Part shown: positions 1 to 64,000 of the stretch, piece by piece
Layout: each line of letters opens with the position of its first letter
How positions within the stretch are numbered: the stretch's first letter is position 1
Assembly (NCBI GenBank): GCA_964601305.1
Contig: CAZRMW010000001.1
Coordinates: 135,450-199,449 of the forward strand
DNA: 64,000 nucleotides
Source of the DNA: an uncultured Candidatus Saccharibacteria bacterium
Lineage (GTDB): Bacteria; Patescibacteriota; Minisyncoccia; JAHISW01; Tagabacteraceae
Direction of reading: 5' to 3'
The notes under the pieces: model-generated
The model's input: the letters and a program-made list of their open reading frames with translations, nothing else
Told to the model about the DNA's origin: nothing
Database searches by the model: none
Program-made: the position numbers and the translations under genes

Positions 1-898
1 TTAACTCTTTGTCTCCATAATGTTTTAAGTATTCTTTCCATATTCCTTCGCAGTAATCAAACAGTTTGCACCCCTTACACCGCTCCGTTTTTTCGCGCCC
101 CACAACTTTTCTAGAATTTTCGACATCTAAGTTCTCAAAATCTGGCGCCAGATGTTCAGTTTCAAATGTTTGCACCTCTCTAAGTTCACTTACATTTGTT
201 AAATAATTTTTAAAATGACAAAGCGGTACATACCTAATATTCCAAAAAAAATTGCCCTCTTCGGATTCGGACGAGTTTTTTGTTAAATCTAGACACTTTT
301 TAACATAAGGCGCCACTTTAGATATTTTAGGAACTAATTTTTTAAAATTATCGTGCGCTCCCCCGTAGTTTGGGTCTACAAAAATAAACTCCGAAGTTTT
401 TATATTATTATCTAAAATAAACTGCCCTATTTTTGGTAGAAATTTATAGTTTTGTTTTACAATAGTTGTGTTAGAACCAATTTTTTTAAAGCCACATCTT
501 TTAAAATTTTCTAATCCCTTTTGAAGTTGACTAAAACTTCCCTTTGATTGAGTTAATAAATCGTGTAATTTAGAACTATGTCCATGGATAGAAAAAATAA
601 CATCGGTAAGACCTGCATTTATAGCTTTTCTGGTGTATTCAAGATACGAAAACATTCTCCCATTTGTAGCCATAGAGATAGTTTCAAACTTTAATCCCCG
701 AGCAAAACTTATAAGATCAAAAACATCTGGCCTTATTGTAGTTTCTCCTCCAATAAATTCGATATACGAAGTGCCTCTTTTTTTTGCTTCTTTCATTTCT
801 CTTTTTATTTCCTGGGTTGTTTTATTTCTTAAATCTCTTTTGTTTGAATCTATACAAAAAGAGCACTGATTGTTGCACTTATAACCAGTAATGATCAC
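1..898 (-). CDS. Radical SAM protein, 3' end running off the left window edge; paralog of 912..1760
   Basis: Reverse complement of 841-898 reads VIITGYKCNNQCSFCIDSNKR (CxxxCxxC). Reverse complement of 2-58 reads DYCEGIWKEYLKHYGDKEL, the same C-terminal Cys motif as the neighbouring rSAMs. No stop codon before position 1. Probable GTG start at 896-898. Confidence 0.7.
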   Translation of the reverse strand, partial: MIITGYKCNNQCSFCIDSNKRDLRNKTTQEIKREMKEAKKRGTSYIEFIGGETTIRPDVFDLISFARGLKFETISMATNGRMFSYLEYTRKAINAGLTDVIFSIHGHSSKLHDLLTQSKGSFSQLQKGLENFKRCGFKKIGSNTTIVKQNYKFLPKIGQFILDNNIKTSEFIFVDPNYGGAHDNFKKLVPKISKVAPYVKKCLDLTKNSSESEEGNFFWNIRYVPLCHFKNYLTNVSELREVQTFETEHLAPDFENLDVENSRKVVGREKTERCKGCKLFDYCEGIWKEYLKHYGDKEL

Positions 899-911
899 TG
901 TTTTTTTTATT

Positions 912-1760
912 TTAGAGTTTAAATTCTTCCTCGCCATAAAGATTTAAGTAATCCTTGCTAATGCCACCACAGCTTGTTTTATGTTTACAATTCTTACATA
1001 ATTTTATTTTTGTTTTTTGTAGATTTTCTTCAAGACACGGAAAAGCAAGCTCTCGATACTCTTTTGGAAAAACGCACGCAGGGTATTCTACAAACAAAAA
1101 CTTCACACCACTATGTTTATCTTGGCATTTTATTAGAGCTGGGACAACATCGCTCATCTTGGCAACCATTTTTTTAGAGGACCCAATCTTCTTATTTATA
1201 GGCATTATATGCCCTATATTTATTTCTACTACGCCAAGGCCAACAAAAAAACTTACTATTTCGTAAAGTTGTTTAAGATTTTTTTGAGTAACCATAATAT
1301 TAACAACCAAACTTGTTTCTAGTTTTTTATACAAAAGAATATTTTTTATTCCAGCAAGAGTTTGCTCAAAACTATTTTTGTCCAAAGTGTGCATGTCGTG
1401 CATTTTTGCACTATTTCCCATTACAGTAATTACAATTTGATCCGATCCACTTTTGAGAGCATTTTTAGCAAAATTTTTATAAGCAAACATTCTGCCATTT
1501 GTAGTAATACTAATATTCTTAAAATCCAATTTTTTTGCGTACAAAATAAGCTCAAAAATATCTTTGCGCAAAGTTGGCTCTTGCCCCATAAAGTTTATAA
1601 AATCAAAATTCTCTCTTATCAGTTTCATTTCTCTTTTAATCTCTGCAGTCGTTTTTTGTGAAAATTTTCTATCTGCTTCAAAACAAAAAATACACCGGTT
1701 GTTGCACACATAGCCAGCATAAACAAAAGGGCTCTTGCCTACTGTGTAATAATTATCCAT
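912..1760 (-). CDS. Radical SAM protein with C-terminal CxxCx5CGG auxiliary-cluster-like motif
   Basis: CNNRCIFC (CxxxCxxC), FMGQEPTL (GGEP-like), C-terminal CKNCKHKTSCGG...Y. Confidence 0.8.
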   Translation of the reverse strand: MDNYYTVGKSPFVYAGYVCNNRCIFCFEADRKFSQKTTAEIKREMKLIRENFDFINFMGQEPTLRKDIFELILYAKKLDFKNISITTNGRMFAYKNFAKNALKSGSDQIVITVMGNSAKMHDMHTLDKNSFEQTLAGIKNILLYKKLETSLVVNIMVTQKNLKQLYEIVSFFVGLGVVEINIGHIMPINKKIGSSKKMVAKMSDVVPALIKCQDKHSGVKFLFVEYPACVFPKEYRELAFPCLEENLQKTKIKLCKNCKHKTSCGGISKDYLNLYGEEEFKL

Positions 1761-3636
1761 GTTTTAGTTCTTTTATTTCTTTATCCCCCTTTTTTTTAAA
1801 ATAAGGTTTTGCTAAACCGCCACATTTATCAAAGTATACACAACTCTTACAAACCTTGGGTTTTATTTTGTATTTATCTTCGTATATGTATCCCTTCTTT
1901 GTTTTACTTTTGGAAACACGCTCTGGACCAAACCCTTTTTGATTTATATCTTCATATCTGTTTTGAGGAGTGAAAAAAGTTATATTTTTTATATCGAAAA
2001 CTTCTGGTTCAAAAATACAAAAAGGAAAATCAAAAATATCTACCTTATCAAAATGTTTGGAAAATTCTGATATTTTTTTAAACCCCAAAGATAAATCCTT
2101 ATACCCCACAGCTATATTGTTGTAAGCGCTAGTTCCCCTGCCATCTGGAAGAAGTTCTAAAAGATGCCATTCTCCAACACCCAAATCTCTTAAAAAATCT
2201 GCCATCTCCAAAAGATGTTTGTAGTTCATTTTCGAAACAACTGTATTTATTATTACTTTCACTTTTGGATTTTTAATAGCGTTTTTAACCCCCGAAAGAC
2301 ATTGCTTAAAAGAGCCTGGCGTTCTTGTCATTCCATCGTGCAGCACTTTTTTGTGCCCATGAAGAGAAAAATTTATAACCCGAAGACCTTCATCAACACC
2401 TTTTTTAAGAAAATAATCGTAGCCAAACAACCGACCATTTGTGGTTAATCGAATATCGTCAAAACCTATTTTTTTTGCCCCCGAAACAAGATTAAAAAAA
2501 TCTGATCGTATACTCACCTCTCCACCAATAAATTCTATTATTCTATATCCATCTTTATAGGCTTGTTTTACATCTTCTAATATTTCTTTTGTGCTTCTGT
2601 TTATATTTCTGTCTGAAACTGTTGTACAAAAAACGCAATTATTATTACACGACCAACCAGTAACCGCCAAAAAAACTTCTCCTTTGTTTTCAGTTTCTGT
2701 TTTTTTTCTGCTGACAACAGGTTTTAGTTCATCTGCCCCGTAGATTGAAACATAATCTTTCCAAAGTCCTCCACATCTATCGTCAAAAAAACATTTCTCA
2801 CAAACAGATGATTTTATTTTTGTTTTTTTATGAAATTTTTTAGAAGCAAGTTGATATCTTGTATTTTGATTTGCATCAACAAGACCAACATTTTCCGGCT
2901 GATCTAATTCTTGTTGATCAAGTAAAACATCTTCATATTCACTTAAAAAACACAGCGGCACCGTACCACACGTACTTAAAGAAAAATTTATTTTTTTCTT
3001 TTTGCATAAATCTAGAGCCTCTTTTAAATATGGTTCTACCTTCGAGAGTTTTGGAAAAATATCCTTATTCTTTAGAGCTGCGCCAGCAGGATAAATAAAA
3101 GAAAAAGTAATATTTTTTATTTTAGGAAAATTTTTATCAACAAATTTCACAAAGTCTGGCAAATACTCATAATTGTATCTAGAAATAATATGGTACAAAG
3201 AAACATCTTTACATTCACAAGACAGCAAGTTCTCTATTCCTTTTATTGTTTTATCAAAAGAATTTTTCGTGCCAGTAATTTTTTCCGAAATATTTTTTTT
3301 GTGTGAATGAAGCGACACTGAAAAAGATGCAGGCAATAATTTTTTTACCAAACCCCTATCTGCCAAAGAAACTCCGTTGGTTAAAATGTTAATTTTTTTA
3401 AAGCCCAGACCCACGGCAAAACCAACAAGCTCTTTGAGGTCCTTTCTCAGGGTCGGTTCTCCGCCGTCGAAGTAAATTTCATCATATCCTTCTTTTGCCT
3501 TTTTTTCTAAAATTTTTTTAGATTGACTCGTATTTAGAAGCTTGATTTTTGGCTCATCGCCCCCCCGCGCACAAAACAAGCACTTTTGATTGCAATTTCC
3601 TAAACTAGCAAAATATATTTTTTTTGTACTTTTCAT
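1753..3636 (-). CDS. Fused tandem double radical SAM protein (two rSAM cores, each followed by a CxxCx5CGG motif)
   Basis: CNQKCLFC near the N-terminus and CNNNCVFC around residue 330. FDGGEPTL and FIGGEVSI. CEKCFFDDRCGG mid-protein and CKSCVYFDKCGG at the C-terminus. Confidence 0.8.
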   Translation of the reverse strand: MKSTKKIYFASLGNCNQKCLFCARGGDEPKIKLLNTSQSKKILEKKAKEGYDEIYFDGGEPTLRKDLKELVGFAVGLGFKKINILTNGVSLADRGLVKKLLPASFSVSLHSHKKNISEKITGTKNSFDKTIKGIENLLSCECKDVSLYHIISRYNYEYLPDFVKFVDKNFPKIKNITFSFIYPAGAALKNKDIFPKLSKVEPYLKEALDLCKKKKINFSLSTCGTVPLCFLSEYEDVLLDQQELDQPENVGLVDANQNTRYQLASKKFHKKTKIKSSVCEKCFFDDRCGGLWKDYVSIYGADELKPVVSRKKTETENKGEVFLAVTGWSCNNNCVFCTTVSDRNINRSTKEILEDVKQAYKDGYRIIEFIGGEVSIRSDFFNLVSGAKKIGFDDIRLTTNGRLFGYDYFLKKGVDEGLRVINFSLHGHKKVLHDGMTRTPGSFKQCLSGVKNAIKNPKVKVIINTVVSKMNYKHLLEMADFLRDLGVGEWHLLELLPDGRGTSAYNNIAVGYKDLSLGFKKISEFSKHFDKVDIFDFPFCIFEPEVFDIKNITFFTPQNRYEDINQKGFGPERVSKSKTKKGYIYEDKYKIKPKVCKSCVYFDKCGGLAKPYFKKKGDKEIKELKHG

Positions 3637-3637
3637 T

Positions 3638-4534
3638 TTATTTTTTTACTGGAACAAATTCGCTCCAACCATAAAGCTCTGGGTATTCTTTCCATGGACC
3701 TTCGCAAACTTTAAAGTATTTACATTTTTTACAATTTGGCCCTTTTGTTTTTCCTTTTGACACTCTGTATTTTGAATAATCTTTCACTGCAAATCCAGCG
3801 TCGTATATGCTAGTTTCTGGAATAAAATTTTCAGCAATACAATTTTCGTAGCCCCCCATTAGACAATACGGTATAGCTTCTGTAGAGACAATTTTACCTG
3901 CCTTAATGCCTATATCCAAAGCTTTTTTCACAAAAGGCATTATTTCTGATTTTTTAGGAGTGATCCATTCTCTATTTTCCCAAGCCGTACCACCCAAATG
4001 AATAAAGGCAAATTGGAACTGATTTACCCCTAATTTGGTGAAAACCTTAGCCATTTTCACCAAATACCTATAATTTTTCGAGGTAATCACCGAATTTGTC
4101 AAAACATATTGCCCCAAATCCTTTAAGTTTTCTATACCCCGCAAAGTCTGTTTAAAGCTTCCTTTTGCTCCCGTTAAAAAATCATGTATCTCAGCTGTAT
4201 GGCCATGAAGAGAGGGGGAAAATTCTGTCGCCCCCGCATCAACAGCCCTCCTGCAAAAATCTTTATACGCAAACATCCTACCATTTGTCTGAATTTGAAT
4301 TTGTTTAAATCCAATATCTCTAGCTAAAGAAATAACTTTTAAAATATCTGGGTGCATACATGGCTCCCCTCCTGTAAAAACAACTTCTCTTTTTCCTTCA
4401 GCAAAAGATTCTTTTAGGGACTTTTCTATTTCTTTTATATCCTTGTTCGCGCGAAAATCTCGCTTCTTGCCCTGCACACAAAACAAGCAATAATTATTAC
4501 ACCCAAAACCTATTTTTATATCTACTCGTTCCAT
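3638..4534 (-). CDS. Radical SAM protein (same family)
   Basis: CNNYCLFC, FTGGEPCM, C-terminal CKKCKYFKVCEGPWKEY. Confidence 0.8.
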   Translation of the reverse strand: MERVDIKIGFGCNNYCLFCVQGKKRDFRANKDIKEIEKSLKESFAEGKREVVFTGGEPCMHPDILKVISLARDIGFKQIQIQTNGRMFAYKDFCRRAVDAGATEFSPSLHGHTAEIHDFLTGAKGSFKQTLRGIENLKDLGQYVLTNSVITSKNYRYLVKMAKVFTKLGVNQFQFAFIHLGGTAWENREWITPKKSEIMPFVKKALDIGIKAGKIVSTEAIPYCLMGGYENCIAENFIPETSIYDAGFAVKDYSKYRVSKGKTKGPNCKKCKYFKVCEGPWKEYPELYGWSEFVPVKK

Positions 4535-4535
4535 A

Positions 4536-5654
4536 TTAATTTTTAAAATATTTTTCTTCCCAAACCAAGTCCTGATGTTTTTTAAAAAATTCAGGATTTT
4601 CTAGCTTTTTATAATACTTATAGCACTGCACGTCTGGAACAAAAAGTTTGCCAGCATAACAGTATTTTACACAAGGCGCCCCACCAAAACAAAGGTCGAA
4701 ATTACTACATTTTTTACAAAAAATATGCGCATTGTTTAAATTTCTTAAATCTGCCAATTTTTCTGATCCGAAATAAACATCTTTCATTGTATCTTTCTTT
4801 ATATTTCCCAATTTTATAGGAAGCCTTCTGCAAGGATAAATATCCCCATTTGGCATAATCACCATTATTCTCCCCTCTATTATTCCACAATAATTTTTTA
4901 TGGATAGTTCGCCCATCTCAGAGTTAAATAGGCCACTTTCACATCCTGTGCTTATTCTGAGAGAACTTTTCTCTTTAATTAAACTTTTATTGGCTTCTAA
5001 AACCTGCCTATAAAAATTTTTAAGTTCTTTTGGTTCTAAAATGCTATTTTTAAGTTTTTTCCCTCTTCCCCAAGAAATAGGCCTCCTTACCCCCAATGTC
5101 GATACCCCCATACCACCTAGTCTTTTTGCTAGAGCAGGAACATCTTTTATATTTTCTTTTGTTAAGGTTAGCGAAACCACAGTTTTTATGTTTGCATCCA
5201 CCAACATTTCTATTGCTTTTAAAATTTTTTTAAAAGATCCTTTGCCTCTAATTTTATCGTTAGTTTTTTCTTCTCCCTCTAGGCTTACTTGACAAGCTAC
5301 AATATTATAATCCTTCAGCTTTTTTATATTTTTTTTTGTTAAAAGAGATCCGTTTGTAAGAAGTGCCCACTCAAATAAATCCACATTATCACCAAGACTC
5401 CTCGCAAAATTTAGAAAATCTTTTCTTATCATTGGCTCCCCTCCTGTAATATTTATCCTGGCAAATTTTTTGGACAACCCCCATTTCTTGATTAAAAAAA
5501 TGTACTGATTTAAAACCTTCGCAAGCTCCTTCCTAGACATTTCCTTTTTTATAAAATCTTTGTTTTGATAACAGTGCCCACACCTCCAGTTGCACCTTTC
5601 TGTAATGTGCCACTGCAAAGTAAAAGAAGTAGGTTTTAAAATTTTATTAGACAT
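4536..5654 (-). CDS. Radical SAM/SPASM-domain protein
   Basis: CNWRCGHC, ITGGEPMI, Cys-rich C-terminus (CGIIEG...CRRLP...CKKCSNFDLCFGG...C..C...C). Confidence 0.8.
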   Translation of the reverse strand: MSNKILKPTSFTLQWHITERCNWRCGHCYQNKDFIKKEMSRKELAKVLNQYIFLIKKWGLSKKFARINITGGEPMIRKDFLNFARSLGDNVDLFEWALLTNGSLLTKKNIKKLKDYNIVACQVSLEGEEKTNDKIRGKGSFKKILKAIEMLVDANIKTVVSLTLTKENIKDVPALAKRLGGMGVSTLGVRRPISWGRGKKLKNSILEPKELKNFYRQVLEANKSLIKEKSSLRISTGCESGLFNSEMGELSIKNYCGIIEGRIMVIMPNGDIYPCRRLPIKLGNIKKDTMKDVYFGSEKLADLRNLNNAHIFCKKCSNFDLCFGGAPCVKYCYAGKLFVPDVQCYKYYKKLENPEFFKKHQDLVWEEKYFKN

Positions 5655-7015
5655 TAAAGATTCTTTTTATTAGCTAGTGGATCTTTTTTGAAATAATCAC
5701 CATAAAACACCTTGGACGCTTGCCTACTTCCTCCTTTGCATTTAGAAACAAAAAAACATTTTTTGCATTCTTCTGGCAAATAATTTAAACTGCGGATTTT
5801 TTTTAGAAATTTATTTTTCCATACTTTTAGCACACTTGAAGTATCTCCTAAATTTTCATCGATAAAATAATGTGGTTTGTAAAACCCTCTCGGATCGACA
5901 ACAATTCTTGAATGTCCGTCGTCGGCAGTTGCGCCAACAGAAATACTACTCAATTTATTTGTATCTTTAATTGCACAAAAAGGAAGAGAGTTAGCTAAAG
6001 CAATAGGCATATCTAGTGTTTTTCTTATTTTAAAAATTTTTTCTACAAAAACTTTTACTAATTTAGAGTCTAAGATATTTTCTCCCGATATAGGAATTGG
6101 CCTATAAAACTCCCACTCATCAATGGGAAGTTTTTCAATAAAATCAGCCATATTTTCAAGATTTAAAATATTTTCTTTTGTAAGCACTGTGCCAACACGA
6201 ACAGTTTTTATTCCACTTTCTTTCAAAAATTTTATAGAGATTTCTTTCTTTTTTAAAACCCCTTTTCCTCCTGTAATTATATCCTCTTTTTGGGGTAAAT
6301 AATTTTCTATTGGGATTAAAATGTTGTCGACAAGTTTTGCTAAATTGTCTGCCATGGCTTTGTTTACCAAAATTCCATTTGTGTTTAGCCTTACTTCATC
6401 AAATCCCCTATTTTTTGCATACTTAAGAATTTTAAAAATATCTTTTCGTAAAAGAGGCTCCCCTCCAGTAAACCTGACTGTTTTTATTTTTGAACTATAG
6501 ACATCGTCTATAATTTTTTTTGTTTTCTCAAAACCCAACCGGGGAGACTTTTCTCTTCCACAAGAGGCAAAGGAAATTTTATTAAAACAAAAATTACACC
6601 TTAGATTACACTTTGGCTCTATTTCTATCATTACTTCTGTAGGTAAATCCAAAATAGGACTAAAGCCATTCTCCCTATAGTATTTCAAGTATCCCTTCGG
6701 GAATCCTCCACAAGATTTGTCCCACTTACATTTTTTGCAACTTTTCCCTTTATCTCCAGAAAAATTATCAAAAACGATATGGTCAAGAGAATTTGAAGAA
6801 ACCAAGCAATATGGAAAATTCTTTAAAATAATTTTTATCTTGCTTTCATATTTATTTAAAAGATTGTAAATAGATTCGAGAAGTTCTGGAAAAGACGGTA
6901 AATCAAGCAAGTTTTCTGCCAAAATAATTTCTAAGTTTTCTGATCTACTTTCAACAGCAATCTTCGCCAAAGAATCTATTGTTGAATAGTTTTGTTTGTC
7001 TATTTTATATTTCAT
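5654..7015 (-). CDS. Radical SAM protein with an extra N-terminal domain carrying the family CxxCx5CGG motif
   Basis: N-terminal CKKCKWDKSCGGFPKGY, central CNLRCNFC, FTGGEPLL, C-terminal CKKCFFVSKCKGG. Confidence 0.75.
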   Translation of the reverse strand: MKYKIDKQNYSTIDSLAKIAVESRSENLEIILAENLLDLPSFPELLESIYNLLNKYESKIKIILKNFPYCLVSSNSLDHIVFDNFSGDKGKSCKKCKWDKSCGGFPKGYLKYYRENGFSPILDLPTEVMIEIEPKCNLRCNFCFNKISFASCGREKSPRLGFEKTKKIIDDVYSSKIKTVRFTGGEPLLRKDIFKILKYAKNRGFDEVRLNTNGILVNKAMADNLAKLVDNILIPIENYLPQKEDIITGGKGVLKKKEISIKFLKESGIKTVRVGTVLTKENILNLENMADFIEKLPIDEWEFYRPIPISGENILDSKLVKVFVEKIFKIRKTLDMPIALANSLPFCAIKDTNKLSSISVGATADDGHSRIVVDPRGFYKPHYFIDENLGDTSSVLKVWKNKFLKKIRSLNYLPEECKKCFFVSKCKGGSRQASKVFYGDYFKKDPLANKKNL

Positions 7016-7653
7016 TTTCTCAAAACTCTAAAGTTTTCTTCATCAATAATTTCTACAACAGTAGAAGGTCTCTTTTTAGGCAACTCGCCAACATCCAAAA
7101 TTAATATATCTGAGGGAAAATTATTTTCCTCTCCAAATTGATTTAACAGCTCCTCTACGCTATAACACACCTCCCTACCAGATAAATTGGCGCTAGTTCC
7201 CACAAGTGGATTATTCAATTTAGAAAGTAGTTTTAAATAAAAAATATTTCTAGGAATTTGTATACCAATTGTTTTTAATCCAGGATTTAGACTAATAGGT
7301 ACGTTGTCTTTCCTTGGTACAATAAATGTAAATATTTTTTCTTGTTTTTTTTGAAGTATTCTTTCAACCAAAAAACTTGCCTTTCCATAAGTATTAAACT
7401 CTTCTACATTTTTGACTGTTATAAAAAAGGGCTTACTATAATCCCTGTTTTTAAACTGATAAATTTTTTTTATTGCATCTTCATTGTTCATATCGGCACC
7501 TATGCCATAGCAAGAATCTGTAGGATGCACAATAAGACCCCCTCTCTCTATCACCCCAATCGAAGCTTTTATTGCTTCATTTACTTCTTTCTCGTTTTCT
7601 TGATTTATTTTTAAAATTTCCATACTCATATCAAAGTGTAATGTTAGGCTCAA
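7012..7653 (-). CDS. YrdC/Sua5/TsaC-family (threonylcarbamoyl-AMP synthase-like) protein
   Basis: HPTDSCYGIGAD resembles the PTDTxYGLG signature. About 210 aa. Shares a 4-nt overlap with the downstream gene. Confidence 0.65.
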   Translation of the reverse strand: MSLTLHFDMSMEILKINQENEKEVNEAIKASIGVIERGGLIVHPTDSCYGIGADMNNEDAIKKIYQFKNRDYSKPFFITVKNVEEFNTYGKASFLVERILQKKQEKIFTFIVPRKDNVPISLNPGLKTIGIQIPRNIFYLKLLSKLNNPLVGTSANLSGREVCYSVEELLNQFGEENNFPSDILILDVGELPKKRPSTVVEIIDEENFRVLRK

Positions 7654-8668
7654 AATTTTTGAATTTTATTTTGTATTTATTTTGGTAATAGGCCAAGCAT
7701 CCAATCATTGCAGCATTATCTAACCTATATTCTTTTTTTGTTGGCTTTCTTAAAATAATTTCACCCCTTATTTTATTTTTGATTTTTTTGTACAAATCTT
7801 TGTTTTGAGAAAGTCCACCAACTAAATGAACCTCTTTTGCTTTCTTTTTTTTAGCTAGCAAAACTATTTTTTCAGAAAGTATTTCGTTTAATGATTCTTG
7901 AAAACTTGCTGCCACGTCTCTGGCAAAAGATCTGCTAATCCTTCCTGTTTTTCTTTTTTCTACCTCTATAAAAAGTTTAATTTGCTTTAAGAAATTAAAA
8001 AAGTTTAAATCTGTCAAATCTCCTTTGTAATACTTTTTGAAATTATATTTACAGGGATCCCCTTGCTCCATAATCTTTATAGCATTTTTAATTCCATCTA
8101 CATCGTCTCTGGAGGGCTTAACAACCCCTAAACTCTTTCCAACTGCCCTAAAAATTTTTCCAACACCTATAAAAGTTTTTATTCCGGCAATTTTTTTAGT
8201 TTCCACACTTCCACAAAGAGATTCGAAACTCTTTATATTTTTGATCAACGCAAAATCGCTATGGCTTCCAGAAGCAGAAAAAACTAATATTGGAAAATTA
8301 AAATCTTCTGGTTTTCTTTCGATCCACGAGGAATAATTGTGAGCCAAGATATGATCAACTTCCACGACGGGTTTTTTGTAAATCTTTCCCAACAACTTGG
8401 CAAACGATAATCCAACCAAAACGCAGTTATATATACCAGACTTTGAACTGACAGCAATAGCATCTATTTTATCCAAATTTATATTTTTATTATTTATATT
8501 TTTTAGCAAAAACTCTAAATGTTTTTTGGGGAGCAATTGAATAAACTCTCTCCAGCTCTTTGTTGGCAAATACCCTGAACCAGTTTTGTTAAACAAAACT
8601 TCTGTTCCATTTTCTACTATAGAAATTGCGGCACTAAAACCAGTTGTATCAATTGCTAAAATTCTCAT
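7631..8668 (-). CDS. Kae1/TsaD(Gcp)/HypF-type ASKHA-fold protein, divergent
   Basis: MRILAIDTTG start, HILAH (HxxxH metal motif), SASGSHSDF resembles SGGHT. About 345 aa. Immediately follows the YrdC-like gene. Confidence 0.55.
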   Translation of the reverse strand: MRILAIDTTGFSAAISIVENGTEVLFNKTGSGYLPTKSWREFIQLLPKKHLEFLLKNINNKNINLDKIDAIAVSSKSGIYNCVLVGLSFAKLLGKIYKKPVVEVDHILAHNYSSWIERKPEDFNFPILVFSASGSHSDFALIKNIKSFESLCGSVETKKIAGIKTFIGVGKIFRAVGKSLGVVKPSRDDVDGIKNAIKIMEQGDPCKYNFKKYYKGDLTDLNFFNFLKQIKLFIEVEKRKTGRISRSFARDVAASFQESLNEILSEKIVLLAKKKKAKEVHLVGGLSQNKDLYKKIKNKIRGEIILRKPTKKEYRLDNAAMIGCLAYYQNKYKIKFKNFEPNITL

Positions 8669-9822
8669 AACAATTCTTTAACTACTTTATTTCTCTTAAT
8701 TTTTCCTAAATTTAATTTTAAAAAACTTTTTTTCATTTTCTTTGTATTTTTTAAAGCACTTTTTACTTCTTTTTTAAAAATATTTTTTGAATCTTTGTCT
8801 ACAACTCTAGCCACACCAACATTTTTTAAAAATTTTGCTCGTTCATATTGTTCTTTGCTGTCTCTGTCTAGCGGAACTAACACTGATGGCACCCTCGCCT
8901 GCACTATTTCATTACAAACATTATAGCCCGCTGTAGATATTATTAAACTAGACAAAGTAAAAAGTTCGGGTAAGTTTTTTTCAAAAGATATTAATTTTAT
9001 TTTTAGTTTTCTTCTTTTAACTTCTTTTTTAAGTTTATCTAAATATTTAAAAGAAGGCCCCACACAAATAATCATTCTTGCTTTTGTTTCTTCTTTTTTT
9101 ATTTCTTCAAAAATTTCCACAGTTCGCTTCGCTACCCAAAAAGGAGACTTGCAATTAGCATTAACTATTTCTCCTCCACCCCCCAAAGAGACGGTAATTA
9201 AAAAATCATTATTTTTTATTTTATATTTTACTCTGCATTCACTTATATTTTTTTTAGAAATACTTTTTACTATACTCCCTGAAATAAAAAATTTTTTGTC
9301 TTTTTTAATATTTTTAAATTCTTTTTTAGATAAAATTCTAGCGACCTCTTCTTCACTATGTGGAATAATAATTTTATCAAACTCACTTAAAATTTCACTT
9401 CTTTTTTTTAAAACTAATTGATACTTTTCTTTGTCAGCTAATCTAAAGATTAACACCTTTTTTATATCACCAAACTCCGAGTCTAATATTTCAAAAGGGA
9501 AAGAAAACCCAAACAAAAAAACATCAACCACTATAGTATCTGGCTTGTGTTTGTAGATAGTTTTAATAAATTTTTCTCTATTTTTTTCCTTGGTTTTTAA
9601 AATACTTTTTCTTCCTTTTTTAATTAGACCATCTGAGGCAGGAGTAAGCCGTACAAAGGAAATATTGTTTTCTTTCAAAAAATGTGGTGATTTGCTTAAA
9701 GTGGCAAACAAAATATCTGTTTTTGGTTTTTCTTTTTTAACCAAATTAGCCAAAAGAATTGATCTTCTTAAGTGCCCTAAGCCAACACTATTTGAAGCAT
9801 AAAATAAAATTTTTTTATCCAT
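8665..9822 (-). CDS. GT-B fold glycosyltransferase-family protein (MurG/PseG/SpsG-like)
   Basis: N-terminal FYASNSVGLGHLRRSILLANLV matches the PseG/MurG G-x-G-H..R motif. C-terminal STAGYNVCNEIVQARVPSVLVP resembles the MurG C-terminal domain. Confidence 0.5.
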   Translation of the reverse strand: MDKKILFYASNSVGLGHLRRSILLANLVKKEKPKTDILFATLSKSPHFLKENNISFVRLTPASDGLIKKGRKSILKTKEKNREKFIKTIYKHKPDTIVVDVFLFGFSFPFEILDSEFGDIKKVLIFRLADKEKYQLVLKKRSEILSEFDKIIIPHSEEEVARILSKKEFKNIKKDKKFFISGSIVKSISKKNISECRVKYKIKNNDFLITVSLGGGGEIVNANCKSPFWVAKRTVEIFEEIKKEETKARMIICVGPSFKYLDKLKKEVKRRKLKIKLISFEKNLPELFTLSSLIISTAGYNVCNEIVQARVPSVLVPLDRDSKEQYERAKFLKNVGVARVVDKDSKNIFKKEVKSALKNTKKMKKSFLKLNLGKIKRNKVVKELL

Positions 9823-10726
9823 TTTTGTTTTTTAAAAACTTGGCAATACAAGGCCCCTCTATCAAACAATCTTTTTCTTCTGTTTTGTAAAGCAAGCTAT
9901 TAAAATATTTTTCAATCTCTCTGCAATTTTTAAAATCACCAAGTTTTTTTCTGTGCCAACTAGCCAGTGGGAGGCATCTAAAAACAGATAAATCTGTGCC
10001 TATATCAAACTTTCCGGAATTACCCTCGCAACCATATTTAATCCCTTTCTTATTGAAAACATCTTTAGATAGACCACAGCCCAAACCGACTCCTATGTTT
10101 TCTCTTTTAATTTTTTGGATTTCATTTATAAGTTTTTCTGAGTTTACAGAAAAATTCGGATTAGCCAGTCTTAAAACAATATTTTTTATACCAAATCTTT
10201 TGGCAATTTTTATTAAATAGTCTGATTCAAACTTATCGTCAAAAACGACCGCACCCACCAGAGTGTTTTTAAAAACAGAAATTTTTTCTAAATTTTTTAA
10301 AACCTGGTTCCATATTTTGGAAGAATATTTTTCTTTTGGATTTATATTAAAACTATATCTTATTCGAGAATCCTTACTTAACAAAAAATCTAAAATATTT
10401 TTATCAAAAATTCCGTTTGTAAAAATTTGCACAGAAAACCCTCTTTTTAAAGACGCTTCTACAATTTCTTTGAATTTAGGGTGCAAAGTTGGCTCTCCAC
10501 CCATTAGACGCACCTTTTTTTCTCTGCTCCCCCCCAAAAAATCCAAAACTTTTTCAAAATCAGAAAAAGACATTTCTTTGTTTTTTTTCTCCATTTCGCT
10601 TTTAGCAAAACAATAAGAACATTTTTGATTACATCTATTTGTCAGTAAAATATTAGCCATAGAATATAAGTTTATTCTATATAAAATAAACCAAATGAAA
10701 AAGGCATGCTGTACAAGACAACACAC
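9815..10726 (-). CDS. Radical SAM protein (start probably at MANILLTNRCN, position 10660)
   Basis: CNQKCSYC, LMGGEPTL, Cys-containing C-terminus. Confidence 0.75.
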   Translation of the reverse strand: MCCLVQHAFFIWFILYRINLYSMANILLTNRCNQKCSYCFAKSEMEKKNKEMSFSDFEKVLDFLGGSREKKVRLMGGEPTLHPKFKEIVEASLKRGFSVQIFTNGIFDKNILDFLLSKDSRIRYSFNINPKEKYSSKIWNQVLKNLEKISVFKNTLVGAVVFDDKFESDYLIKIAKRFGIKNIVLRLANPNFSVNSEKLINEIQKIKRENIGVGLGCGLSKDVFNKKGIKYGCEGNSGKFDIGTDLSVFRCLPLASWHRKKLGDFKNCREIEKYFNSLLYKTEEKDCLIEGPCIAKFLKNKNG

Positions 10727-10749
10727 CTTTAGCTTGAAAGACCCTTACC

Positions 10750-10965
10750 TTACCAACTGGTAATTTCGGTCTCATCGACACCGAAAAACATATCGGTGTC
10801 GATGGCTGACGGCAAGTTTGTCGAAAACCATTTCATGATTTCGGCATCATTTATGTTTATGCCGAAATACATGTCAGAATCGACGGCCGACATAGGCTCG
10901 GCAGCGATGGCCAGAGAAGCAACAAAACAAACAATAAGTGCGGCGATAAGCAGTGAACGGATCAT
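10750..10965 (-). CDS. Small secreted/signal-peptide protein with two internal repeats (DSDMYFGI.../DTDMFFGV...)
   Basis: 71 aa with a hydrophobic N-terminus (LLIAALIVCFVASLAIAA). Strong SD AAGGAG 7 nt before the ATG. TTGACA-N17-TAAACT promoter on the minus strand at about 11024-11052. GC about 46% against about 30% in the flanks. Confidence 0.5.
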   Translation of the reverse strand: MIRSLLIAALIVCFVASLAIAAEPMSAVDSDMYFGININDAEIMKWFSTNLPSAIDTDMFFGVDETEITSW

Positions 10966-11066
10966 GATGTCTCTCCTTTTTTTATCTGTTTTTTAAAATA
11001 TCACATCCCATAATCTATTCTGAAGTTTATCATAGCCTATTCTATCTGTCAAGACCCTGATACAAT

Positions 11067-12233
11067 TTAAAAACGATTTAGTTTTTCTATTCTTATTCCT
11101 TCTTTTTTCTTCAACACCCTTCTTCTATGTTGACGCCCAGTACATTCACCTGCAATTTTTCCAATTGCCACATCTTTTTTAAGACAATTCTGCTCTTGAC
11201 GCATATTTACCATACTTTGATCAAACCACAATTCTTTAAGTGATGTTTTTTTTACGTTTCCAGTCGGCAAATCTTCCCTCATCCAACAAGGAACAACATT
11301 CCCTTTTTCGTTAATAAACAATGACATTTTCTCCATTAAGCAAATGTCCCCATCCAAAAACGGAGCACCGATCCAACTCCAACCCTCTTTTTGAATCTTT
11401 TCCATTTTTTGATTAAATCCAAAAATTTGCTTTTCTGTAAGTTGTAATTTTTTAAAATTATCAATAGCCCTACCAGACCACTGTATCCTTTCTACACAAG
11501 GTTGTATATTATGACCAACACACCATTTGATGATATTAGGCACCTCTTTGTAATTCAAACTACAAAGTAAATTATTGTTTATTAATCTGGTTCTGCCCCA
11601 CTGATTGCTTTTATTAAAACCTGCCGACATCAAATTAAAAACACCTTTATACATTTTAGTTGCTGCGCCAGACACACCAACTAAATAGTCTTGTGTTTTA
11701 GAATCAAAAGAATTGATCTTAAATATAATCGAACAATCTAAGTCATATAGCCTATGGGCAATCTTAGGTGTAACTAAAATTGCATTTGTCAGCAATAAAC
11801 TACGAACACCTTGGCTTCTTGTGTATTCCATTAACTTCCAAATAAAAGGATATAACAATGGTTCGCCTCGTCCAGCAAAAATTACTTGTTTAACCCCCAA
11901 ATCAGCTGCCTGCTGAATTATGTTTTTATATTCTTCTTCCGATAATATTTGACTTTTGTTTTCTTTGCCACAGCTACCCAAACAATAAATACATTTCAAA
12001 TTACATTTTTTACCAAGAAACAACTGTAGTTTGTCGGGACGATAATCAGATTCAAAATCGACTAAACTATTTTTACAATACAATTTCCTAAAAACACCTC
12101 TTTGGTTTTTTGGTAAATTCCTGTTTGTGGAAGGCAAAATATCAAAAGCTGATTTTGTTGTTTTAATCATAAAATAAATTAATTTATAAAATCTATAAAA
12201 TACTCGTAAGAATACTCTTGCTTTCTTGGACAA
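11067..12233 (-). CDS. Radical SAM protein (start likely MIKTTK, position 12170)
   Basis: CNLKCIYCLGSC, FAGRGEPLL, Cys in the C-terminal part. Confidence 0.75.
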   Translation of the reverse strand: MSKKARVFLRVFYRFYKLIYFMIKTTKSAFDILPSTNRNLPKNQRGVFRKLYCKNSLVDFESDYRPDKLQLFLGKKCNLKCIYCLGSCGKENKSQILSEEEYKNIIQQAADLGVKQVIFAGRGEPLLYPFIWKLMEYTRSQGVRSLLLTNAILVTPKIAHRLYDLDCSIIFKINSFDSKTQDYLVGVSGAATKMYKGVFNLMSAGFNKSNQWGRTRLINNNLLCSLNYKEVPNIIKWCVGHNIQPCVERIQWSGRAIDNFKKLQLTEKQIFGFNQKMEKIQKEGWSWIGAPFLDGDICLMEKMSLFINEKGNVVPCWMREDLPTGNVKKTSLKELWFDQSMVNMRQEQNCLKKDVAIGKIAGECTGRQHRRRVLKKKEGIRIEKLNRF

Positions 12234-13147
12234 AATCTTTTTTTAGTATCTTCTATAGATATTGAAAAACTATTCCCCCAATTAAGGTGTTCGTACCCTT
12301 TATTGGCAAGCATTTCTAGAAAAAAGAGATTCAAAACACCACTAGCACCCGGTATTTTTCTGTCTACACACAAAACACTTCCAGATAAATTCTTTGATTT
12401 TGCAAGTTTGAAGGCAATATTTATCCCTATTGGACGCTGGTTGCAACACAAAACAAAACTTTCATACAATCTTGGGTTTTTTAGTGTTTCTTTTACTATT
12501 CTTAGATTCTTATTATAAACATGCTTGTAAGTAACAAGATTGGTCTCCTCTTTCTCCGCCCCCCTCTCTTTGTGTTTTTTCCAATCATCTAAAAGTCTTT
12601 TTACGCCACAATAATTACTATCTAACAATGGCTGGTAGGAAATTTGTTGTTTAGTTTTCTGTTTAGCTACAAAATTAAAAAAACTATTCCAACTTTTTCG
12701 TCTTAAATCAGGCTTGTCAGACAAAAAATCTTCTAAGTTTTTATAATCAGGCAGGTAAGAAATAAGCCTCTTTCGTTTTACAAATTTTATGGATTTGAAC
12801 TTTTCGTTGTGCAAATATTTATCTAAAACCTGTTCTGGCAACTCCCAAAGCCAAGCTTTTCTAAAATTTTTACCTAATTTATCTTTTCGTTTGATTAAAA
12901 AAGAAAATAATTTCTCTTGCCAATCTTTACCCTTGGGACAACAGAAAAAATACATTCCTGAATTAAACTTACCAAAAAAGAAAATATCTTTCCCGTCGTT
13001 GTAACTCAGGGCTAGTTTATTGCCATCAATATAATTATCAACAAAAGCTTCGCTGTCACTAAAAAAAGAAGAATTGGGGCTACATAAACGATTAAAGAGT
13101 TCTACGTCACCCTTATTAATTGAATGTATTTCAGATAAATTAACCAT
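12179..13147 (-). CDS. Hypothetical protein (322 aa), no confident family assignment
   Basis: Long ORF co-directional within the operon. No recognisable motif. Confidence 0.45.
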   Translation of the reverse strand: MVNLSEIHSINKGDVELFNRLCSPNSSFFSDSEAFVDNYIDGNKLALSYNDGKDIFFFGKFNSGMYFFCCPKGKDWQEKLFSFLIKRKDKLGKNFRKAWLWELPEQVLDKYLHNEKFKSIKFVKRKRLISYLPDYKNLEDFLSDKPDLRRKSWNSFFNFVAKQKTKQQISYQPLLDSNYCGVKRLLDDWKKHKERGAEKEETNLVTYKHVYNKNLRIVKETLKNPRLYESFVLCCNQRPIGINIAFKLAKSKNLSGSVLCVDRKIPGASGVLNLFFLEMLANKGYEHLNWGNSFSISIEDTKKRFCPRKQEYSYEYFIDFIN

Positions 13148-13157
13148 TATTAAATAT

Positions 13158-14531
13158 TTAATTAAAATCTTTTTCTAGTTTAGGGTGATTTGGAAGATTT
13201 TCTAGCTTCTTAAGAGCAATTAAAATCTCCGACAAACTAGTCTGACAAAATAAATGCACCCAATCATTAATCATCTCCTGTCTATCAAAACTATCTTTAT
13301 ATTTATATTTCTTCTCCATTTTTTTAACCAATAATTGAAAAGACAAAGAATTAGGCAAAGGCTCAAAAATATGAGACAAGACCACATTCATACCTAACGC
13401 ATTAAGTTTATACACAAAATCTACTGTCCGATCTATTGAATCTTTGCTTTCTCCTGGACCACCAAACACAAAATTCCCTATTACACTAATTCCGGCTTTC
13501 TTCAAATCTTTTACAGCCTTAAACCCAATACTAGTTACTGTGCCTTTTTTCATAGAAGAAAGTATTTTTGGATCACCGCTTTCTAGCCCCAAAACAACCT
13601 GATGAATGTTGAGATCTTTAATTTTTTTAATATTCTCAGAATTTATATCATCAGCTCTAGCATAAACTCTCATTCGTGGTTTAAAACTATATCCTTTGTA
13701 CAAACTGTGAAATTCTTTAAACCAACCTTTCTGATCAAAAAAATCATCACTAATATCCCAAATAAGATCCGCGTTAAATTTTTTTACCAAAGAATCTATC
13801 TCTTCCAAAACTAAATGGGGACTACGAGCTCTTAGGCTCTTATACATTCTAGAACAAAAAATACAGCCACCTTTTGAATTTGTGCGCCAACCACAACCCT
13901 TTTTTGAATATATATGAAAAACATTTTTGTAAAAGCGATCAGGCCATTTTTGATCGAAAATTTTATAATATTTTTTATAATCAATTATTTCCCGACCAAA
14001 ATTGGGCAAGCTGTTTAAATCAACGTGTTCAATTATATTTTTTTTAATAGAGCCGTCTTTTCTGTCTTGGAAAACAAGATTCTTTATTTTGCTTAAAGGT
14101 TTGCCTATTGCATATTCATAAAAACTCCTTTCCCCATCTTCTTGAATAACCGCATCAACACAATAATTATCAGAACAAATTCCTCGATTTAGCATAATTT
14201 CTTCAGCAAGACCTGTTGCATGATGGCCACCCATAACAACTTTACTGCCCAACATCTTCGATTTTAAAGCCAAAGACAAAGCATTGCCATAATTAACAAG
14301 CATTGGTCCAATTCCCACCAAGTCCGGTTTATTTTCTTCTAAAAAAGAAATAGTTTCAGAAAGATCCAAAATTTGGCCATCTAAAATATGTATTTCTGCT
14401 TTTAAATTTTTTCTTTCTAAATAATTAGCCAGACTAATAGCCCAAAGTGGTGGATAAATACACCCCTCAATAAAAACGTTATCATTATATCCATCGTCGT
14501 CTTTTGGGGGATCTATCAACACAATAATCAT
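13158..14531 (-). CDS. B12-binding domain / radical SAM (class B rSAM, methyltransferase-like)
   Basis: N-terminal Rossmann-like cobalamin-binding region (LVGIGPM...VVMGGHHATG), then CGWRTNSKGGCIFC and LGLESGD. Typical class-B architecture. Confidence 0.7.
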   Translation of the reverse strand: MIIVLIDPPKDDDGYNDNVFIEGCIYPPLWAISLANYLERKNLKAEIHILDGQILDLSETISFLEENKPDLVGIGPMLVNYGNALSLALKSKMLGSKVVMGGHHATGLAEEIMLNRGICSDNYCVDAVIQEDGERSFYEYAIGKPLSKIKNLVFQDRKDGSIKKNIIEHVDLNSLPNFGREIIDYKKYYKIFDQKWPDRFYKNVFHIYSKKGCGWRTNSKGGCIFCSRMYKSLRARSPHLVLEEIDSLVKKFNADLIWDISDDFFDQKGWFKEFHSLYKGYSFKPRMRVYARADDINSENIKKIKDLNIHQVVLGLESGDPKILSSMKKGTVTSIGFKAVKDLKKAGISVIGNFVFGGPGESKDSIDRTVDFVYKLNALGMNVVLSHIFEPLPNSLSFQLLVKKMEKKYKYKDSFDRQEMINDWVHLFCQTSLSEILIALKKLENLPNHPKLEKDFN

Positions 14532-15241
14532 AGATGACTTTTTTTAAGAATATATATTGGATAAAGTTCAAAATCGCTGTAATCAGCAGCCATTTTTAAA
14601 TCACGAACAATAAAATATTTTGATAAAAGCTCATCAATTTCTTCTACTGTTCTTTGTGTAAGAATTTGAGAATCATTCTTTTTGTTAATAATATTTTTAT
14701 CAAACAAACACACGCGGGTAACAAAAAATCCAGTCTCTTTCAGCAAAAGAGAAATTCTTTTTAAAAATTCCGCTTGTTCATTTGGCTCAAAATTACACAA
14801 AACAAAATCACCAATAATTAAATCAAAATGACTTTCTTTTAAAAAACCAGTCAAATCCATCCAATTAGCCTTTGTCCATTTTTCATTATTTTTAACCTCC
14901 TCTTTACATACCACAACATCAATATTAAGCTTAAACAAAACATCTCTTATTTCTGGGGTAGAACCTAAGAGCAAAACTTTTTCTTTTATGCTTATTTGAT
15001 TAAAAATCAGCAAGTAATTTTTGATATCTTCTGGAGAAAGCCTAAAAGGAGAAGAATATTCGGCCCACCTTGATAAAGCGCCACCCTGATCTAGTTCGTC
15101 AAATAAGCTATTGTTATTCGACAATTCTAATGATTTCTGTAGTTTTTTATTGTTGTTTATACCTCTTATTGTCATTAATTTTTCAGCTGATATTTTAAAT
15201 TTCTTTTGTGTTATTCTCTCATAAAAAGTATGGGCACTCAA
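14528..15241 (-). CDS. Rossmann-fold SAM-dependent methyltransferase-like protein (paralog A)
   Basis: VLLLGSTPEIRDV...VVVCKEE and FDLIIGDFVLCNFEPNEQAEFLKRISLLLKETGFFV (motif II/III-like). Paralogous to 15284..16135. Confidence 0.4.
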   Translation of the reverse strand: MSAHTFYERITQKKFKISAEKLMTIRGINNNKKLQKSLELSNNNSLFDELDQGGALSRWAEYSSPFRLSPEDIKNYLLIFNQISIKEKVLLLGSTPEIRDVLFKLNIDVVVCKEEVKNNEKWTKANWMDLTGFLKESHFDLIIGDFVLCNFEPNEQAEFLKRISLLLKETGFFVTRVCLFDKNIINKKNDSQILTQRTVEEIDELLSKYFIVRDLKMAADYSDFELYPIYILKKSHL

Positions 15242-15283
15242 GCATTTGTACCAAAAGAAGTATATATTAATTTAATACGACGC

Positions 15284-16135
15284 TCACTCCAAGCATCGTT
15301 TTTTCATTTTGTATACTGGATAAAATTCCGAATCTATATAGTCACCAGAGTTTATATTTTTATTTATATAAAAACTATCCAAAAACATTTTTTCTAATTC
15401 TTCTTTAGTATTCTGAACCCATGTTCTCTTCCCTCTCCATTTTTTTAAAATATTTTCTAAAACAACTTTTTCTCTTTTGCTTGTTGTTTTGTTATTTAAA
15501 TAGTTATAAATATCATTGGTAAATTTTTCTTTATTAATTTTTTTATTTTTCAGATTTGTGTTTTTATCAAACAAACGAGATGTTATAAGATCCTCGATCA
15601 ATTTACTTTTCAAAACAGAATATTTTTTAAAAGCGTTTTTTATTATATTTTCTGACTTAAAATTAATCATTTTTTTGTTAAAACAATGTATTCTCGTAAT
15701 AAAAATTCCTTCTTTGTTTAATAGTCTTGAGATTTTGTTTAAAAACTTGCTTTGGTATTTGGTCTCAATATTTCGCAAAACCAAATCTCCCAAAATAAAA
15801 TCAAAATAATTATCCTCAAAAAATTTATCTAAATTTAACCAATCAATTTTTATCCATTCTTCTTTGTTTTTGTTAATTTTGTATCCTAATTTAGTCATTT
15901 CTTCCATCATTTCTATAGAAAAATCTGCCACAGTAATTTTAGAACTATTTTTTGAAAAAATTTCTCTAATTTCTGGGGTAGCTCCCAACAATAATATTTT
16001 TTTATTACTATCTATACCAGAAAAATAATTTTTTATGTCCTTTTTAGAAGGTCTGAAAGGGAAAGTATATTTATTCCATAACAAAGAAGCATTTTCCCAA
16101 TTTGATTTTTTAAAATTACTCTTTTTTGTTTTCAT
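15284..16135 (-). CDS. Rossmann-fold SAM-dependent methyltransferase-like protein (paralog B)
   Basis: ILLLGATPEIREIF, FDFILGDLVLRNIETKYQSKFLNKISRLLNKEGIFI. Clearly homologous to 14528..15241. Confidence 0.4.
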   Translation of the reverse strand: MKTKKSNFKKSNWENASLLWNKYTFPFRPSKKDIKNYFSGIDSNKKILLLGATPEIREIFSKNSSKITVADFSIEMMEEMTKLGYKINKNKEEWIKIDWLNLDKFFEDNYFDFILGDLVLRNIETKYQSKFLNKISRLLNKEGIFITRIHCFNKKMINFKSENIIKNAFKKYSVLKSKLIEDLITSRLFDKNTNLKNKKINKEKFTNDIYNYLNNKTTSKREKVVLENILKKWRGKRTWVQNTKEELEKMFLDSFYINKNINSGDYIDSEFYPVYKMKKRCLE

Positions 16136-16197
16136 TAAAAAATAATACCAAAGGATTGGTATTTATAAAACACAAACAACTAGCTGTAATCTCAAAA
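16136..16197 (-). terminator. Intra-operon hairpin plus U-tract (partial terminator/attenuator) between the membrane-protein gene and the methyltransferase-like genes
   Basis: On the minus strand, AAUACCAAUCCUUUGGUAUU (8-bp stem) is followed by AUUUUUUA immediately before the next start codon. Confidence 0.4.
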
Positions 16198-17109
16198 CTA
16201 CTCAATCTCACACAACAAACCTAAAAAAACACTTAAATGTTCCGTCTCGCAATAATCTCCCTTGATGTATTCTTCGTATTCTTTTATCCTTAAAATTTCG
16301 TCATTGCATACTATTTCTGAAGTTCCCATATTTTTACAAACTAGACGAGAAAAATCTTCACCTAAAGATCTATAGGCATAAGCAATTCTAATACCAGTCT
16401 GCACCTCTCTTATTTTTTTATTTTCTACCAAAGGCCCTATGCCCTCTATCGCTTTGAGTGCTTCACCTTCTTCTAGCCCGGAAAAACTCTTTGCAACGTC
16501 ACAAATATTATCACATTTCTTCGGAAATCCACTAGGAGTAGTGTCCAAAGAATTTAATCCATCCTCACATCTTTTTGTTAAAAGACTACAAGTATCTTCG
16601 TTTAAATCTTCTACTGTGGCTAAAACAAGTATAAGTTTATTAAAACCTTCTCTTTCTTCTAATTTTTCCAGATATGTTTTTTTTGATTCATCAGCAGTAT
16701 CTTCTTGATAATTTATATTTTCAATAAAATTTTTAGCTCTATTATAAAAATCTTCATCATTAGGATTTGCAAGAGATTTACATATTAAATATCTTCTAAG
16801 TTTACCGACAGCCAAAGACATTCTGTCTAATTCAAATGTAGTATTTCTAAAAACAATGTTGTTAACCTTAAAATCCAAGCTTTTGTCTGATTCTTTTAGA
16901 TTTGCTAATTTTTCTATCAACTCATCGTCTGATAAATTTTTAGATTCTTCTAAACATTTTGCTTTTACCGCTTCTGATGAAATATGGTGTTGGTCTCTAC
17001 TAAAAAACCAAAAAGCCACAGCTAATAAAATCAAAACAACTGCTGTAAATATTATTGAAAATTTTTTATTTTGTAGCATTTGAAAAATTAATAAGCCGGA
17101 CTCATACAC
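16198..17109 (-). CDS. Membrane-anchored Cys-rich hypothetical protein
   Basis: N-terminal TM segment (FSIIFTAVVLILLAVAFWFF) and many Cys residues. Probable start at M11, which removes the overlap with the precursor gene. Confidence 0.5.
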   Translation of the reverse strand: MYESGLLIFQMLQNKKFSIIFTAVVLILLAVAFWFFSRDQHHISSEAVKAKCLEESKNLSDDELIEKLANLKESDKSLDFKVNNIVFRNTTFELDRMSLAVGKLRRYLICKSLANPNDEDFYNRAKNFIENINYQEDTADESKKTYLEKLEEREGFNKLILVLATVEDLNEDTCSLLTKRCEDGLNSLDTTPSGFPKKCDNICDVAKSFSGLEEGEALKAIEGIGPLVENKKIREVQTGIRIAYAYRSLGEDFSRLVCKNMGTSEIVCNDEILRIKEYEEYIKGDYCETEHLSVFLGLLCEIE

Positions 17110-17570
17110 CCGCCACCACTACAACACGCAAAACAAACACAAGCATTTGAATGGTTTGCATGAGAACTATGTGAACCATGGCTACCGTGTGATCCATGAC
17201 TACCGTGACGGCCGTGACTACCGTGAGACCCATGCGATCCATGCGAACCATGAGATCCGTGACTACCATGCGATCCGTGACTACCATGCGATCCGTGACT
17301 GCCGTGAGAACCATGTGAGCCATGAGAACCGTGAGACCCATGCGAGCCATGCGAACCGTGAGACCCGTGGCTACCGTGTGATGCATGAGAACAATCAGCC
17401 GAACTTGTATTTGGCTTCATCGCCCCCGAAAGCACAACACCCAAAGACAGCACCCCCATAGCAATTTTGGCAGCACTTTTTTTATTTATTCTACCCTCTT
17501 CACTATTTAAAAAAGCTTTTATATCTTTTTTAATTTGAGGAAATTTTTCTTCCGATTTCTTTTTGGCCAT
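17088..17570 (-). CDS. His-Xaa-Ser repeat (HxsA-like) precursor-type protein: leader/TM-like N-terminus, 27 S-H-G-type triplets, Cys-rich tail CVCFACCSGGGC
   Basis: Translation MAKKKSEEKF...SSADC-SHA-(SHG)19-RHG-(SHG)3-SHS-SHA-NHS-NACVCFACCSGGGCMSPAY. A rSAM/SPASM gene sits directly upstream. Confidence 0.8.
   Translation of the reverse strand: MAKKKSEEKFPQIKKDIKAFLNSEEGRINKKSAAKIAMGVLSLGVVLSGAMKPNTSSADCSHASHGSHGSHGSHGSHGSHGSHGSHGSHGSHGSHGSHGSHGSHGSHGSHGSHGSHGSHGRHGSHGSHGSHGSHSSHANHSNACVCFACCSGGGCMSPAY
17148..17390 (-). repeat. 9-bp-periodic coding tandem repeat encoding Ser-His-Gly triplets
   Basis: catgNccgtgNNtaccgtg-type periodicity with varied codons (synonymous heterogeneity), so not a recent slippage array. 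Confidence 0.85.
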
Positions 17571-17591
17571 TAACTAAATTATAACAATTAT

Positions 17592-19022
17592 TTAATTTTT
17601 ATTAAACCAGTCTTCTAAAATTTTTCTAGACTCTTTATTTTTAAGTTTTTCAAACAAAAACTCTAGTGTTGCCATATTTATCTTACACCTTTCATTTGAA
17701 GACATTTGCCCAAAAATATTTCCCTGAACAAAATAATTGTATATAGGGCAAACCCCGCAATACGGCTTGTAGGCACAATCGCAACACCCGGGCAGACCAT
17801 CTAAGCACGACGCCATACACATAGTTCTAGATACAGGACTAGCTACTATTTCTTGGTAACTATCCTTGGAAACATTGCCAAGTCTAAAACTTTCATCGCC
17901 CATCATACTCATCATTCTGCCTTCATCGCACGTGTAAACATCGCCATTATAATTGTAAGCTAGCTGCCCTATACCTGCTCCGCACGGAGACCTAAAATCT
18001 AAATGGTTTGGGTCTTTGTGAGTTAAAATTTTTGCCAAAAAAGTAATAGCCATTTTTTCCCTGAAATCTACCCCTTTTTTGTTTAATTCTAAAATATAAT
18101 CAAAAGCGGCTTTGTAGAAATCCATATATTCATCGGTAGTATAGCCAATTTTTTCAAAATGATTTTTAGAAAAACCAAATGGATTAAGCGGTCTTAAATA
18201 AACATCGGAAAATCCAAGCTTAATAAATTCGTCTATCATTTTTTTATAATATGGCAAAGAGAATTTGCTTACGGTTACAGAAGGACTTAGTTTGTAAATA
18301 TAGCCTTTTTTCTTTAGCTGTGGATACATCTTATTAAACTTTTTCGCCCATTTAATCGCATGTTTGTAGCTGTTTTTATTTTTGCCACTTATTATTGGCC
18401 TGTTTTTATTGTGGACACCCTCTGGGCCGTCTAAAGAAATACAAAAACTCACTTTGTTGTCTATTAGATATTTAAACTTGTTTTCTGTCATCAAAGAAAA
18501 ATTAGAAACTAACCTTAGTTGCAAATCTTTATTAGCTTTTTTATTTTTTTCTTGCGCATACTCAATAATAAATTTTACTATAGACCAATTCACCAGTGGT
18601 TCTCCCCCCTGAAATTCTATTGCCACAAAATCACTTGTTGTTTCAAAAATTTTATCAACCACGCTTTTTGCAGTTTTTTTATCCATATCTAAATCCCCTC
18701 TATCTAAATCTTGGGCGCTTGCATGACAATATACACACTTATGATTGCATCTTAAAGTAACCACAACTATGTGCAAACTGGGTCCACCAAAAACAAAATC
18801 ATTTTTAGATTTATATTTTTCTATTACATAGCTTAAGTCTGCTTCATTTTTTAAGAAATTTTTGTCCTCTAGTTTTTTGTATAGTTTACTCCTCTTTTTT
18901 ACTTTTCCATCTTTAAAATCTTGAAAATCTTCTTTACCTAAAAACAAAAAATCACCAACATCGTTGGTTAAAAAATATTCATCTCCCACTAATTTAAAAC
19001 GAAAATGACTAGGTTTGCTCAT
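17592..19022 (-). CDS. Radical SAM/SPASM maturase (HxsB/HxsC-like, anSME-like)
   Basis: CNHKCVYCHA, FQGGEPLV, C-terminal SPASM cysteines (CGAGIGQ...C...CMASC...CCDCAYKPYCGVCP). Confidence 0.8.
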   Translation of the reverse strand: MSKPSHFRFKLVGDEYFLTNDVGDFLFLGKEDFQDFKDGKVKKRSKLYKKLEDKNFLKNEADLSYVIEKYKSKNDFVFGGPSLHIVVVTLRCNHKCVYCHASAQDLDRGDLDMDKKTAKSVVDKIFETTSDFVAIEFQGGEPLVNWSIVKFIIEYAQEKNKKANKDLQLRLVSNFSLMTENKFKYLIDNKVSFCISLDGPEGVHNKNRPIISGKNKNSYKHAIKWAKKFNKMYPQLKKKGYIYKLSPSVTVSKFSLPYYKKMIDEFIKLGFSDVYLRPLNPFGFSKNHFEKIGYTTDEYMDFYKAAFDYILELNKKGVDFREKMAITFLAKILTHKDPNHLDFRSPCGAGIGQLAYNYNGDVYTCDEGRMMSMMGDESFRLGNVSKDSYQEIVASPVSRTMCMASCLDGLPGCCDCAYKPYCGVCPIYNYFVQGNIFGQMSSNERCKINMATLEFLFEKLKNKESRKILEDWFNKN

Positions 19023-19025
19023 AAA

Positions 19026-19253
19026 TTAATTAAGCATTAAAGCTAAAACATAATTGCAAAATTCATCTTTTACCAGAGTAGCTTTAGATTTTTTTAGATT
19101 TTTTATTTTCACTGAAAAATAGTTCCCTTTTCTGCTAAAAACAAAATCTGCAAAACCACTAAAGTCTTTTATGGCCAATTTTATTGCTCCTAATTTATAT
19201 AACTTATTATGAAATTTTATTGTTTCCATATTTTTCTTCCCATGGCACGGCAA
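19026..19253 (-). CDS. Small hypothetical protein (75 aa)
   Basis: ORF within the operon. No motif. Confidence 0.3.
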   Translation of the reverse strand: MPCHGKKNMETIKFHNKLYKLGAIKLAIKDFSGFADFVFSRKGNYFSVKIKNLKKSKATLVKDEFCNYVLALMLN

Positions 19254-19629
19254 TGCCTAATGGATCATCCTCAGAGTTAAACGAATCATCAAAATCTTCT
19301 TCGCTTTCTCCCACAGCCGAAAACAAAGCTTGTCCCACTATAAACTCTCTTATTTTCTTATTGTTTTTAGAAAGTCTCGCTCTAGTTTCGCAACTTAATA
19401 ACTCGTTTAAAAATTCATCTTTCAAATTTTCTAATTGTTTTTTGGTAGAATTTTTTTTAGATTTTAAAGATACCAAAATTTTTTTTGGACTTTTGTTGTC
19501 AAAAAATATATAGGCTTTATCTAAAAACGCATAAGCTGCACCATAAAGAGCATCTACAGAATAATTTTGTAGATTAAAAACAAATTCTATCTTATCTTTT
19601 TCGATTTTTTCGCTATATTTTTTACTCAT
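19207..19629 (-). CDS. Hypothetical acidic-C-terminus protein; possible HxsD-like accessory protein (weak FLNELLSCE resemblance to the LLNDYxLRE motif)
   Basis: 140 aa ORF, first gene of the block. Confidence 0.35.
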   Translation of the reverse strand: MSKKYSEKIEKDKIEFVFNLQNYSVDALYGAAYAFLDKAYIFFDNKSPKKILVSLKSKKNSTKKQLENLKDEFLNELLSCETRARLSKNNKKIREFIVGQALFSAVGESEEDFDDSFNSEDDPLGIAVPWEEKYGNNKIS

Positions 19630-19751
19630 TGTTAATTAAATAGCTATCTTCAAAGCATGTCTCATTAGCCTTAGTTTTTGCCAAATAAAAACCAGCATAA
19701 AAAGATAGTGCTAAAAAAACAAAAACAAAGAGATATCTAAAAAAAATCTTC
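19622..19751 (-). CDS. Possible small membrane peptide (42 aa, MKIFFRYLFVFVFLALSFYAGFYLAK...) upstream of the cluster
   Basis: Short ORF below the track cutoff. Hydrophobic. Confidence 0.2.
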
Positions 19752-19778
19752 ATACAACCTTAGAATAACAAAAACAAA

Positions 19779-22415
19779 CTATGAGCACAAACCCCACCCA
19801 CAAGCTGGGCAAGACAAACAACCTTCTTTGAAAGAAACCTCTACTTCACAATTTGGACAGTGAGTAACTTTTTTACCAAAGTCTTTTACCTCTTCCTCCC
19901 CACCAGCTTCTCCATTTACATATGGCGCCGAAGGGTCTCTATAAACTGCTAGCCCTTCTGCTTTTTCATCTTTAATCCTTTTTAGCGATTCAAGATCAAC
20001 CTCCTCTTTCTTTTTCTTTTCTCTTTTTTTGTTTGTAGAAGAAAGAACCTGGTCTTTTATAGAGCCATCTCTGTACACTGTTGTACCCTTACATCCAAGT
20101 TCATAAGCCAACATATAAACTTTTTTCATATCGGCTATCGTTGCATCTTTTGGAAAATTAATAGTTTTTGAAATAGAAGAATCTACCCATTTCTGAAAAG
20201 ATGCCAAACTTCTAACATGATCTTCTGGTTTAATATCGTGGCTTACTACAAAAACTTTTTTTAAAGCTGGCGGAATGTAGTTTATTTTCTGAGAAGAGCC
20301 TCCATGATTTAAAACATCCGTAACCAAGCTGTCATCAAATAACTCTTCTGCGAGCATAGCTCTCTCAAAAACAGAGTCTATATAATAAAACTTTCCGACA
20401 GCCACATTTTTTTGAAACACCAAAGAATACACAGGCTCTATTCCTGAAGAACATCCTGCAATCATAGAAATAGAGCCAGTCGGAGCAATTACTGTGGTAT
20501 AGCTATTTCTAATGCCATTTTTTTTGATATCTTTTGCAAGTTTTTTCCAGTCGAGGTTCCAACTACTCTTGTTATAAAAACCAGCAAAAGGCATTTTGCC
20601 CTCTGCATAAGAACTATTCTTAAATAAGGGGAAAACTCCCCGACTTTTCGCCATATTCATAGATTCTGCCTTAGAATAATAGTTTATAAATTCTGCAATT
20701 TTTTCCATTAAATCTCTACCTTTTTTAGAATTGTAAGGAATTCTAAGCTCAAAAAGCAAATCACCAAGCCCCATTATTCCGAGACCGATTTTTCTTGTTT
20801 TTAAAGTCATTTCCTCTATCTCGGCCATAGGAAAAGCATTTATATCTATAATATTGTCTAAAAATCGCACTGCAGAACGCACAGCTTCTTCCAGTTTATC
20901 CCAGTCTATAGATTTCTTTTTTCGATTGTTTATTTTTACAAAACGCCATAAGTTTATTGAACCTAAGTTGCAAGATTCGTCTGGGTAAAGAAGTAATTCG
21001 CCGCATGGATTTGTGGTAACAATATCGCCCAACTCTTTTGCAAGAGGGTTGTGTTCGTTTATTCTGTCATGAAAAAGCACGCCAGGCTCTGCAGACTCCC
21101 ATGCCTGATAAACAATACTTTCAAACAATATTTTTGAAGAAATTGTTCCCAAAATTTTTCCGTCTCTAGGGTTTTTTAGTGGGTAAGGCTTTCCTTTTTT
21201 GTAGTAATCCCAAAAATCTCCCATCATTAGTACAGAAATATTAAAATTCTTTAACGCTTTGTTGCCATCTTTTGCTACAACAAATTTTTCAATATCTGGA
21301 TGATTGCTATTCATAATACCCATATTAGCGCCTCTGCGTATTCCCCCTTGCTTTACAACTTCTGTCATAGTATCGAAAAGCTTCATAAAACTAAGCGGAC
21401 CAGAAGATGTACCTCCAGTTTTTTTAATAAAATCTCCCTCCGGACGAAGTTTTGAAAAATTATATCCCAACCCACCGCCAGATTTAAAAATAAGAGCTGC
21501 TTTTCTTAAAGTATCCATTATAGAATCCATTGAATCGTCAATATCTAAAGCAAAACAAGCAGAGCCCATACCCAAGTAGCTACCAAAATTTGCTAGAGTT
21601 GGTGTATTTGGCATAAAACTTCTAGAAACCATTAGGTTATAAAAATTATCTATTTCTTTTTGGTGCTCATCAAACTTTCCCTTCTTTAACATAGAGACAA
21701 GTTTATCCCATTTTATTTTTATTTTCCCATTAGACTCAAGCCTTTTAAAAGTATGGTGCAAAGCTTTTATATGAAATCTATTTAAAGTGTACTCTCCTAT
21801 TTTGATCTTTCCCTCTAACACGATGGCCTTTTTGTTGCTCAAGGTAAGTTTTTCTTCGCTTGGAACAGTATCTTTTTTAACTTTCTTATAACTAACTCTT
21901 TTGTCGTACAAAATATCTGGTAAAGCAGTATGTATTGCTACTCTTAAAAAAAGTTCTCTAGGTGTTTCTTCTATCTTTCCTTCGTCGTTTTTGTTTAAAT
22001 ACCTACTTTTTAAAACCTTAAGCGCGTTTGAATCAAAAGCTTTGTCTACATCATCTATTTCCTTCTTGTTTAAAATTTCTTGTTTTTCTTTTCTAATCTC
22101 AGATCTTTTTTGCCTGTACAATATATAAGTCTTTGCAACCTTAGCAAATCCTTTATCCACCAAAGACTGTTCTACCATATCTTGAACTTCTTCAATGGTT
22201 GGCACAGCCTTTGAAAAATTTTTCTTATGCTTGGCAAAAATTTTTTCAAGCACCGATACTGTAACTTCTTCCGCAAGTTTTTTTTCAGGCTTTCCGCACA
22301 CCTCAAGTGCCTTAAAAACCGCCTCTGTAATGCGGTTTTTGTCAAAATCTTCTATTCTCCCACCTCTTTTTTTAATCTTTTTGGGAGTCTTTAATTGGGA
22401 ATTTTTTCCTCTCAT
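19779..22415 (-). CDS. nrdJ: Adenosylcobalamin-dependent ribonucleotide reductase (class II) with N-terminal ATP-cone and C-terminal zinc ribbon
   Basis: ATP-cone RGGRIEDFDKNRITEAV, active-site TNPCGE, C-terminal CPNCEVEV...CLSCPACG. Confidence 0.85.
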   Translation of the reverse strand: MRGKNSQLKTPKKIKKRGGRIEDFDKNRITEAVFKALEVCGKPEKKLAEEVTVSVLEKIFAKHKKNFSKAVPTIEEVQDMVEQSLVDKGFAKVAKTYILYRQKRSEIRKEKQEILNKKEIDDVDKAFDSNALKVLKSRYLNKNDEGKIEETPRELFLRVAIHTALPDILYDKRVSYKKVKKDTVPSEEKLTLSNKKAIVLEGKIKIGEYTLNRFHIKALHHTFKRLESNGKIKIKWDKLVSMLKKGKFDEHQKEIDNFYNLMVSRSFMPNTPTLANFGSYLGMGSACFALDIDDSMDSIMDTLRKAALIFKSGGGLGYNFSKLRPEGDFIKKTGGTSSGPLSFMKLFDTMTEVVKQGGIRRGANMGIMNSNHPDIEKFVVAKDGNKALKNFNISVLMMGDFWDYYKKGKPYPLKNPRDGKILGTISSKILFESIVYQAWESAEPGVLFHDRINEHNPLAKELGDIVTTNPCGELLLYPDESCNLGSINLWRFVKINNRKKKSIDWDKLEEAVRSAVRFLDNIIDINAFPMAEIEEMTLKTRKIGLGIMGLGDLLFELRIPYNSKKGRDLMEKIAEFINYYSKAESMNMAKSRGVFPLFKNSSYAEGKMPFAGFYNKSSWNLDWKKLAKDIKKNGIRNSYTTVIAPTGSISMIAGCSSGIEPVYSLVFQKNVAVGKFYYIDSVFERAMLAEELFDDSLVTDVLNHGGSSQKINYIPPALKKVFVVSHDIKPEDHVRSLASFQKWVDSSISKTINFPKDATIADMKKVYMLAYELGCKGTTVYRDGSIKDQVLSSTNKKREKKKKEEVDLESLKRIKDEKAEGLAVYRDPSAPYVNGEAGGEEEVKDFGKKVTHCPNCEVEVSFKEGCLSCPACGWGLCS

Positions 22416-22453
22416 TCTTCTATTGTACCTCTAAAATTTCCAAACACCAAAAC

Positions 22454-22484
22454 TGTGGATAACCCAGTCATCCGACCGGATAAA
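22454..22484 (-). promoter_or_regulatory. Two DnaA-box-like motifs (TTATCCACA perfect; TTATCCGG) abutting a putative TTGGTG-N17-TACAAT promoter of nrdJ
   Basis: The plus strand shows TGTGGATAA (22454-22462) and CCGGATAAA (22476-22484). The -10 TACAAT ends 7 nt before the ATG, which suggests a leaderless mRNA. Confidence 0.45.
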
Positions 22485-22493
22485 CAATATTTT

Positions 22494-22526
22494 TTGCACC
22501 AAAAAAACCGCCTTCGCAGGCGGTTT
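22494..22526 (-). terminator. Rho-independent terminator of the HTH gene
   Basis: AAACCGCC-TTCGCA-GGCGGTTT hairpin followed by a U7 tract on the minus strand. Confidence 0.75.
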
Positions 22527-22550
22527 CTATATCGCAAATTTTAAGAGAAA

Positions 22551-22847
22551 TTATTTCTTACTTAAGCACCCTCCATCACAGGCGCATTTATGTTCAGGTT
22601 TGTCTGCCACGAAGTTTATCAGTTTTTTCAAAATATTTGATCTCATCATCATTGCTGGATAGGTTTCCTTTTCGATCCACCTTTCTACACTATCTGTGGG
22701 TACCCCAATCTCCCGAGCCACAGTCTCTGTGTCCAAATCGTAAAGATAAATAAGTGTTTTAAAAAAATCACAAAAATAATCATCTCCTAACTTTTTTGCA
22801 TCCTTAATTTCTTCCGGCAAAATAGCCCCCCATTCCTTTTTTCCCAT
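22551..22847 (-). CDS. Small HTH DNA-binding protein with C-terminal Cys cluster
   Basis: TETVAREIGVPTDSVERWI helix-turn-helix. HKCACDGGC tail. Strong RBS GGGAGGAG. Confidence 0.5.
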   Translation of the reverse strand: MGKKEWGAILPEEIKDAKKLGDDYFCDFFKTLIYLYDLDTETVAREIGVPTDSVERWIEKETYPAMMMRSNILKKLINFVADKPEHKCACDGGCLSKK

Positions 22848-23063
22848 TTCTCCTCCCTTGCCCGCCTGCTTGTGTAATTTGCGGCGAGTCCTTTTTTGTT
22901 AAAAACCAGTCTTTTGCCTCAATTTTGTCTACCAAAAAGATATCACCTCAACTTGGCACTGTCAAATAAAAACCTAATACATCCTTGGCGATAGCGTGAT
23001 ATATATTAGGTTTTGATTTTGAAGGTATTGAGATAGCAACTAAGTTAATATACTCTAATTAAT

Positions 23064-24335
23064 ATGAAAACAAAGAAAAAAACTATCCCAAAACAAGATA
23101 AACCCGAACTTCTTGCGCCTGTGCAAGACTACATTTCCTTAAAAACAGCTGTAGACAGTGGTGCAGACGCTGTGTATTTTGGCATCCGCGGGTTTAATAT
23201 GCGCGCTGGCGCCAAAAATTTCACCACACTAGATTTGCCTAAAATTTCTAAAATTGCGCACAGTAAAGGTGTTCGTGTTTTTTTAGCGATAAATACAATA
23301 ATTTATGAAGAAGAACTAAAAAATGTAGAAAAAATCTTAGAAAAAGCCAAGAAAGCAAAGATAGATGCCATTATTTGTTGGGATATGGCTGTAATGAAAA
23401 TAGCAAAAAAATTAGACTTTGAAATTCACTTAAGCACGCAGGCTAGTGTAGCCAATTCCGAGGCAGCAGAATTTTACCGCAAAGCTGGAGCAAATAGAAT
23501 TATTTTGGCGCGCGAATGTAGCCTTGAGCAAATTAAAAAAATAAAGAAAGCTTGTCCAAAAATAGAGATAGAAATATTTATTCACGGAGCTATGTGTGTG
23601 TCTGTTTCTGGCCGGTGTTTTATCTCTCAATTTTTACATAATAAATCTGCAAATCGCGGAGAGTGTCTCCAACCTTGCAGACGAAAATATTTAATTAAAC
23701 AAGTTAGCAATGGAGATGGAAAAAATACAGAGCTAGAAATAGCAGAAAGCTATGTGCTAAGCCCAAAAGATTTGTGTACAATAGATTTTTTTGAAAAATT
23801 AATGGATGTTGGCGTAGATTGCTTCAAAATAGAGGGTAGAAACAGAAGTCCAGAATATGTCGCCACCACCACAAAAGCATACAGAACTCTCATAGATTTT
23901 CTATCTGTTGGAAGTCGGACCTCCAACCGAAGCAAAGATGGACTAAATAAACTAAAAACGAAACTCAAAAACGATGTTAAAAAAGTATACAATCGTAAGT
24001 TTGGAAGTGGGTTTTTTCTAGGTAAACCAATCAGTGAGTGGACAAACTCCTACGGAAGCCAAGCTACAGAGAAAAAAATTCATATTGGTATTGTGTCTCA
24101 CTATTACAAAAAAATCGGGGTAGCAGAAATTTTAATTCAAGCAAATAAAAGTATAAAAATTGGTGACACCTTAATTTTTCAAGGCCCAACGACAGGAAGC
24201 CACAAACAAAAAATAGAATCTATGGAAATAGACCACAAGCCAATTAAAAAAGCCCTTCAGGGAGACAAAGTTGCAATAAAATTAAGAAAAATTGTTCACA
24301 AAAACGACCAGGTGTATATAATAAAGAAGGTTTAG
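23064..24335 (+). CDS. Peptidase U32 family protein
   Basis: EIFIHGAMCVSVSGRC U32 signature. About 420 aa. Confidence 0.8.
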   Translation: MKTKKKTIPKQDKPELLAPVQDYISLKTAVDSGADAVYFGIRGFNMRAGAKNFTTLDLPKISKIAHSKGVRVFLAINTIIYEEELKNVEKILEKAKKAKIDAIICWDMAVMKIAKKLDFEIHLSTQASVANSEAAEFYRKAGANRIILARECSLEQIKKIKKACPKIEIEIFIHGAMCVSVSGRCFISQFLHNKSANRGECLQPCRRKYLIKQVSNGDGKNTELEIAESYVLSPKDLCTIDFFEKLMDVGVDCFKIEGRNRSPEYVATTTKAYRTLIDFLSVGSRTSNRSKDGLNKLKTKLKNDVKKVYNRKFGSGFFLGKPISEWTNSYGSQATEKKIHIGIVSHYYKKIGVAEILIQANKSIKIGDTLIFQGPTTGSHKQKIESMEIDHKPIKKALQGDKVAIKLRKIVHKNDQVYIIKKV

Positions 24336-24346
24336 ATAATTTACAT

Positions 24347-24437
24347 GGTGAGGTGTCCGAGTGGTTTAAGGAGCACGCTTGGAAAGCGTGTGTGCGTTCA
24401 TTGCGTACCGCGGGTTCGAATCCCGCCCTCACCGCCA
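24347..24437 (+). tRNA. tRNA-Ser (anticodon GGA), long variable arm, CCA encoded
   Basis: GGTGAGG acceptor stem, anticodon loop CTTGGAAAG, TTCGAATCC T-loop, terminal ...CCTCACCGCCA. Confidence 0.85.
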
Positions 24438-24517
24438 ATCAAAAGGTTCCCTGCCCGCAGTCGCTAAAGCGACAGTTTTTGCAGGCGGGAAATCCTGTCT
24501 CCTCCGCATTGTAAAAA

Positions 24518-24871
24518 TTAGGCGGCTTTTTTAGTAGCAGTATCTCCTTCTTGAATTTTTAGAGACAAAAATTCATAAAACATAAAACGCGGGTCTTCTT
24601 CCAACTCTCCCTCCTCTTCGTCAAAACTTCCTATTATCTCTAGCCTATATTTACTTAAAATACCCACCATTTCACCAAAAGACAGGTCTCCTTCATCAAA
24701 CTCTTTATATTTTTTAAAAACAACAAGATCATCATCTCCAAACTCCTCTATATCTACATCATCAGCTACCTCTTCAGACAAAAACTCTTGCAACTCGTCT
24801 CTTAAAAGCACTGCTTCATTATCTTCTAAAATTTCCTCTTCGTTATCAATTGGTACACCTTCAAAAGTCAT
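24518..24871 (-). CDS. Highly acidic hypothetical protein
   Basis: 117 aa, rich in Asp/Glu. Confidence 0.4.
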   Translation of the reverse strand: MTFEGVPIDNEEEILEDNEAVLLRDELQEFLSEEVADDVDIEEFGDDDLVVFKKYKEFDEGDLSFGEMVGILSKYRLEIIGSFDEEEGELEEDPRFMFYEFLSLKIQEGDTATKKAA

Positions 24872-24898
24872 AAAAATTTATTAATAATTTTAATAAAT

Positions 24899-25813
24899 TT
24901 ATTTTAATTTAATTCCCCTTAGTTTTGCAACCCTGTTTTCCACAGGTGGATGAGTAGCAAACAGTCCTGCGATATTTCTTCGAGCTTGCCCGCTGAAGCC
25001 TAGGCGAAGGCGGGGATCAGATACCCACAAATGATTCGTAGCTTTATTGGCCACCTTCAGCGGTGTTGTATCTTTACTAATTTTAATTAGCGCTTGTGCC
25101 AGCCCCTCTGGATATCTAGTTAAAAATGCTCCTGAAGTGTCTGCTAAATATTCTCTTTTTCTAGATATTGCTAATTGAATAAGTGTGGTAGCTATTGGTG
25201 CCAAAATCGCCAAAGCAATCCCAACAACAAGTAAAATTGCCCCCACCCTACCACCGTCGTCTCTATCCCTAAAACTCCCCCAAAAAAGAGACCTCATAAA
25301 AAAATCAGAGAGGAGTGCCACAAACCCCACAAGCACAACCACAACAGTAGAAATAAGCATATCTCTGTTGCCCACATGCGCAAGTTCATGCGCGAGCACT
25401 CCCTCAAGCTCTGTTCTGTTTAGTTTATTCAACAAGCCTGTAGTTACAGCCACCACCGCATGCTCTGGATCTCTTCCGGTAGCAAAAGCATTTGGAGCTT
25501 GCTCGTCTACCAAATAAAGTTTTGGCATTGGAAGCCCCGCGGTAATACTTAAATTTTCTAAAATATTATAAAGCTCTCTGTGAGTTTCTCTTTTTATTTC
25601 TTTAGCTTTGCTAATTTTTAATACAATTTTGTCGCTATACCAATAGCTAAAAAAACTCATAAAAAAACTAAGGCCCACGGCAAAAACCAAAATCACAGAA
25701 TTGCCATAAATTTGAGAAAACACCCAACCAATACCAATTACAACCACAAAAAACAATGTAAACAACATCCACGTCCTTCGTATATTAGATTCCTTTTGAG
25801 TATATAAATTCAT
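24899..25813 (-). CDS. htpX: Zinc metalloprotease HtpX (M48)
   Basis: HELAHVGNRD (HExxH), TM segments, ~300 aa, adjacent to a LemA-like gene. Confidence 0.85.
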   Translation of the reverse strand: MNLYTQKESNIRRTWMLFTLFFVVVIGIGWVFSQIYGNSVILVFAVGLSFFMSFFSYWYSDKIVLKISKAKEIKRETHRELYNILENLSITAGLPMPKLYLVDEQAPNAFATGRDPEHAVVAVTTGLLNKLNRTELEGVLAHELAHVGNRDMLISTVVVVLVGFVALLSDFFMRSLFWGSFRDRDDGGRVGAILLVVGIALAILAPIATTLIQLAISRKREYLADTSGAFLTRYPEGLAQALIKISKDTTPLKVANKATNHLWVSDPRLRLGFSGQARRNIAGLFATHPPVENRVAKLRGIKLK

Positions 25814-25815
25814 TT

Positions 25816-26376
25816 TTAGAAACTAACTTTTACTGGTTCTTTTTCAGTGTCGTTTATGGTTTCAAAAAATTTCATTTTTGAAAATCCAAACACACCAGCA
25901 ACAAGTATTGTTGGAAAAGTTTCTACTTTTATGTTTAAGTCGCGAATATTTGTATTGTAAAACCTTCGTGATGCTTGAATTTTATTTTCTGTATCTGCAA
26001 GCTCACGTTGAAGGTCTAAAAAATTTGCATTTGCTTTTAAGTCTGGATAATTTTCAGAAACCGCAAACAAAGTTTTTAGAGTTTGTGAAAGCATATTTTC
26101 TTTTTCTGCCTTCTCTACTGCGTCGCCCGATGCATTCATAACTTCTGTTCGAGCCTTGGTAACACTATCTAGTGTCTCTTTCTCGTGGCTAGCATAACCT
26201 TTTACAGTTTCAATAAGGTTTGGAATAAGATCGTACCTTCTTTTTGTTTGCACATCTATATCACTGAGAGCTTCTTTTGTTCTTGTTCTTAAAACAACCA
26301 ATCTGTTAAAAGTAAAAATAAGCCACAAGGCAACAACCCCTAAAACTGATAAAACTATAATTAAAGTAGTACTCAT
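25816..26376 (-). CDS. lemA: LemA family protein
   Basis: N-terminal TM segment, RRYDLIPNL motif, ~186 aa. Confidence 0.8.
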   Translation of the reverse strand: MSTTLIIVLSVLGVVALWLIFTFNRLVVLRTRTKEALSDIDVQTKRRYDLIPNLIETVKGYASHEKETLDSVTKARTEVMNASGDAVEKAEKENMLSQTLKTLFAVSENYPDLKANANFLDLQRELADTENKIQASRRFYNTNIRDLNIKVETFPTILVAGVFGFSKMKFFETINDTEKEPVKVSF

Positions 26377-26421
26377 AGAAAATTGTGTCCCACCTGAGGC
26401 GGATAAGTTAATTATTAATAA

Positions 26422-26781
26422 TTAAGCTGTTTGAGCTTGTAAAGATCTTAATTGCTTTTCAAAGCTATCTTGTCTTTCGCTTATTTTTTCTATTTGTTTA
26501 TTTAAAGCAATAATATCTTCGTTTTCTGTTTTTGTGATTCTATCAACTTTTTCTTTTAACATTTCTATATCTCGTTCGATAGAGGTTAGCCTATCTGATA
26601 TAGAATCTAATCTCAAAAAAATTGGTTCTAGCTTTTCGTCCAACTTTTGGCCTAGCTTTTCATCTAAACTAATCTCAACAACTTCTTTTATTAACTTTAA
26701 GTCTTCTTTTTCTAACATGTGTTTATTATAATCAAAAGCACAAAATTGTACAACAAACATATATATCAAAACAAAATTCAT
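26422..26781 (-). CDS. Coiled-coil hypothetical protein
   Basis: Heptad-like Lys/Glu/Leu-rich sequence. Confidence 0.35.
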   Translation of the reverse strand: MNFVLIYMFVVQFCAFDYNKHMLEKEDLKLIKEVVEISLDEKLGQKLDEKLEPIFLRLDSISDRLTSIERDIEMLKEKVDRITKTENEDIIALNKQIEKISERQDSFEKQLRSLQAQTA

Positions 26782-26830
26782 GACACCAAAACAGAAAAGC
26801 CCATAAAGGGCTTTTTTAGTCTATTTATCT

Positions 26831-27277
26831 TTATCTTTTCAAGGCTCCTGATCTGATATGACCAGAATAAAGTCTTCCTTTGGGAACTAAATAATTTCCA
26901 GGAATGTGTTTTTTTATAGTACCTAAATATTCCTCTGTGCTAACTTCTTTCCATTTCCCATCTTTTATTATAAATAACTGACCAAATTTAGTTTTTCCAT
27001 TCATTAATTGACCATCGTCAAAAATTACATATTGAACGATCTGCACATCAATTCCAACAAACTCAATGCGGACAGCATATTCCTTTCTCTTGATTATTCT
27101 ATCCTCGCTTATATAAATAATAGCCTTGATTTTTGGTGGATCAGACAAAGCGTCCTCGCGCTCAACCACATTTTCAAATTTCGAAAAATCTATCGCCTCA
27201 ACCTCGGCGCCACACTCACAAGCAACAAAAAACAAACAGAAAAAAACTAAACCAAAAAACAATGTGTGTTTTCTCAC
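26831..27277 (-). CDS. Secreted hypothetical protein (signal peptide, GTG start)
   Basis: AAGGAG RBS, then GTG. Hydrophobic N-terminus. Confidence 0.45.
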   Translation of the reverse strand: MRKHTLFFGLVFFCLFFVACECGAEVEAIDFSKFENVVEREDALSDPPKIKAIIYISEDRIIKRKEYAVRIEFVGIDVQIVQYVIFDDGQLMNGKTKFGQLFIIKDGKWKEVSTEEYLGTIKKHIPGNYLVPKGRLYSGHIRSGALKR

Positions 27278-27289
27278 TTTAATTCTCCT

Positions 27290-27310
27290 TCTTGCCCCGC
27301 TCGGCGGGGT
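27290..27310. repeat. GC-rich hairpin CTTGCCCCGCTCGGCGGGG (plus adjacent TTTGTTAAGGTTCA) between groEL and the next gene
   Basis: Reverse complement identical to 40571..40590. Confidence 0.6.
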
Positions 27311-27333
27311 TTGTTAAGGTTCAAGCCTAATTT

Positions 27334-29233
<1,900 letters not shown>

Positions 29234-29548
29234 TTATTCAATTACTGCTAATATGTTACTTTCACTTATTATAAAATATTCTTTGTCGTCGACTTTTATT
29301 TTTTCAGAACTATACTCTGAAAAAACCACGAGCTGATCTTTTTTGATGTTCATTGGAATTTTTTTACCATCTTCAGAGATTCTCCCCGGACCTACAGCTA
29401 CCACATGGCCTCTGTCTACTTTCTTCTCGCCCCTCACCGTGTCTGGAATGATTATTCCAGTTTTTGTTTTTTTAGTTCTTTCCTCTTCTGAAAGCGGTTC
29501 TATTAAAACTCTATCTGCAAGAGGTGTGATTTTTGTTTGTTTTGGCAT
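29234..29548 (-). CDS. groS: Co-chaperonin GroES (start re-placed at MPKQTKITPLADRVLIEP)
   Basis: GroES family sequence. A start at 29611 would run through an upstream terminator hairpin. Confidence 0.85.
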   Translation of the reverse strand: MPKQTKITPLADRVLIEPLSEEERTKKTKTGIIIPDTVRGEKKVDRGHVVAVGPGRISEDGKKIPMNIKKDQLVVFSEYSSEKIKVDDKEYFIISESNILAVIE

Positions 29549-29584
29549 AATATTTTTATTAAAAAGTGTTATTTTATAAAGGTA

Positions 29585-29645
29585 TTCTAACAAAAAACCC
29601 CCGTGTGTCAACCCCGCCTAACGGGGTGAAGAACACGGGGGTTTT
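29585..29645 (-). terminator. Compound hairpin plus U-tract; terminator of 29653..30159, lying in the groES upstream region
   Basis: AAAACCCCCGTGT...(inner CCCCG-CCTAA-CGGGG)...ACACGGGGGTTTT, then UUUUUUGUU on the minus strand. Confidence 0.75.
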
Positions 29646-29652
29646 GTATTAT

Positions 29653-30159
29653 TTAAAATTCTGGAAAAATCACAATATCTTTATTTAATGAATTCCCAAG
29701 CCTAGCTTCAATATAATTTTTAAGAAGATTCATTTCACTAAGAGTATTCTTGTTCATTGTCTTTCGACAACATTTAGTTAAAATTGTTACAAAAATCCAT
29801 TCAATTTCTTCTTTTTTGATATCTTTTCTTAATAAATAAGCTGGTATTAAAGGGTATTTTTTAATATGCTTAACAAGTTCTGTCATTCTTGATTTTTCTT
29901 GAAGATGAACAACCCCTCTCCCATTCGTTTGTGGAAAAAATTCAAGAAAAAGATCTATGCCGGTTTTATCCTTTTCTCCGTGCATTTTTGAAAAAAAATA
30001 AGACATTAACCATCTTTTCTCAATAAATTCATCAAGAGTAGTGTTTCTTAAGCTTCTTACAGCAAGAGTTTCTTCAGAAGGTTTTTGTATCTTTTTACTA
30101 GACCTCTTTTTCTTTCTAGGAACGACCTTATGATACGCCCGCCTTAGTGATTCGGACAA
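29653..30159 (-). CDS. Hypothetical basic protein (TTG start after AGAGGAGG SD)
   Basis: 168 aa ORF. Confidence 0.45.
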   Translation of the reverse strand: MSESLRRAYHKVVPRKKKRSSKKIQKPSEETLAVRSLRNTTLDEFIEKRWLMSYFFSKMHGEKDKTGIDLFLEFFPQTNGRGVVHLQEKSRMTELVKHIKKYPLIPAYLLRKDIKKEEIEWIFVTILTKCCRKTMNKNTLSEMNLLKNYIEARLGNSLNKDIVIFPEF

Positions 30160-30197
30160 AATTGCCTCCTCTTGTTTTGATTGTCAACTTGTCCCGC

Positions 30198-30222
30198 TCG
30201 GCGGGATTTATAGATTTATATT
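30198..30222. repeat. GC-hairpin family member with compensatory stem change (TCCCGC-TCG-GCGGGA)
   Basis: C to T and G to A changes preserve base pairing. Confidence 0.55.
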
Positions 30223-30260
30223 TAAAGTACAATTATTTCTACAATAAATCAAGGACAGCA

Positions 30261-30294
30261 AATAAAAAAACGGGGTAGCACATAGTACTACCCC
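30261..30294 (-). terminator. Rho-independent terminator (minus strand)
   Basis: GGGGTAG-loop-CTACCCC followed by U7 on the minus strand. Confidence 0.65.
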
Positions 30295-30296
30295 AT

Positions 30297-30905
30297 ACAA
30301 CAAAGAACATTAACTTAGATTTTAGCCTTAGGTGAGTTGGTTACAGATACTTTGTACCCTAGAGTACATTTCTCCTTAGCCTAACGGTAAGACCGTCGAT
30401 TGAATTACCGCTCTGAACATCACCCAGATTCCTACCTTTTTCAAGATAGTACTTGGAATATTCGTCCAGGAAGATTTAGGTCACCCTAAATTTTGTAACT
30501 CCCCGAGAGATCTGCTAATCTCTCCAACGAATCTCCGCAACCCTCCACAAGCAACGCTAGCAGGCTTTAACGCACGTGAAGTTTGGGCTATTCCGGGTAT
30601 ACCGGTTACCGGAATCACTCTTTGTTTTCTTGCTAAGTTAATGACCTTTTTTAACTGTTCTTAATACAGTATATAAAAATAAATTCTCAAGTCAAGCGTT
30701 TGTTTATCCCCAACAGACTAGAGGTATGCACCTGTCCAGCCTGCCGGTAAGTATGACTCGGTAGACAAAAAATACCAAACTTACAACTTCGAAGTGAAAA
30801 CAGTGGAGGTGTGGACAAGCCTTGACGACAGAATAGTAAATATGATATATATTTAAGATATTAACACCACTGCCCCTGCTCCTTGGAGTAAGGGCAGTTT
30901 GTTGT
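30297..30905 (-). ncRNA. Candidate structured non-coding RNA of about 600 nt (identity unknown; strand uncertain)
   Basis: About 770 bp without an ORF and with locally elevated GC. Many stem-loops. A minus-strand terminator at the 3' side, a weak TTGAAT-N15-TATAAC promoter near 30900, and a plus-strand hairpin plus T-run at 30868-30905. Confidence 0.3.
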
Positions 30906-30932
30906 TATAGTTAAACGTATTCAAATTCAAAT

Positions 30933-31493
30933 ATGCTATTTAAATCTCCGAAAAAAGAACGAGTGGCGATATATATTGATGGTAATAATTTTTATAATCG
31001 CTTAAAAGAACCTGAAATTAATTTTCCAAAAGGTGTTAATTTTAATTATTCAGAATTTATAAATTTTTTGTTGGGAGACAGAGAATTAATTTCAAAAAGA
31101 TATTATATTGGTATAGTAAAAAATTTTGATGGAAAAGAAAAAAGCAAGAAAATGGTTTCAAGTCAGCAAAAATTTCTATCTGAATTAGAAAATCAGGGGT
31201 TTAGTATTAAAAGAGGTAAAATTATTTATGACAACGGGAAGCCAAGAGAAAAAGGCGTTGATGTTAAAATAGCCATAGATTTGATTACGGGAGCAATTGA
31301 TGATTTATATGATACAGCTATTTTAATAAGTTCTGATACAGATTTAATACCAGCGATCAAATATATTAAATTTAAAGACAAAAAACTTGAATATGTTGGA
31401 TTTTCTCACAACCCATCCTTTGGGATGATAAAATGGTCAACCACAAGAAGACTTCTTCTACCTGAAGATATAAACAGATTTAAGCAATTTTGA
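30933..31493 (+). CDS. NYN-domain (LabA-like) protein
   Basis: VAIYIDGNNFYNRL...GVDVKIAIDLI...AILISSDTDLIPAI. Confidence 0.7.
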   Translation: MLFKSPKKERVAIYIDGNNFYNRLKEPEINFPKGVNFNYSEFINFLLGDRELISKRYYIGIVKNFDGKEKSKKMVSSQQKFLSELENQGFSIKRGKIIYDNGKPREKGVDVKIAIDLITGAIDDLYDTAILISSDTDLIPAIKYIKFKDKKLEYVGFSHNPSFGMIKWSTTRRLLLPEDINRFKQF

Positions 31494-31567
31494 ATTCTTC
31501 TGATTGGTAGTATTGACTTAAAAAGTACTTGCAATATACTGTAGATATCGTTTAATACTCATTATAT

Positions 31568-31786
31568 ATGGAAAACATTCTACCAATATTTCAAATAGTT
31601 GTTTCTGTTTTGCTTGTAGTTGCTGTTTTACTCCAACAAAGAGGCGCTGGTCTTTCTGGGCTTTTTGGCGGAAGCGACGGGGGCTATCACACCAAAAGAG
31701 GTTTTGAGAAAAAGCTGTTCGTGGCAACCATAGTTCTTGCCTTTCTGTTTTTGGCATCAACATTCGTTGCACTACTTATACACTAA
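31568..31786 (+). CDS. secG: Preprotein translocase subunit SecG
   Basis: Two TM segments flanking QQRGAGLSGLFGGSDG. Confidence 0.75.
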   Translation: MENILPIFQIVVSVLLVVAVLLQQRGAGLSGLFGGSDGGYHTKRGFEKKLFVATIVLAFLFLASTFVALLIH

Positions 31787-31795
31787 ACACAAAAA

Positions 31796-33580
31796 GTGAT
31801 TTATCTAAAAAAAATCCAAGCAAAAATTATCTTGCTGGAGCTAAGGCTTCGGTATGTTTTGCTTCACCTGTCGCCAAGACTTAAAAAAGTTTTGCTTTTT
31901 TCTTTGGCTATATTTATTATGAGCACTGCGCTTATAATAAACGAAATAGATAAAAATCTAAGTACAAAAATTCCAGAAAAAGGAGGGGCTTTAACAGAAG
32001 GAATAATAGGTACTCCCAGATTTGTAAATCCGGTGCTTACAATTTCCGACGCAGATAGAGACCTAACCATGCTAGTTTATTCAGGGCTTCTTAGGTCAAA
32101 CAACAACCAGCTTGTATTAGATTTGGCAGAAAGCTACGAAATAGATGAAGACGAACTTTGCTACACATTTACACTAAAACCAAACTTGCGCTGGTCAGAC
32201 AATATGCCACTAACCAGCGACGATGTTATTTTTACCATAGAGCAAATAAAGAACCCTACAACAAAAAGCCCTAGAAGAGCTTCTTGGGAAGGAGTAGAGA
32301 TTGAAAAAATAGATGAAAAAAATTTGAGTTTTTGTCTGCAAAAACCTTATGCTCCTTTTTTAGAAAACATGACTCTTGGAATATTACCAAAACATATTTG
32401 GAAAGATGTACTCCCAGAACAAATGCCTTTAAGTATTTTTAATATAGAAGCGACTGGTTCTGGACCATACAAAATAGAAAACATTTCTAGAAATTCTTCT
32501 GGTATCATCACTTCATACACACTTAAACCAAACAAAAACTTCCCTATACAAGACCCTTATCTTCAAAAAATAATTCTTAAGTTTTATCCATCAGAAAAAG
32601 AGCTTGTTTCTGCTTACAAAAGTGGAGAAATAGATAGCTTGAGTGCTTTAGCTCCACAAAAAATACTAGAAATAAAAAAAGATAACTCTTTTATAAAAAC
32701 CTATTTCCTTTCTCGTGTTTTTGCTATTTTCTTTAACCAAGACAATGCAAAACTTTTTGCAGAAAGCGAAGTAAGGCACGCACTTGATGTAAGCACAAAC
32801 AAACAAAAAATAGTAAATGAAATATTAAAAAACTTTGGTACACCAATTAGCTCCCCTATTCCTCCAGGAAGTATCGGTTTTAAAGAAACATCCACAATAC
32901 AAGAAAATATAAATGGAGATTTAGGAAAAGCAAAAGATATTTTAGAAAGAAATGGATGGAAGTTTCCAAAAACTAAACCCGCCGAAAGTGAAGACATTCA
33001 GGCGGGCAAGGACGAAGAACAGAAAGTACTAGAAAGAAAAAAGGGCAAAGAACTCTTACGACTTGAATTTTCTATTTCAACTTCAAACATTCCCGACTTG
33101 GTACAAACAGCTGAGCTTATAAAACAAAACTGGGAAGAACTTGGCGCAAAAGTGAATTTGAAAATATATGAAATAGGAGATCTTGAACAAAATGTTATCC
33201 GCCCAAGAGAATACGATGCGCTTCTTTTTGGAGAAATTATGGGCAAAGATCCAGATGCTTTCGCTTTTTGGCACTCCTCTCAAAGAAACGATCCTGGCTT
33301 GAACATAGCACAATATACCAATATCAGCGCCGACAAATTTCTTGAAGAAGCTCGTACAACTTTCGATATCAAAAAAAGAGAAGATAAATATCTAAAATTT
33401 CAAGAAGAAATAAAAGAAGATGCACCAGCTGTATTTCTATATTCACCATATTTTGTTCATCTACTACCAACTTCTATAAAAGGGGTCGACGAAGAATCTA
33501 TTACTGTGTCCTCTGAAAGATTCTCTCAAATTTATAAATGGCACATAAAAACCAAAAAAGTATGGAAAATATTTCAATAG
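31796..33580 (+). CDS. ABC transporter substrate-binding protein, family 5 (OppA/DppA-like)
   Basis: Size and SBP_bac_5-like central region. N-terminal signal/TM segment. The true start may lie downstream. Confidence 0.6.
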   Translation: MIYLKKIQAKIILLELRLRYVLLHLSPRLKKVLLFSLAIFIMSTALIINEIDKNLSTKIPEKGGALTEGIIGTPRFVNPVLTISDADRDLTMLVYSGLLRSNNNQLVLDLAESYEIDEDELCYTFTLKPNLRWSDNMPLTSDDVIFTIEQIKNPTTKSPRRASWEGVEIEKIDEKNLSFCLQKPYAPFLENMTLGILPKHIWKDVLPEQMPLSIFNIEATGSGPYKIENISRNSSGIITSYTLKPNKNFPIQDPYLQKIILKFYPSEKELVSAYKSGEIDSLSALAPQKILEIKKDNSFIKTYFLSRVFAIFFNQDNAKLFAESEVRHALDVSTNKQKIVNEILKNFGTPISSPIPPGSIGFKETSTIQENINGDLGKAKDILERNGWKFPKTKPAESEDIQAGKDEEQKVLERKKGKELLRLEFSISTSNIPDLVQTAELIKQNWEELGAKVNLKIYEIGDLEQNVIRPREYDALLFGEIMGKDPDAFAFWHSSQRNDPGLNIAQYTNISADKFLEEARTTFDIKKREDKYLKFQEEIKEDAPAVFLYSPYFVHLLPTSIKGVDEESITVSSERFSQIYKWHIKTKKVWKIFQ

Positions 33581-34284
33581 AGGCACTTGTTAAAGACATC
33601 GAAAACACTCCTCGAAAACTAGAAGGTCTAAAAGATGTATTAAAAACTCCAAAAATCGCCGACCAAAATCCTCAAAAAATTGTATATGACGTCTATAGAG
33701 AAGTAGATCTGGTAAACACTTTGAGATACGATATCACTATTATGCACCCAGAAATGCTAGGTAGTGAATTTTGCAAAACATACGGACACTCTCATGAATA
33801 CTTAGAGGTAATGGAGGTGCTAGAAGGAAAAGCTCTGTGGTTACTTCAGAAACACGACCAGAATAACCCAGAAATCATAAAAGAAGTCTATTTGGTTTCT
33901 GCAAACAAAGGAGAAAAAGCTATTATTCCCAGCGACTTTGGATCAATAAGCATAAACCCAACAAAAGAAAAGGCCGTGCTTTCAAACTGGATGTGTACAG
34001 AGTCTATAAGTAGCTACGAATTAAACAAAAAATTTCAGGGTATGTGCTATTACATTTTAAAAAACAAAAACGGAGAAATAATTTATGAAAAAAATCCAAA
34101 TTACAAAGAAGTTCCTAGTTTAATTGAGTTAAAGCCAAAAGAACTACCAGAATACGGAATCACTTTCGACAAACCCCTACTCTCTTTAAAAGAAACTCCT
34201 GAAAAATTGGAATTTCTTAAAGACCCCGAAAAATATAAAAACATTCTTACAATCGATAAATGTTATGAAGAAACAAGAAAATAA
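33538..34284 (+). CDS. Hypothetical protein, possible cupin-fold (GHSHEY motif)
   Basis: KTYGHSHEYLEVMEVLEG is cupin-like. Weak. Confidence 0.3.
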   Translation: MAHKNQKSMENISIEALVKDIENTPRKLEGLKDVLKTPKIADQNPQKIVYDVYREVDLVNTLRYDITIMHPEMLGSEFCKTYGHSHEYLEVMEVLEGKALWLLQKHDQNNPEIIKEVYLVSANKGEKAIIPSDFGSISINPTKEKAVLSNWMCTESISSYELNKKFQGMCYYILKNKNGEIIYEKNPNYKEVPSLIELKPKELPEYGITFDKPLLSLKETPEKLEFLKDPEKYKNILTIDKCYEETRK

Positions 34285-34780
34285 TTACGCTTTTATAGAC
34301 AGCCAAAATGTTAATCTCGGTGTCCAAAGTCTTGGATGGAAATTGGATTTCAAAAAATTCCGAGCTTACTTAAAAGATAAATACAATATAAACAAAGCCT
34401 TTTTGTTTATTGGATATCTTCCAGGCAACGAACGACTGTACACCTTTTTACAAAAAGCTGGTTTTATCTGTGTTTTAAAACCAACCCTTGAACTACCTAA
34501 CGGTCGAGTAAAAGGAAATGTTGATGCTGAATTAGTTTTACACACAATGATTGAAATTAATAATTTTGACAAAGCAATAATTGTATCTGGAGACGGAGAT
34601 TTTTATTGTTTAGTTAAACACTTATTAAAAATTAGAAAATTTAAAAAAATGCTTATACCTAACCAAAAACGGTATTCCGGACTTCTTAAACAACTAAGTA
34701 CTCCAGATTATAATATTCTCGATTTTATGGATACATTACAGAAAAAACTTTTTTTCGAAAAAAGAAAAGAGCTCTCGTAG
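34265..34780 (+). CDS. NYN-domain (LabA-like) protein, second copy
   Basis: YAFIDSQNV...GNVDAELV...AIIVSGDGDF. Confidence 0.65.
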   Translation: MKKQENNYAFIDSQNVNLGVQSLGWKLDFKKFRAYLKDKYNINKAFLFIGYLPGNERLYTFLQKAGFICVLKPTLELPNGRVKGNVDAELVLHTMIEINNFDKAIIVSGDGDFYCLVKHLLKIRKFKKMLIPNQKRYSGLLKQLSTPDYNILDFMDTLQKKLFFEKRKELS

Positions 34781-34861
34781 AGAACCCCTTTCGTCGTGAT
34801 GTTTTCACTATATCAAATCAAAAAAAAAAGTCAAGTAATAAATAATTAACAATAAATAAAA

Positions 34862-36532
34862 ATGAAAATTTCTAACAAGGTAAAAATAATCCCACTTGGT
34901 GGAGTGGAAGAAATCGGTCGCAATATGACAGTAATAGAATACGGAAACGACATCGTTGTTGTCGATGCTGGTTTTCAATTTCCCGAAGCAGAAACTCCTG
35001 GCATAGATTATATTTTGCCAAACACAGAGTATCTACAAAAAAACAAACACAAAATCCGCGGGCTAATAATTAGCCACGGACACTTAGACCATATTGGCGC
35101 CATTCCATACATAATGGATAAAATTGGCAACCCTACTATTTACACAACTAGACTTACAAAAGCTATGGTACTTAAACGCCAAGAAGAATTTCCACATGTA
35201 CCAAAACTGATTATAAAAGAAATAAAATCTGGAGATAGAATTAGGCTTGGGAACCTAAAAGCAAAATTTTTCGATATTACTCACACCATTCCAGATGCAA
35301 TAGGTACAATAATAGAAACCCCTCTAGGAAATGTTGTTTATCCGGGTGATGCAAAAATAGAGCACAATAGTCGTGGACAAATTTCTAAAACAGAGGCCTA
35401 TCAAAAACTAGGCAAAGAAAAAAACTTGGTTCTACTTTTAGAAAGCACCAACTCTGAAAAGCCTGGCTTTTCAATGACAGAAGACACCGTAAAGAAAAAC
35501 TTGGAAAAAGTTTTTAAAGAAGCTCCAAAAAGAATTATCGTTGGAACATTTTCTTCTCAGCTTGAAAGAATAATAGAGATTATAAAAATCGCCCAGAAGC
35601 TAAAAAAGAAAGTCGCTATCGACGGATTTAGTATGAAATCCAACATTGAAATTGCCAAAAAACTAGAACTTTTTAAGCCTAAAAAAGATACTATAATACC
35701 CATAAAAAACATTGACGATTATCCAGACGAAAGAATTATTATAGTGTGCACAGGCGCGCAAGGAGAAAAAAACGCTTCACTTATGCGCATAGCAAGTAAA
35801 AAACATGCACATATAAACTTAAAGTCTAGAGATACTGTAGTACTTTCTTCTTCCATTATTCCTGGAAATGAAAAGAGTATTCAAAACCTAAAAGATAATC
35901 TTGCAAGGCAAGACGCTAAAGTAATTCACTACGAAGTGGCCGACATCCATGCTAGTGGGCACGCATATGCTGAAGAATTAAAAATAATTACAAAGCTTAT
36001 AAAACCAAAATTTTTAGTGCCAGTGCATGGACACTTCTTTATGCTAAAAACAAATGCCCTTTTGGGAGAATCCGTAGGTATACCCAAAGCAAACATAGAA
36101 GTACCTATGAAAAACGGAGTAATAATAGAAACTGACGGCAAAAAAATAAGCACCAGAAAAGAAACAGTACCGGCAAACTATGTTATGGTAGACGGGCTTG
36201 GCGTTGGCGATGTACGAGAAGTGGTGCTTAGGGACAGGCAAATGCTCGCCAAAGACGGAATTTTCGTAATCATCGCCGTAATAGATACCAAAGCCAGAAA
36301 AGTGCTTGGCTCTCCAGATATTATTTCTCGTGGCTTTGTTTATCTAAAAGAATCTCAAGATTTATTAAAAAAAGCTCGGTTTATTGTGAAAAAAATTGTT
36401 GGCGAATCTGCGCAAATGAGCCCAATGAATATTACGTTTGTAAAAGACAATATTCGTGAACGAATTGGCAAATACCTTTTCCAAAAAACAAAAAGACGAC
36501 CGATGGTCTTACCGGTCGTCATTGAGATCTAA
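34862..36532 (+). CDS. rnj: Ribonuclease J
   Basis: Metallo-beta-lactamase HxHxDH (ISHGHLDHIG), beta-CASP region and RNase J C-terminal domain. 556 aa. Confidence 0.9.
   Translation: MKISNKVKIIPLGGVEEIGRNMTVIEYGNDIVVVDAGFQFPEAETPGIDYILPNTEYLQKNKHKIRGLIISHGHLDHIGAIPYIMDKIGNPTIYTTRLTKAMVLKRQEEFPHVPKLIIKEIKSGDRIRLGNLKAKFFDITHTIPDAIGTIIETPLGNVVYPGDAKIEHNSRGQISKTEAYQKLGKEKNLVLLLESTNSEKPGFSMTEDTVKKNLEKVFKEAPKRIIVGTFSSQLERIIEIIKIAQKLKKKVAIDGFSMKSNIEIAKKLELFKPKKDTIIPIKNIDDYPDERIIIVCTGAQGEKNASLMRIASKKHAHINLKSRDTVVLSSSIIPGNEKSIQNLKDNLARQDAKVIHYEVADIHASGHAYAEELKIITKLIKPKFLVPVHGHFFMLKTNALLGESVGIPKANIEVPMKNGVIIETDGKKISTRKETVPANYVMVDGLGVGDVREVVLRDRQMLAKDGIFVIIAVIDTKARKVLGSPDIISRGFVYLKESQDLLKKARFIVKKIVGESAQMSPMNITFVKDNIRERIGKYLFQKTKRRPMVLPVVIEI
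36483..36520 (-). terminator. Terminator of the DUF378 gene, overlapping the rnj 3' coding end; copy 1 of a duplicated terminator module
   Basis: GACGACCGG-loop-CCGGTCGTC followed by UUUUUGUUUUUUU on the minus strand. Confidence 0.65.
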
Positions 36533-36590
36533 AATATAAACGGCCCTCGACTTTGTGTCGGGACCATTTATATTTTTACTATAAAAAACT

Positions 36591-36797
36591 TTACTTACAA
36601 CAATTACCAGTAAGTTTTGGAAGCATTGTTAGCATATATACAGCGCTAATACCTACTAAAATATAAACTACTTTAGAAAGCATAGACATATCTCCAAAAA
36701 TAGTAGCAACCAAATCAAAACCAAACAGACCAACTAGTCCCCAGTTTAATCCTCCAATTACTACTAAAATAACAGCAATTAAGTTTAAAATTTTCAT
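36591..36797 (-). CDS. DUF378-family small membrane protein
   Basis: VIGGLNWGLVGLFGFDLVA motif. Confidence 0.7.
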   Translation of the reverse strand: MKILNLIAVILVVIGGLNWGLVGLFGFDLVATIFGDMSMLSKVVYILVGISAVYMLTMLPKLTGNCCK

Positions 36798-36867
36798 AAA
36801 TTTTTTTATACATTATATAACTCGACCCTACCTATATTTTACCTCAAAAACTAGTTAAATGACTGTG

Positions 36868-36904
36868 GAAAACAAAAAGACGACCGATGGTACTCCCGGT
36901 CGTC
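36868..36904 (-). terminator. Terminator of 36918..37415; copy 2 of the duplicated module
   Basis: GACGACCGGGAGUACCAUCGGUCGUC followed by UUUUUGUUUUCC. Confidence 0.7.
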
Positions 36905-36917
36905 ATAGAAATTTAAA

Positions 36918-37415
36918 CTAGAAAGATCCCTTCGGGCCTTTTGGTATTTCTGTCCAGGCTGTTACCTCAATCCGATGCTTAGTGGTTTTTCTAAAAATTC
37001 CTGTCGAAATTTTTGCTTCCCAAAAACGTGGTTTTATAGTCGCATTAAACCTTCTTATCCACCAAGTACCCTGTTCTACAAAAAAACGAGCTTGCTCAGG
37101 AATCACTGATTCTCTACTTTCGTCATCCCAAATAAGTTTTACTAGTAGCATTCGCTCATGCTTCGGAGGTTCTTTTGGGTCTCTCCAATCAATATGCTCC
37201 CGGAAATTTTCTCGTCTTTCTTTTTCGGCTTTTAAAGCAACTAAATCGTCGTCAAGAGCCTTTATGTACAAACGTTCATAACCTTGATCTTTGGCTGATT
37301 TCAAATCTTTTCTAGCAATATTTAAGTTCTTTTGTTGTATTTCAATAAATTCCTCTAACTCACTATCAGAAATCTCTTTCAAATTTTCGACATCAGAAAA
37401 TGTTACTTGACTCAT
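36918..37415 (-). CDS. Hypothetical protein, paralog of 38113..38625 (shared EKERRENFRE.IDW...KGPKGSF)
   Basis: Pairwise similarity visible across the full length. Confidence 0.5.
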   Translation of the reverse strand: MSQVTFSDVENLKEISDSELEEFIEIQQKNLNIARKDLKSAKDQGYERLYIKALDDDLVALKAEKERRENFREHIDWRDPKEPPKHERMLLVKLIWDDESRESVIPEQARFFVEQGTWWIRRFNATIKPRFWEAKISTGIFRKTTKHRIEVTAWTEIPKGPKGSF

Positions 37416-37574
37416 TTTGTCTCCTCCTTTTTCTTCCTTTCCATTTTATTTTTTCTCGGACATCCGTGTAAAAGATGGGTTAAATCAGTTCGAACACCGC
37501 CACACAAAGGACACAATCCCATTCCAACAAGCATTGCCGGGATATTCCTCACCAGACGACGTTTTTTCTTTTTT

Positions 37575-37982
37575 TTAAACATTAAGTTTCTTCCCCCAAA
37601 CAGAATATACGCCAGAAATTTGGCGACCACCCCAGCCTGCATCCGTACAAACCAGCACATCGTAGCCTTCTTTTTTAAAACTCTCTATCACTTTCCAAGG
37701 TCTCGGATCATGAAACGAAGAAACTCTCTTTAAAATATTTCTGAGATGTGTATAATCCATCTCCTCAAGTTCTTCTGGGCTGTGTCTGCTTACAACAATT
37801 TCTTTTTCTGGCCCATCAGACCGATCACTTACTTTACCCACAATCCAAGAAAAAAATAAAAGAAAAAATAGACAGCCTAAAAAATTCATAAGAAAATTCC
37901 TTTCCTTTTTTGTCAACCATTGCCTACTCACAAAACTACCAAAAACAGTCTCAAAAAGCAAGTTTTTTAAACTTAAGTACAC
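37575..37982 (-). CDS. Membrane-anchored hypothetical protein, paralog of 38622..38987
   Basis: Shared LFE.VFGS..., SPEELEEM.Y..L and K.QGY...VWGKK. TM segment. Confidence 0.45.
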   Translation of the reverse strand: MYLSLKNLLFETVFGSFVSRQWLTKKERNFLMNFLGCLFFLLFFSWIVGKVSDRSDGPEKEIVVSRHSPEELEEMDYTHLRNILKRVSSFHDPRPWKVIESFKKEGYDVLVCTDAGWGGRQISGVYSVWGKKLNV

Positions 37983-37998
37983 TTTTATCTACATAAAC

Positions 37999-38038
37999 AA
38001 AATGCCAAACTCTTACGATCGTATGAGTATGGCGAATT
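37999..38038. repeat. 40-nt imperfect palindromic element (ATGCCA...CTTACGATCGTATGAG.ATGGCGAA), copy 1
   Basis: Near-identical to 56924..56966. Confidence 0.6.
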
Positions 38039-38112
38039 AGAAAACTTGAAAAACAAAGTAAAAAATAAATTTAAACGCCTCAGTCGACTGAGGCGTTTGT
38101 TTTTTAGTTTTG

Positions 38113-38625
38113 CTATTTCATTTTTTCGTCCAAGGCTCCCATATAAACTTCTTTCTTTTTTTGTTTTGTTGAAAAAGATCCTTTTGGGCCTTGTGGCATT
38201 TCTGTCCAAGCCTCCACTACTACCGCCACATTTTTAAATTTCCAAACACCTGGTTTTATCCAGGCATTATGTCTTCTTATCCACCAACTCTTTACTTCAG
38301 TCATCCAACGTACTTCTTGAAAAGTTCGAATGTTGTCATTTTCCCAAAAAAGACGCCCAAGTAGTGCTTTATTGTGCGTTGGCAGATCCTTCGGGTCATT
38401 CCAATCAATGTATTCACGAAAATTTTCTCGTCTTTCTTTTTCGGCATAAAGAATTTCCAAATTTTCCCTAACAGCAGTTATGTAAGATCCTTCTGGAGGA
38501 TTGTCGGCATAACCAATTCCCTCTAAAGATCTCAGAGCATTTTCTTGTCTCTCTAAAAACCTCCCTAAATTAATATCCGAAATGCTTTTCAAATACCTAG
38601 CAAACGGATTTTCTGTTTTAATCAT
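38113..38625 (-). CDS. Hypothetical protein, paralog of 36918..37415
   Basis: See paralog. Confidence 0.5.
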   Translation of the reverse strand: MIKTENPFARYLKSISDINLGRFLERQENALRSLEGIGYADNPPEGSYITAVRENLEILYAEKERRENFREYIDWNDPKDLPTHNKALLGRLFWENDNIRTFQEVRWMTEVKSWWIRRHNAWIKPGVWKFKNVAVVVEAWTEMPQGPKGSFSTKQKKKEVYMGALDEKMK

Positions 38626-38987
38626 TTGTCCTCCTTAGGTTTTTTACCCCATACAACGTGGTGTTTATTGTCAAACAGAAGAATAATTATTTCATACCCT
38701 TGCTCTTTTAGCTTTTTAATTTCAGCACCGGGGTGAGCTTCAAAAAAAGTGGGATTATTTTTTATGAAAAAAAGTTCTTCATATCCCATTTCTTCTAATT
38801 CTTTGGAAGTATATTCTGAAATAACAATCTCTTCATCTAGCTCATAGTGTTCCCCGCATGTTTTACCAACAACAATCACTAAAAACAAAACCCCGATAAT
38901 TACTGCTAATACCGTTCCATCTATTCCCATATTTTGCCTCCTATTTTCTACCTCCAAACTACCAAAAACAGCCTCAAAAAGCAACAA
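38622..38987 (-). CDS. Membrane-anchored hypothetical protein, paralog of 37575..37982
   Basis: 4-nt overlap with the downstream partner. TM segment. Confidence 0.45.
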   Translation of the reverse strand: MLLFEAVFGSLEVENRRQNMGIDGTVLAVIIGVLFLVIVVGKTCGEHYELDEEIVISEYTSKELEEMGYEELFFIKNNPTFFEAHPGAEIKKLKEQGYEIIILLFDNKHHVVWGKKPKEDK

Positions 38988-39036
38988 ACTACCAAAAACC
39001 TATATAGGTTTTTGGTAGTTTGGCTCATTTAAAGCC

Positions 39037-39834
39037 TTATTTTCCTTCGTAATGCTCGAGTAAAAATTCTACTAAAATTTCACCTCCAAGTTGACCCTTG
39101 CTTCTTGCCCCGCCCGGCGGGGTTGGTTCTATAAAATACTCCGACTCTACTCTATCTTTGTTTACCGTTATACCCTTGCCCACTTGAAGCATTTCTGCAT
39201 CATTATAGTTGTTGCCCGTGGTCATAATTTGTTTTGGCTCTATGTTTAACTGCTTAGCTAAATTTTTTATTCCCATCCCTTTGTTTGTTTTTTTGCTTCC
39301 TATATCGTACCCTTCATTTGTCCAAAGACAGTAAAGCTCTCCTTCTCCAACCTCTTCCACCAATTTACAAATTTCTTCCATTTCATCACAATGAACCGTA
39401 AGCACAAAAAGTTTTGGTTCAAACCCTCTTATCCTGCTGTCCATCTTTTTCATTTCTTTTATTTTTTCTTTAAGAACTCTCAATTTATTAAAATATTCAT
39501 CGCTATAAACTTCGTGAGTAATTCTGTTATCAAGCCAAGTGATATTTCCATTCTCTGCTTGCAAAATCGTTTCTTTGTCAGAAAATCTATTTGTTAAACT
39601 TTTTAGATACAAAATATTTCTACCAGATGAAAAGTTTAAACGCACATATTTTTCTAGCTTGTTTAAATTTTCTACAAATTTATCTGAAAGCTGCTTAGAC
39701 TCCATAAAAAGCTTAGAGCCATCATCCTCCTCTCTAATTTCTGTACCAACAGGAGCTATCACTCCATCGATATCAAAAGTAACTACTTTTATATTGTCTA
39801 ATTCTTCTTTAGTTATTTCTTCTAGTTTTTTCAT
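39037..39834 (-). CDS. HAD-superfamily hydrolase (Cof/IIB-like)
   Basis: VVTFDIDGVI (DxD), TGNNYNDAEML (motif IV). The C-terminus carries an in-frame GC-rich repeat (PPGGARSKG). Confidence 0.7.
   Translation of the reverse strand: MKKLEEITKEELDNIKVVTFDIDGVIAPVGTEIREEDDGSKLFMESKQLSDKFVENLNKLEKYVRLNFSSGRNILYLKSLTNRFSDKETILQAENGNITWLDNRITHEVYSDEYFNKLRVLKEKIKEMKKMDSRIRGFEPKLFVLTVHCDEMEEICKLVEEVGEGELYCLWTNEGYDIGSKKTNKGMGIKNLAKQLNIEPKQIMTTGNNYNDAEMLQVGKGITVNKDRVESEYFIEPTPPGGARSKGQLGGEILVEFLLEHYEGK
39104..39125. repeat. GC-hairpin family member CTTGCCCCGCCCGGCGGGG inside the 3' end of the HAD CDS
   Basis: One loop substitution relative to 27290. Confidence 0.55.
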
Positions 39835-39951
39835 CCCGTACGAAATAGAGAATCAAAGATTCTCGTTTATTAATCTAATAATTTTATAATAAAAAATAAT
39901 TTTTCTTGTTTTTTGTTTTTATCTATCTAAATCCCGGATTTCGTACGGGAT
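39833..39951. mobile_element. MITE-like element (~119 bp) with 14-bp TIRs ATCCCGTACGAAAT/ATTTCGTACGGGAT, copy 1
   Basis: Two copies share the TIRs and an internal GAGAATC-ARA-GATTCTC hairpin. The end abuts the ATG of 39037..39834. Confidence 0.6.
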
Positions 39952-40008
39952 TCATGTGTTTATTTTTTTGGTTTTGTTAAATTACAATATTTAGTATATC
40001 ATACTGTT

Positions 40009-41103
40009 ATGAAAATCGGTATTGTAGGCCTACCAAACGTAGGCAAATCCACACTTTTTAAAGCACTAACAAAAATACAGGTAGATATAAACAACTACCC
40101 GTTTTGTACTATTGAACCAAATACAGGTATCGTTGAGGTGCCCGACGAAAGAATAGACAATCTTGCCAAACTTTCTAACTCCAAGAAAAAAATCTATGCC
40201 ACAATAGAGTTTGTAGACATTGCAGGAATTATAGAAGGAGCCAGCGAAGGTCAGGGACTTGGAAACAAATTTCTTCACAATATCCGCGAAGTAGATGCTA
40301 TAGCCCAAGTAGTGCGTGCTTTTAGAAATAAAAATATTACTCATGTACGAGACGAAGTAAATCCAGAAAAAGACATTGAAATTATAAACACCGAGCTTAT
40401 TTTGGCCGACATGGAAACAGTTTTAAAAAGAATTCCAAAACTAGAAAAAGAGGCCCGGGCACTAGATAAAACCGCTATCAAGCAATTAGAACTCGTCAAG
40501 CAACTCGAAAAAATATTAAACGAAAATAGTATGAAAAAAGTGAAAGAATTTATAAATTCTTTGGGAGAAGACCCCGCCGAGCGGGGCAAGCTTGAATTAA
40601 TTAAAGACCTTCACTTACTTTCTTTTAAACCAATCTTGTATGTAGTAAATGGGAGTAATTCGGGGGAAAAAATTGAAGGACTCGATAACAAAAACAGCCT
40701 CGTGCTAGATATAAAAACTGAGGAGGATTTGCTTGAATTATCAAACGAAGAACAACAAGAACTAGAATTAAAATCTCATCTATCAAAACTAATTACAAAA
40801 AGCTATGAGCTATTAGGGCTTATGACCTTTCTCACAACTGGAGAGGACGAGACGCGGGCATGGACCGTACCTATAAGCTCTGCGGCCCCGCGAGCTGGGC
40901 GCGCTATTCATGGAGATTTTGAAGAAAAATTTATCCGCGCTGATATCATCAACTACACCACTCTCCTCTCATCTGTGGGAAGCTCAACTTCCCACAGAGA
41001 TGATGTCAACCCTATGGCAAACGCCCGCGAAAAAGGCCTCATAAAAACCGTTGGTAAAGACTATATAGTCCAAAACGGCGACATAATAGAGTTTAGGATA
41101 TAA
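40009..41103 (+). CDS. ychF: Ribosome-binding ATPase YchF (Obg-like ATPase)
   Basis: MKIGIVGLPNVGKSTLF, TGS/C-terminal AWTV...IHGDFE...GKDYIVQNGD. Contains in-frame REP (SVGSSTSHR) and GC-hairpin (DPAERGK) segments. Confidence 0.9.
   Translation: MKIGIVGLPNVGKSTLFKALTKIQVDINNYPFCTIEPNTGIVEVPDERIDNLAKLSNSKKKIYATIEFVDIAGIIEGASEGQGLGNKFLHNIREVDAIAQVVRAFRNKNITHVRDEVNPEKDIEIINTELILADMETVLKRIPKLEKEARALDKTAIKQLELVKQLEKILNENSMKKVKEFINSLGEDPAERGKLELIKDLHLLSFKPILYVVNGSNSGEKIEGLDNKNSLVLDIKTEEDLLELSNEEQQELELKSHLSKLITKSYELLGLMTFLTTGEDETRAWTVPISSAAPRAGRAIHGDFEEKFIRADIINYTTLLSSVGSSTSHRDDVNPMANAREKGLIKTVGKDYIVQNGDIIEFRI
40571..40590. repeat. GC-rich hairpin repeat CCCCGCCGAGCGGGGCAAG (in-frame in ychF)
   Basis: Identical 19-mer to the reverse complement of 27290..27310. 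Confidence 0.6.
40972..40998. repeat. 27-bp REP palindrome TCTGTGGGAAGCTCAACTTCCCACAGA (in-frame in ychF)
   Basis: One mismatch to the copies at 42160 and 42395. Confidence 0.7.
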
Positions 41104-41149
41104 AAACTGGTAAACAAAAACTTTGCTTACCAGTTTCAAACAACTCTTT

Positions 41150-41584
41150 TTATTTTTTCTTTGTCAAAAACAAACAATTCTCAGTCCATTCTATTGTTTG
41201 TATCTCAAGCGAGTTTATTATTTTTTCTACAATTTCTCCGTCTTCTATGTTAAACACATGAGCACAAAGCTCTCCATCTTTATTCAAAAAAATAACAACG
41301 GGAAGATATTTAACAAAACTTGGAGATATTTCAAAAAAAACTTTTACCTCATTCAGACTAGCAGACATGAGAGACTTTTCTGCCATTTCTTTTGTAACTT
41401 TTTTTGTTGAGCTACCATCTTTTGTGGTAAATAAATGAAAATCACCACTCTCAAAACTGGGCGCCACCACCCCATCTTTAATGTTTAATTCACCACAATC
41501 TCTACAGTTTCTTAATAATTTTCCACATTCATCACAATACTCTGGTTTTACAGGTTTCATAAAATCTCCCTTTTTTATTTTCAA
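41150..41584 (-). CDS. Hypothetical protein with N-terminal zinc-ribbon (CDEC...CRDC)
   Basis: Probable start at MKPVKPEYCDEC. Confidence 0.4.
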   Translation of the reverse strand: MKIKKGDFMKPVKPEYCDECGKLLRNCRDCGELNIKDGVVAPSFESGDFHLFTTKDGSSTKKVTKEMAEKSLMSASLNEVKVFFEISPSFVKYLPVVIFLNKDGELCAHVFNIEDGEIVEKIINSLEIQTIEWTENCLFLTKKK

Positions 41585-41653
41585 CGATCAATGTTAGTTT
41601 ATAAAATAAAACCACAAAACCAAATTTTTTACAACACCACACACAAAATCTTC

Positions 41654-41682
41654 ATCTGTGCGACATCCGATGTCGCACAGAT
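41654..41682. repeat. REP-variant palindrome ATCTGTGCGACATCCGATGTCGCACAGAT, 3' of the RAYT gene
   Basis: Perfect 29-bp palindrome sharing the ATCTGTG...CACAGAT ends with the REP family. Confidence 0.65.
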
Positions 41683-41706
41683 ACCCTGTCAAGTTTTTAC
41701 ACCATC

Positions 41707-42387
41707 CTACTCTATTATAAATTCTCTAATTTCTTCGAAGGTGTTTTTTGCTTTGTTTTTATTTTTTTGGCAACTTTTTAAAAACTCATCGTACTCACTA
41801 AAGTTTTTACAATTTGTCCATTTATATTCTTCTAAAAACTTTTTTGCTTTTCTCCAATCTTTTAATCCACCATCTTTCCACCCTGGTTCAAATAAATCTA
41901 AGGGATTCATGTAAATATATTGTTTCAAATAATTTAAATATTCATCTCTATTAACCAAAATAGCCTTAAATCTTCCTTGGAAAAGAGACCCGCTTCTTTC
42001 ATATTTCTGATTAAAATAATTAGTATAACCAGTGCCAAGCTTTTGCATAAAACTAACAACCCCATTTTCTTCTACTTGTTCAAGTATCAAATGAAAATGA
42101 TTCGACATCAAACAAGAACAATGAATCTTAATTACTGGTTCCCTATCTTCTTTTTCTATTCTGTGGGAAGTTGAACTTCCCACAGATACAATACCGTTGC
42201 TCTTATTTATACGTCGAAATAAATTAATCGAAGAATTTTTGTCGTTAAAATCTCTCAACCCATAAAGAAACCTGTGGTAGTCTTCGTTATTCATAAAGAC
42301 TTTTCTCTTGTCTACTCCACGATTAAAAATATGATAAAAATGATTGTCTACAAATTGTGGTCTTTTCATTGTTTGTAGTATACACAT
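41707..42387 (-). CDS. REP-associated tyrosine transposase (RAYT; IS200/IS605-like Y1 HUH transposase)
   Basis: HFYHIFNRG...LMSNHFHLIL (HuH)...GTGYTNYFNQKYERSGSLFQGRFKAILV...YIYMNPL. Flanked by REP palindromes. A 27-bp REP lies in-frame at 42160-42186. Likely start at MKRPQF (42369). Confidence 0.75.
   Translation of the reverse strand: MCILQTMKRPQFVDNHFYHIFNRGVDKRKVFMNNEDYHRFLYGLRDFNDKNSSINLFRRINKSNGIVSVGSSTSHRIEKEDREPVIKIHCSCLMSNHFHLILEQVEENGVVSFMQKLGTGYTNYFNQKYERSGSLFQGRFKAILVNRDEYLNYLKQYIYMNPLDLFEPGWKDGGLKDWRKAKKFLEEYKWTNCKNFSEYDEFLKSCQKNKNKAKNTFEEIREFIIE
42160..42186. repeat. REP palindrome TCTGTGGGAAGTTGAACTTCCCACAGA (inside the RAYT CDS, in-frame)
   Basis: Exact reverse complement of the 42395..42421 copy. 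Confidence 0.75.
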
Positions 42388-42394
42388 TTTTTTA

Positions 42395-42421
42395 TCTGTG
42401 GGAAGTTCAACTTCCCACAGA
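42395..42421. repeat. REP palindrome TCTGTGGGAAGTTCAACTTCCCACAGA (between the RAYT start and rpsF)
   Basis: Perfect 11-bp arms. Confidence 0.75.
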
Positions 42422-42473
42422 TATATTGCATAATTTTGGAAAATTGGTAGTATATATCAGTAATACAAATATT

Positions 42474-42944
42474 ATGACAAAAGAAGAAAATTTATACGAA
42501 ATAGGTTATTTACTTAAATCAGACCTCAAAGATGAGGAGCTTTTAGCATTTTCTAATGAACTTAAGGAAGAAATTTCTAAAAAAAGTGGTTTGGTATTAT
42601 CCGAAGGAAGAAATAAGAGAGAAAACTTGTCTTACCCTATCTCAAAAGAAACTACTGCTTTTTTTAATTGGATAAAATTTAATCTTCCAAAAACCGATGT
42701 AATAAAAGAAATCTCTAGCCACTTAGAAAAACAAACAAGTGTTCTAAGATTTCTTACTATAAAATCTTCTGAAGAGGAAAAAATTAAGCCTTTTACTCCC
42801 AGAACTTTTATTAAAAAACCACGTCTTGATTCGAATAAAATTGAAAAAGAAGAAACAACCATCACAAAAAAGTCAGAGCCAATAAAAGAGAAGGTTAAGG
42901 AAGAGGAAATTGATAAAAAAATTGAGGAATTATTAGGAAAATAA
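42474..42944 (+). CDS. rpsF: 30S ribosomal protein S6 (with Lys/Glu-rich C-terminal extension)
   Basis: MTKEENLYEIGYLL... Gene order rpsF-ssb-rpsR. Confidence 0.7.
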   Translation: MTKEENLYEIGYLLKSDLKDEELLAFSNELKEEISKKSGLVLSEGRNKRENLSYPISKETTAFFNWIKFNLPKTDVIKEISSHLEKQTSVLRFLTIKSSEEEKIKPFTPRTFIKKPRLDSNKIEKEETTITKKSEPIKEKVKEEEIDKKIEELLGK

Positions 42945-42953
42945 ACAAAAAAT

Positions 42954-43406
42954 ATGAATTTAAACAAAGTTTTTATAATCGGTAGATTAACACAAGATCC
43001 GGAGATGAGAAATCTTCCTTCTGGTAAGCCTGTTGTTTCGTTTGGTCTTGCAACCAATAGAAATTGGACTAGTCAAAGTGGAGAAAAACAACAAGACACA
43101 CAATTTCACAATATTGTTTTGTTTGGACGTTTGGCAGAAATAGCTAGCCAGTATCTTAAAAAAGGAAGTATGGCTCTAATTGAGGGCCGAATACAAACGA
43201 GAAACTGGGAAGGCCAAGATGGAAATAAAAAATATAAAACAGAAATTATAGCCGAAAGACTTCAGATGGGTCCAAGAAGTGCAGGAAGCGCTAATTCAGC
43301 TCCATCAACAGCAAACAATTTTAACCAAAATAACAAGAAGGAAGAAACTCTAGATACAATCGAGTACCCTGAAGAAAACAATAATCCAGATAAAATTCCT
43401 TTTTAA
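42954..43406 (+). CDS. ssb: Single-stranded DNA-binding protein
   Basis: [19 protein letters not shown]...[20 protein letters not shown]...acidic tail DKIPF. Confidence 0.9.
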
Positions 43407-43426
43407 ATATTAACTTATTAAAACCT

Positions 43427-43630
43427 ATGACTAAGCAATGCTTTTTTTGCACAAACAATATAAAAAAAATAGACTATAAAGAGACAGATACTCTTAAAAA
43501 TTTTATTGATGCACAAGCAAAAATTCTTCCTAAAAGACAAACTCATTTGTGTATAAAACACCAAAAAAGACTCGCACTAGCTATAAAGAGAGCTCGGTTT
43601 TTAGCACTACTTCCTTTTGTTAAGAAGTAA
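43427..43630 (+). CDS. rpsR: 30S ribosomal protein S18
   Basis: [23 protein letters not shown]...[28 protein letters not shown]. Confidence 0.9.
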
Positions 43631-43641
43631 CGCTTTATAAT

Positions 43642-44646
43642 TTAGGAATTTTTTAACTCTTCTTTTATTTTTTTAGTAATTTCTTTAGCTACTCCTGTGT
43701 TTTCTTTTAAGAAAGCTCGGGCTTTTTCGTATCCAACACCTAGTTTAGTCTTACCATAAGAGTAAGAAGCTCCAGCTTTTTTGACTATTCCATACTTTTC
43801 TCCTAAATTAAGTATCTCGCCTGTATGAGAAATCCCTTCATTGTAAATAAGGTCAAACTCCGCAATCCTAAAGGGAGCAGCTGTTTTGTTTTTTACTACC
43901 TTAGCCCTGGTTCTGTTTCCAATTATCTGATCTCCTTTTTTGATTTGTGCAATTCTTCTTACATCTATCCTTACTGAAGAATAAAATTTTAGAGCTTTAC
44001 CTCCAGGAGTAGTTTCTGGACTCCCAAACATTACCCCAATCTTCATTCTAATTTGATTTATAAAGATAACTATTGTGTTTGATTTAGCAACTATGGAAGT
44101 AAGTTTTCTAAGTGCTTGAGACATTAGTCTAGCCTGCAAGCCTATATGCCTGTCGCCCATCTCTCCTTCTATTTCTGCCTTTGGTGTTAAGGCTGCCACA
44201 GAGTCCACCACTACCACATCTAATTTACCTGAACGTACCAAGCTTTCTGTAATCTCTAGTGCCTGTTCGCCTGTATCTGGCTGAGAAATAAGCAAATCTT
44301 TTACCTTTACACCTAATTTTTTGGCATACACAGGATCCATTGCATGTTCGGCATCTACAAATGCGCAAAGCCCTCCTTTCTTTTGAGCTTGAGCTACCAC
44401 ATGAAGAGCCAGTGTAGTTTTTCCAGAAGATTCTGGACCGTACACCTCCACTACCCTTCCTTTTGGAAGACCTCCTACACCAAGCGCAGCGTCAAGAGCT
44501 AACGACCCAGTAGGAATCGAGTCTACATGCACCTTTGGCACATCGCCAAGCTTCATTATTGCTCCCTCACCATATTTTGCTTTTAATCCCTCTAAAACAA
44601 TTTCTATGTCTTCTCCTGTTTTTTTAACCTTTTTTTCTTTTGCCAT
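43642..44646 (-). CDS. recA: Recombinase RecA
   Basis: [23 protein letters not shown]...[19 protein letters not shown]. Confidence 0.95.
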
Positions 44647-44647
44647 A

Positions 44648-44995
44648 TTATTTAAGTATTACTTTTAATTTTTTATGTACTTCTCTATCAAACTTGTCTT
44701 TGGCTAATAGCTCGATAATATTATAACCCTCTGCTAAAATCAAGCTCCCCTTAAAATTACCAGATGTATCGACAAGAATGCTTTTCCCATTTAAAAGCAA
44801 GAGGGAAACATTTTGAGCTTTTCCTTTAACTTCAATTAAAGATTCTTTTAAAACATCTCCATTTTGTGGAAATTCTACAACAATACGTGGTCCTAGTATA
44901 AAAAATCTAGCTTGATAAAAAAAATAAAAAATTAAAATCCCGGATATAATTATCAGTACAGAAAGTCTAATATAAAAAAGTGGTTTTGAATTCAT
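44648..44995 (-). CDS. Hypothetical membrane protein
   Basis: N-terminal TM segment. The start codon abuts MITE copy 2. Confidence 0.4.
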
Positions 44996-45113
44996 CCCGT
45001 ACGAAATAGAGAATCAGAGATTCTCGTTTGTTAGTCTAATAATTTGATAATTTATATTTTTTATTTTTCTACACATAAAAATGTTTATTAAAAGTCAGAA
45101 TTTCGTACGGGAT
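44994..45113. mobile_element. MITE-like element copy 2 (~120 bp; same TIRs and internal hairpin)
   Basis: See copy 1. Lies between the ftsK stop and the start of 44648..44995. Confidence 0.6.
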
Positions 45114-45119
45114 TCATTT

Positions 45120-47261
45120 TTAATATTCTTCACTTGGTTTTTCTACCAAAACATCTCTAGGCTTAGAACCATCTGCAGGTCCAACAACCCCCCTCTCTTC
45201 TAGCATATCTAAAAGACGCGCTGCTCTGGCATACCCCACACGCAATCTTCTTTGCAAATAAGAAGAAGACGCTTTGCCAGCAGCAATAACAATTTCTCTT
45301 GCCTCTTCATAAAGGTCGTCGCCATTCTCACCTGAATCTTCTAATGAACTATCGTCAAAAATAGATGTCTGTTGAGTTTCCCCACTCATACTAACTTCCT
45401 GCGAGTCATAATCTTCATATTCTTTTTTGAGAAAATCAACTACATTTCTTACTTCTTTCTCTGAAACAAAAGAGCCTTGAATACGCCTTGGTTTTGAAGA
45501 ATCACTAGACAAGAAAAGCATATCTCCATTACCCAGAAGTTTCTCTGCCCCAGACATATCCAAAATAGTCCTCGAATCAACCTGGGAAGCCACCTGAAAT
45601 GCTATACGCCCAGTAATATTGGCCTTAATTAGACCTGTAATAACATTTACGGAAGGTCTTTGTGTAGAAACAACTAGGTGTATCCCCACAGCTCTAGACA
45701 TCTGTGCAAGCCTTACAATAGAAGCCTCAAACTCTCTCGGATAAGTCGCCATAATATCTGCAAGCTCATCTATAACAATAACAATGTAAGGCATATCGTC
45801 TGGTCTTTTTTTGTGATAAGAATTAATATCTCTAGCTCCTACTTCAAGAAGAGCTTCGTACCTTCTTTCCATTTCTTTTGTCGCCCATTTAAGCGCCATT
45901 ATGGCTTTTTTTGCTTCTGTAATAACCGGAGTAAGTAAGTGGGGCAAATCGTTGTAAACATTAAGCTCTACTCTCTTTGGATCTACCAAAAGAAGCTGTA
46001 ATTCTTGCGGTGAATGCCTAAAAAGCAAACTCATCATAAGGCCGTGTATGGAAACAGATTTTCCAGAGCCAGTAGCTCCAGCTATAAGCAAATGTGGCAT
46101 TTTAACAATGGAAGAAAAAACAGATCTTCCAGCAACATTTTTACCAAGAGCGAGAAGCAAAGGAATTTCTTTATATTTTTTATTTGCCTCTTCAAGAAGT
46201 TTTTTAAGACCAACAACAGAAGAAGACCTATTTGGAACTTCTATCCCAACAAGAGATTTTCCAGGAATAGGGGCTTCTATCCTTATCGGGTGCGCAGCCA
46301 AGGCTAGAGATAAGTCGTTGTTTAGTGCAACTATTCTTGAAAGTTTCACCCCTTCTGCTGGCTTTATGGAATATTGAGTTACTGCAGGACCTATACAAAC
46401 TTCTGCTATTTCCACATTAATACCAAAATTTTGAAATGTTCTTCTTATTATATTAGAATTTGCCTTTATATCTCCTGCCGAAGGCTTACCTTTATCGCTC
46501 TGCAAGAGATCTAGGGGTGGTCCAGAAAAACTTTTGTTGCCAAAAAATTTGAGTGAACTTATTTTTGTACCTCTACCTTTAAAAAATCCCTCTTCTTTTG
46601 TTTCTTGTTTGCTGTTTGTTGTTTGTCCGTCTTCTGACGCTGTTTCTTGTTCGTATTCTTCATCTTCCTCTTCACCATCGTCTTCCTCTTGGTCTTCTAT
46701 CTCCTCACCTTCACTGTCGTCTTCAAATAGTTTTTGCTGTTTTGGCTTTCTTTTTAGAAAAGAGAAGGAAAGTGGCACATTAAACATTACCAAAAATCCG
46801 ATTAGTAAAATTATTATAAAAATTATTAAGGTGGCCCAAAAATCTACTAATTTTAAAAAAGGGAGAGAAATAAAATACCCCGCATACCCTCCTGTTTTTT
46901 CTCCAAAAAGAATTTCAGCAAGAGCTAAGCCACTTAAAAGTATTAAAAAGCCTCCTACCAAGTTAGAAGATAATAAATTTGGACGAAAAGAGGCAAATAA
47001 AGAAACTGCAGCTAAAACAAAAAGCAAAGGTATTAAAAACAATCCATCTCCAAACAGAAACTCTAAAACCATATAAGTATACCTACCTAAAAGGCCTGCC
47101 TTGCTAAATATAGCTAAAATAAAAAAGACGGAGAATCCAAGGGAGACAATGGCCCAAATAGAATGGGTTGTCTCTTTGTTTAGCCCGTGGTACCACCTTT
47201 CAATTACATCTCTTTCTTTGTTTTTTGTAATTTTTTTCTTCTTTGCAACCATACTACCCAT
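45120..47261 (-). CDS. ftsK: DNA translocase FtsK/SpoIIIE
   Basis: TM N-terminus, acidic linker, Walker A GATGSGKS, FtsK gamma-like C-terminus. Confidence 0.9.
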   Translation of the reverse strand: MGSMVAKKKKITKNKERDVIERWYHGLNKETTHSIWAIVSLGFSVFFILAIFSKAGLLGRYTYMVLEFLFGDGLFLIPLLFVLAAVSLFASFRPNLLSSNLVGGFLILLSGLALAEILFGEKTGGYAGYFISLPFLKLVDFWATLIIFIIILLIGFLVMFNVPLSFSFLKRKPKQQKLFEDDSEGEEIEDQEEDDGEEEDEEYEQETASEDGQTTNSKQETKEEGFFKGRGTKISSLKFFGNKSFSGPPLDLLQSDKGKPSAGDIKANSNIIRRTFQNFGINVEIAEVCIGPAVTQYSIKPAEGVKLSRIVALNNDLSLALAAHPIRIEAPIPGKSLVGIEVPNRSSSVVGLKKLLEEANKKYKEIPLLLALGKNVAGRSVFSSIVKMPHLLIAGATGSGKSVSIHGLMMSLLFRHSPQELQLLLVDPKRVELNVYNDLPHLLTPVITEAKKAIMALKWATKEMERRYEALLEVGARDINSYHKKRPDDMPYIVIVIDELADIMATYPREFEASIVRLAQMSRAVGIHLVVSTQRPSVNVITGLIKANITGRIAFQVASQVDSRTILDMSGAEKLLGNGDMLFLSSDSSKPRRIQGSFVSEKEVRNVVDFLKKEYEDYDSQEVSMSGETQQTSIFDDSSLEDSGENGDDLYEEAREIVIAAGKASSSYLQRRLRVGYARAARLLDMLEERGVVGPADGSKPRDVLVEKPSEEY

Positions 47262-47317
47262 TATAAACTATTTGAGTTATGATTTAAACAGCTTGAAAAA
47301 AAGGAGGATTACTGATT

Positions 47318-47713
47318 ATGAAAAAAATGTCTTTATTTTGTGTAGTTTTGTTTGTGCTTTCTACTCTTATTTCTTTTATATCTGTATCTTTTGTAAATAG
47401 TGCCAGTAGTCCAACAACGGACTACAAAAAAATACTAGAAACACTTAAAAAAGAAAAACCAAGTATTGAATATTTTATTACAAGCACCGGAGATAAAATA
47501 GAAGACCCTTCCCATGCAAAAGGAAAAGATTATATAAAATTAGTAAGACAAAAAAGAGGGAATATAAGACTTGTACAATATATCATCTTTGAAAAAAACA
47601 ACACATATAAAATAGTCTATTTATATATAAACAATAAATTATTAATAGACAGAGAAGACAAGGAAGGAAATCAAGGAGCAGATGGAAAATTCGAAGCAGA
47701 GTTTCCATATTAA
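47318..47713 (+). CDS. Secreted hypothetical protein
   Basis: Signal peptide. 131 aa. Confidence 0.4.
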   Translation: MKKMSLFCVVLFVLSTLISFISVSFVNSASSPTTDYKKILETLKKEKPSIEYFITSTGDKIEDPSHAKGKDYIKLVRQKRGNIRLVQYIIFEKNNTYKIVYLYINNKLLIDREDKEGNQGADGKFEAEFPY

Positions 47714-47721
47714 TATAAAAA

Positions 47722-47773
47722 TCCCCCCGCCAACATCTGTGAAGTTGTGGCAGGGGGAATTTCGTTTTTTATT
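47722..47773. terminator. Bidirectional terminator between convergent genes
   Basis: UCCCCCCGCCAACA...UUGUGGCAGGGGGAA hairpin with a T-run on the plus side and an A-run on the other. Confidence 0.7.
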
Positions 47774-48368
47774 TCAAAAGTGGGTTTATGATTTTTTTCA
47801 TTTGTTCCAGCGTCTTTACTGGTGCATTATGCTCAGAAAATCTAACAATACCCTGATCATCAAAAACAATGAGAAAAGGGTAATTTCCCACCTTATGTTT
47901 TTTAAGCAAGGGAATAAGGCTCGAATATTCCGGATGCGACTGAATTAAAAGCCAATTCTCAAAATCAAACGGGCCAAACCTGTTTATCATAGAAGCTTGT
48001 GCTGGGCGATAAAATGAAACAGCAGGAATTCCAATAATCTTGATTTTGTTTTTATATTCTTTGGACAATTCGTTAAAAACTTTCACCTGCAAACTGCAGT
48101 CTTTTGCTCCTGGTCACCAAAATCCTAAAACAGTTACCTTCCCTTTTGTTTCTTCATAAAAATTCATAGAAAAGGTTTGTCTCGTGTGAAAATTAATGTG
48201 AACCAAAGTAAAGTCGACTGCCTTTTGGCCAACCATTGAATCGCCAACGGCAATATCGTCTTGATTTTGTTCATCAGCGACGACCTTGGTATCCAGAGCC
48301 AAAACAGCTCCACAAAACACCAAAGAAACCACGACTGCCAAAGTTAAAAAGATTGATATCTGTTTCAT
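47769..48368 (-). CDS. TlpA/ResA-like thioredoxin-fold protein interrupted by an in-frame TGA at the active-site position (candidate selenoprotein, recoding, or pseudogene)
   Basis: Signal peptide ...GKVTVLGFW-TGA-PGAKDCSLQVKVF.... The frame is continuous across 48114-48116. The combined length of ~199 aa fits the TlpA family. Confidence 0.55.
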
Positions 48369-48569
48369 GGTTCTATCCCCCTAGTTTTGTTGGTTTTTAC
48401 TTAATGATTGTTGTCAAAGATTTTTATCTCTACCCTATTTTTAGTCTAGTTTATTAAAAAAAAATTAAAAGTACCTAATATAACAATACAGACATACCAA
48501 AATGTCTATATAAAACAAAAATCCTGGTGATATAAAACCACGAGGATTTTCTTTACTTAAAATTTATCA

Positions 48570-50372
48570 TTAATATGGAGTTGTTATCTCCAAAAATGAA
48601 TTTACCATCATTTTATAAACTTTATTGCCAGTTATATTCTTTTTGGCAAATTCTTTTGATAATTCAAAAATACTTTGCTTCGTTTCTACCAACCTGTCTC
48701 CGTCAAAGTATCTTTCAACAATTTTGTACACACCCGGTTCCATCTGAAAATTTTTAACAGAAGTTTTTTTATTTTCTTCTGTATCAGGCATAAGACCAAA
48801 AACATATTTTGGAACTAATTTATTACTTGGTTCAAAAATCCTCACCTCAACCCTGTGTTTGGGGTCTTTATTTATCATACGAGCTGGGTATCCATCTCCA
48901 ACAGACGGACTTGTGGATTGCAGTACTTTTAAAGCCACATCTATAGCCTCATCATTTTCTGTTTTTGGATCATCAACAACATAGACATCAGGAGTTACGC
49001 CTACACCTTCTATATCTTCCTCTTTTACTGGAGAAAAGTATCTGCCAGTTGGAAGCATAAAAGTACCGCCTGTTTTTAAGTGAAACTCAGAGAGTATAGT
49101 TCCTTTTCCTGTTGTATTTTCTCCTACAACAATTGCTCCTCTGTCTCTTAAAGCAACACTCATTACTTCTGAACCGCTGGCAGAATTTCTATTTACTAAA
49201 ACAATAATTTTTGTTTTTTTAGACAAGATTTTAGGCACTTCACTTTCAGGAGGAGAAATGAAATAACCGCTGTAAAAAACATCTTCTTTTTTTGGGATAT
49301 GGGGATAATTATAATAAACGGTAATTTCCCCAGGCGAAATTAATCGCTCCAAAATCATATCTGTTAAAACAAATAAGCCTCCGGTATTGTCTCTCAAATC
49401 AAGCACTAACCCTTTTTTCATCCCTTTCTTTTTTAATTCATTCACTTTATCAACAAAGGGCTTAACAAATTTTTCCCTACCTTTTTTTGTCTGAAAATCC
49501 GCACCTTCTGTTGGCCATATAAAAGTGTTGAGTGAAAGATATCCTACGTCATCAGAAAGCATTTTAGCCTTCAGCTCAACTTTTGTAATCAGACCCCTCA
49601 TTACTTCTATTTCTTTTTTTGTTTTTCCATCTGGAGAAAGAAGTTTAAGAAGAACTTTTGTCCCTTCTGGGCCTCTAATCAAATCTACAGCATCCTTCAA
49701 ACGAAGTCCTTTAAAAAGACTCTCTTCTTCTTTTGATTTTACACCAACAGCAAACCAACCTTCTTCAACGCCAGCCTTGTGAGCCCCCTGACCAGGCATT
49801 ATTTTATCAATAAGCAATCCTTTGTCGCCAAGAACAGGGTTTTTAAAATTTTCATAAAGTTTTTTAAATTCAGGCTTTTTTAGCATCAACCTAAAAACTA
49901 ATGCCGTAATTTCAACGTCCTCAAACTCTGTTTCTGAAAAAGGAAAGGAATTAAACAGTTTTTCCCTTTCTTTTTCAAAAGATTCTAAATACCCCTCGTC
50001 TGCTGACGACACACCCATACCAACTCCTGAAAAATTTTGATTTTTTTCTTCTTGTTCTTTGTGTTTCTTGGGAATGTACCCACCCCATTTGTGCCCCGAG
50101 GTGTTTATAAGCAATCCCAAAAAGAACTCCATTTGATCTATCATTTTTTTCTTATTTTCTGGCTTTATTGAGCTATAGGCTTTTTTATCAAGCCTGTGAA
50201 GAATTTCTACAAAGTCTACCGCCCATCTACCTATTTCTTCTTTATTCCTCCAATTTAAAAATTCTTGAAGAGCAGGATTCCCTTGCTGTCTAAAGGCAAG
50301 AACAAAATTAGGTACAGACGCAAACACAAAAAACACTAAAAATACAAATGTTATAAGCCTTTTTGTATTCAT
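48570..50372 (-). CDS. S41 family C-terminal processing peptidase (with PDZ)
   Basis: GLVLDLRDNTGGL, LVNRNSASGSEVMSVAL, GENTTGKGT. Confidence 0.75.
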   Translation of the reverse strand: MNTKRLITFVFLVFFVFASVPNFVLAFRQQGNPALQEFLNWRNKEEIGRWAVDFVEILHRLDKKAYSSIKPENKKKMIDQMEFFLGLLINTSGHKWGGYIPKKHKEQEEKNQNFSGVGMGVSSADEGYLESFEKEREKLFNSFPFSETEFEDVEITALVFRLMLKKPEFKKLYENFKNPVLGDKGLLIDKIMPGQGAHKAGVEEGWFAVGVKSKEEESLFKGLRLKDAVDLIRGPEGTKVLLKLLSPDGKTKKEIEVMRGLITKVELKAKMLSDDVGYLSLNTFIWPTEGADFQTKKGREKFVKPFVDKVNELKKKGMKKGLVLDLRDNTGGLFVLTDMILERLISPGEITVYYNYPHIPKKEDVFYSGYFISPPESEVPKILSKKTKIIVLVNRNSASGSEVMSVALRDRGAIVVGENTTGKGTILSEFHLKTGGTFMLPTGRYFSPVKEEDIEGVGVTPDVYVVDDPKTENDEAIDVALKVLQSTSPSVGDGYPARMINKDPKHRVEVRIFEPSNKLVPKYVFGLMPDTEENKKTSVKNFQMEPGVYKIVERYFDGDRLVETKQSIFELSKEFAKKNITGNKVYKMMVNSFLEITTPY

Positions 50373-50474
50373 TTTGATACTCCTTTTATTTAGTTTTCAA
50401 GCTTGTTCGCCTCCGGCGATGTCTATTTTTATTGTATAACTCGTATTTTTGCGGTCAATTGACTAATTATAAGA

Positions 50475-50509
50475 AAACAAAAAAGCCGAATCTGCAAATT
50501 GCATCCGGC
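50475..50509 (-). terminator. Terminator of 50525..51178
   Basis: GCCGGAUGCAAUUUGCAGAUUCGGC followed by UUUUUUGUUUUC. Confidence 0.6.
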
Positions 50510-50524
50510 CTTTATATTCATTTT

Positions 50525-51178
50525 TTATTTTACTTTGTCGGGAAAATTTTTTTTAACAAAAGAAGAAAGCTGATCGGAATCCATACCGTCAATTAAAGGA
50601 ATTTCTCCGACAATATCTCCCTTACCATCAATAAGAAACAAGTGAGGAATGGAAGCTATCCCTGTTTTAGACAAAATTTCATACCCATCTTGATCTTCCA
50701 GCATATATGCTTTCCCACCGTATATCTTATTAATGGCCTTGTAATATATTATGCCTCTGGGAGAAAACTCTACTCTTTCTCCTTTATCACCTCTCATAAC
50801 AGCCTCTACCATTGCCACGTTAAAATCTGGATTATTTTCTTTAAATATTGCTATTACAAAAATCAAACCAGCGGTATCTATAACACCAGGATTATATTTG
50901 GTAATAACGACAAGCGTTGGTTTTTTACCGGTAACACTCTCTATATCAACAGCTTCCCCTTCTACATTGCTCATACTAACGAGCCTTAGATCTTTTAAAG
51001 ATTTTTCAGGAACAGCAGGTTTTTCCACCTCTTTTACAACAGGAATTTCCTCCTCTTCTACACTTGAGCTAAACGCCCACCCCGAGGGTGCCACCAAGCA
51101 TACAGACATAAAAAACAATAAAAACAAAATATGTTTGTTTTTCATTTTTGCCATCCTTTTGTTTTTGTTAAGGTTCAT
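50525..51178 (-). CDS. Secreted thioredoxin-fold-like protein lacking CxxC
   Basis: Signal peptide. IPHLFLIDGKGDIV strand typical of the TlpA fold. No Cys. Confidence 0.4.
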   Translation of the reverse strand: MNLNKNKRMAKMKNKHILFLLFFMSVCLVAPSGWAFSSSVEEEEIPVVKEVEKPAVPEKSLKDLRLVSMSNVEGEAVDIESVTGKKPTLVVITKYNPGVIDTAGLIFVIAIFKENNPDFNVAMVEAVMRGDKGERVEFSPRGIIYYKAINKIYGGKAYMLEDQDGYEILSKTGIASIPHLFLIDGKGDIVGEIPLIDGMDSDQLSSFVKKNFPDKVK

Positions 51179-51195
51179 CCGCCTTCGGCGGGTTC
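51164..51195. repeat. TTTGTTAAGGTTCA motif plus CCGCCTTCGGCGG hairpin (variant of the GC-hairpin family)
   Basis: Same TTTGTTAAGGTTCA motif as at 27311..27327. Confidence 0.5.
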
Positions 51196-51210
51196 TTGCT
51201 TATTTTCAGC

Positions 51211-52200
51211 CTACATTTCCTGCACCTCCACGTCAACCCTTTTCCACTCTCCCCACTCGCCTTTTTTGAGCAAGCCATTTGTAGCTCCCATTTCTTGAAG
51301 TACAGATGTAGCATTAGCCGTGCCCAGCTGAATTGCATGAGAGATATCTCCAGTATCTATATAGCCCGCAGTAAACGCAGAGCCAAACGCATCGCCCGCG
51401 CCAGTTCTCTCTACCATATCCGACTCTGGTATTCCAGCAGAATAAAGTTTTTCACCGTCCGACACTACCACCCCATCAGGGCCTTTTGTCATTACAACAA
51501 TTCCACCCGCCATCTGCCCCAATTTCTCAAAAATTTCTTTTTCATTTTTATAATCTACTCCCGTTAACTTCGCGCACTCTTCTTGGTTTAATATTAAAAT
51601 ATCTATTTTATCTAAATTTTCTTTAAGGATTTGCATATGTTCGTCTGTTTTTAGACTGCCAGCAGGATTTGAAGATACTTTTATCCCCTCGCTCCTAGCA
51701 TGCTCTAAGATAGCCGGAAGCATATCGTGACTATTTCCAGAAAGAGATCCTAAATAAAACCAATCTGCTTTCAAATCTCCAAAAGGAAGATCTTTTTCTA
51801 CAAGCTCGTGGCAAGCTCCGTATTTTTCTAAAATACTTCTCCCCACTTCTGGCAAAGAAAGTACCACTGAAAATGCTGTGTTGTACTCTTCTGACTCCCT
51901 AAGTAAATCTAAAGACACACCGTGCTTTGTTAATTCGTTTTTCACAGATTCTCCAAACGGATCTGTACCAACACCGCCAAAATACGCCGTTTTTAAGCCT
52001 TGCTCTGCAAGAGTGCAAGCAGTATTTGTGCCAACACCCCCCATTGCAAAAAGAACACTGTCCATTTTCATTTTAGAACCCAAAGAAATACACAGGCCTT
52101 TGTGTGTATCAAATTTTTCATTTTCTATCTCAGTAAAATTTTTACTACTCATAAAAACATCTTGAGTAGCGGAACCAAAAGTAATTATATCAAACTTCAT
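51211..52200 (-). CDS. PfkB-family carbohydrate kinase (ribokinase-like)
   Basis: TGAGDAFGSAFTAGY (DTxGAGD). N-terminal GSATQD. Confidence 0.8.
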   Translation of the reverse strand: MKFDIITFGSATQDVFMSSKNFTEIENEKFDTHKGLCISLGSKMKMDSVLFAMGGVGTNTACTLAEQGLKTAYFGGVGTDPFGESVKNELTKHGVSLDLLRESEEYNTAFSVVLSLPEVGRSILEKYGACHELVEKDLPFGDLKADWFYLGSLSGNSHDMLPAILEHARSEGIKVSSNPAGSLKTDEHMQILKENLDKIDILILNQEECAKLTGVDYKNEKEIFEKLGQMAGGIVVMTKGPDGVVVSDGEKLYSAGIPESDMVERTGAGDAFGSAFTAGYIDTGDISHAIQLGTANATSVLQEMGATNGLLKKGEWGEWKRVDVEVQEM

Positions 52201-52202
52201 TT

Positions 52203-53198
52203 TTAATCTTTTCTTTTTAAAACTTTTCTAATCGCTTCTTTTATGCTTTCCACACCCATTCCAAATTTTTCTATAAGCTCTTCCGGCTCTCCAGACTCTC
52301 CAAACCTATCTTGTACACCTACAAATTCCATCGGTACCGGGCAATTTTTTGCCAAAACTTCTGCCACCGCACTTCCAAGCCCTCCATTTATTTGATGCTC
52401 CTCCACAGAAACAACGGTCCCAGATCTTTTAGCACTCTCACAAATTGTTTTTTCATCTATCGGTTTTATAGTGTGATTGTTTATTACCTCTACTCCTATT
52501 CCCTCTTCTTCCAATTCTTTTGCTGCCAAAAGTGCTTTATATACCAAGGGTCCACACGCTATTACAGAAACTTTTGGAGATTTTTTGCTAGTATAAAAAA
52601 CTTCAGCTTTGCCTATTTCAAAAGGAGTATCTTCTGTTGTAAAAACCGGTGTCTTTTCTCTCGCAAATCTTAAATATGCTGGCCCTTTAGCTTTTGCCAG
52701 AGCCAAAGTAGCCTTTTTGGTTTCTATGCTGTCGCAAGGCACAACTACAGTCATATTTGGAATCACTCTTGTAATAGCTATATCTTCTACGGCTTGATGT
52801 GTAGCACCGTCTGGCCCCACAGAAACACCTGCATGCGCTCCAACAATTTTTACATTTGAATCGTTATAACAAATCGTTGTCCTAATTTGCTCCCAATTTC
52901 TTCCCGGAGAAAACATGGCATACGAAGCCAAAAAAGGAATCTTTCCTTCAGCCGCCATACCAGAAGCAACGCTAGCCATACTCTGTTCACCTATCCCCAT
53001 TTGTACAAATCTTTCTGGAAATTTATCAGAAAAAACTTGAGTACGTGTAGACCCAGAAAGGTCTGCACAAAGCGCCACAACATTTTCGTTTTCCTCACCC
53101 GCTTGAACCAGCCCCTCCCCATATCCATTTCTAGTGGGAATTTGTTCTATCTCCTCGCTAAATATTTTTTCTGATAGTTTTAAATTTTTATTTAACAT
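52203..53198 (-). CDS. Transketolase, C-terminal subunit (pyrimidine-binding plus C-terminal domains)
   Basis: RNGYGEGLV...ADLSGST...FVQMGIGEQSMASVASGMA. Confidence 0.85.
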   Translation of the reverse strand: MLNKNLKLSEKIFSEEIEQIPTRNGYGEGLVQAGEENENVVALCADLSGSTRTQVFSDKFPERFVQMGIGEQSMASVASGMAAEGKIPFLASYAMFSPGRNWEQIRTTICYNDSNVKIVGAHAGVSVGPDGATHQAVEDIAITRVIPNMTVVVPCDSIETKKATLALAKAKGPAYLRFAREKTPVFTTEDTPFEIGKAEVFYTSKKSPKVSVIACGPLVYKALLAAKELEEEGIGVEVINNHTIKPIDEKTICESAKRSGTVVSVEEHQINGGLGSAVAEVLAKNCPVPMEFVGVQDRFGESGEPEELIEKFGMGVESIKEAIRKVLKRKD

Positions 53199-53322
53199 AA
53201 AAATAATTTTAAATTTTAAGTTTTAAGTTTTAATTGAATTTTAAATAAGTAAATATTTTAAAAATTAAATAATTTAGATTTGATTTAAAATTTAAAATTT
53301 GTTATTTAAAATTTTATTAATA
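53199..53322. repeat. 124-bp spacer of essentially only A/T/G (no C), heptamer-like AA(T/G)TTTTA repeats, splitting the two transketolase subunit genes
   Basis: Direct inspection of 53199-53322. Confidence 0.7.
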
Positions 53323-54210
53323 CTAATCCACTTCACTAACAATTTTTCCATCTAGCGACCTCAGTTGTCTCAATGCTCTCTCTGCCTCTTCTGGTTTAGG
53401 TGGCTTACCATGCCACGAAAACTCTCTTTCCATAAAATCCACACCTTTGCCAGGAATTGTATTTGCAATTATTATAGATGGCTTATTAAAAATCGTCTTA
53501 CACTTTTCTACAGAATCCACAATTTCTTCAAAATTATGCCCGTTTATTTCTTCCACATGCCAACCAAAATCCTCAAACTTATCTTTTAGTGGCTCAAGAG
53601 GCATCACGTCTTCTGTAAAGCCATCTATTTGAATGTTGTTTCTATCTATAATTCCAATAATATTATAAAGTTTTTCTTTGCCTGCCATCATTGTAGCTTC
53701 CCAAATTTGCCCGCAATCAAGCTCTCCGTCGCCAAGCAAGCAATAAATCCAACTTGGATTGTCCGCCCTTTCCCCTTCTTTTTCTTTATCTATCCCCATT
53801 CTCATGGCAAGCGACATTCCAATAGCTTGTGAAAGACCAGAGCCAAGAGGCCCAGAGCTAGTTTCAAGGCCTGGAAGCACAGTTCTGTGCGGATGCCCCT
53901 GAAGCCTTGTGCCAAGCTTTCGCAAAGTTTTTAGCTCTTCAAGTGGCAAATATCCAGCATGAGCCATAGCAGTATATTGCACAGGGCAAATATGCCCATT
54001 TGAAAGTATGAGTCTGTCTCTTTCTTCCCAATCTGGCTTTTGTGGATCGTGTTTTAAAATATGAAAATAAAGTGCTGTAAAAATATCTGCCATACCAAGT
54101 GGCCCAGCAGAATGCCCAGACTTAGCCTCAAGAAGCATTTCTATTACATCTTGGCGAATTTCGTTCGCTTTTTCTTCTAAAAATTTTGTTTTTTTATCGT
54201 CTAAAGACAT
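53323..54210 (-). CDS. Transketolase, N-terminal subunit (TPP-binding)
   Basis: GHSAGPLGMADI...SNGH...GDGELDCGQIWEA. Confidence 0.85.
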   Translation of the reverse strand: MSLDDKKTKFLEEKANEIRQDVIEMLLEAKSGHSAGPLGMADIFTALYFHILKHDPQKPDWEERDRLILSNGHICPVQYTAMAHAGYLPLEELKTLRKLGTRLQGHPHRTVLPGLETSSGPLGSGLSQAIGMSLAMRMGIDKEKEGERADNPSWIYCLLGDGELDCGQIWEATMMAGKEKLYNIIGIIDRNNIQIDGFTEDVMPLEPLKDKFEDFGWHVEEINGHNFEEIVDSVEKCKTIFNKPSIIIANTIPGKGVDFMEREFSWHGKPPKPEEAERALRQLRSLDGKIVSEVD

Positions 54211-54872
54211 TTTAACTCCTCTATTTTTTGTTTAATATTATCACTTTCGAATATGTGGCTTGCCGCGCTTACTATATCTGCCCCTGCTTCTTTACATTTC
54301 TCTGCCACTTCTTTGTTTATTCCACCATCAACCTCAATTATAGCATCTGGACAATTTTTTCGTAAGTGCTCTATTTTTTCTAAACTTTCTTCTACAAATT
54401 TTTGCCCAGAAGGTCCAGGATAAACCGCCAAAATCTGAAACAAGTCTACCTTTTCATAAAACTGCGCAAGCTGTGTCCACGGTGTATCTGGCCCTATAGA
54501 AATTCCCACTTCTTTATCGGCTTCTTTGCATTTTTTGATTATAAAATGCGGATCTTTTACAGATTCCAATTGAAAAATTATTCTTTTTATTGGCGCTATT
54601 AGCCAATCTTCTATTCTCCTTTCTAAATTATCTATCATTAAATGAACTTCGATATTTAGCGAAGTTTCTACAGAAAGAAGGTCGCTGGCATTGTGCCATT
54701 TTACAACACTATTAAAAGTGCCATCTGAAATATCTATTTGTACAAAATCTACAAGATGCTTAAACGGCTCAATGGCTTTGAGCCGTTTTTTTACTTCCTC
54801 AAAATCTTCTACATTTATAATTGGAATAACTTGCATTAGGATAATTATATCAAAAATCCCCCCGAAGTACAT
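54201..54872 (-). CDS. rpe: Ribulose-phosphate 3-epimerase family protein (true start probably M13 at 54836)
   Basis: DISDGTF, EVHLMI, GISIGPDTP, VDGGIN. The first 12 codons lie in an upstream terminator hairpin. Confidence 0.7.
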   Translation of the reverse strand: MYFGGIFDIIILMQVIPIINVEDFEEVKKRLKAIEPFKHLVDFVQIDISDGTFNSVVKWHNASDLLSVETSLNIEVHLMIDNLERRIEDWLIAPIKRIIFQLESVKDPHFIIKKCKEADKEVGISIGPDTPWTQLAQFYEKVDLFQILAVYPGPSGQKFVEESLEKIEHLRKNCPDAIIEVDGGINKEVAEKCKEAGADIVSAASHIFESDNIKQKIEELKCL

Positions 54873-54890
54873 CGGGGGGATTTGTTTTTT
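54854..54890 (-). terminator. Terminator of 54893..55375
   Basis: AAAUCCCCCCGA-loop-UCGGGGGGAUUU (12-bp stem) followed by UUUUGAUAU. Confidence 0.75.
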
Positions 54891-54892
54891 AT

Positions 54893-55375
54893 TTATTCTC
54901 TCAAAAAAGGATGAGTATAAATTGCAACAATTTTTCTATCACCATTATATTGGAAATGATGAATTTTGGGAACACCACTAGGCGACCTAGTGCTTATAGC
55001 TTGTTGACCATATAAATAAAAACCAACATGTTTGTGCATTTTCCCATCACTCTTTTTTTGAGCCTCCCAAACAAGAATAACACCTGGTTTTAAAAGTTTT
55101 AAATTATTTGTAAATTTCCAACCACACTTCTCTAGTTCCTTCATGAGAGTATCAATATTTGCAGTAGGTGTCTCTATAAGATTAAATCTACTCAAAGTAT
55201 TGGATACAAAAACTGCACAACTAAACATACCTCTTTGACAGACATCCAAGATTTCTCCGTTTTCATTCTTAACAAAACAGTGCAAAAAAAGATCACTATT
55301 TTCGCTGTATCTTATTGTAGTAAGATAATTTTCTTTCAAAACAAAAGTATATTGTGGTTTTTTTATTTTACTCAA
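54893..55375 (-). CDS. Hypothetical protein (possible papain-like Cys/His hydrolase fold)
   Basis: Conserved-looking C and H positions only. Weak. Confidence 0.3.
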   Translation of the reverse strand: MSKIKKPQYTFVLKENYLTTIRYSENSDLFLHCFVKNENGEILDVCQRGMFSCAVFVSNTLSRFNLIETPTANIDTLMKELEKCGWKFTNNLKLLKPGVILVWEAQKKSDGKMHKHVGFYLYGQQAISTRSPSGVPKIHHFQYNGDRKIVAIYTHPFLRE

Positions 55376-55518
55376 TTTTTCCTCCTTTATCGTTTTGTTT
55401 TCAAACCTAAATCTAAACCAAAAATAGCACGCTTGGTACTATTTGTCTATAAAAACCGAAAACCGACATCGCCACGCCCGCCGCGCTTCGCTGGCGATAC
55501 GGGCAGGTAAGTCGGTTA

Positions 55519-55779
55519 TTAAGAATAAAGATTGCTATGAGTATCTATATCAACAAATTCAACTGAATCTCTGTCTAATATACTATAAATCGCCCGGAAA
55601 TCACCGGTAATGTTAATGCTTCTAAATATTTTAAATTTTCCACAAAGAGGATGGTTATTTAAAAAAGGATCGAAGGGATTTATTTCAAATAGTTTAAGTT
55701 TTTCATCAAATTTTCTCCGCTCTCGCAAGCGAAGTTTTTTGTACTTCTTTTTAAAAGATTTATGAAAATTTATATTCAT
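55519..55779 (-). CDS. RelE/ParE-superfamily toxin (YafQ-like), copy 1
   Basis: NNHPLCGKFKIFRSINITGDFRAIYSI...THSNLY fits the YafQ pattern hPLxGxWKGYRxxHIxxDWxLIY...TGTHxxL. Confidence 0.65.
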   Translation of the reverse strand: MNINFHKSFKKKYKKLRLRERRKFDEKLKLFEINPFDPFLNNHPLCGKFKIFRSINITGDFRAIYSILDRDSVEFVDIDTHSNLYS

Positions 55780-55789
55780 TATTTATGAA

Positions 55790-56062
55790 TTATGAATGCA
55801 GATATGCAATAGCTTCTTTTGCACTCTTAAAAGGACCGTCGACATTCTTATTGTTTTCCATATCTAGCAATATCCGATCTAAAAGTTTTTGAGTTTTATT
55901 ATTTGGTTTGGGGTGAGTAGAAAAAACAACTCGTTGTTCTTGAACGAATTCTCTTAGATATGAGTTTATAATAGTTCCCAACGGGAGCCTTAGCTCTTTT
56001 GCAATTTTTTGAGCTTCTTCTTTAAGACTCTTGTCTGTTTTTATGTTTATAACTGTTTGCAT
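55790..56062 (-). CDS. DinJ/RelB-family RHH antitoxin, copy 1
   Basis: INIKTDKSLKEEAQKIAKELRLPLGTIINSYLREFV, ribbon-helix-helix DinJ-like. Confidence 0.6.
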   Translation of the reverse strand: MQTVINIKTDKSLKEEAQKIAKELRLPLGTIINSYLREFVQEQRVVFSTHPKPNNKTQKLLDRILLDMENNKNVDGPFKSAKEAIAYLHS

Positions 56063-56134
56063 AATAACCTCAGTATATACCTAGGTTAAGTTTTGTCAAC
56101 ACGTACCATAAAAACCGACATCGTAAGTCGGTTG

Positions 56135-56395
56135 TTAAGAATAAAGATCGCTGTGAGAGCCAATATCAATAAATCTTACAATGTTGAAATCAATTTTGGT
56201 ATAAATAGCCCTTATATCACCAGTGATATTTATGCTTCTAAACTCAGACCACTTACCAGAAAGTGAATGATTTTTAAGTCGAGTGTCCATTGGGTCAATT
56301 AAAAATATTTCTAGCTGTCTAATTGTTTTATTTTTAATTTTTTGAGAAAATTTAGAAAAACTTTTCTCAAACTGTTTTGATAGTATATACTGCAT
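56135..56395 (-). CDS. RelE/ParE-superfamily toxin (YafQ-like), copy 2
   Basis: KNHSLSGKWSEFRSINITGDIRAIYTK...SHSDLYS. Confidence 0.65.
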   Translation of the reverse strand: MQYILSKQFEKSFSKFSQKIKNKTIRQLEIFLIDPMDTRLKNHSLSGKWSEFRSINITGDIRAIYTKIDFNIVRFIDIGSHSDLYS

Positions 56396-56398
56396 ACT

Positions 56399-56773
56399 CT
56401 AAAACTTAGATAAATGTTCCAAAAGCTGCTTACCCGAAATTGGCCCGGTTGATTCTCCTCTTATATATTCTTTTTCGGCTTCTTTTATAATACTTTGGAG
56501 ATATGGAGTGGGAACAGAGTTATTTGAAGACAAAGTTATTTCTTTATCTCTCACAAATTGCTTAAGAAAAGCATTTATAGCAGTTCCCAAAGGAATACCT
56601 ATTTCCTTTGCGGTTTGTTGAGCTGCTCCCTTTAAACTTTTTTCAGTTTTTATGTTTAATATAGTTTTAGTATTCATATACCTTAGTATATACAACGGTA
56701 TATTTTTGTCAACACACGCTAAAAACAAAAATAGCACACATAACGCTGTTTTGTCTATATTAGGTACGAACAC
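56399..56773 (-). CDS. DinJ/RelB-family antitoxin, copy 2 (start probably MNTKTILNIKTEK)
   Basis: LNIKTEKSLKGAAQQTAKEIGIPLGTAINAFLKQFV. Confidence 0.6.
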   Translation of the reverse strand: MFVPNIDKTALCVLFLFLACVDKNIPLYILRYMNTKTILNIKTEKSLKGAAQQTAKEIGIPLGTAINAFLKQFVRDKEITLSSNNSVPTPYLQSIIKEAEKEYIRGESTGPISGKQLLEHLSKF

Positions 56774-56923
56774 CCTAAATCCAGGGGGGTTTTGGTAGAA
56801 TAGAAGAAAAAACGGCTTAACAAGGCACTTAATTTATGACAAATACAAAAGGTTCAACAAAACCCTAATTTTAAAAACATACCTTTTTAAATTGAGTATT
56901 TAAAGATTTAACCTGAAACATCA

Positions 56924-56966
56924 AAAATGCCATCTGCTTACGATCGTATGAGAATGGCGAAATTTA
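56924..56966. repeat. 40-nt palindromic element, copy 2 (see 37999..38038)
   Basis: AAAATGCCATCTGCTTACGATCGTATGAGAATGGCGAAATTT. Confidence 0.6.
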
Positions 56967-57068
56967 AAAATTGTAAAAAATTAAACTCTCCAGTTTAAAT
57001 CGAGATTTTTGTTGCCAAAAGTATGTATTTTAGGTATATTATATACGAGTCGAAGGAGTCTTTTTAAG

Positions 57069-57141
57069 TCGGGGTAGCTCAGTTGGTTAGAGCACAGCAC
57101 TCATAAAGCTGAGGTCGTGAGTTCGAATCTCACCCTCGACA
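57069..57141 (+). tRNA. tRNA-Met (anticodon CAT; elongator or Ile2-type, not initiator-like)
   Basis: GTCGGGG acceptor stem, TAGCTCAGTTGGTTAGAGC D-arm, CTCATAA anticodon loop, GTGAGTTCGAATCTCAC T-arm. No encoded CCA. Confidence 0.85.
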
Positions 57142-57165
57142 CACGGCAAAAAATAAAATAAATTT

Positions 57166-57239
57166 GCGGGTGTAGCTTAGTGGTTTAAAGCGCTGCCCTG
57201 TCACGGCAGAGACCGTGGGTTCAAATCCCATCACTCGCG
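57166..57239 (+). tRNA. tRNA-Asp (anticodon GTC)
   Basis: GCGGGTG acceptor stem, CTGCC-CTGTCAC-GGCAG anticodon arm, GTGGGTTCAAATCCCAT T-arm. Confidence 0.85.
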
Positions 57240-57291
57240 CATAGCCAAAAATAGTCATCTTTTGATGGTTTATTTTTGTGCTTGGATGTTC

Positions 57292-57320
57292 TTGACACAG
57301 TGTGTTTAACGTGCTATTAT
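57292..57320 (+). promoter_or_regulatory. Near-consensus sigma70-type promoter TTGACA-N17-TATTAT
   Basis: TTGACA at 57292-57297 and TATTAT at 57315-57320. Confidence 0.6.
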
Positions 57321-57344
57321 CAAATCAGTTTGAAATCCTAGTTT

Positions 57345-57394
57345 TCACGACAGCAAGATGTAAATAATTACTTGTTCATATCTTGCTGTCGTGA
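57345..57394 (+). promoter_or_regulatory. Perfect 15-bp inverted repeat (TCACGACAGCAAGAT...ATCTTGCTGTCGTGA, 20-nt spacer) in the 5' UTR/operator region of 57452..57829
   Basis: Lies between the promoter and the AAAGGAG RBS. Confidence 0.6.
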
Positions 57395-57451
57395 TGATAG
57401 CGAGTGAAATAATTTTTCTTTGAGATGTGATATCTCAGAAAGGAGTAGAAA

Positions 57452-57829
57452 ATGTCCAAAAAGAGTTTGGTGGCTAAGGATTTAGCAGTAGTAGAAGTAA
57501 TTTCACACTTCTGTCGTCGGTTTAATTTCAGATTTTTTAATCGTGGAGGAATGGATATCAGGTATGCAGATGGAAAAAATCCAAGTCTGGCTATGGCAAT
57601 CGTGAAATTTTTATTGGTTACTAAAGATTCCGTTTCTCCAATAAAATGCAAGGTTGTTGTCACTTTGACCGAGTTAGAGGGAGTTTGGGAAGCCCTCGGT
57701 ATATTTCAAGTTAATATGAAAGAGGTTGGGGTGCCCCAAAGCAAATTTTCCAAACTCAATTCGTTTTCGGTTCGCTTTGACGACGACGGCGAGGATACTG
57801 AACACCGTTACGTCTTTACCCAAAGATAA
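57452..57829 (+). CDS. Small hypothetical protein (cassette 1)
   Basis: RBS AAAGGAG, own promoter. 125 aa. Confidence 0.45.
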   Translation: MSKKSLVAKDLAVVEVISHFCRRFNFRFFNRGGMDIRYADGKNPSLAMAIVKFLLVTKDSVSPIKCKVVVTLTELEGVWEALGIFQVNMKEVGVPQSKFSKLNSFSVRFDDDGEDTEHRYVFTQR

Positions 57830-57945
57830 AAAACCTGCCAGCGAGGAAGACTTGCTTCGGCAGGTTTTCCTTTTTTGAAAGTAATTAAACTATTTTTGCC
57901 TCCTCTAAACTCAGTTTTGGTATAAAAAATCTTTCGTTGCTTTGC

Positions 57946-58000
57946 TCAAAAAAAGTTCTAACGTCATTCACCAGTCCGCGCATAGCCAAGAAAAGGCCCA
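57946..58000 (+). repeat. Pseudo-tRNA 3'-half repeat (GTTCTAACGTC...CCGCGCATAGCCAAG) plus hairpin; copy of the tRNA-Asp 3' end/downstream region
   Basis: Aligns with 57206-57260 (GTTCAAATCCC...TCGCGCATAGCCAAA). Confidence 0.55.
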
Positions 58001-58107
58001 ATTTTAATTGGGTTTTTTCTTGTGCTTGGATACAACAACTTGTTTTTGAGCATAAAAAAATATATAATTTTTTTAGAACAATATTAAAACAACATTGGGA
58101 GGGAAAA

Positions 58108-58350
58108 ATGTCAGAAGATGAAAAAGAGTTTAAGGTTTCAGTTTATCTTGATGATGGAAGAATTTTTTTCTACCACGTTCCTACAGCAAATAAAGCCAGG
58201 GAACATTCGGCTGCAATAGTGAAAGGTGGCTACAGACACAATGATGGAAAGGGTGAATTTGAACATTATCCTTCACATAGGATTCTTAAGGTAAAAGTTT
58301 CTGGTAACATAGTACCTACTAATTATCTAGACGGAGTAGAGGGAACTTAA
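58108..58350 (+). CDS. Small hypothetical protein (cassette 2; start MSEDEKEF)
   Basis: TTGTTT-N17-TATAAT promoter, GGGAGGG RBS. Confidence 0.45.
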   Translation: MSEDEKEFKVSVYLDDGRIFFYHVPTANKAREHSAAIVKGGYRHNDGKGEFEHYPSHRILKVKVSGNIVPTNYLDGVEGT

Positions 58351-58415
58351 TTATATCTCCTCCTTTCTTAAGCCATCTTGTTTACAAGGTGGCATTTGTT
58401 TTTCGCAACCTCAGT

Positions 58416-58470
58416 TCTAACGTCCCCCACGAGGGTGCGCATCGAAAATAAGCCTTATTTTACAAGGCTT
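58416..58470 (+). repeat. Pseudo-tRNA 3'-half repeat, third copy (GTTCTAACGTCCCCCACGAGGGTGCGCAT...) plus terminator-like hairpin AAGCCTT/AAGGCTT
   Basis: Homologous to the two junctions upstream. Confidence 0.5.
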
Positions 58471-58577
58471 ATTTTTGTCGGTTGATGAAAGTTAGAACTG
58501 AAATTGAAAAAAAGATATAATATGCTATCCTCTTAGAAAAATAGCAAACGTTGAAATCTAAAAAAAGGACGAATAAA

Positions 58578-58910
58578 ATGAATGTTTATCGAGAAAACCG
58601 AGGAAAAGAAGTAAGAGAAAAAATAAGGATAATTTTAAATAAACACGGACATTCGTATAAAAGAGAAGATGAGACAAGACATTCATGGAATGAAAAGTCT
58701 GGAAAAGAAGTCTGTTTTAATTGTGAAGGAAAGAGATTAATCATTGATTCGGGCTGGAGTTCTACAGAAGGAAAATCAGGCGGAGGAGGATGTCGGCATT
58801 ATGAGATGGTTGAGTTTAATGGAGAAATTGTTTTTTTCTACAACGAAAAAGTTGTTGATTTCAAGCCAGGAAAGTGGTTGGAGGAATTAGATAAAATTTG
58901 CGAAAAATAA
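58578..58910 (+). CDS. Small hypothetical protein with CFNCEG...GGGGCRHYE (cassette 3; start MNVYREN)
   Basis: AAGGA RBS 8 nt upstream. Confidence 0.45.
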   Translation: MNVYRENRGKEVREKIRIILNKHGHSYKREDETRHSWNEKSGKEVCFNCEGKRLIIDSGWSSTEGKSGGGGCRHYEMVEFNGEIVFFYNEKVVDFKPGKWLEELDKICEK

Positions 58911-58923
58911 ATAGCTTCAATTT

Positions 58924-58958
58924 AAAAGCGGTGCGATAATATCAATCCGCTTTTTTTG
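58924..58958 (+). terminator. Terminator of cassette 3
   Basis: AAAGCGG-loop-CCGCTTTTTTT. Confidence 0.65.
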
Positions 58959-59066
58959 TTTCTGCCGCGATCCGAGGGGGTTAAAAAGAAAAAGAGCTTC
59001 CACGAAAAAAAATTTTCCGCGAAAGCTCAAGTTATCAAAAGGTTCAAAACCTCAAGACTTCAAGGT

Positions 59067-59834
59067 TCAGTTGAACTTCCGAGAGGACGAGACACCCAAG
59101 CGGCCGCCGCGAGCGTCATCCCAGTCGTTGCTGAAGCCGAGCCCGTCCGAGCCAAAGCCACCAACGCCGACACGGCCATCGCCAGAGAACAAATCCGAGC
59201 AACGGGCATAGATGTGTTCAAACAGTCGTTCGCCCGTGTTCAGATAATGCCCGATAATTGTATAGTCCATAACACGAGCGGTTGGGGTCTCTTCGTTGTC
59301 GCCGAGCAGGGCTTGCTGTTCACCCCAGTTCTTGCTGGTGGAGTTCGGCACGATGGTCTTGCGAACCAAGTGCGAACCAACTTCGCCTTTGTCATTGGCG
59401 AATTTCTCGTTGGCATACCAGCCTTCCGTTTCGGAGTAGAAAAGTTTTTTGTTTGCTTTTCTGACATCTAGAATGGAGAGGGGAAATACGGCAACCAAGA
59501 CGTGTGTGTCTTTGGTTTCCCGAAGCTCCTGCTCACTGAACGGGATGACCGACAGGGTGGCAAGCTGGGCTCTGGTCGGTTTGACCTTGAAGTGCTGAAT
59601 GGCTTCCTGCACGCCGAAGACGGGAATACCGATTGCCCGTGCCATTTTCTCGTCGGTTGTGGGTTCATAGTCGCCTGACCGCCAGAACTTGACCAGTCTT
59701 GCCCGCATTTGCGGGTCATCAATTGGGCTCTGAAAATCCTCGTAAGTCAGCCCTGCTTCCATCAGGCGACGCAAGCACTCGCTTGTGCGTGCAATCACTT
59801 TTTCTGGTGCAGGGTTCGCAATGTATTGAGACAT
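59067..59834 (-). CDS. Hypothetical protein encoded in a ~0.9-kb GC-rich (~55% GC) island; no family recognised
   Basis: Sharp compositional shift between 58950 and 59890. Strong SD AGGAGGTG. Gly-rich C-terminus. Confidence 0.45.
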   Translation of the reverse strand: MSQYIANPAPEKVIARTSECLRRLMEAGLTYEDFQSPIDDPQMRARLVKFWRSGDYEPTTDEKMARAIGIPVFGVQEAIQHFKVKPTRAQLATLSVIPFSEQELRETKDTHVLVAVFPLSILDVRKANKKLFYSETEGWYANEKFANDKGEVGSHLVRKTIVPNSTSKNWGEQQALLGDNEETPTARVMDYTIIGHYLNTGERLFEHIYARCSDLFSGDGRVGVGGFGSDGLGFSNDWDDARGGRLGVSSSRKFN

Positions 59835-59890
59835 CGCACACCTCCTATTTTGTATTACCCAAAACGCTTGGGTTTACGACTTGTCTCTAA

Positions 59891-59946
59891 GTTGAGACGA
59901 GTGTTTCAGAAACTGCTTATTTAGCGTCCAAAACACTCATCTCAAC
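59891..59946. promoter_or_regulatory. 16-bp inverted repeat (GTTGAGACGAGTGTTT / AAACACTCATCTCAAC, 24-nt spacer) at the island boundary; tandem TTGTCAAA repeats follow
   Basis: Direct inspection. Confidence 0.5.
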
Positions 59947-60053
59947 AAACTGAACCATTTTCAAAGAACACCTCAATTATATCATTCTGTCAAATTTTGT
60001 CAAACTAAATTCAAGTTGCGCAAATCAAAAAAGCCTCACAATCGCAAGGCGTT

Positions 60054-60947
60054 TTATTTTTTGGAAGGCAACCTTCCCACTAGTTCATAAATATAGTCCT
60101 TTACATCTAATGTTGTCCTCCAGCCAAACCACTCACACATTTTACTTACATCAATCGTAGAACTATTCCTGTCCCCCTTTTTCTTCGCTTTCCAATCTAT
60201 TTCTCCACCGAAAAATCCGGCAATTTGTTTTATAGAATACGTGTTTTCAGGACCAAGACAAAAACCATCGCCAACTCCATTTTCTCCTACCATTATTAAT
60301 CCACGTACAACATCTTTTACCCAAGTAAAAGCTCTCCTCTGTTCACCTTTCCCGTATATAATAAGTTTCTTACCTTCTTGCATCGCTCTTGCATATTTAG
60401 CGATAAGAGTGCCGTATTTTTTACTGTCATTTTCTCTCTTGCCAAAAACATTATAAAAATAAACTATAGCATAAGGCATTTTAAACCAGTCTCCATAATT
60501 TTTTACCCACTCCGTATTATCTGCCTTTGATCGCGCATAGGGCGAAGAATTTATATCACCGATACTATCCCCAAATTTTGTACTAGATCCTGCATAAACA
60601 AGTTTTATTTTATGTTTTTTGCAAAAATCCAAAACTGCTCGTGTCCCCACGACATTAAATAAGTTTACAAGCCTTACATCAGTAAAACTCGTCAAAACTC
60701 GAGAATATTCTCCTAAATGATAGATAACATATGGCAAATCAATCGAATTTTCTTTTAATACTTCACCTATGCCCCCCGTAAAACCTTTTATATATCTGAC
60801 TCCTGCAATATGATTTTTTTCGCTACCAGTAAAATAATTATCCAAAGACACGACATTGTGTCCATTTTTTAATAATTCTTCTACTAAGTGCGAGCCTATA
60901 AATCCAGCTCCACCAGTTACAAGAACTATTTTATTTTTATTCGACAT
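60054..60947 (-). CDS. NAD-dependent NDP-sugar epimerase/dehydratase (SDR family; UXS/RmlB-like)
   Basis: VLVTGGAGFIGSHLV, YARSKADNTEW (YxxxK). Confidence 0.8.
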   Translation of the reverse strand: MSNKNKIVLVTGGAGFIGSHLVEELLKNGHNVVSLDNYFTGSEKNHIAGVRYIKGFTGGIGEVLKENSIDLPYVIYHLGEYSRVLTSFTDVRLVNLFNVVGTRAVLDFCKKHKIKLVYAGSSTKFGDSIGDINSSPYARSKADNTEWVKNYGDWFKMPYAIVYFYNVFGKRENDSKKYGTLIAKYARAMQEGKKLIIYGKGEQRRAFTWVKDVVRGLIMVGENGVGDGFCLGPENTYSIKQIAGFFGGEIDWKAKKKGDRNSSTIDVSKMCEWFGWRTTLDVKDYIYELVGRLPSKK

Positions 60948-60971
60948 TTTGTCCCCCTAAATTTTCAAGGT

Positions 60972-63179
60972 CTATGGATTTCTTCCAGCTCGTATTTCAT
61001 TTATAAAATACTCTCCTTGCTGTTTAAAATCTGGCGCCAACTGCATAGCTTTTTGAATATTTTTTATGGCTTCTTCCCTTTCTCCCAAATTGAGATTTGT
61101 TGCTGCTAGACTAATGTAATTTTGTGGATTTGTAGGCTCCACTTCTGTCAATCTTAGCCAAACTTTTTTCACCTTCCTGTAGTCGCCAAGCCCAACAAAT
61201 GCATTTAAAAAACTTTTGTTTAAAACCGATTCCTTGCCGTGCATCTCCTCTATCTCAAAAATAATTTCACTTGCATAGTCTTTTTGTCCTGCAGAAACAG
61301 CAACTCTTGCTAAATTAGCGCCGGCTGCAATATAATTTTTGTCTAATTCGTAGGCTGTCTTTAAAACTCCAATCGCTTTGTCTAGTTGGTTTGTAGACAA
61401 ATAAACATCTGCCATACCAAATAATATTTGTTGTTTTTTTGGAGAAAGCTCTAGCGCTCTCTCAAAAGTTTCTATAGATTTTTCAAACAAGCCGCTCCTC
61501 AAATAAATATTGGCTAAAAAAGTTTGAGTCCGAGTACTTTTTGGATGTTCTTTTGCTTGTTTTTCCATTTCCTCTATTGCTTTATTTAAAACTTTTATCT
61601 TATCTTCCTGAGAAACACTGCCACTCATGGCAATATTATTTGCATAGCCAGCAAGCTGTTCGCGGGCTTCCCCTGTACCAAAAGTATTATAAGAAAAAAC
61701 TTTGTCATACATAGACAACACCACATCAGCAGAAGCACCTCCTCGAGTAGCTCCCAAGGCCTTGAGCAAATTGTTTGAAGCTAAAATTGGCTTAACATTT
61801 GCAAAATAAATAGAAAAAATTACAAAACAAAAAACGAATGTAATAAGGATATAGGCTCCTATACTCATATCTTCTTCTTTAATTTTTTTTGCAGGTTCTT
61901 CTTGTCTGTCATTTATACTAGAAAAATGAACAAACCCCAACACAGAGAAAAACATAAAATAAGAAGTCAAATTATCAAAAACGAAAAGGTTATGGAAAAA
62001 ATAAGCGACAAAAAGAGAAACTATTGTAGCAAATTCAAACAATAGTATCTTCTTTTCTTTAAAAAGTTTTTTAAGAGCTAAAAGAGAAAAAACAAATATG
62101 CTTATGTAGGCCAAAAAGCCAAGAAGCCCTGCACTAATTAGCCAATCAAAAACAACATTATGAGATCTATCAAACCAAGCCTCCTGTTTCCATAATTTTG
62201 GCTCAAAATACTTATTAAAAACTTGATTATAATTTTCTATTCCCCACCCCATTATTGGATACTCTTGCAATCCTTTCATAGACATTCCCCAAATTGTAAA
62301 TCGAGATTCAACTGTTGTTTCTTTAAGAGATATAGAAGCTAGTCTTCCAAAAACATAGTTGTCTCTTATAAAAGGAGCGTCTTTTAAAGCAATGAATAAA
62401 ATTACCAACAAAACCACTCCTGCTCCACCAAGAAGAAAAGTTTTCTTAACTCTTTTATTTTCTGAAAAAACACCTACTAACAAGGCAAAAAGAAAAGATG
62501 CACCAATAAGTCCGAGTATTGCTCCCCTAGTAGCAGTTCTAAAAACAATAAACAGTTCAAAGAAAATTAAAGCTGCGAGGCCTGCTCTAATCCAAGTATT
62601 TTTATTCCAAAAGAAAAACAGTAAAGCAATAAAAATATTAAAAATTAAATATATAGCCAAATATCCAGAGTTACCCAAAGTAGCATCTAAGCGCACATCG
62701 CTTTGATATACAGATATTTTTCCCAAAGACTGAAGAAAACCATAGCAAGCCACCACAAAACCAACAGCCAAATTTGTGCCCAGAAAATACTTCCAAATCT
62801 TTTTTGTTTGAAAAACGCTTGTTAAAATTAAAAAGTAGGCAAAGAGGTGTATATGCCCTATAAGCCCCTCCATTCTTTCATAATTAGACCAAAAACTTCT
62901 ATATGGATCTTCACCAAATATTGTAGAAACAGACAAAAACAAAAGAACGGCAAAAAGAGAAATTAATATTGGAGAAAATTTTGGTCTATATTTTTTATCA
63001 AAAACTGCAATAAAAACCCAGAAGAAAAATAATATCTCAACTACTATTCTAAAGAAGAAGTTTTTTCCAGTAATAAACGGAAAAAACATTGAGCTAGAAA
63101 TAATAAGCGACAAGACAGGAAGTATAAACAACCCCGCAACTATGATATAAGAAATATATTTTATGGATTTTTCGGACAT
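60972..63179 (-). CDS. Polytopic membrane protein, O-antigen ligase/polymerase-like, with C-terminal TPR repeats
   Basis: About 10 TM segments over ~400 aa, then TPR-like repeats (SGLFEKSIETFERALELSP...). Confidence 0.5.
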   Translation of the reverse strand: MSEKSIKYISYIIVAGLFILPVLSLIISSSMFFPFITGKNFFFRIVVEILFFFWVFIAVFDKKYRPKFSPILISLFAVLLFLSVSTIFGEDPYRSFWSNYERMEGLIGHIHLFAYFLILTSVFQTKKIWKYFLGTNLAVGFVVACYGFLQSLGKISVYQSDVRLDATLGNSGYLAIYLIFNIFIALLFFFWNKNTWIRAGLAALIFFELFIVFRTATRGAILGLIGASFLFALLVGVFSENKRVKKTFLLGGAGVVLLVILFIALKDAPFIRDNYVFGRLASISLKETTVESRFTIWGMSMKGLQEYPIMGWGIENYNQVFNKYFEPKLWKQEAWFDRSHNVVFDWLISAGLLGFLAYISIFVFSLLALKKLFKEKKILLFEFATIVSLFVAYFFHNLFVFDNLTSYFMFFSVLGFVHFSSINDRQEEPAKKIKEEDMSIGAYILITFVFCFVIFSIYFANVKPILASNNLLKALGATRGGASADVVLSMYDKVFSYNTFGTGEAREQLAGYANNIAMSGSVSQEDKIKVLNKAIEEMEKQAKEHPKSTRTQTFLANIYLRSGLFEKSIETFERALELSPKKQQILFGMADVYLSTNQLDKAIGVLKTAYELDKNYIAAGANLARVAVSAGQKDYASEIIFEIEEMHGKESVLNKSFLNAFVGLGDYRKVKKVWLRLTEVEPTNPQNYISLAATNLNLGEREEAIKNIQKAMQLAPDFKQQGEYFINEIRAGRNP

Positions 63180-63281
63180 ACCTTTATATACGAGTATACA
63201 ACCAATTTAGCACGAGAAAAGTTTTTTGGAAACATTTTGCCCTAATATTGAATTTTAAATATAAAGTGATAGTATAAAGTA

Positions 63282-64000
63282 ATGATTTTGTCAAAAAATA
63301 AAGGGGTTTTTACCCTTCTTTTGGGAGATTTAGCTCTTTTTTATGTGAGTCTCTTTTGGGCTCTTTTTTTTCGATATTTAGGAAACATTACTTTTAGTGC
63401 GTGGGATATCCATCAACTTCCTTTTCTGTTTATACATATTGTTTGGCTTTTGGTTTTTTATGCTAGCGAAATGTACGACACAAGTATATTCCCATCTCTT
63501 AAAAAAACTTCTGAAAAAGTTCTAAAAACTATGGCTGTAGCCACTGTAGTAGCCACTCTTATTTTCTACCTAAACTTAGCCCCAGGTGTAGAAATCACAC
63601 CAAAAACAAACTTATTTATAGATGCTGGTATTTTAACAGTACTTTTAATTTTATGGAGAAGATTTTTCTGGAAACTAAACAAAAATGCATCAAAGACCAA
63701 TGCGATGTTTTTAGGAGAGTCAAAAGAAGTCGACGAAATCATAGAAAAATTAAAAATAAATCCCCACTTAGGATATTTTCCGAGCGTCGTTTTAAGTAAT
63801 TTTTCTAAAAATTTAAAGAAAATAATAAAAGAAAAAAATATACACCTAGTTGTAGCCTCAAAAAAATTTTTAGAAGATCAGGAGTATTCTAAAAAACTAT
63901 ACGAAGTAATTCCTCTCGGAGTAAGTATTATAAACCTGCCAAACTTTTATGAAATGCTTTCAGAAAAAATACCAATTTCAAGAATAAGCGAAGCATGGTT
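63282..64000 (+). CDS. Partial (5' part) polyprenyl-phosphate sugar transferase-like membrane protein, running off the right edge
   Basis: ATG at 63282. 4-5 TM helices, then a cytoplasmic region. No stop before the window end. Confidence 0.4.
   Translation, partial: MILSKNKGVFTLLLGDLALFYVSLFWALFFRYLGNITFSAWDIHQLPFLFIHIVWLLVFYASEMYDTSIFPSLKKTSEKVLKTMAVATVVATLIFYLNLAPGVEITPKTNLFIDAGILTVLLILWRRFFWKLNKNASKTNAMFLGESKEVDEIIEKLKINPHLGYFPSVVLSNFSKNLKKIIKEKNIHLVVASKKFLEDQEYSKKLYEVIPLGVSIINLPNFYEMLSEKIPISRISEAW

Follow-up and report, generated by a model that had tools for sequence, protein, structure and literature searches.

A new member of the HxsA4 variant of His-Xaa-Ser systems, with 27 His-centred triplets, in a probable Patescibacteria (CPR) bacterium

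His-Xaa-Ser systems were reportedly predicted by Haft and Basu in 2011 by comparative genomics. Within the Hxs systems, only the canonical Escherichia coli HXS is characterised (2026). In E. coli and Klebsiella this is an antiphage system with the gene order HxsD-HxsB-HxsC-HxsA; the E. coli system blocks DNA entry, and electrostatic DNA binding by HxsA has been proposed (Li et al., Nat Commun 2026, PMC13128918). The E. coli HxsA protein carries a signal peptide and five repeats, undergoes processing and modification that depend on HxsB, HxsC and HxsD, and acts in the periplasm, and the Ser, His and Ser of the SHRSS motif are indispensable and bear a modification of +8 Da (PMC13128918). The hosts of canonical HXS belong to Pseudomonadota in 99.7% of cases (PMC13128918). 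Triceptide synthases form His-C2 to C-beta cross-links on HAA, HNR and HTK motifs (PMC11499958). HxsA4 is a catalogued branch of the radical-SAM His-Xaa-Ser systems that is known as annotation models only, and a literature search found no publications on HxsA4 or HxsC4 systems.

The stretch of DNA analysed here (the window, 64,000 nucleotides) carries on its minus strand a gene, hxsA4 (17088..17570, with an ATG start and including a TAA stop codon), that is a new member of the known HxsA4 variant. The 160-aa product, a His-Xaa-Ser repeat precursor or effector, comprises a 60-aa N-terminus, 27 x-His-x triplets and a 19-residue tail, NACVCFACCSGGGCMSPAY, and the translation offered in the original prediction agrees letter for letter with the computed ORF. 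The triplet array spans residues 61–141 (17148..17390, minus strand) and reads SHA-(SHG)19-RHG-(SHG)3-SHS-SHA-NHS, with His central in all 27 triplets; it contains one Arg and no Lys, and the H-G-S form of the motif is present 27 times in the product. Two further ORFs found in this region, at 17102..17386 (minus strand, another frame) and 17147..17461 (plus strand), are alternative readings of the repeat. Their earlier description as repeat artefacts stands, since conserved homologues exist in the HxsA4 frame only, but 17102..17386 is not antisense, as had been claimed, and lies on the same strand as hxsA4. Nor is the gene a frameshifted fragment, a possibility raised earlier: the leader aligns from Met 1, and the other frames of the tail contain no His-x-Ser continuation. 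The 588 database proteins that match the product at E≤0.001, together with a curated HMM match above cut-off, place hxsA4 beyond chance, and 17088..17570 is a real gene for a predicted exported Ser-His-Gly repeat protein.

The window locus shares with canonical HXS the HxsB and HxsD orthologues recognised by curated models, the His-x-Ser repeats and, putatively, the N-terminal export signal, and by analogy its product would likewise be matured in the cytoplasm and then exported. In contrast to the canonical order, hxsA4 directly follows hxsB, and the HxsC-like genes, scoring 99–172 bits on the HxsC model (cut-off 267.9), lie 12–17 kb downstream; there is also an extra HxsD-like gene. Compared with E. 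coli HxsA, the window protein carries a 32-residue conserved extension ahead of its hydrophobic segment and lacks a peptidoglycan-binding domain; its 27 repeats are non-basic and are followed by only 19 residues. The hosts differ as well, those of HxsA4 being Patescibacteria (CPR), DPANN, Omnitrophota and Elusimicrobia. Because the peptidoglycan-binding domain is missing and the window repeats are not basic, with a single basic residue among them, the electrostatic DNA-binding mechanism proposed for E. coli HxsA is not directly transferable. A scan with PADLOC-DB 2.0, which holds no HXS model, returned generic viperin-type radical-SAM similarity only.

Triceptides, the three-residue cyclophane RiPPs made by radical SAM/SPASM 3-CyFEs such as HaaB, YhhB and HtkB, resemble the window system in their repeated His-first aromatic-X-X triads and in having a radical SAM/SPASM maturase next to the precursor, and their His-C2 to C-beta cross-linking is a chemical precedent for modifying H-G-S (PMC11499958). 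However, triceptide precursors are short, soluble and without signal segments, unlike the window protein, and the sole measured Hxs modification is +8 Da, compared with −2 Da for a simple triceptide cross-link. HxsB falls outside the characterised cyclophane-synthase families (YhhB, 53.3 vs 445 bits; GrrM/OscB, 53.3 vs 310 bits), and with scores of 123 bits for PapB and 111 bits for SCIFF it is no closer to the cyclophane synthases than to the thioether-forming SPASM enzymes.

The hxsA4 product matches the HxsA4 model NF038313 with 107.3 bits (cut-off 55; E 5.4e-31) over profile positions 1–92 of 93, and the low-complexity repeat may contribute about three quarters of this score. Searched by itself at E≤1e-5, the leader matches the HxsA3 model only (27.8 bits) and does not reach NF038313. 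Residues 1–60 can nevertheless be aligned with two proteins named HxsA4 by NCBI, P0070 (49% identity over 49 aa, E 4e-15) and P0074 (46% identity over 56 aa, E 9e-14). The leader motif is common to the window protein and the named members from Omnitrophota and 'Actinobacteria' MAGs, and the gene neighbourhoods are alike, consisting of hxsD, hxsD-like, hxsB, an exported Cys-rich protein, hxsA4 and several radical-SAM genes. Against this family background, the window copy stands apart in its 27 repeats (family median 15), in an uncommon 19-residue Cys-rich tail, in the distance of its HxsC-like genes, which score under the HxsC4 (NF038332) cut-off, and in the methyltransferase, glycosyltransferase and TsaC/TsaD-like genes interleaved in its array.

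In the 1547 family triads counted, Ser fills its own position in 84% of cases, whereas the residue in the middle is variable (Gly 45%, Ser 24%, Ala 18%). At the DNA level the synonymous codons of the window repeat are effectively randomised: Ser is encoded by five codons, Gly by four and His by two, the 27 units comprise 19 distinct 9-mers, and the 22 SHG units occur in 15 DNA versions where 15.6 would be expected under independent codon draws. The mean pairwise nucleotide identity of the SHG units is 68%, and Tandem Repeats Finder reports a period of 9 with just 64% matches. A local exception is the perfect 18-bp tandem AGTCACGGATCGCATGGT, present in ~2.5 copies at residues 91–105, which suggests that slippage has occurred once recently; no exact repeated string is longer than 29 nt. 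Synonymous diversity at the level of independent draws, combined with a constant Ser position beside a variable middle one, argues for the selection on the peptide that had been proposed to maintain the repeat, with the qualification that one 18-bp duplication is recent and that repeat number changes fast. The comparison of repeat number among relatives suggested with the original prediction gave counts from 5 to 43. The window is matched over ~11.6 and ~11.7 kb by two independent metagenome contigs, which show 0 and 1 mismatches, respectively. Both break off within the repeat, at window positions 17278 and 17441, so that independent confirmation of the 27-unit count is limited to the first 12 units, and the last 15 repeats and the tail are taken from the window assembly alone.

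Within the N-terminus, residues 10–31, FPQIKKDIKAFLNSEEGRINKK (17478..17543, minus strand), form a conserved motif with the family consensus PxIKKxIKxFLxSEEGxI that is presumed to be the maturase recognition element. In an alignment of 28 sequences Phe 20 and Gly 26 are invariant and Lys 14, Leu 21, Glu 24 and Glu 25 are conserved in at least 90%, and all six residues are present in the window protein. Residues 33–51, AAKIAMGVLSLGVVLSGAM (17418..17474, minus strand), constitute a 19-residue hydrophobic segment with Kyte-Doolittle 15-residue means of 1.5–2.08, which would serve either as a signal anchor or as the h-region in a signal peptide of the Sec type. A hydrophobic segment is found at the equivalent place throughout the HxsA4 family alignment, followed by small-residue motifs. 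In the window protein the polar c-region, residues 52–60, KPNTSSA|DC (17391..17417, minus strand), contains a candidate signal-peptidase I site by the (−3,−1) rule, with the small residues Ser 56 and Ala 58 at −3 and −1, at which the product may be cleaved; relatives have TSA|AC, ALG|AC, TEA|NC, AQA and AAA|H at the equivalent position. The N-terminus therefore looks like a leader for recognition that continues into a signal or anchor of the Sec type, and hydropathy, the family-wide segment with its small-residue motifs and the analogous case of E. coli HxsA, which has a signal peptide (PMC13128918), all favour the membrane- or signal-like character originally ascribed to it. The Cys after the candidate cleavage site is conserved within the CPR clade. 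A lipoprotein reading of this Cys was rejected, as the lipobox [LVI][ASTVI][GAS]C does not match the window sequence S-A-D-C, which has Asp at −1; some relatives carry L-G-A-C here, yet charged residues precede it in most.

The Cys-rich tail, residues 142–160 (17091..17147, minus strand), contains five Cys and has an aromatic C-terminal residue. Tails with at least three Cys occur in 10 of 117 family members (~9%; ACACAC.., CCCGTTGY.. and CSCCGGGCKC are examples), and the final residue is Trp or Tyr in 72 of the 117. The window tail ends in ..AY and those of the nearest relatives in ..SAY, ..SSY or ..ASY. Since Cys-rich tails recur in the family, the earlier suggestion that the tail may be a second modification site is plausible. 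The tail motif NACVCFACCSGGGCM and the tails ACACAC... and CSCCGGGCKC of relatives resemble the Cys-rich cores of ACGX-repeat peptides (TIGR04340), SCIFF and ranthipeptides, and the hxsA4 array includes a radical SAM/SPASM enzyme of 372 aa (4536..5654, minus strand) whose closest match is the ACGX-system maturase, TIGR04340, at 155.9 bits (cut-off 400). All scores for these systems lie under the family cut-offs, and their link to the hxsA4 tail draws on three loci. Orthologues of the 372-aa enzyme accompany an (SCHS)n precursor in locus L029 and a precursor with the tail CSCCGGGCKC in L030, and none was found in the CPR relatives with plain ..SSY tails; speculatively, the enzyme is a candidate modifier of the tail. 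We know of no characterised function for the ACGX system so far.

The maturase genes lie immediately upstream on the same strand. hxsB (17592..19022, minus strand) ends 21 nt upstream of hxsA4 and encodes a radical SAM/SPASM maturase of 476 aa that scores 529.1 bits on TIGR03978 (cut-off 370) and matches Pfam Radical_SAM, Fer4_12 and SPASM. It is preceded by a gene for a small HxsD-like protein (19026..19229, minus strand; 67–75 aa depending on the start codon, longest ORF to 19253; NF038315, 73.1 bits, cut-off 41), which is kept between hxsD and hxsB in 14 loci and is called as 67 aa on public contigs. hxsD itself (19207..19629, minus strand; 140 aa) scores 65.6 bits on TIGR03976 (cut-off 50); the identical hxsD on contigs L001 and L002 has a precomputed match to Pfam PF27806 HxsD, and a direct Pfam scan of the window protein gave none. 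HxsA4, HxsB, HxsD and the HxsD-like protein thus all exceed their curated cut-offs, which bears out the view of the gene as an HxsA-type precursor with linked maturases. Directly upstream of the hxsA4 start codon, within the 3' end of hxsB, is a promoter-like site, TTAATA-16-(TG)TATAAT (17578..17605, minus strand), that came top of the scan with 10/12 matches and an extended −10 element; it is a candidate by consensus alone, and such sites are no more numerous across the region than expected from shuffled sequence. A terminator scan found no convincing terminator after hxsA4 and a single weak match inside the 3' end of the gene, and an Rfam scan of the whole window found three tRNAs only, none of them near the hxs locus.

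HxsA4-type genes were found in 20 of the 35 loci compared; in the remaining 15 the contig ends at or inside the gene or an HxsA4-type gene was not detected. All 20 lie in radical-SAM clusters and 18 adjoin an HxsB relative, which indicates that they are not stand-alone His-rich storage proteins lacking linked maturases, the case named beforehand as contrary to the original prediction. The order hxsD, hxsD-like, hxsB, hxsA4 is kept in at least 12 Patescibacteria loci, and an exported Cys-rich protein is added to it in Elusimicrobia, Omnitrophota and other loci. Some DPANN loci depart from the order, with L030 having hxsB directly before hxsA4 and L033 being without hxsB. Leader-motif and His/Cys-density scans found no precursor in the archaeal HxsB loci L020–L028.

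Starting 8 nt past the hxsA4 stop codon, a gene (16198..17079, minus strand) encodes a membrane-anchored, Cys-rich, all-alpha protein of 293 aa, and its synteny with hxsA4 is kept in L003, L008 and L009. The protein has five invariant and four near-invariant Cys and an N-terminal TM helix, as expected of an extracytoplasmic protein. The AlphaFold model from the single sequence was unusable (pLDDT 50), and a word-indexed search for homologues returned one near-identical protein only. No homology was detectable between the exported Cys-rich proteins of CPR and Elusimicrobia (hhalign probability ≤20%), so their equivalence is positional only.

HxsC-like families are the best NCBIfam match for three proteins encoded further downstream in the same co-directional array, none of which reaches the HxsC or HxsC4 cut-off, and no canonical HxsC is found between hxsB and hxsA4 or above cut-off among the array proteins scanned. 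The first (3638..4534, minus strand; 298 aa) scores 158.1 bits on HxsC4 NF038332 (cut-off 500) and 99 bits on HxsC TIGR03977 (cut-off 268), the second, a double-domain radical SAM protein (1753..3636, minus strand; 627 aa), 233.5 and 171.9 bits in two stretches each, and the third (912..1760, minus strand; 282 aa) 132.1 and 103 bits. Involvement of these genes is argued from synteny in other genomes. Orthologues of the 298-aa protein (380 bits) lie just downstream of NCBI-named HxsA4 in L034 and L035, with more in L013, L014 and L033; an orthologue of the 627-aa protein (671 bits) is in L014, 6 kb from HxsA4 there, and one of the 282-aa protein (440 bits) in L010, upstream of hxsD. These six loci, in which the orthologues flank HxsA4, are from Omnitrophota, Patescibacteria (CPR) and DPANN. 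The orthologues in the NCBI-named HxsA4 loci reach only 166–177 bits on NF038332, also under the 500-bit cut-off, so the model is narrower than the system. A further radical SAM ORF with a CNNQCSFC motif (1..927, minus strand, frame 2) is an open segment of 309 codons that continues beyond the left end of the window.

A radical SAM protein of 453 aa (5654..7015, minus strand; Pfam Radical_SAM) recurs in HxsA4 clusters, with orthologues at 291–326 bits in L003, L007, L008 and L009 and at 172 bits directly after HxsA4 in L035. The tightly packed or overlapping genes from 7012 to 16135, all on the minus strand and assigned by family matches except where stated, comprise TsaC/YrdC-like (7012..7653), TsaD/Kae1-like (7631..8668), a GT28-type glycosyltransferase (8665..9822), a radical SAM protein (9815..10726), a 71-aa exported repeat ORF that is a candidate second precursor or substrate (10750..10965; no homologues among 31 loci), a radical SAM/SPASM protein (11067..12233), an unassigned array member (12179..13147), a B12-binding radical SAM protein (13158..14531) and two class-I methyltransferases (14528..15241 and 15284..16135). 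The module radical SAM(453)-YrdC-Kae1-like recurs in L003 and L007, and in L033 and L034, too, HxsA4-like genes have B12-radical SAM, glycosyltransferase and methyltransferase genes in their company; we infer that this array belongs to the Hxs system.

The reading that we favour, with a probability of roughly 80%, is that the hxsA4 product is made by the ribosome as the HxsA4-type substrate of a radical-SAM maturation system and probably serves as its final effector, the host being probably a member of the Patescibacteria (CPR). Judging from its conservation, the motif at residues 10–31 would be recognised in the cytoplasm by HxsB, HxsD and the HxsD-like protein, after which HxsB and the HxsC-like paralogues would modify the repeated His and Ser side chains. 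These residues are suggested by their conserved positions family-wide, by the SHRSS motif of E. coli HXS and by the H-x-x chemistry of the triceptides. By sequence rules and analogy, residues 33–51 and the S-S-A motif could then act as a Sec signal peptide or signal anchor, placing ~100 residues of modified (Ser-His-Gly)n and the Cys-rich tail outside the cytoplasmic membrane. There the exported repeat probably works with the adjacent membrane-anchored, disulfide-rich 293-aa protein, and the Cys-rich tail would be an optional extra module, perhaps, speculatively, cross-linked by the SPASM enzyme at 4536..5654. Our leading guess for the role of the hxsA4 product, by analogy with HXS, is an envelope-located barrier or defence function. 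If the function were envelope defence, few defence or surface systems would have been described earlier for CPR and DPANN episymbionts. Organisms with minimal genomes spend ~19 kb and about ten radical-SAM genes on this locus. The precursor joins a presumed recognition leader to a putative export signal; its His and Ser stay constant, whereas the number of repeats and the C-terminal modules change rapidly. A long uniform (SHG)n would bear an identical modification up to 27 times, making it a far better substrate for HxsB/HxsC chemistry than the five-repeat E. coli protein.

It is unlikely that the gene instead encodes a multi-core RiPP precursor whose repeat is cut after modification into many small secreted peptides, such as cyclised His-Gly-Ser units, a metallophore or an antibiotic. 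A leader followed by repeats, set among a battery of genes for radical-SAM enzymes, methyltransferases and a glycosyltransferase, does resemble a natural-product cluster, several H-x-x motifs are possible in triceptide precursors, and the promoter-like site lies just ahead of the precursor gene; against this, the array genes scanned include no protease or peptidase-domain ABC exporter, recognisable cleavage sites between the repeat units are absent, the Sec-type hydrophobic segment is conserved, and the characterised HxsA works as a protein. We consider it very improbable that the product is an exported His-rich protein for binding or storage of Ni, Zn or Cu that receives no radical-SAM modification while the neighbouring enzymes act elsewhere. 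Its 27 His and 6 Cys in 160 residues are a composition typical of metal binders, and the ORF at 10750..10965 offers a second candidate substrate within the array, but Patescibacteria, Elusimicrobia and Omnitrophota all keep the order hxsD, hxsD-like, hxsB, hxsA4, the signal segment follows a leader motif that is conserved and of cytoplasmic type, and Ser is conserved to 84%, as for a modification motif, which metal binding alone would not demand. Metal binding by the modified product is possible and compatible with the HxsA4-substrate reading.

A bacterial collagen-like triple helix of (Gly-Ser-His)n forming a surface fibre is suggested by a match to Pfam Collagen PF01391 (54.4 bits, gathering score 27.2), by weak matches, far under cut-offs, to the NCBIfam Scl/Lcl collagen-like adhesin models, and by Gly as the third residue in 23 of the 27 window triplets. 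This was rejected as hardly credible, since the 'Gly' position is Gly in just 44.8% of the 1547 family triads and the conserved positions are His and Ser; the window protein has no Pro and no trimerisation or anchor domains, and the collagen matches are compositional, with no other Pfam domain in the product. That the gene is not real, being non-coding tandem DNA or a mis-assembled join that created the Cys-rich tail, is scarcely conceivable: two public assemblies of the same organism do break within the repeat, but the leader and frame are common to hundreds of homologues, a curated HMM matches, synonymous diversity speaks against slippage-generated DNA, the ..AY end resembles the tail ends of the nearest relatives, distant members have Cys-rich tails as well, and the next gene follows closely, in an arrangement kept elsewhere.

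It is a tentative and rather doubtful proposal that HxsA4 represents more than a minor variant of the E. coli HXS defence system, namely a distinct, widespread pathway, mainly of ultra-small or anaerobic lineages, in which a single ribosomal (Ser-His-Xaa)n polymer is hyper-modified by up to about ten radical-SAM enzymes and exported as envelope material of a new kind. The lineages concerned would be Patescibacteria, DPANN archaea, Omnitrophota and Elusimicrobia. If this were true, the product might be, for example, a rigid cross-linked poly-imidazole fibre or a metal-binding layer, held by a dedicated disulfide-rich membrane partner, and the optional Cys-rich tail would add a second module that is cross-linked or binds metal. 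The radical-SAM battery of the window includes HxsB, a minimum of four HxsC-like genes with five radical-SAM domains between them, the B12-dependent enzyme and two further SPASM proteins, and the methyltransferases, the glycosyltransferase and the TsaC/TsaD-like pair lie in the same array.

The hxsA4 gene occupies 17088..17570 on the minus strand, with an ATG start and a TAA stop. As originally predicted, its translation comprises an N-terminal region of 60 residues, a repeat of 27 His-centred triplets, SHA-(SHG)19-RHG-(SHG)3-SHS-SHA-NHS, and the tail NACVCFACCSGGGCMSPAY. The protein matches the NCBIfam model NF038313 (His-Xaa-Ser repeat protein HxsA4) with 107.3 bits against a cut-off of 55. 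Because the low-complexity repeat could supply much of this score, the leader was tested alone; at E ≤ 1e-5 the sole model reached was HxsA3 (27.8 bits), and the leader shares 49% (E 4e-15) and 46% (E 9e-14) identity with two NCBI-named HxsA4 proteins. Immediately upstream on the same strand lie the genes for HxsB (17592..19022; TIGR03978, 529.1 bits, cut-off 370), HxsD-like (19026..19229; NF038315, 73.1 bits, cut-off 41) and HxsD (19207..19629; TIGR03976, 65.6 bits, cut-off 50). With all four proteins above curated cut-offs and their genes adjacent, the proposal of an HxsA-type precursor with linked maturases is supported. A database search returned 588 relatives of the HxsA4 protein. The NCBI annotation pipeline already names this family and an ordinary annotation run would label the gene correctly, so its novelty as a finding is limited. 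The locus belongs to a known but uncharacterised variant of the His-Xaa-Ser systems; a literature search found no paper on HxsA4, and the sole experimental work concerns the proteobacterial four-gene HXS system (PMC13128918). The two differ in the architecture of the effector, the order of the genes, the set of enzymes and the range of hosts.

The repeat has a G+C content of 55%, compared with 34% for the window, and uses five Ser, four Gly and two His codons. Its 27 units comprise 19 distinct 9-mers, and the 22 SHG units are encoded in 15 DNA versions, where 15.6 would be expected from independent codon draws at the repeat's own frequencies. Compared pairwise, the units share 68% of their nucleotides on average, and the array detected at period 9 by Tandem Repeats Finder has a match rate of only 64%. 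The synonymous diversity is therefore real, except at residues 91–105, where an 18-bp unit stands in about 2.5 perfect tandem copies (the longest exact repeat is 29 nt) and indicates at least one recent duplication. Across 1547 triads of the family, the Ser position is Ser in 84% of cases and the middle position is variable (Gly 45%, Ser 24%, Ala 18%), so that selection acts on His and Ser and not on Gly. This excludes a collagen reading, suggested by a compositional match to the Pfam Collagen model. The view that the repeat is held by selection on the peptide is thus supported both by the codon diversity and by the conservation of Ser and His, with the qualification of the one recent 18-bp duplication. 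Open reading frames in other frames at 17102..17386 and 17147..17461 had been taken for repeat artefacts of the antisense strand; homologues exist only for the hxsA4 frame, in line with artefacts, but 17102..17386 lies on the same strand as hxsA4 and only 17147..17461 is on the plus strand.

Over ~11.6 and ~11.7 kb, two public metagenome contigs (L001 and L002) differ from the window by 0 and 1 mismatches, and they stop at window positions 17441 and 17278, inside or just before the repeat; independent confirmation of the repeat covers the first 12 of the 27 units. The organism is present in ENA ERZ23499079 and JGI 3300009374. Short-read assemblies evidently break at this point. Public short-read assemblies of the organism and its relatives (L001, L002, L005, L006 and L010) repeatedly terminate within the HxsA4 repeat or just short of it, and for this reason metagenome catalogues probably contain too few HxsA4 genes or shortened versions of them. 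Within the region, the strongest sigma-70-like match (17578..17605, minus strand; TTAATA-16-TGnTATAAT, 10/12) lies inside hxsB, just 5' of the hxsA4 start; as a candidate identified by consensus match, it would give the precursor its own promoter.

Alignment of 28 sequences, a comparison with HxsA family members that the original prediction had suggested, revealed a conserved leader motif, PxIKKxIKxFLxSEEGxI, at residues 10–31, in which F20 and G26 are invariant and K14, L21, E24 and E25 nearly so. The motif is followed by a hydrophobic segment of 19 residues (33–51; Kyte-Doolittle hydropathy up to 2.08) and by the polar stretch KPNTSSA, which has small residues at positions -3 and -1 and leads into Asp-Cys and the repeats. 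Relatives keep the same plan at this point (TSA|AC, ALG|AC, AQA or AAA|H). These features agree with the membrane- or signal-like character assigned earlier to the N-terminus, which from its sequence may be a signal peptide of the Sec type whose conserved n-region is unusually long, or else a signal anchor of N-in orientation. In the window protein, Asp at -1 rules out a lipobox role for the conserved Cys after KPNTSSA.

The 117 family members that have the leader motif carry between 5 and 43 repeats (median 15), so that the variation in repeat number anticipated among relatives does occur, and the window copy is among the longest. Close Patescibacteria relatives have 6, 12, 13, 15, 19, 20, 29 and 43 units, in addition to contigs that end in the repeat. 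A Falkowbacteria MAG (L011) carries two tandem HxsA4 genes of 19 and 6 repeats (11558..11929 and 11948..12187) directly after hxsB. The tails of the same 117 members end in Trp (45), Tyr (27) or GGWC (12), contain at least three Cys (10; ACACAC.., CCCGTTGY.. and CSCCGGGCKC) or are of other types (23). The nearest relatives end in ..SSY, ..SAY or ..ASY, and in the window tail a Cys-rich stretch seems to have been inserted ahead of a terminal ..AY. One lead bears on the suggestion that the Cys-rich tail may be a second modification site: the SPASM enzyme encoded at 4536..5654 has as its best match the ACGX-system maturase (156 bits, cut-off 400). Its orthologues are found in L029, where every SCHS repeat contains Cys, and in L030, where the tail is CSCCGGGCKC, and none was found in the plain-tailed Patescibacteria relatives; the co-occurrence with Cys-bearing precursors spans three loci, too few to call an association. 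The HxsA4-like precursor of L029 (11390..11812) has the usual leader and a period-4 S-C-H-S repeat, and adjoins HxsB and the closest orthologue of the SPASM enzyme.

No gene lies between hxsB and hxsA4, and the canonical D-B-C-A order is therefore absent. Three array proteins have HxsC4 (NF038332) and HxsC (TIGR03977) as their best NCBIfam matches, all below the respective cut-offs of 500 and 268: 3638..4534 (158 and 99 bits), the two-domain 1753..3636 (234 and 172 bits) and 912..1760 (132 and 103 bits). Orthologues of 3638..4534 (380 bits) occur just 3' of the NCBI-named HxsA4 genes in L034 and L035 and are likewise below the HxsC4 cut-off; other HxsC-like orthologues are found in L010, L013, L014 and the DPANN locus L033. 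The 453-residue radical-SAM protein at 5654..7015 recurs in L003, L007, L008, L009 and L035. The minus-strand array at 1–19629 consists of tightly packed or overlapping genes. Ten of them are radical-SAM genes, with eleven domains in total; the others include genes for two methyltransferases, a glycosyltransferase of the GT28 type and a TsaC/YrdC plus TsaD/Kae1-like pair. In L034 and L035, similar batteries of 4–8 radical-SAM genes follow HxsA4. Given this recurrent linkage and the similar gene complements in L033–L035, the HxsC-like genes and the 453-residue enzyme are regarded as part of the HxsA4 system, with which the remaining array genes are probably associated. A further minus-strand radical-SAM reading frame (1..927; ..ITGYKCNNQCSFCID..) runs past the left window edge, so that the battery probably extends beyond the window. 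In three Patescibacteria genomes, the families of the 453-residue enzyme and the TsaC/YrdC-like and TsaD/Kae1-like proteins occur jointly near HxsA4, contiguously in the window (5654..8668, minus strand) and L003 (16111..19629) and dispersed in L007 (13869..14927, 18428..19990 and 20950..21416). The TsaC/YrdC-like protein matches TIGR00057 above cut-off (141 bits) and the TsaD/Kae1-like protein is divergent (136 bits, below the cut-off of 296); as a pair, the two recall enzymes of carbamoyl or threonylcarbamoyl transfer, perhaps with a target other than tRNA.

By its HxsB relatives in genome collections, the locus groups with Patescibacteria (CPR) MAGs (49–73% identity); more distant relatives come from Elusimicrobia and DPANN archaea, and the NCBI-named HxsA4 proteins from Omnitrophota and other MAGs, whereas canonical HXS is 99.7% Pseudomonadota (PMC13128918). 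In Patescibacteria loci the order is hxsD, hxsD-like, hxsB, hxsA4 and then usually a membrane-anchored Cys-rich protein, which in the window is encoded at 16198..17079, starting 8 nt past the hxsA4 stop. Its family is tiny (31 representatives among 1.84 billion proteins) and has five invariant and four near-invariant Cys; the protein is confidently predicted to be all-alpha (pLDDT 82), and no informative structural neighbour of this model was found. In Elusimicrobia, Omnitrophota and other loci, HxsA4 is flanked by analogous Cys-rich proteins that bear a signal or TM segment and have no detectable homology to the CPR family. The cluster of a Diapherotrites archaeon (L033, GCA_038895395.1; 5554..19910) encodes HxsD, HxsD-like, four HxsC-like radical-SAM proteins, an HxsA4-like precursor with a Cys-rich tail, a 623-residue radical-SAM protein, a B12-radical SAM protein, glycosyltransferases and a methyltransferase; HxsB was not detected in it.

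Against this background of family membership, synteny, conserved positions and export-type sequence features, we suggest that the leader motif would serve HxsB, HxsD and HxsD-like as a recognition element in the cytoplasm, that the side chains of His and Ser in every triad would be modified by the radical-SAM enzymes, and that the product would then be exported or anchored outside the membrane, beside the Cys-rich partner. Two precedents exist for such chemistry. E. coli HxsA has a signal peptide, acts in the periplasm after HxsB/C/D-dependent processing, and carries a +8 Da modification on SHRSS in which Ser, His and Ser are each essential (PMC13128918); triceptide synthases form a His-C2 to C-beta cross-link on HAA, HNR and HTK motifs (PMC11499958). 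The window HxsB has no special similarity to the triceptide enzymes, scoring 53 bits with YhhB and GrrM compared with 123 for PapB and 111 for the SCIFF maturase, all below cut-off. With a single Arg and no Lys in its repeats, and no peptidoglycan-binding domain, HxsA4 does not lend itself directly to the electrostatic DNA-trapping model proposed for E. coli HxsA. Tentatively, with a probability of about 0.3, HxsA4 may be an exported, hyper-modified poly(Ser-His-Xaa) that forms an envelope material peculiar to ultra-small and anaerobic lineages.

The only sizeable gap in the array (340 nt), between radical SAM/SPASM and radical SAM genes, contains a minus-strand reading frame of 71 residues (10750..10965; MIRSLLIAALIVCFVASLAIAAEPMSAVDSDMYFGININDAEIMKWFSTNLPSAIDTDMFFGVDETEITSW) with a signal-peptide-like N-terminus and two copies of the motif D-x-D-M-[YF]-F-G-[IV]..E-I-x-x-W. 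It is a candidate second precursor; a search of the fetched loci returned no homologue. A 98-residue reading frame on the same strand (22551..22847), upstream of a ribonucleotide reductase gene, has the Cys-rich end ..EHKCACDGGCLSKK.

Follow-up and report, generated by a model that had tools for sequence, protein, structure and literature searches.

An ORF-free gap between SecG and groES in a patescibacterial genome: a probable mosaic of small elements that includes a conserved NYN-linked hairpin

Gene content and variability of the SecG-groES gap

The window, which refers here to the whole analysed stretch of 64 kb, derives from a genome whose NYN and GroEL proteins are most similar to proteins with a Parcubacteria, Paceibacterota or Tagabacteria annotation. 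The window contains, between SecG and groES, a gap at 30160-30932 (773 nt) that lacks ORFs of at least 60 codons on either strand, in agreement with a preliminary description of this DNA. The gap is bordered on one side by a gene for a protein of 168 aa (29653-30159, minus strand), which sits upstream of groES-groEL, and on the other by a gene for an NYN-domain protein (PF01936) of 186 aa (30933-31493, plus strand), which is located outside the gap. In a greedy cover of the window with ORFs of at least 60 aa, the gap was the longest internal stretch that remained uncovered, while the runner-up was a stretch of 678 nt that contains two tRNAs. Coding cover according to the same procedure was about 89%, slightly lower than the >90% that had been given for the genome. 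The GC content was 0.39 in the gap and 0.43 in a core at 30297-30636 compared with a mean of 0.346 for the window, and a value of 0.429 was reached by just 7.5% of 340-nt windows, so that the previously noted elevation in GC content holds, although it is moderate.

The segment at 30160-30259 is, on the minus strand, the 5' region of the 168-aa gene, that is, of the small gene upstream of groES. The Shine-Dalgarno sequence AGGAGG of this gene appears as CCTCCT on the plus strand at 30165-30170, and a promoter-like site, TTGTAG-18-TATAAA, is located between the gene and a minus-strand intrinsic terminator. The segment also has a small hairpin rich in G and C, TCCCGCTCGGCGGGA (30192-30206), of which the window contains four similar copies in total. 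Searches with tblastn identified the 168-aa protein as a fast-evolving homologue of a small gene located upstream of groES in three relatives, and only copies from the same species were recovered among 5.8 billion proteins.

The nearest relatives have GroEL proteins that are 76-80% identical to that of the window. In six of these (GroEL 76-79% identical), the order of RNase J-GPI-SBP-SecG on one side and groES-groEL-LemA on the other is kept, with 0-3 unrelated small genes between SecG and groES. Neither the NYN gene nor the unit of about 400 nt described below is located between SecG and groES in any of the six, and a segment of approximately 1.4 kb that comprises the NYN gene plus the gap is missing at the syntenic position. 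Because of this turnover of small genes and the absence of both elements from all six relatives, the gap is, as judged from gene order, situated in a hypervariable insertion spot.

The gap had previously been proposed to encode one large RNA of about 770 nt. We found no support for this interpretation, since the hairpins at the two ends of the gap differ in strand and are parts of separate units. What is left of the suggested lineage-specific large RNA is a lineage-specific, non-coding stretch of about 400 nt that is bracketed by a promoter and a terminator; the single 770-nt RNA has been rejected. We lean towards interpreting the gap as a mosaic, in which several independent elements share the hypervariable spot between SecG and groES, rather than as one large RNA, and from the sequence features it is plausible that the mosaic includes non-coding, apparently transcribed, lineage-specific sequence.

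A conserved promoter-hairpin unit upstream of the NYN gene

The plus-strand unit at 30822-30911 consists of a putative, near-consensus promoter, P1 (30822-30853, with TTGACG at 30822-30827 and TATATA/TATATT at 30846-30853), a hairpin RNA element (30860-30905) and an extended -10 sequence, TGtTATAGT (30903-30911), which we propose from sequence comparison to be a second promoter, P2. The hairpin has a 9-nt 5' tail, a 12-bp stem at 30869-30898 with a 4-nt loop, and a T-run. The preliminary description had placed a plus-strand hairpin followed by a T-run at 30868-30905, which holds with the coordinates 30869-30905, and the helix ACTGCCC...GGGCAGT that it listed separately is this same hairpin.

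Some 30 other lineages of the Parcubacteria have a unit of this kind before their NYN orthologue, with surrounding genes that are unrelated from one locus to the next. The same layout was observed at four loci (L004, L007, L009 and L010) and at the loci of NYN orthologues with 60-71% protein identity (60-74% over all the orthologues compared). Elsewhere the layout consists of TTGACA-17-TATAAT, about 6 nt, the tail, the hairpin, the U-run and TGnTATAAT, with the NYN start codon 5-10 nt further on. The conserved 9-nt tail has the sequence ACUAUGAKC, which is AUUAACAYC in the group to which the window belongs, and the consensus for the 12-bp hairpin is ACURCYYCUGY-loop-RCAAGGGYAGU, with a conserved C/A mismatch and a loop that is usually of the UUCG type. 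A hexamer of the form TAnnnT, mostly TATAAT and often with TG upstream, ends 4-12 nt before the NYN ATG in 26 of 31 loci. The window is an exception in that its hexamer, within TGtTATAGT, ends 21 nt before the ATG at 30933, with none at 4-12 nt. The position of the hexamer near the ATG suggests a second promoter that would yield a leaderless NYN mRNA.

The covariation analysis was based on an alignment of 34 distinct versions of the hairpin, including that of the window. Standard pairs made up 98.5% of the alignment cells, and 7 of the 12 pairs had changed on both sides, as exemplified by A-U replaced with G-C in 11 sequences. Of 500 shuffles, none attained any of five covariation measures, and sliding the partner by 1-3 columns lowered the pairing to 36-56%. 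The non-Watson-Crick cells were nearly all G-U on the sense strand, which argues for an RNA structure and against a DNA palindrome. The hairpin also folded on its own in six lineages. A reading of the unit as a gene for a 10-codon peptide, MITTPAFGQG, was rejected, as conservation is lacking for both its ATG and its stop codon, and the substitutions compensate for each other in the RNA.

A covariance model, R1, built from the 34-sequence alignment gave one strong match (56-68 bits) per NYN locus searched, and in the 64-kb window it matched 30860-30904 only (47 bits). No match was obtained at a second NYN paralogue in the window (34265-34780), nor at the loci of relatives that lack the NYN gene. 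More distant NYN homologues (31-38% identity) also have a hairpin and T-run in this position, but the sequence of the stem differs. No Rfam family matched the hairpin, and a literature search retrieved no description of it. Taken as sequence features, the stem and T-run at 30869-30905 have the form of an intrinsic terminator and are kept in the 34 sequences; the unit has its own promoter in most loci, ends in a T-run and is conserved across unrelated contexts, as would be anticipated for a free-standing small RNA gene. Only about 9 nt separate the inferred start of P1 transcripts from the stem, a length in which neither the sensor nor the anti-terminator of a riboswitch or attenuator is present. 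The comparisons among loci provide good support for a real conserved small RNA element that is apparently undescribed.

Promoter-proximal intrinsic terminators, short terminated sRNAs and attenuators are well known from bacteria. The NYN-linked unit resembles these in having a consensus promoter, a GC-rich stem with a U-run, a gene right downstream and compensatory changes in the stem. It differs from them in that the 9 nt or so before the stem offer no space for an anti-terminator, an aptamer or a leader peptide, and in that the stem sequence (CCUG...CAAGGG, with the C/A mismatch) shows more conservation than termination would require. It further differs in that the downstream NYN gene apparently has its own promoter and a leaderless start, and in the absence of an Rfam family.

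Many of the NYN loci also contain a sequence similar to a DnaA box. The 9-mer TT(A/T)TCCACA, with at least 7 of 9 positions matching, was present in 15 of 33 NYN loci compared with an expectation of 3.1, and in the loci outside the window it was mostly located 8-10 nt upstream of the -35 element of P1. In the window, imperfect boxes flank both of the divergent promoters: TTATCCCCA (30704-30712, plus strand, 8 of 9 matches) lies 8 nt upstream of the -35 element of the minus-strand promoter, and TTGTCCACA (30810-30818, minus strand, 8 of 9 matches) lies just upstream of the -35 element of P1, inverted relative to most other loci. The window also has a perfect DnaA box, which precedes the ribonucleotide reductase gene by about 40 nt, and the TCCACA-TTGAC arrangement was not found elsewhere in the 64 kb. 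Promoters controlled by DnaA boxes include those of dnaA and nrdAB in E. coli. The many NYN loci with a TTATCCACA-like 9-mer at a fixed 8-10 nt upstream of the -35 element resemble such promoters, whereas the putative boxes of the window itself are imperfect and inverted.

An orphan minus-strand unit of about 400 nt

On the minus strand, a sigma-70-type promoter (TTGACT-16-TATACT, 30695-30668) with 10 of 12 consensus matches is located about 400 nt upstream of the intrinsic terminator at 30296-30260, and the body of a candidate orphan ncRNA extends across 30297-30661. The -35 and -10 elements of the promoter as well as their flanks match the SecG promoter at 31513-31543, with which they form an inverted repeat, and the SecG promoter is conserved in relatives. 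The terminator, which is the proposed 3' end of the unit, consists of a 12-bp stem at 30296-30270 with six G-C pairs, a 3-nt loop and a T7 tail, and thus has at the sequence level the GC-rich stem-loop and following U-run of an intrinsic terminator on the transcribed strand. The pairing probability of its stem in the ensemble was 0.96, and the minus-strand terminator in the preliminary description is confirmed. The genes on either side of it diverge, and the same strand has no upstream ORF for it to terminate. The number of terminators, 1 per 2 kb, was the same as in shuffled sequence. We also considered whether the terminator could be a degenerate copy of the NYN-linked unit (GTACTATG..CTACCCC) and rejected this, as the alignment score of 22 was at background level and R1 gave 10 bits.

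The SecG-like promoter and the strong terminator bracket about 400 nt of sequence that is non-coding, moderately GC-rich and moderately structured, and these signals make us somewhat inclined to view 30260-30695 as an independent, discrete transcript of about 400 nt. The folding of this sequence was examined in relation to the genome itself. The z-score of the minimum free energy (MFE) was -3.7 for a 404-nt unit that includes the terminator, and for the 340-nt core the minus strand gave -2.7 and the plus strand -1.1. In comparison, the genome's own 340-nt windows, sampled on a coarse grid, had a mean z-score of -0.7 (sd 1.45), and 8% were at or below the value of -2.7 for the core. Among the features predicted for the unit, the ensemble supports a closing stem of 11 bp (30643-30633 with 30318-30308), a long-range helix in which 30542-30534 pairs with 30347-30339, and four hairpins of 6-8 bp with 4-nt loops, two of which are of the GNRA type (GUGA and GAAA). 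The helix CCGGTAACCGG, cited in the preliminary description, corresponds to the minus strand of 30602-30612. Since 8% of the windows were as low as the core, and since MFE and ensemble disagree over the long-range helices, thermodynamics by itself fails to single out the 400-nt stretch; the earlier characterization as stem-loop-rich is supported by the z-scores, at a level only weakly above chance for this genome.

A search of the whole window against 4227 Rfam families at gathering thresholds identified three tRNAs and nothing else. With permissive settings (E up to 10), a query of 1101 nt and one of 416 nt yielded noise matches driven by the terminator; the best of the sub-threshold matches were to the L20 leader (24.6 bits, with 58.7 required) and sbrA, and were mostly aligned to the terminator. 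The comparison with Rfam that the preliminary description had suggested as a check thus gave no meaningful family match. The orphan unit resembles the OLE, GOLLD, ROOL, HEARO and raiA RNAs of Rfam in being GC-elevated and ORF-free in an AT-rich genome and in having a promoter, a terminator and GNRA hairpins. What defines these RNAs is that they are widely conserved and show covariation, whereas the 400-nt unit matches none of them and has no detectable homologue. No homologue of the unit was returned by nhmmer from any of the fetched loci, 45 NYN loci among them, and it was conserved in none of the relatives reached, which is one half of what the preliminary description had named as refuting its proposal. 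Thirteen contigs from the same species were identical across the gap except for one SNP at 30505, with flanking genes that were equally invariant, and variation within the species is uninformative for the 400-nt unit.

Translated searches of the unit, which the preliminary description had named as a check for a degraded pseudogene, detected no protein similarity: six-frame translations gave 0 matches to Pfam and PHROGs. One reading frame through the unit has only 2 stops within 110 codons, TGA being a stop codon in this genome, and its open part of 59 codons had 0 matches among 1.84 billion representative proteins. The codon-usage score of this open frame was 0.016; true genes in the window scored 0.333 +/- 0.122, and incorrect frames -0.146 +/- 0.158. 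A pseudogene was rejected on the basis of the absence of similarity in these translated searches and a codon-usage score that is not gene-like. The small proteins encoded at the equivalent position in relatives matched only the real 168-aa gene in tblastn searches, blastn searches with the unit against phage and plasmid collections gave no match, and exact-pattern scans of viral contigs produced chance matches only. A 20-nt, 85% complementary inverted repeat (30299-30318 with 30633-30652) flanks the stretch. A MITE or other small transposable element was nevertheless rejected, since the unit has no second copy in the 64-kb window or in any fetched locus, and no target-site duplication.

Alternative explanations for the gap and the orphan unit

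The most serious alternative to a discrete transcript, which we hold to be possible though unlikely, is that 30260-30700 is non-functional debris, such as a decayed foreign or accessory gene or a mobile element that arrived with or beside the NYN gene, in which an old terminator has survived and the promoter-like site is fortuitous or a leftover. Such an origin fits the position of the stretch in an insertion hotspot and its absence from six relatives, the failure to find an RNA homologue, a GC content unlike that of typical intergenic DNA, the frame with few stops, the flanking inverted repeat and the unexceptional folding z-score. It fits less well with the lack of protein similarity in any frame, with the codon-usage score, and with a sequence that is single-copy in 64 kb and has no target-site duplication. 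The promoter is moreover near-consensus and resembles the conserved, functional promoter of SecG, and the stretch is near-identical across samples from several sites, with one SNP, although the flanking genes are as invariant. That the unit could instead be the long regulatory 5' leader (attenuator) of the operon consisting of the small gene, groES and groEL appears improbable. It is located on the same strand as the operon and directly upstream of it, with the terminator about 100 nt before the first gene, but the operon in relatives has an upstream spacer of just 77-209 nt and no such leader. In addition, no alternative anti-terminator pairing was evident in the ensemble, the TTGTAG-18-TATAAA site is situated between the terminator and the gene, and no Rfam leader, riboswitch or other cis-regulatory family matched the 400-nt unit at gathering score.

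That the unit is a housekeeping RNA missed by the Rfam models, either a strongly diverged RNase P RNA or one of another kind, is very improbable. In 10 of 35 circularised CPR genomes, RNase P RNA was found through sub-threshold RF00010 scores only (PMC8172020), which illustrates the problem of detection at Rfam thresholds in such genomes. The orphan unit is similar to these diverged RNAs in phylum-level group, in its length of about 400 nt and in its closing stem, and it has its own promoter and terminator as well as GNRA loops. Bacterial RNase P RNA, of about 330-400 nt, has a long closing stem (P1/P2) and then a P3 hairpin; for the unit an 11-16-bp closing stem with a hairpin after it is predicted, a topology that is generic. 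In contrast to the diverged CPR RNAs, it gave no sub-threshold covariance-model match: neither RNase P (RF00010/RF00011) nor tmRNA, SRP or 6S was matched at E up to 10, in results that for the 416-nt query extended down to 13.6 bits. The P4 signatures CR-I, GAGGAAAGUCC, and CR-IV, ACAGAAnnnGGCUUA, were absent from a fuzzy search with up to 3 substitutions, which returned unrelated strings only, and GGAAAGUC was not found within 1 mismatch in the search for RNase P candidates. ARAGORN identified only the three tRNAs and no tmRNA in the window, and the tmRNA T-arm motif GGUUCGAnUCC was not found within 2 mismatches. These results are in line with the preliminary description, in which no RNase P, tmRNA or SRP motif had been recognised. 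A housekeeping RNA would furthermore be expected in relatives, and nothing similar was present in any fetched locus. As for the gap as a whole, the likelihood that it is the chromosomal replication origin (oriC) is close to negligible. Genes diverge from the gap, which has AT-rich tracts and the two DnaA-box-like 9-mers at 30704-30712 and 30810-30818; yet there are only two boxes, both imperfect, neither dnaA nor dnaN was among the flanking genes scanned, and the 1.4-kb segment that comprises the NYN gene and the gap is absent from the same position in six relatives. The GC skew tracks gene orientation and is negative or near zero on both sides with no replichore switch, which effectively refutes an origin at this site.

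With these alternatives considered, the likeliest reading of the 400-nt unit would be a species-specific, non-coding transcript on recently acquired accessory DNA, for which any function is putative. That it is a functional structured RNA we regard as doubtful. More generally, a compact genome may have a long gap that is ORF-free and GC-elevated without this gap being a single RNA.

The NYN protein, which ranks among the best-conserved of the uncharacterised nucleases in the Parcubacteria, is about 76% identical across 20 orthologues, as measured by mean column identity, and its acidic residues D16, D110, D116, D135 and D137 are invariant among these. Such residues are typical of NYN/PIN-like nucleases. 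Its only solved relative is 2qip, an uncharacterised protein. Transcripts from P1 would start with the conserved 9-nt tail, followed by the 12-bp hairpin and the U-run. They would be expected to mostly stop at the U-run, since the 9 nt or so before the stem leave no room for an anti-terminator or sensor, and this would yield an RNA of 40-45 nt. For the NYN gene, P2 would serve as a separate promoter of the extended -10 type, and the resulting mRNA would have a very short leader or none. The strict linkage to the NYN gene, the conservation of the stem beyond what is needed for termination and the invariant acidic residues together suggest that the hairpin may act on the NYN nuclease or on its expression, as a partner, a regulator or a site of recognition. 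A more elaborate scenario, which is speculative and in our view quite unlikely in its full form, is that the 40-45-nt RNA is a dedicated partner of the NYN protein (a substrate mimic, an inhibitor or an autoregulatory target) expressed from a promoter controlled by a DnaA box, and that the ~400-nt structured RNA is a new acquisition at the same locus. If true, the activity or expression of the NYN nuclease would be coupled to the replication state of the cell. The Patescibacteria (Candidate Phyla Radiation) are uncultured, and to our knowledge RNA-based regulation in these bacteria is almost unstudied. The NYN-linked hairpin, supported by covariation and absent from Rfam, provides a starting point for learning the role of a nuclease that is conserved in the Parcubacteria.

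Start signals of NYN genes and DnaA-box-like motifs

Judged from sequence, the orthologues of the NYN nuclease gene (30933-31493, plus strand) seem to lack a leader. Their ATG lies 5-10 nt after the end of a TATAAT hexamer, in many cases part of TGnTATAAT, as exemplified by the NYN loci L108 (1978-1997), L117 (1965-1985) and L124 (1974-2003), and no Shine-Dalgarno sequence was found before the ATG in the NYN loci. The neighbour of the NYN gene in the window, a gene for a protein of 168 amino acids (29653-30159, minus strand), has a strong AGGAGG.

The hairpin unit linked to the NYN gene (30822-30911, plus strand) would be transcribed from a putative promoter, P1. In the NYN loci (L004, L007 and L099-L137), the DnaA-box-like motif TT(A/T)TCCACA is located at a fixed spacing, 8-10 nt upstream of the -35 element of P1. 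The motif preceded the promoter of the unit in 15 of 33 lineages, as compared to 3.1 expected from shuffled sequences. Within the window, DnaA boxes with at most one mismatch were mildly enriched (31 versus 18.8 expected), and the minus-strand gene for class I ribonucleotide reductase (19779-22415) is preceded, at a distance of about 40 nt, by a perfect box on the minus strand, TTATCCACA (22454-22462). DnaA is a regulator of nrdAB in E. coli.

A repeated GC-rich mini-hairpin

A GC-rich mini-hairpin is present in four copies in the window (30188-30209, 27291-27312, 39104-39121 and 40573-40595). Its sequence is CTTG(Y)CCCGCYCGGCGGG(R)TT, or CCCCGCCGAGCGGGGCAAG when read on the minus strand. Two of the four are placed immediately 5' of the ribosome-binding sites of minus-strand genes, and this recurring hairpin may serve in regulation or processing. 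The copy at 39104-39121 adjoins the minus-strand ORFs 38622-38987 and 39037-39834, and one copy is internal to ORF 40009-41103. Most of the 340-nt segment 40801-41140 (plus strand, GC 0.456) also falls within this ORF, and its z-score of -5.9 was the most extreme of the entire folding scan; the segment was noted as containing one copy of the mini-hairpin.

Variability in the SecG-groES region

A comparison of positions 29653-31567 of the window with six relatives identified through GroEL (L011-L013 and L143-L145) showed that the SecG-groES interval is hypervariable across related Parcubacteria, with 0-3 unrelated small genes inside a conserved block (RNase J-GPI-SBP-SecG and groES-groEL-LemA-M48). 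Within the species, the only strongly variable stretch between the window and contig L020 was the groEL-groES intergenic spacer (29099-29175), where some 25 differences fall within 77 nt; the other 2.6 kb or so compared differed by a single base.

A second NYN-domain gene of 171 amino acids (34265-34780, plus strand), from which the hairpin unit is absent, is located between the genes for GPI and RNase J. These are direct neighbours in the relatives, and the present lineage thus has two additional NYN genes within a block that is conserved apart from them.

Follow-up and report, generated by a model that had tools for sequence, protein, structure and literature searches.

A MITE-like hairpin element at gene start codons in Patescibacteria

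Two copies of the element in the window

The two copies of the short inverted-repeat element analysed here lie in a 64,000-nt stretch of DNA (the window). Each is about 120 bp long and adjoins the ATG of a minus-strand ORF, a HAD hydrolase in the case of copy A and a 115-aa membrane protein in the case of copy B, as the original prediction had stated. That prediction placed the membrane protein gene after recA; the gene is in fact located upstream of recA and downstream of ftsK. The features are as follows.

39037-39834, minus strand: HAD-family hydrolase gene served by copy A (PF08282, E 6e-15)
39833-39846, minus strand: copy A gene-proximal arm, 14 nt, ATTTCGTACGGGAT, whose two final bases coincide with the AT of the HAD ATG (39834-39832)
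39835-39949, minus strand: copy A element core, 115 nt, from distal to gene-proximal arm, with exact 12-nt arms CCCGTACGAAAT and ATTTCGTACGGG
39848-39864, minus strand: copy A local 7-bp hairpin, GAGAATC-TTT-GATTCTC, 1 nt ahead of the gene-proximal arm
39938-39951, minus strand: copy A distal arm (5' in gene orientation), 14 nt, exact 14-mer ATCCCGTACGAAAT
39950-39955, minus strand: copy A upstream gene-start duplicate ATGAAT, matching ATGAAA at 39834-39829
41707-42387: RAYT-like Y1_Tnp gene between copies A and B
43642-44646: recA, following the 115-aa gene after a 1-nt gap
44648-44995, minus strand: 115-aa membrane protein gene served by copy B, Glucodextran_B-like (ORF and domain match)
44994-45007, minus strand: copy B gene-proximal arm, 14 nt, whose two final bases coincide with the AT of the start codon (ATG, 44995-44993)
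44996-45111, minus strand: copy B element core, 116 nt, exact arms
45009-45025, minus strand: copy B local hairpin, GAGAATC-TCT-GATTCTC, 7-bp stem
45100-45113, minus strand: copy B distal arm, 14 nt, exact 14-mer
45112-45117, minus strand: copy B upstream gene-start duplicate ATGAAT, the same six bases as at 44995-44990
45120-47261: ftsK, upstream neighbour of the 115-aa gene

The exact 14-mer ATCCCGTACGAAAT occurs four times in the window (39833-39846 and 44994-45007 on the plus strand, 39938-39951 and 45100-45113 on the minus strand) against a chance expectation of about zero, and the only near-match is a single chance match with three mismatches. Together with the internal 7-bp hairpin located in each copy, this bears out the original description of terminal inverted repeats (TIRs) enclosing a hairpin. 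Each copy folds into a 14-bp terminal helix plus the internal hairpin (z = -4.6 and -5.2 versus shuffles). Copies A and B align at 85% over the gene-adjacent 78 nt, and they are not a segmental duplication because their flanks beyond the distal arm are unrelated. That the window holds two copies only, and that the arms contain the palindromic core CGTACG, might have suggested chance similarity, a local segmental duplication or an invertible promoter segment with recombinase sites. However, the four exact 14-mers, the unrelated flanks, the 98 copies found elsewhere and the complete lack of flipped-orientation copies already refute these readings, to which we give practically no weight. A Xer/dif-like site was also rejected: set against dif consensus sequences, the arms have just ATTTCG in common with some XerC arms, and the conserved inner ends ATAA/TTAT are missing.

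A second ATGAAT stands before the far end of each copy as a direct duplication of the first bases of the gene, giving old and rebuilt start pairs of ATGAAT/ATGAAA in copy A and ATGAAT/ATGAAT in copy B. The final AT of the upstream ATGAAT of copy A is the pairing partner of the AU in the true start codon, and the upstream ATGAAT of copy B lies 2 nt past the ftsK stop codon (45120-45122). This duplicated start codon, and the fixed orientation of the element, had been overlooked in the original prediction. The closest syntenic relative, GCA_042577045, is empty at both window loci: its 115-aa gene starts 1 nt past the ftsK stop (ftsK-TAA-A-ATG), and its ychF/HAD spacer measures 23 nt, compared with 34 nt in a second relative. 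HAD relatives at 73-74% identity keep the synteny and lack the element. Strain-level polymorphism was sought and rejected, as 11 metagenome contigs from the same population as the window all carry identical copies.

Family distribution and position at start codons

When the TIR search was carried beyond the window to species-representative genomes, with the exact 12-nt arm pair as criterion, it returned 98 further copies with the same arms in 47 Patescibacteria/Paceibacterota assemblies, making 100 with the window pair. The exact arm pair is present at 94 genome loci in these 47 assemblies, with a maximum of 8 loci and 8 copies in one assembly. The copies are about 99-122 nt long with no conserved ORF, and the element has the non-coding form T-CCCGTACGAAAT ... 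ATTTCGTACGGG-A. Over the 47 assemblies no variation is seen in the arms or in the 16-nt TCCTATTTCGTACGGG, whereas the interiors are scrambled. The arms are identical across highly divergent genomes and decayed copies are almost absent, although the apparent conservation of the arms is inflated because perfect arms were the search criterion. The consensus structure is the 14-bp helix plus the local hairpin, which varies in a compensatory manner (GGAAATC/GATTTCC, GGAAATG/CATTTCC, GAGAATC/GATTCTC, GATCATC/GATGATC), is conserved at the gene-proximal and not the distal end, and, together with a U, lies 13 nt ahead of the rebuilt ATG. The genes served form a miscellaneous housekeeping set, including ribosomal proteins, ssb, topA, smc and the recA operon. 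The two repeats belong to a family of mobile elements, small and hairpin-forming, that is widespread in Patescibacteria (CPR) and apparently new; literature searches yielded no description of the element sequence, nor of CPR MITEs, leaderless genes or inverted repeats.

Target duplication, dispersed copies, co-transcription and long stem-loops are among the general features of bacterial MITEs (PMC3184786). The family has TIRs (14 bp exact in the window, 12 bp exact in 100 copies), a target duplication and no transposase ORF, and its copies are dispersed over 47 genomes, with empty sites in relatives and tandem re-insertion, so that the label MITE-like in the original prediction was apt. Filled and empty ortholog pairs were found for rplU, recR, ssb, tig and rplD, and one locus holds three tandem elements of two arm types with exactly ATGAAT between them. 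No arm pairs spaced more than 200 nt apart, as in an autonomous element with a transposase, occur in the 773 kb of DNA examined. Metagenome scans found neither the window's own subfamily GATTCTCTATTTCGTACGGG nor the tandem junction, viral contigs gave no element matches, and blastn against plasmids and phages gave none.

An ATG directly follows the proximal arm in 95 of the 100 copies, where at most 43% would be expected (p ~1e-28), this expectation being an upper bound that assumes an ATGNA-specific element with coding insertions purged. At the other end, ATG(N)AT precedes the distal arm in 78/100 copies, with the ATG 5-7 nt ahead of the arm; about 20% have no upstream ATG. The repeat is a target-site duplication, with ATGNA(T) on both sides of the element: its variable fourth base matches that of the gene in 68 of 71 cases, and tracks the gene and not the element subfamily. 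Moreover, the base at gene position 5 is A in 90/95 cases compared with 31/71 window genes (p ~1e-26). The gene lies at the hairpin-proximal arm in 79 of 83 copies and at the opposite arm in none, which is not the pattern of an inverton. These data show that insertion at a gene-start (A)TGNA duplicates TGNA (3-5 bp among copies), that the last A of the element and the duplicated TG rebuild the ATG, that the old ATGNA remains at the other end, and that insertion is found in one orientation only, with the structurally conserved hairpin toward the gene. Because the ATG is rebuilt at the element end, the element would sit within the first bases of the message of a housekeeping gene.

The strict strand and orientation specificity, the make-up of the element as a hairpin of two inverted arms with a subterminal hairpin that stands 13 nt in from one of its ends, and the Y1_Tnp gene between the window copies, with homologues in 3 of the 94 genome loci, would also fit a single-strand (HUH/Y1) element, whether a REPIN that owes its mobility to the RAYT-like transposase or an IS200/IS605-type PATE. 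We consider such an origin very improbable. The window Y1_Tnp gene and its homologues at the three loci (L015, L051 and L061) are each flanked by their own genome-specific palindromes, unlike the element arms, and HUH elements have neither target duplications nor terminal inverted repeats, both of which are present here. PATEs insert 3' of a fixed tetra- or pentanucleotide and bear similar hairpins at both ends, whereas here the conserved hairpin is found at the gene-proximal end only; the variable base of the repeat goes with the gene.

Our best reading, to which we assign a probability of roughly 0.6, is that of a MITE-like start-codon element which duplicates its TGNA target, rebuilds the ATG with its last A and is transcribed as a hairpin leader. 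Copies would survive at start codons because an insertion there, and only there, spares the ORF while the folded insert does no harm or is of use, perhaps by forming a 5' stem-loop just 4 nt from the end of the RNA; those elsewhere would be lost because a palindrome between direct repeats is readily excised. However, target preference and purifying selection do not fully explain the near-absence of copies in neutral intergenic DNA, and the variable length of the flanking identity among copies (3-7 nt) is untidy for a single transposase. The old ATGNAT shows 98% conservation across ten ortholog pairs, versus 62% at third codon positions. In view of this conservation, the identical arms and the rarity of decay, the pattern seems closer to host-level selection or very fast turnover than to the behaviour of a passive parasite.

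Expression of the genes served by the element

Promoters or Shine-Dalgarno sequences (SDs) in front of the copies are aligned on the old ATG, often as a leaderless TATAAT 6-8 nt upstream. The element would lie inside the transcript, because the native promoter, SD or upstream stop codon of the gene remains ahead of the duplicated upstream ATG. The original prediction had the element supplying the 5' UTR or promoter-proximal sequence of its gene; the first is a reasonable inference from these native signals, whereas a promoter supplied by the element found no support, as no gene-facing sigma-70-like site was found inside either window copy, and no SD was seen ahead of the rebuilt ATG in the element sequences. 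Several other functions were considered and rejected. A TATTTC-N7-ATG arrangement, considered as an internal promoter, has neither the -7 T nor a -35, and the local hairpin followed by UAUUUCG scored weakly as an intrinsic terminator, symmetrically on both strands. The AUG-to-AUG distance is uniform modulo 3, which is not the pattern of a coding insert or N-terminal extension, and the stop codons of upstream ORFs lie a median of 70 nt ahead of the rebuilt AUG, too far for termination-reinitiation coupling. A single-function regulon such as SOS, conceivable given recA, is not consistent with the miscellaneous genes served.

According to the preferred reading of a transcribed MITE-like element, the insert would form the first ~120 nt of the message and fold into the 14-bp terminal helix, which would bring the old ribosome-loading point beside the rebuilt AUG. 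It is possible, and we propose it tentatively, that the element is a start-codon-specific mobile leader, spreading to ATGNA gene starts alone and going unnoticed or being of use at these sites, in which ribosomes are handed over across the helix to the rebuilt AUG (an initiation shunt or bypass), or in which the helix and competing hairpins form a shared switch or processing site for dozens of Paceibacterota housekeeping genes. In the window, ftsK, the 115-aa gene and recA form a chain coupled at 1-nt distances in which the element is the sole interruption, and recA expression appears to depend on the rebuilt AUG of the 115-aa gene. This interrupted chain can also be taken to favor bypass in the strict sense, in which the old AUG is the loading site for ribosomes (at the 5' end of the RNA, through an SD or after an upstream stop), which then cross the hairpin to an identical AUGNA. 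The take-off and landing sequences are indeed the same, the old AUG is still present together with its loading signals whereas the rebuilt AUG has no SD ahead of it, and the compact 14-bp helix begins 4 nt past the old AUG. We nevertheless regard it as improbable, since a fifth or so of the copies have no upstream ATG, the reading frame from the old ATG (6-52 codons) is unconstrained in length and frame, and the target duplication fully accounts for the direct repeat.

Another minority view, of limited but appreciable probability, is that the element is primarily a host cis-regulatory leader RNA, a switch or protein-binding hairpin over many housekeeping genes, and that mobility is the route by which the regulon grows. 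Two folds would then gate the AUG, the terminal helix burying the AU of AUG and two local hairpins freeing UAUUUCGUACGGGAUG. The invariance of the arms and TCCTATTTCGTACGGG amid scrambled interiors, the compensatory changes in the hairpin, the decoy TACGGG often near the distal arm CCCGTA, the fixed orientation, the conservation of the old ATGNAT and the scarcity of decayed copies are all in agreement with it, although the conservation is overstated by a search that required perfect arms. However, the genes served are functionally miscellaneous, close relatives lack the element at the same genes, and tandem triplets fit poorly with a tuned switch. A match in Rfam 15 was also lacking: within the window the gathering score is attained by tRNAs alone, the best element match has 16 bits against a cut-off of 100, and none appears at permissive thresholds.

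Significance and relation to known systems

The Patescibacteria (CPR) have tiny genomes, few recognisable regulators and few known mobile elements. Here, in dozens of species, an element family sits on the opening bases of genes that are essential and highly expressed, and it restores the codon that its insertion splits; as far as we are aware, no other bacterial MITE has comparable start-codon specificity. A mechanistic basis for this specificity would point to a new mode of target choice. If selection is its source instead, the hairpin has to suit or aid SD-less initiation, and leaderless initiation in many copies, and the family amounts to an experiment that nature has repeated on start-codon finding by these ribosomes. 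In practical terms, element-bearing genes will confront gene callers and start-site predictors with an 'intergenic' gap of 120 nt and with a decoy ATG.

The Correia/NEMIS elements of Neisseria and the enterobacterial ERIC/IRU elements are MITEs of about 100-150 bp that form long RNA hairpins. The Patescibacteria element resembles them in size, terminal inverted repeats, lack of an ORF, target duplication, dispersal, predicted co-transcription with neighbouring genes and stem-loop folding. This stands against their insertion at TA or loosely intergenic sites in both orientations, whereas the present element is found almost only at start codons in one orientation, duplicates TGNA, restores the ATG with its own last base and has unrelated arms. 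Discontinuous translation signals are known from the T4 gene 38 split ribosome-binding site, T4 gene 60 bypass, the mitochondrial 'byp' elements and the caulimovirus ribosome shunt; where bypass occurs, the insert lies between identical codons, and mitochondrial byps are themselves mobile. As in those systems, a stable hairpin or insert would separate the ribosome-loading point from the codon read, but here it is about 115 nt long and lies at initiation, not within an ORF. REPINs and PATEs share with the element a hairpin of two inverted short repeats, strand or orientation specificity, a subterminal hairpin and, in the window, a RAYT-like gene; they differ in having no target duplication and no start-codon targeting, and the RAYT genes here have other cognate palindromes. 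The Neisseria REP2 repeats and similar upstream repeats of Borrelia are 120-150 bp long, lie immediately before many genes, are fused to the translational start and contain internal stem-loops (PMC3184786). The Patescibacteria element is of similar size, lies directly upstream of many genes and is likewise joined to the start codon. However, REP2 has no TIRs and brings its own promoter, ribosome-binding site and ATG, whereas the present element has TIRs and a target duplication, shows no gene-facing sigma-70-like site or SD before the rebuilt ATG, and contributes only the A of that ATG.

The window copies and their insertion sites

In this part of the work, we show that the element is a non-coding, multi-copy insertion that is bounded by terminal inverted repeats, flanked by duplications and missing from the corresponding, empty sites of relatives, which is the anatomy of a MITE-like mobile element. 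The original prediction of two window copies with 14-bp inverted repeats and an internal hairpin, each ending at the ATG of a minus-strand gene, held up: the 64-kb window (GC content ~33%) contains the 14-mer ATCCCGTACGAAAT at four places and no more, arranged as two inverted pairs, the predicted folds agree, and the ATG of a minus-strand ORF directly adjoins both copies. Allowing up to three mismatches added a single chance-level match. The membrane protein gene, formerly placed after recA, lies between ftsK and recA.

Window copies and adjoining genes
39833-39846 / 39938-39951: inverted arms of copy A
39950-39955 (-): duplicate of the gene's first bases before copy A
39037-39834 (-): HAD-family hydrolase gene, adjoining copy A
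44994-45007 / 45100-45113: inverted arms of copy B
45112-45117 (-): duplicate of the gene's first bases before copy B
44648-44995 (-): 115-aa membrane protein gene, adjoining copy B
45120-47261: ftsK
43642-44646: recA

In gene orientation, both copies (~120 bp) read 5'-ATGAAT-CCCGTACGAAAT-(AT-rich, variable)-GAGAATC-loop-GATTCTC-T-ATTTCGTACGGG-ATGAAx-gene, with an old ATG before the distal arm and a rebuilt ATG after the proximal, gene-adjoining arm; the 14-bp inverted repeat takes in the first two bases (AT) of the genuine start codon. They share 85% identity across the gene-side 78 nt and are otherwise diverged except for the far arm. A local duplication that included the flanks is contradicted by the unrelated flanks and by further copies in 47 assemblies. 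The latter emerged from the genome-wide search proposed earlier, in which the pattern CCCGTACGAAAT-N75-105-ATTTCGTACGGG, scanned in one genome per species, gave 94 further genome loci. Together with the window this amounts to 100 copies, 98-122 nt long; a single assembly yielded at most eight loci and at most eight copies.

The target-site duplication, also suggested for testing, was found as ATGNAT-type repeats. When copies were oriented by an internal rule (T before the proximal arm), ATG directly followed this arm in 95 of 100, with one further GTG and one probable TTG; in 78, an ATG lay 5-7 nt upstream of the distal arm, as part of ATGNAT in 64 of them, and the variable fourth base was the same on both sides in 68 of 71. 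The most economical parse would be an element T-CCCG...CGGG-A with 13-bp arms and a TGNA duplication, mostly of 4 bp (range 3-5), so that the ATG would be regenerated by the element's last A and the duplicated TG. The fifth base of the gene is A for 90 of 95 copies versus 31 of 71 ordinary window genes (p ~1e-26), and the target is therefore (A)TGNA.

Moreover, both window loci are empty sites in the closest syntenic relative, GCA_042577045 (identity 74% for the HAD protein and 56% for the small protein). There the small gene's ATG lies 1 nt after the ftsK stop, without the element, where the window reads TAA-AA-ATGAAT-[element]-ATGAAT; in the window's own population, an empty site would read TAA-AA-ATGAATTCAAAA and a circle junction CGGGATGNATCCCG. 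The ychF/HAD spacer measures 23 nt in GCA_042577045, 34 nt in a second relative and 174 nt in the window. Filled and empty orthologs can also be paired for rplU, recR, ssb, tig and rplD, among others; in the window, ssb represents an empty site. A Niyogibacteria contig (PFCN01000030, locus L075) contains three tandem elements at 7455-7822, one with CGTACG-type arms and two with GTTAG-type arms, spaced by exactly ATGAAT, as well as a fourth copy at 6551-6669; repeated insertion into one TGAA would yield just such an array.

No cognate transposase was identified in the sequences covered. Mobilization by an HUH/RAYT enzyme, of which the window does encode a candidate between the two copies, is highly improbable, as this RAYT-like Y1 transposase has its own palindromes. 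The IS200-like, 226-aa gene lies at 41707-42387 (-), flanked by the REP-like palindromes TCTGTGGGAAGTT/AACTTCCCACAGA at 40964-41000, 41654-41682, 42152-42188 and 42387-42423. Homologues in three other loci (L015, L051, L061) each have genome-specific palindromes, and in the closest relative (L111) the syntenic ychF-S6 interval has no Y1 gene in its annotation.

The window also holds three two-copy repeat families unrelated to the element (52-63 nt, 82-85% identity), two of them with hairpins (GACGACCG...CGGTCGTC; GCCA...TTACGATCGTA...TGGC), and a tandem array.

Other repeats in the window
36485-36547 / 36869-36931: two-copy repeat family
37999-38053 / 56924-56978: two-copy repeat family
55507-55558 / 56123-56174: two-copy repeat family
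17141-17410: tandem array, 9-nt period, about 30 periods, inside ORF 17088-17570, giving a 3-aa protein repeat (18 overlapping, in-register copies of a 108-nt reference listed)

Hosts, variants and conserved fold

Nearly all hosts are Patescibacteria/Paceibacterota (Nomura-, Zambryski-, Yanofsky-, Wolfe-, Niyogi-, Harrison- and Doudnabacteria), and the nearest HAD homologues are annotated as Portnoybacteria, Nealsonbacteria or Patescibacteria. A few element-bearing MAGs with the same genes are titled Saccharibacteria, Nanoarchaeota or Gammaproteobacteria. Such titles stand on contigs with Paceibacterota-like genes (L024, L035, L080 and many CAZ and CAY loci), and the SMC proteins of L024 and L037, for instance, are identical over their first 45 residues; the odd titles are probably due to mislabelling or mis-binning.

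RNA folding of each window copy gave a 14-bp terminal helix and a 7-bp local hairpin, with energies of -29.2 and -31.5 kcal/mol (z = -4.6 and -5.2). The consensus fold of 20 related copies has the same helix and hairpin, with one U before the proximal arm and double changes at five pairs. Perfect pairing is kept in each of four stem variants: GGAAATC/GATTTCC, GGAAATG/CATTTCC, GAGAATC/GATTCTC (the window copies) and GATCATC/GATGATC. Other subfamilies close the hairpin position by RGGA...UCCU, or extend the terminal helix by ~10 bp with a UCCU bulge, and arm variants are altered on both arms (CCCGTTAGAAAT/ATTTCTAACGGG and CCCGTACGAAGT/ACTTCGTACGGG) and follow the insertion rules described above. 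The 3' block TCCTATTTCGTACGGG is conserved. Since a TACGGG partner often lies near the distal arm's CCCGTA, alternative folds are possible. The main rival reading, a host regulatory leader, may hold in part alongside that of a mobile element. No Rfam family matched the element, and no description of it was found in the literature covered, which was incomplete.

Unusual layouts were also seen. Three identical 138-nt copies (L005 5022-5159; L016 489-626 and 1929-2066; JBBTUS01) have doubled arms, CCCGAACGAAAT-CGCGT-CCCGTACGAAAT ... ATTTCGTAGCGGG-ACT-ATTTCGTACGGG, and look like a nested or duplicated-end derivative. L086 7030-7330 has a complex layout, in which a 29-nt mini-hairpin of the two arms alone (CCCGTACGAAAT-AGGAA-ATTTCGTACGGG) and a ~210-nt unit with extended inverted repeats are among the parts. 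A 65-nt short variant, CCCGTACTAAAT ... ATTTTAGTACTGGG-ATG, is conserved in three genomes (L067 7552-7616, L072 6149-6213, L090 ~6116), and in L072 it precedes the ortholog of a gene that has a full-length element in L064.

Confinement to gene starts

If an ATGNA-specific element had all of its coding insertions purged, ~43% of surviving window sites would be expected at gene starts, whereas at least 95% of copies are found there (p ~1e-28). The gene adjoins the hairpin-side arm in 79 of 83 unambiguous copies and the other arm in none, a fixed orientation that is notable because symmetric arms would rebuild the ATG either way. Within 773 kb, decayed copies are nearly absent: perfect arms number 102 and 105 against 11 and 1 with one mismatch, most of the imperfect ones belonging to doubled or variant elements, and selecting perfect arms inflates part of the conservation picture, leaving flank and hairpin figures unaffected.

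Identity in ten ortholog pairs with the same element subfamily
Old ATGNAT: 98%
20 nt before the proximal arm: 86%
Third codon positions: 62%
12 nt upstream (ungapped comparison): 52%

Exclusivity and orientation could arise from the (A)TGNA target combined with ORF preservation and loss of palindromes: the ORF would stay intact solely when the insertion hits the start codon, and unselected palindromes flanked by direct repeats would be lost rapidly. True mechanistic targeting of initiation regions is a conceivable alternative.

Served genes, expression and known repeats

The genes served are miscellaneous housekeeping genes, encoding ribosomal proteins (L4, L9, L15, L21, L22, L25, L7/L12, S21), ssb (four times), smc, topA, uvrB, recR and secA, as well as EF-G/LepA/TypA, RRF, RF2, trigger factor, GlyRS, HPF, def and ftsA. 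The element had been proposed to supply the 5' UTR or promoter-proximal sequence of the two window genes; a promoter of its own found no support, as no sigma-70-like promoter inside it faces the gene, nor does an SD precede the rebuilt ATG. The original expression signals remain upstream of the old ATG, with a strong TATAAT 5-10 nt upstream in about a third of copies, whose leaderless transcripts would begin at the old ATG, and an SD or the upstream gene's stop codon in others. From this position of the signals we infer that the mRNA includes the element, either as its initial ~120 nt or as an insert between two cistrons. In a relative (L107 2477-2503), divergent ychF and HAD genes share overlapping -10 boxes (TATGATATACT) in the 23-nt spacer, and both are apparently leaderless; in the window (39974-40011), 37 extra nt separate this box from the old ATG of HAD.

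The terminal helix would bring the site where ribosomes originally loaded next to the rebuilt AUG, and in leaderless genes no more than 4 nt would stay unpaired at the 5' end of the RNA. Few unpaired nucleotides at this end are a message-stabilizing geometry in other bacteria. In the relative, ftsK, the small gene and recA follow one another with 1-nt gaps, and copy B alone breaks this tight chain in the window; yet among 11 metagenome contigs of the window's population (copy B on six of them, copy A on five) all copies are identical to the window's, which argues that initiation at the rebuilt AUG must work. That it does so by an initiation shunt or bypass is a proposal to which we give little credence. 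The old-ATG reading frame spans 6-52 codons, its end lies at a median distance of 70 nt from the rebuilt AUG, on the upstream side, and the AUG-to-AUG distance is uniform mod 3; these figures argue against both stop-start coupling and an N-terminal extension.

In their working, Correia/ERIC-type MITEs, which are co-transcribed as hairpins, come closest, but the present element differs from them in target, orientation and ATG regeneration. Its niche is the one described for Neisseria REP2 and for upstream repeats of Borrelia, both fused to the starts of translation (PMC3184786); in contrast to these, it has terminal inverted repeats and duplications and is without its own promoter and RBS.
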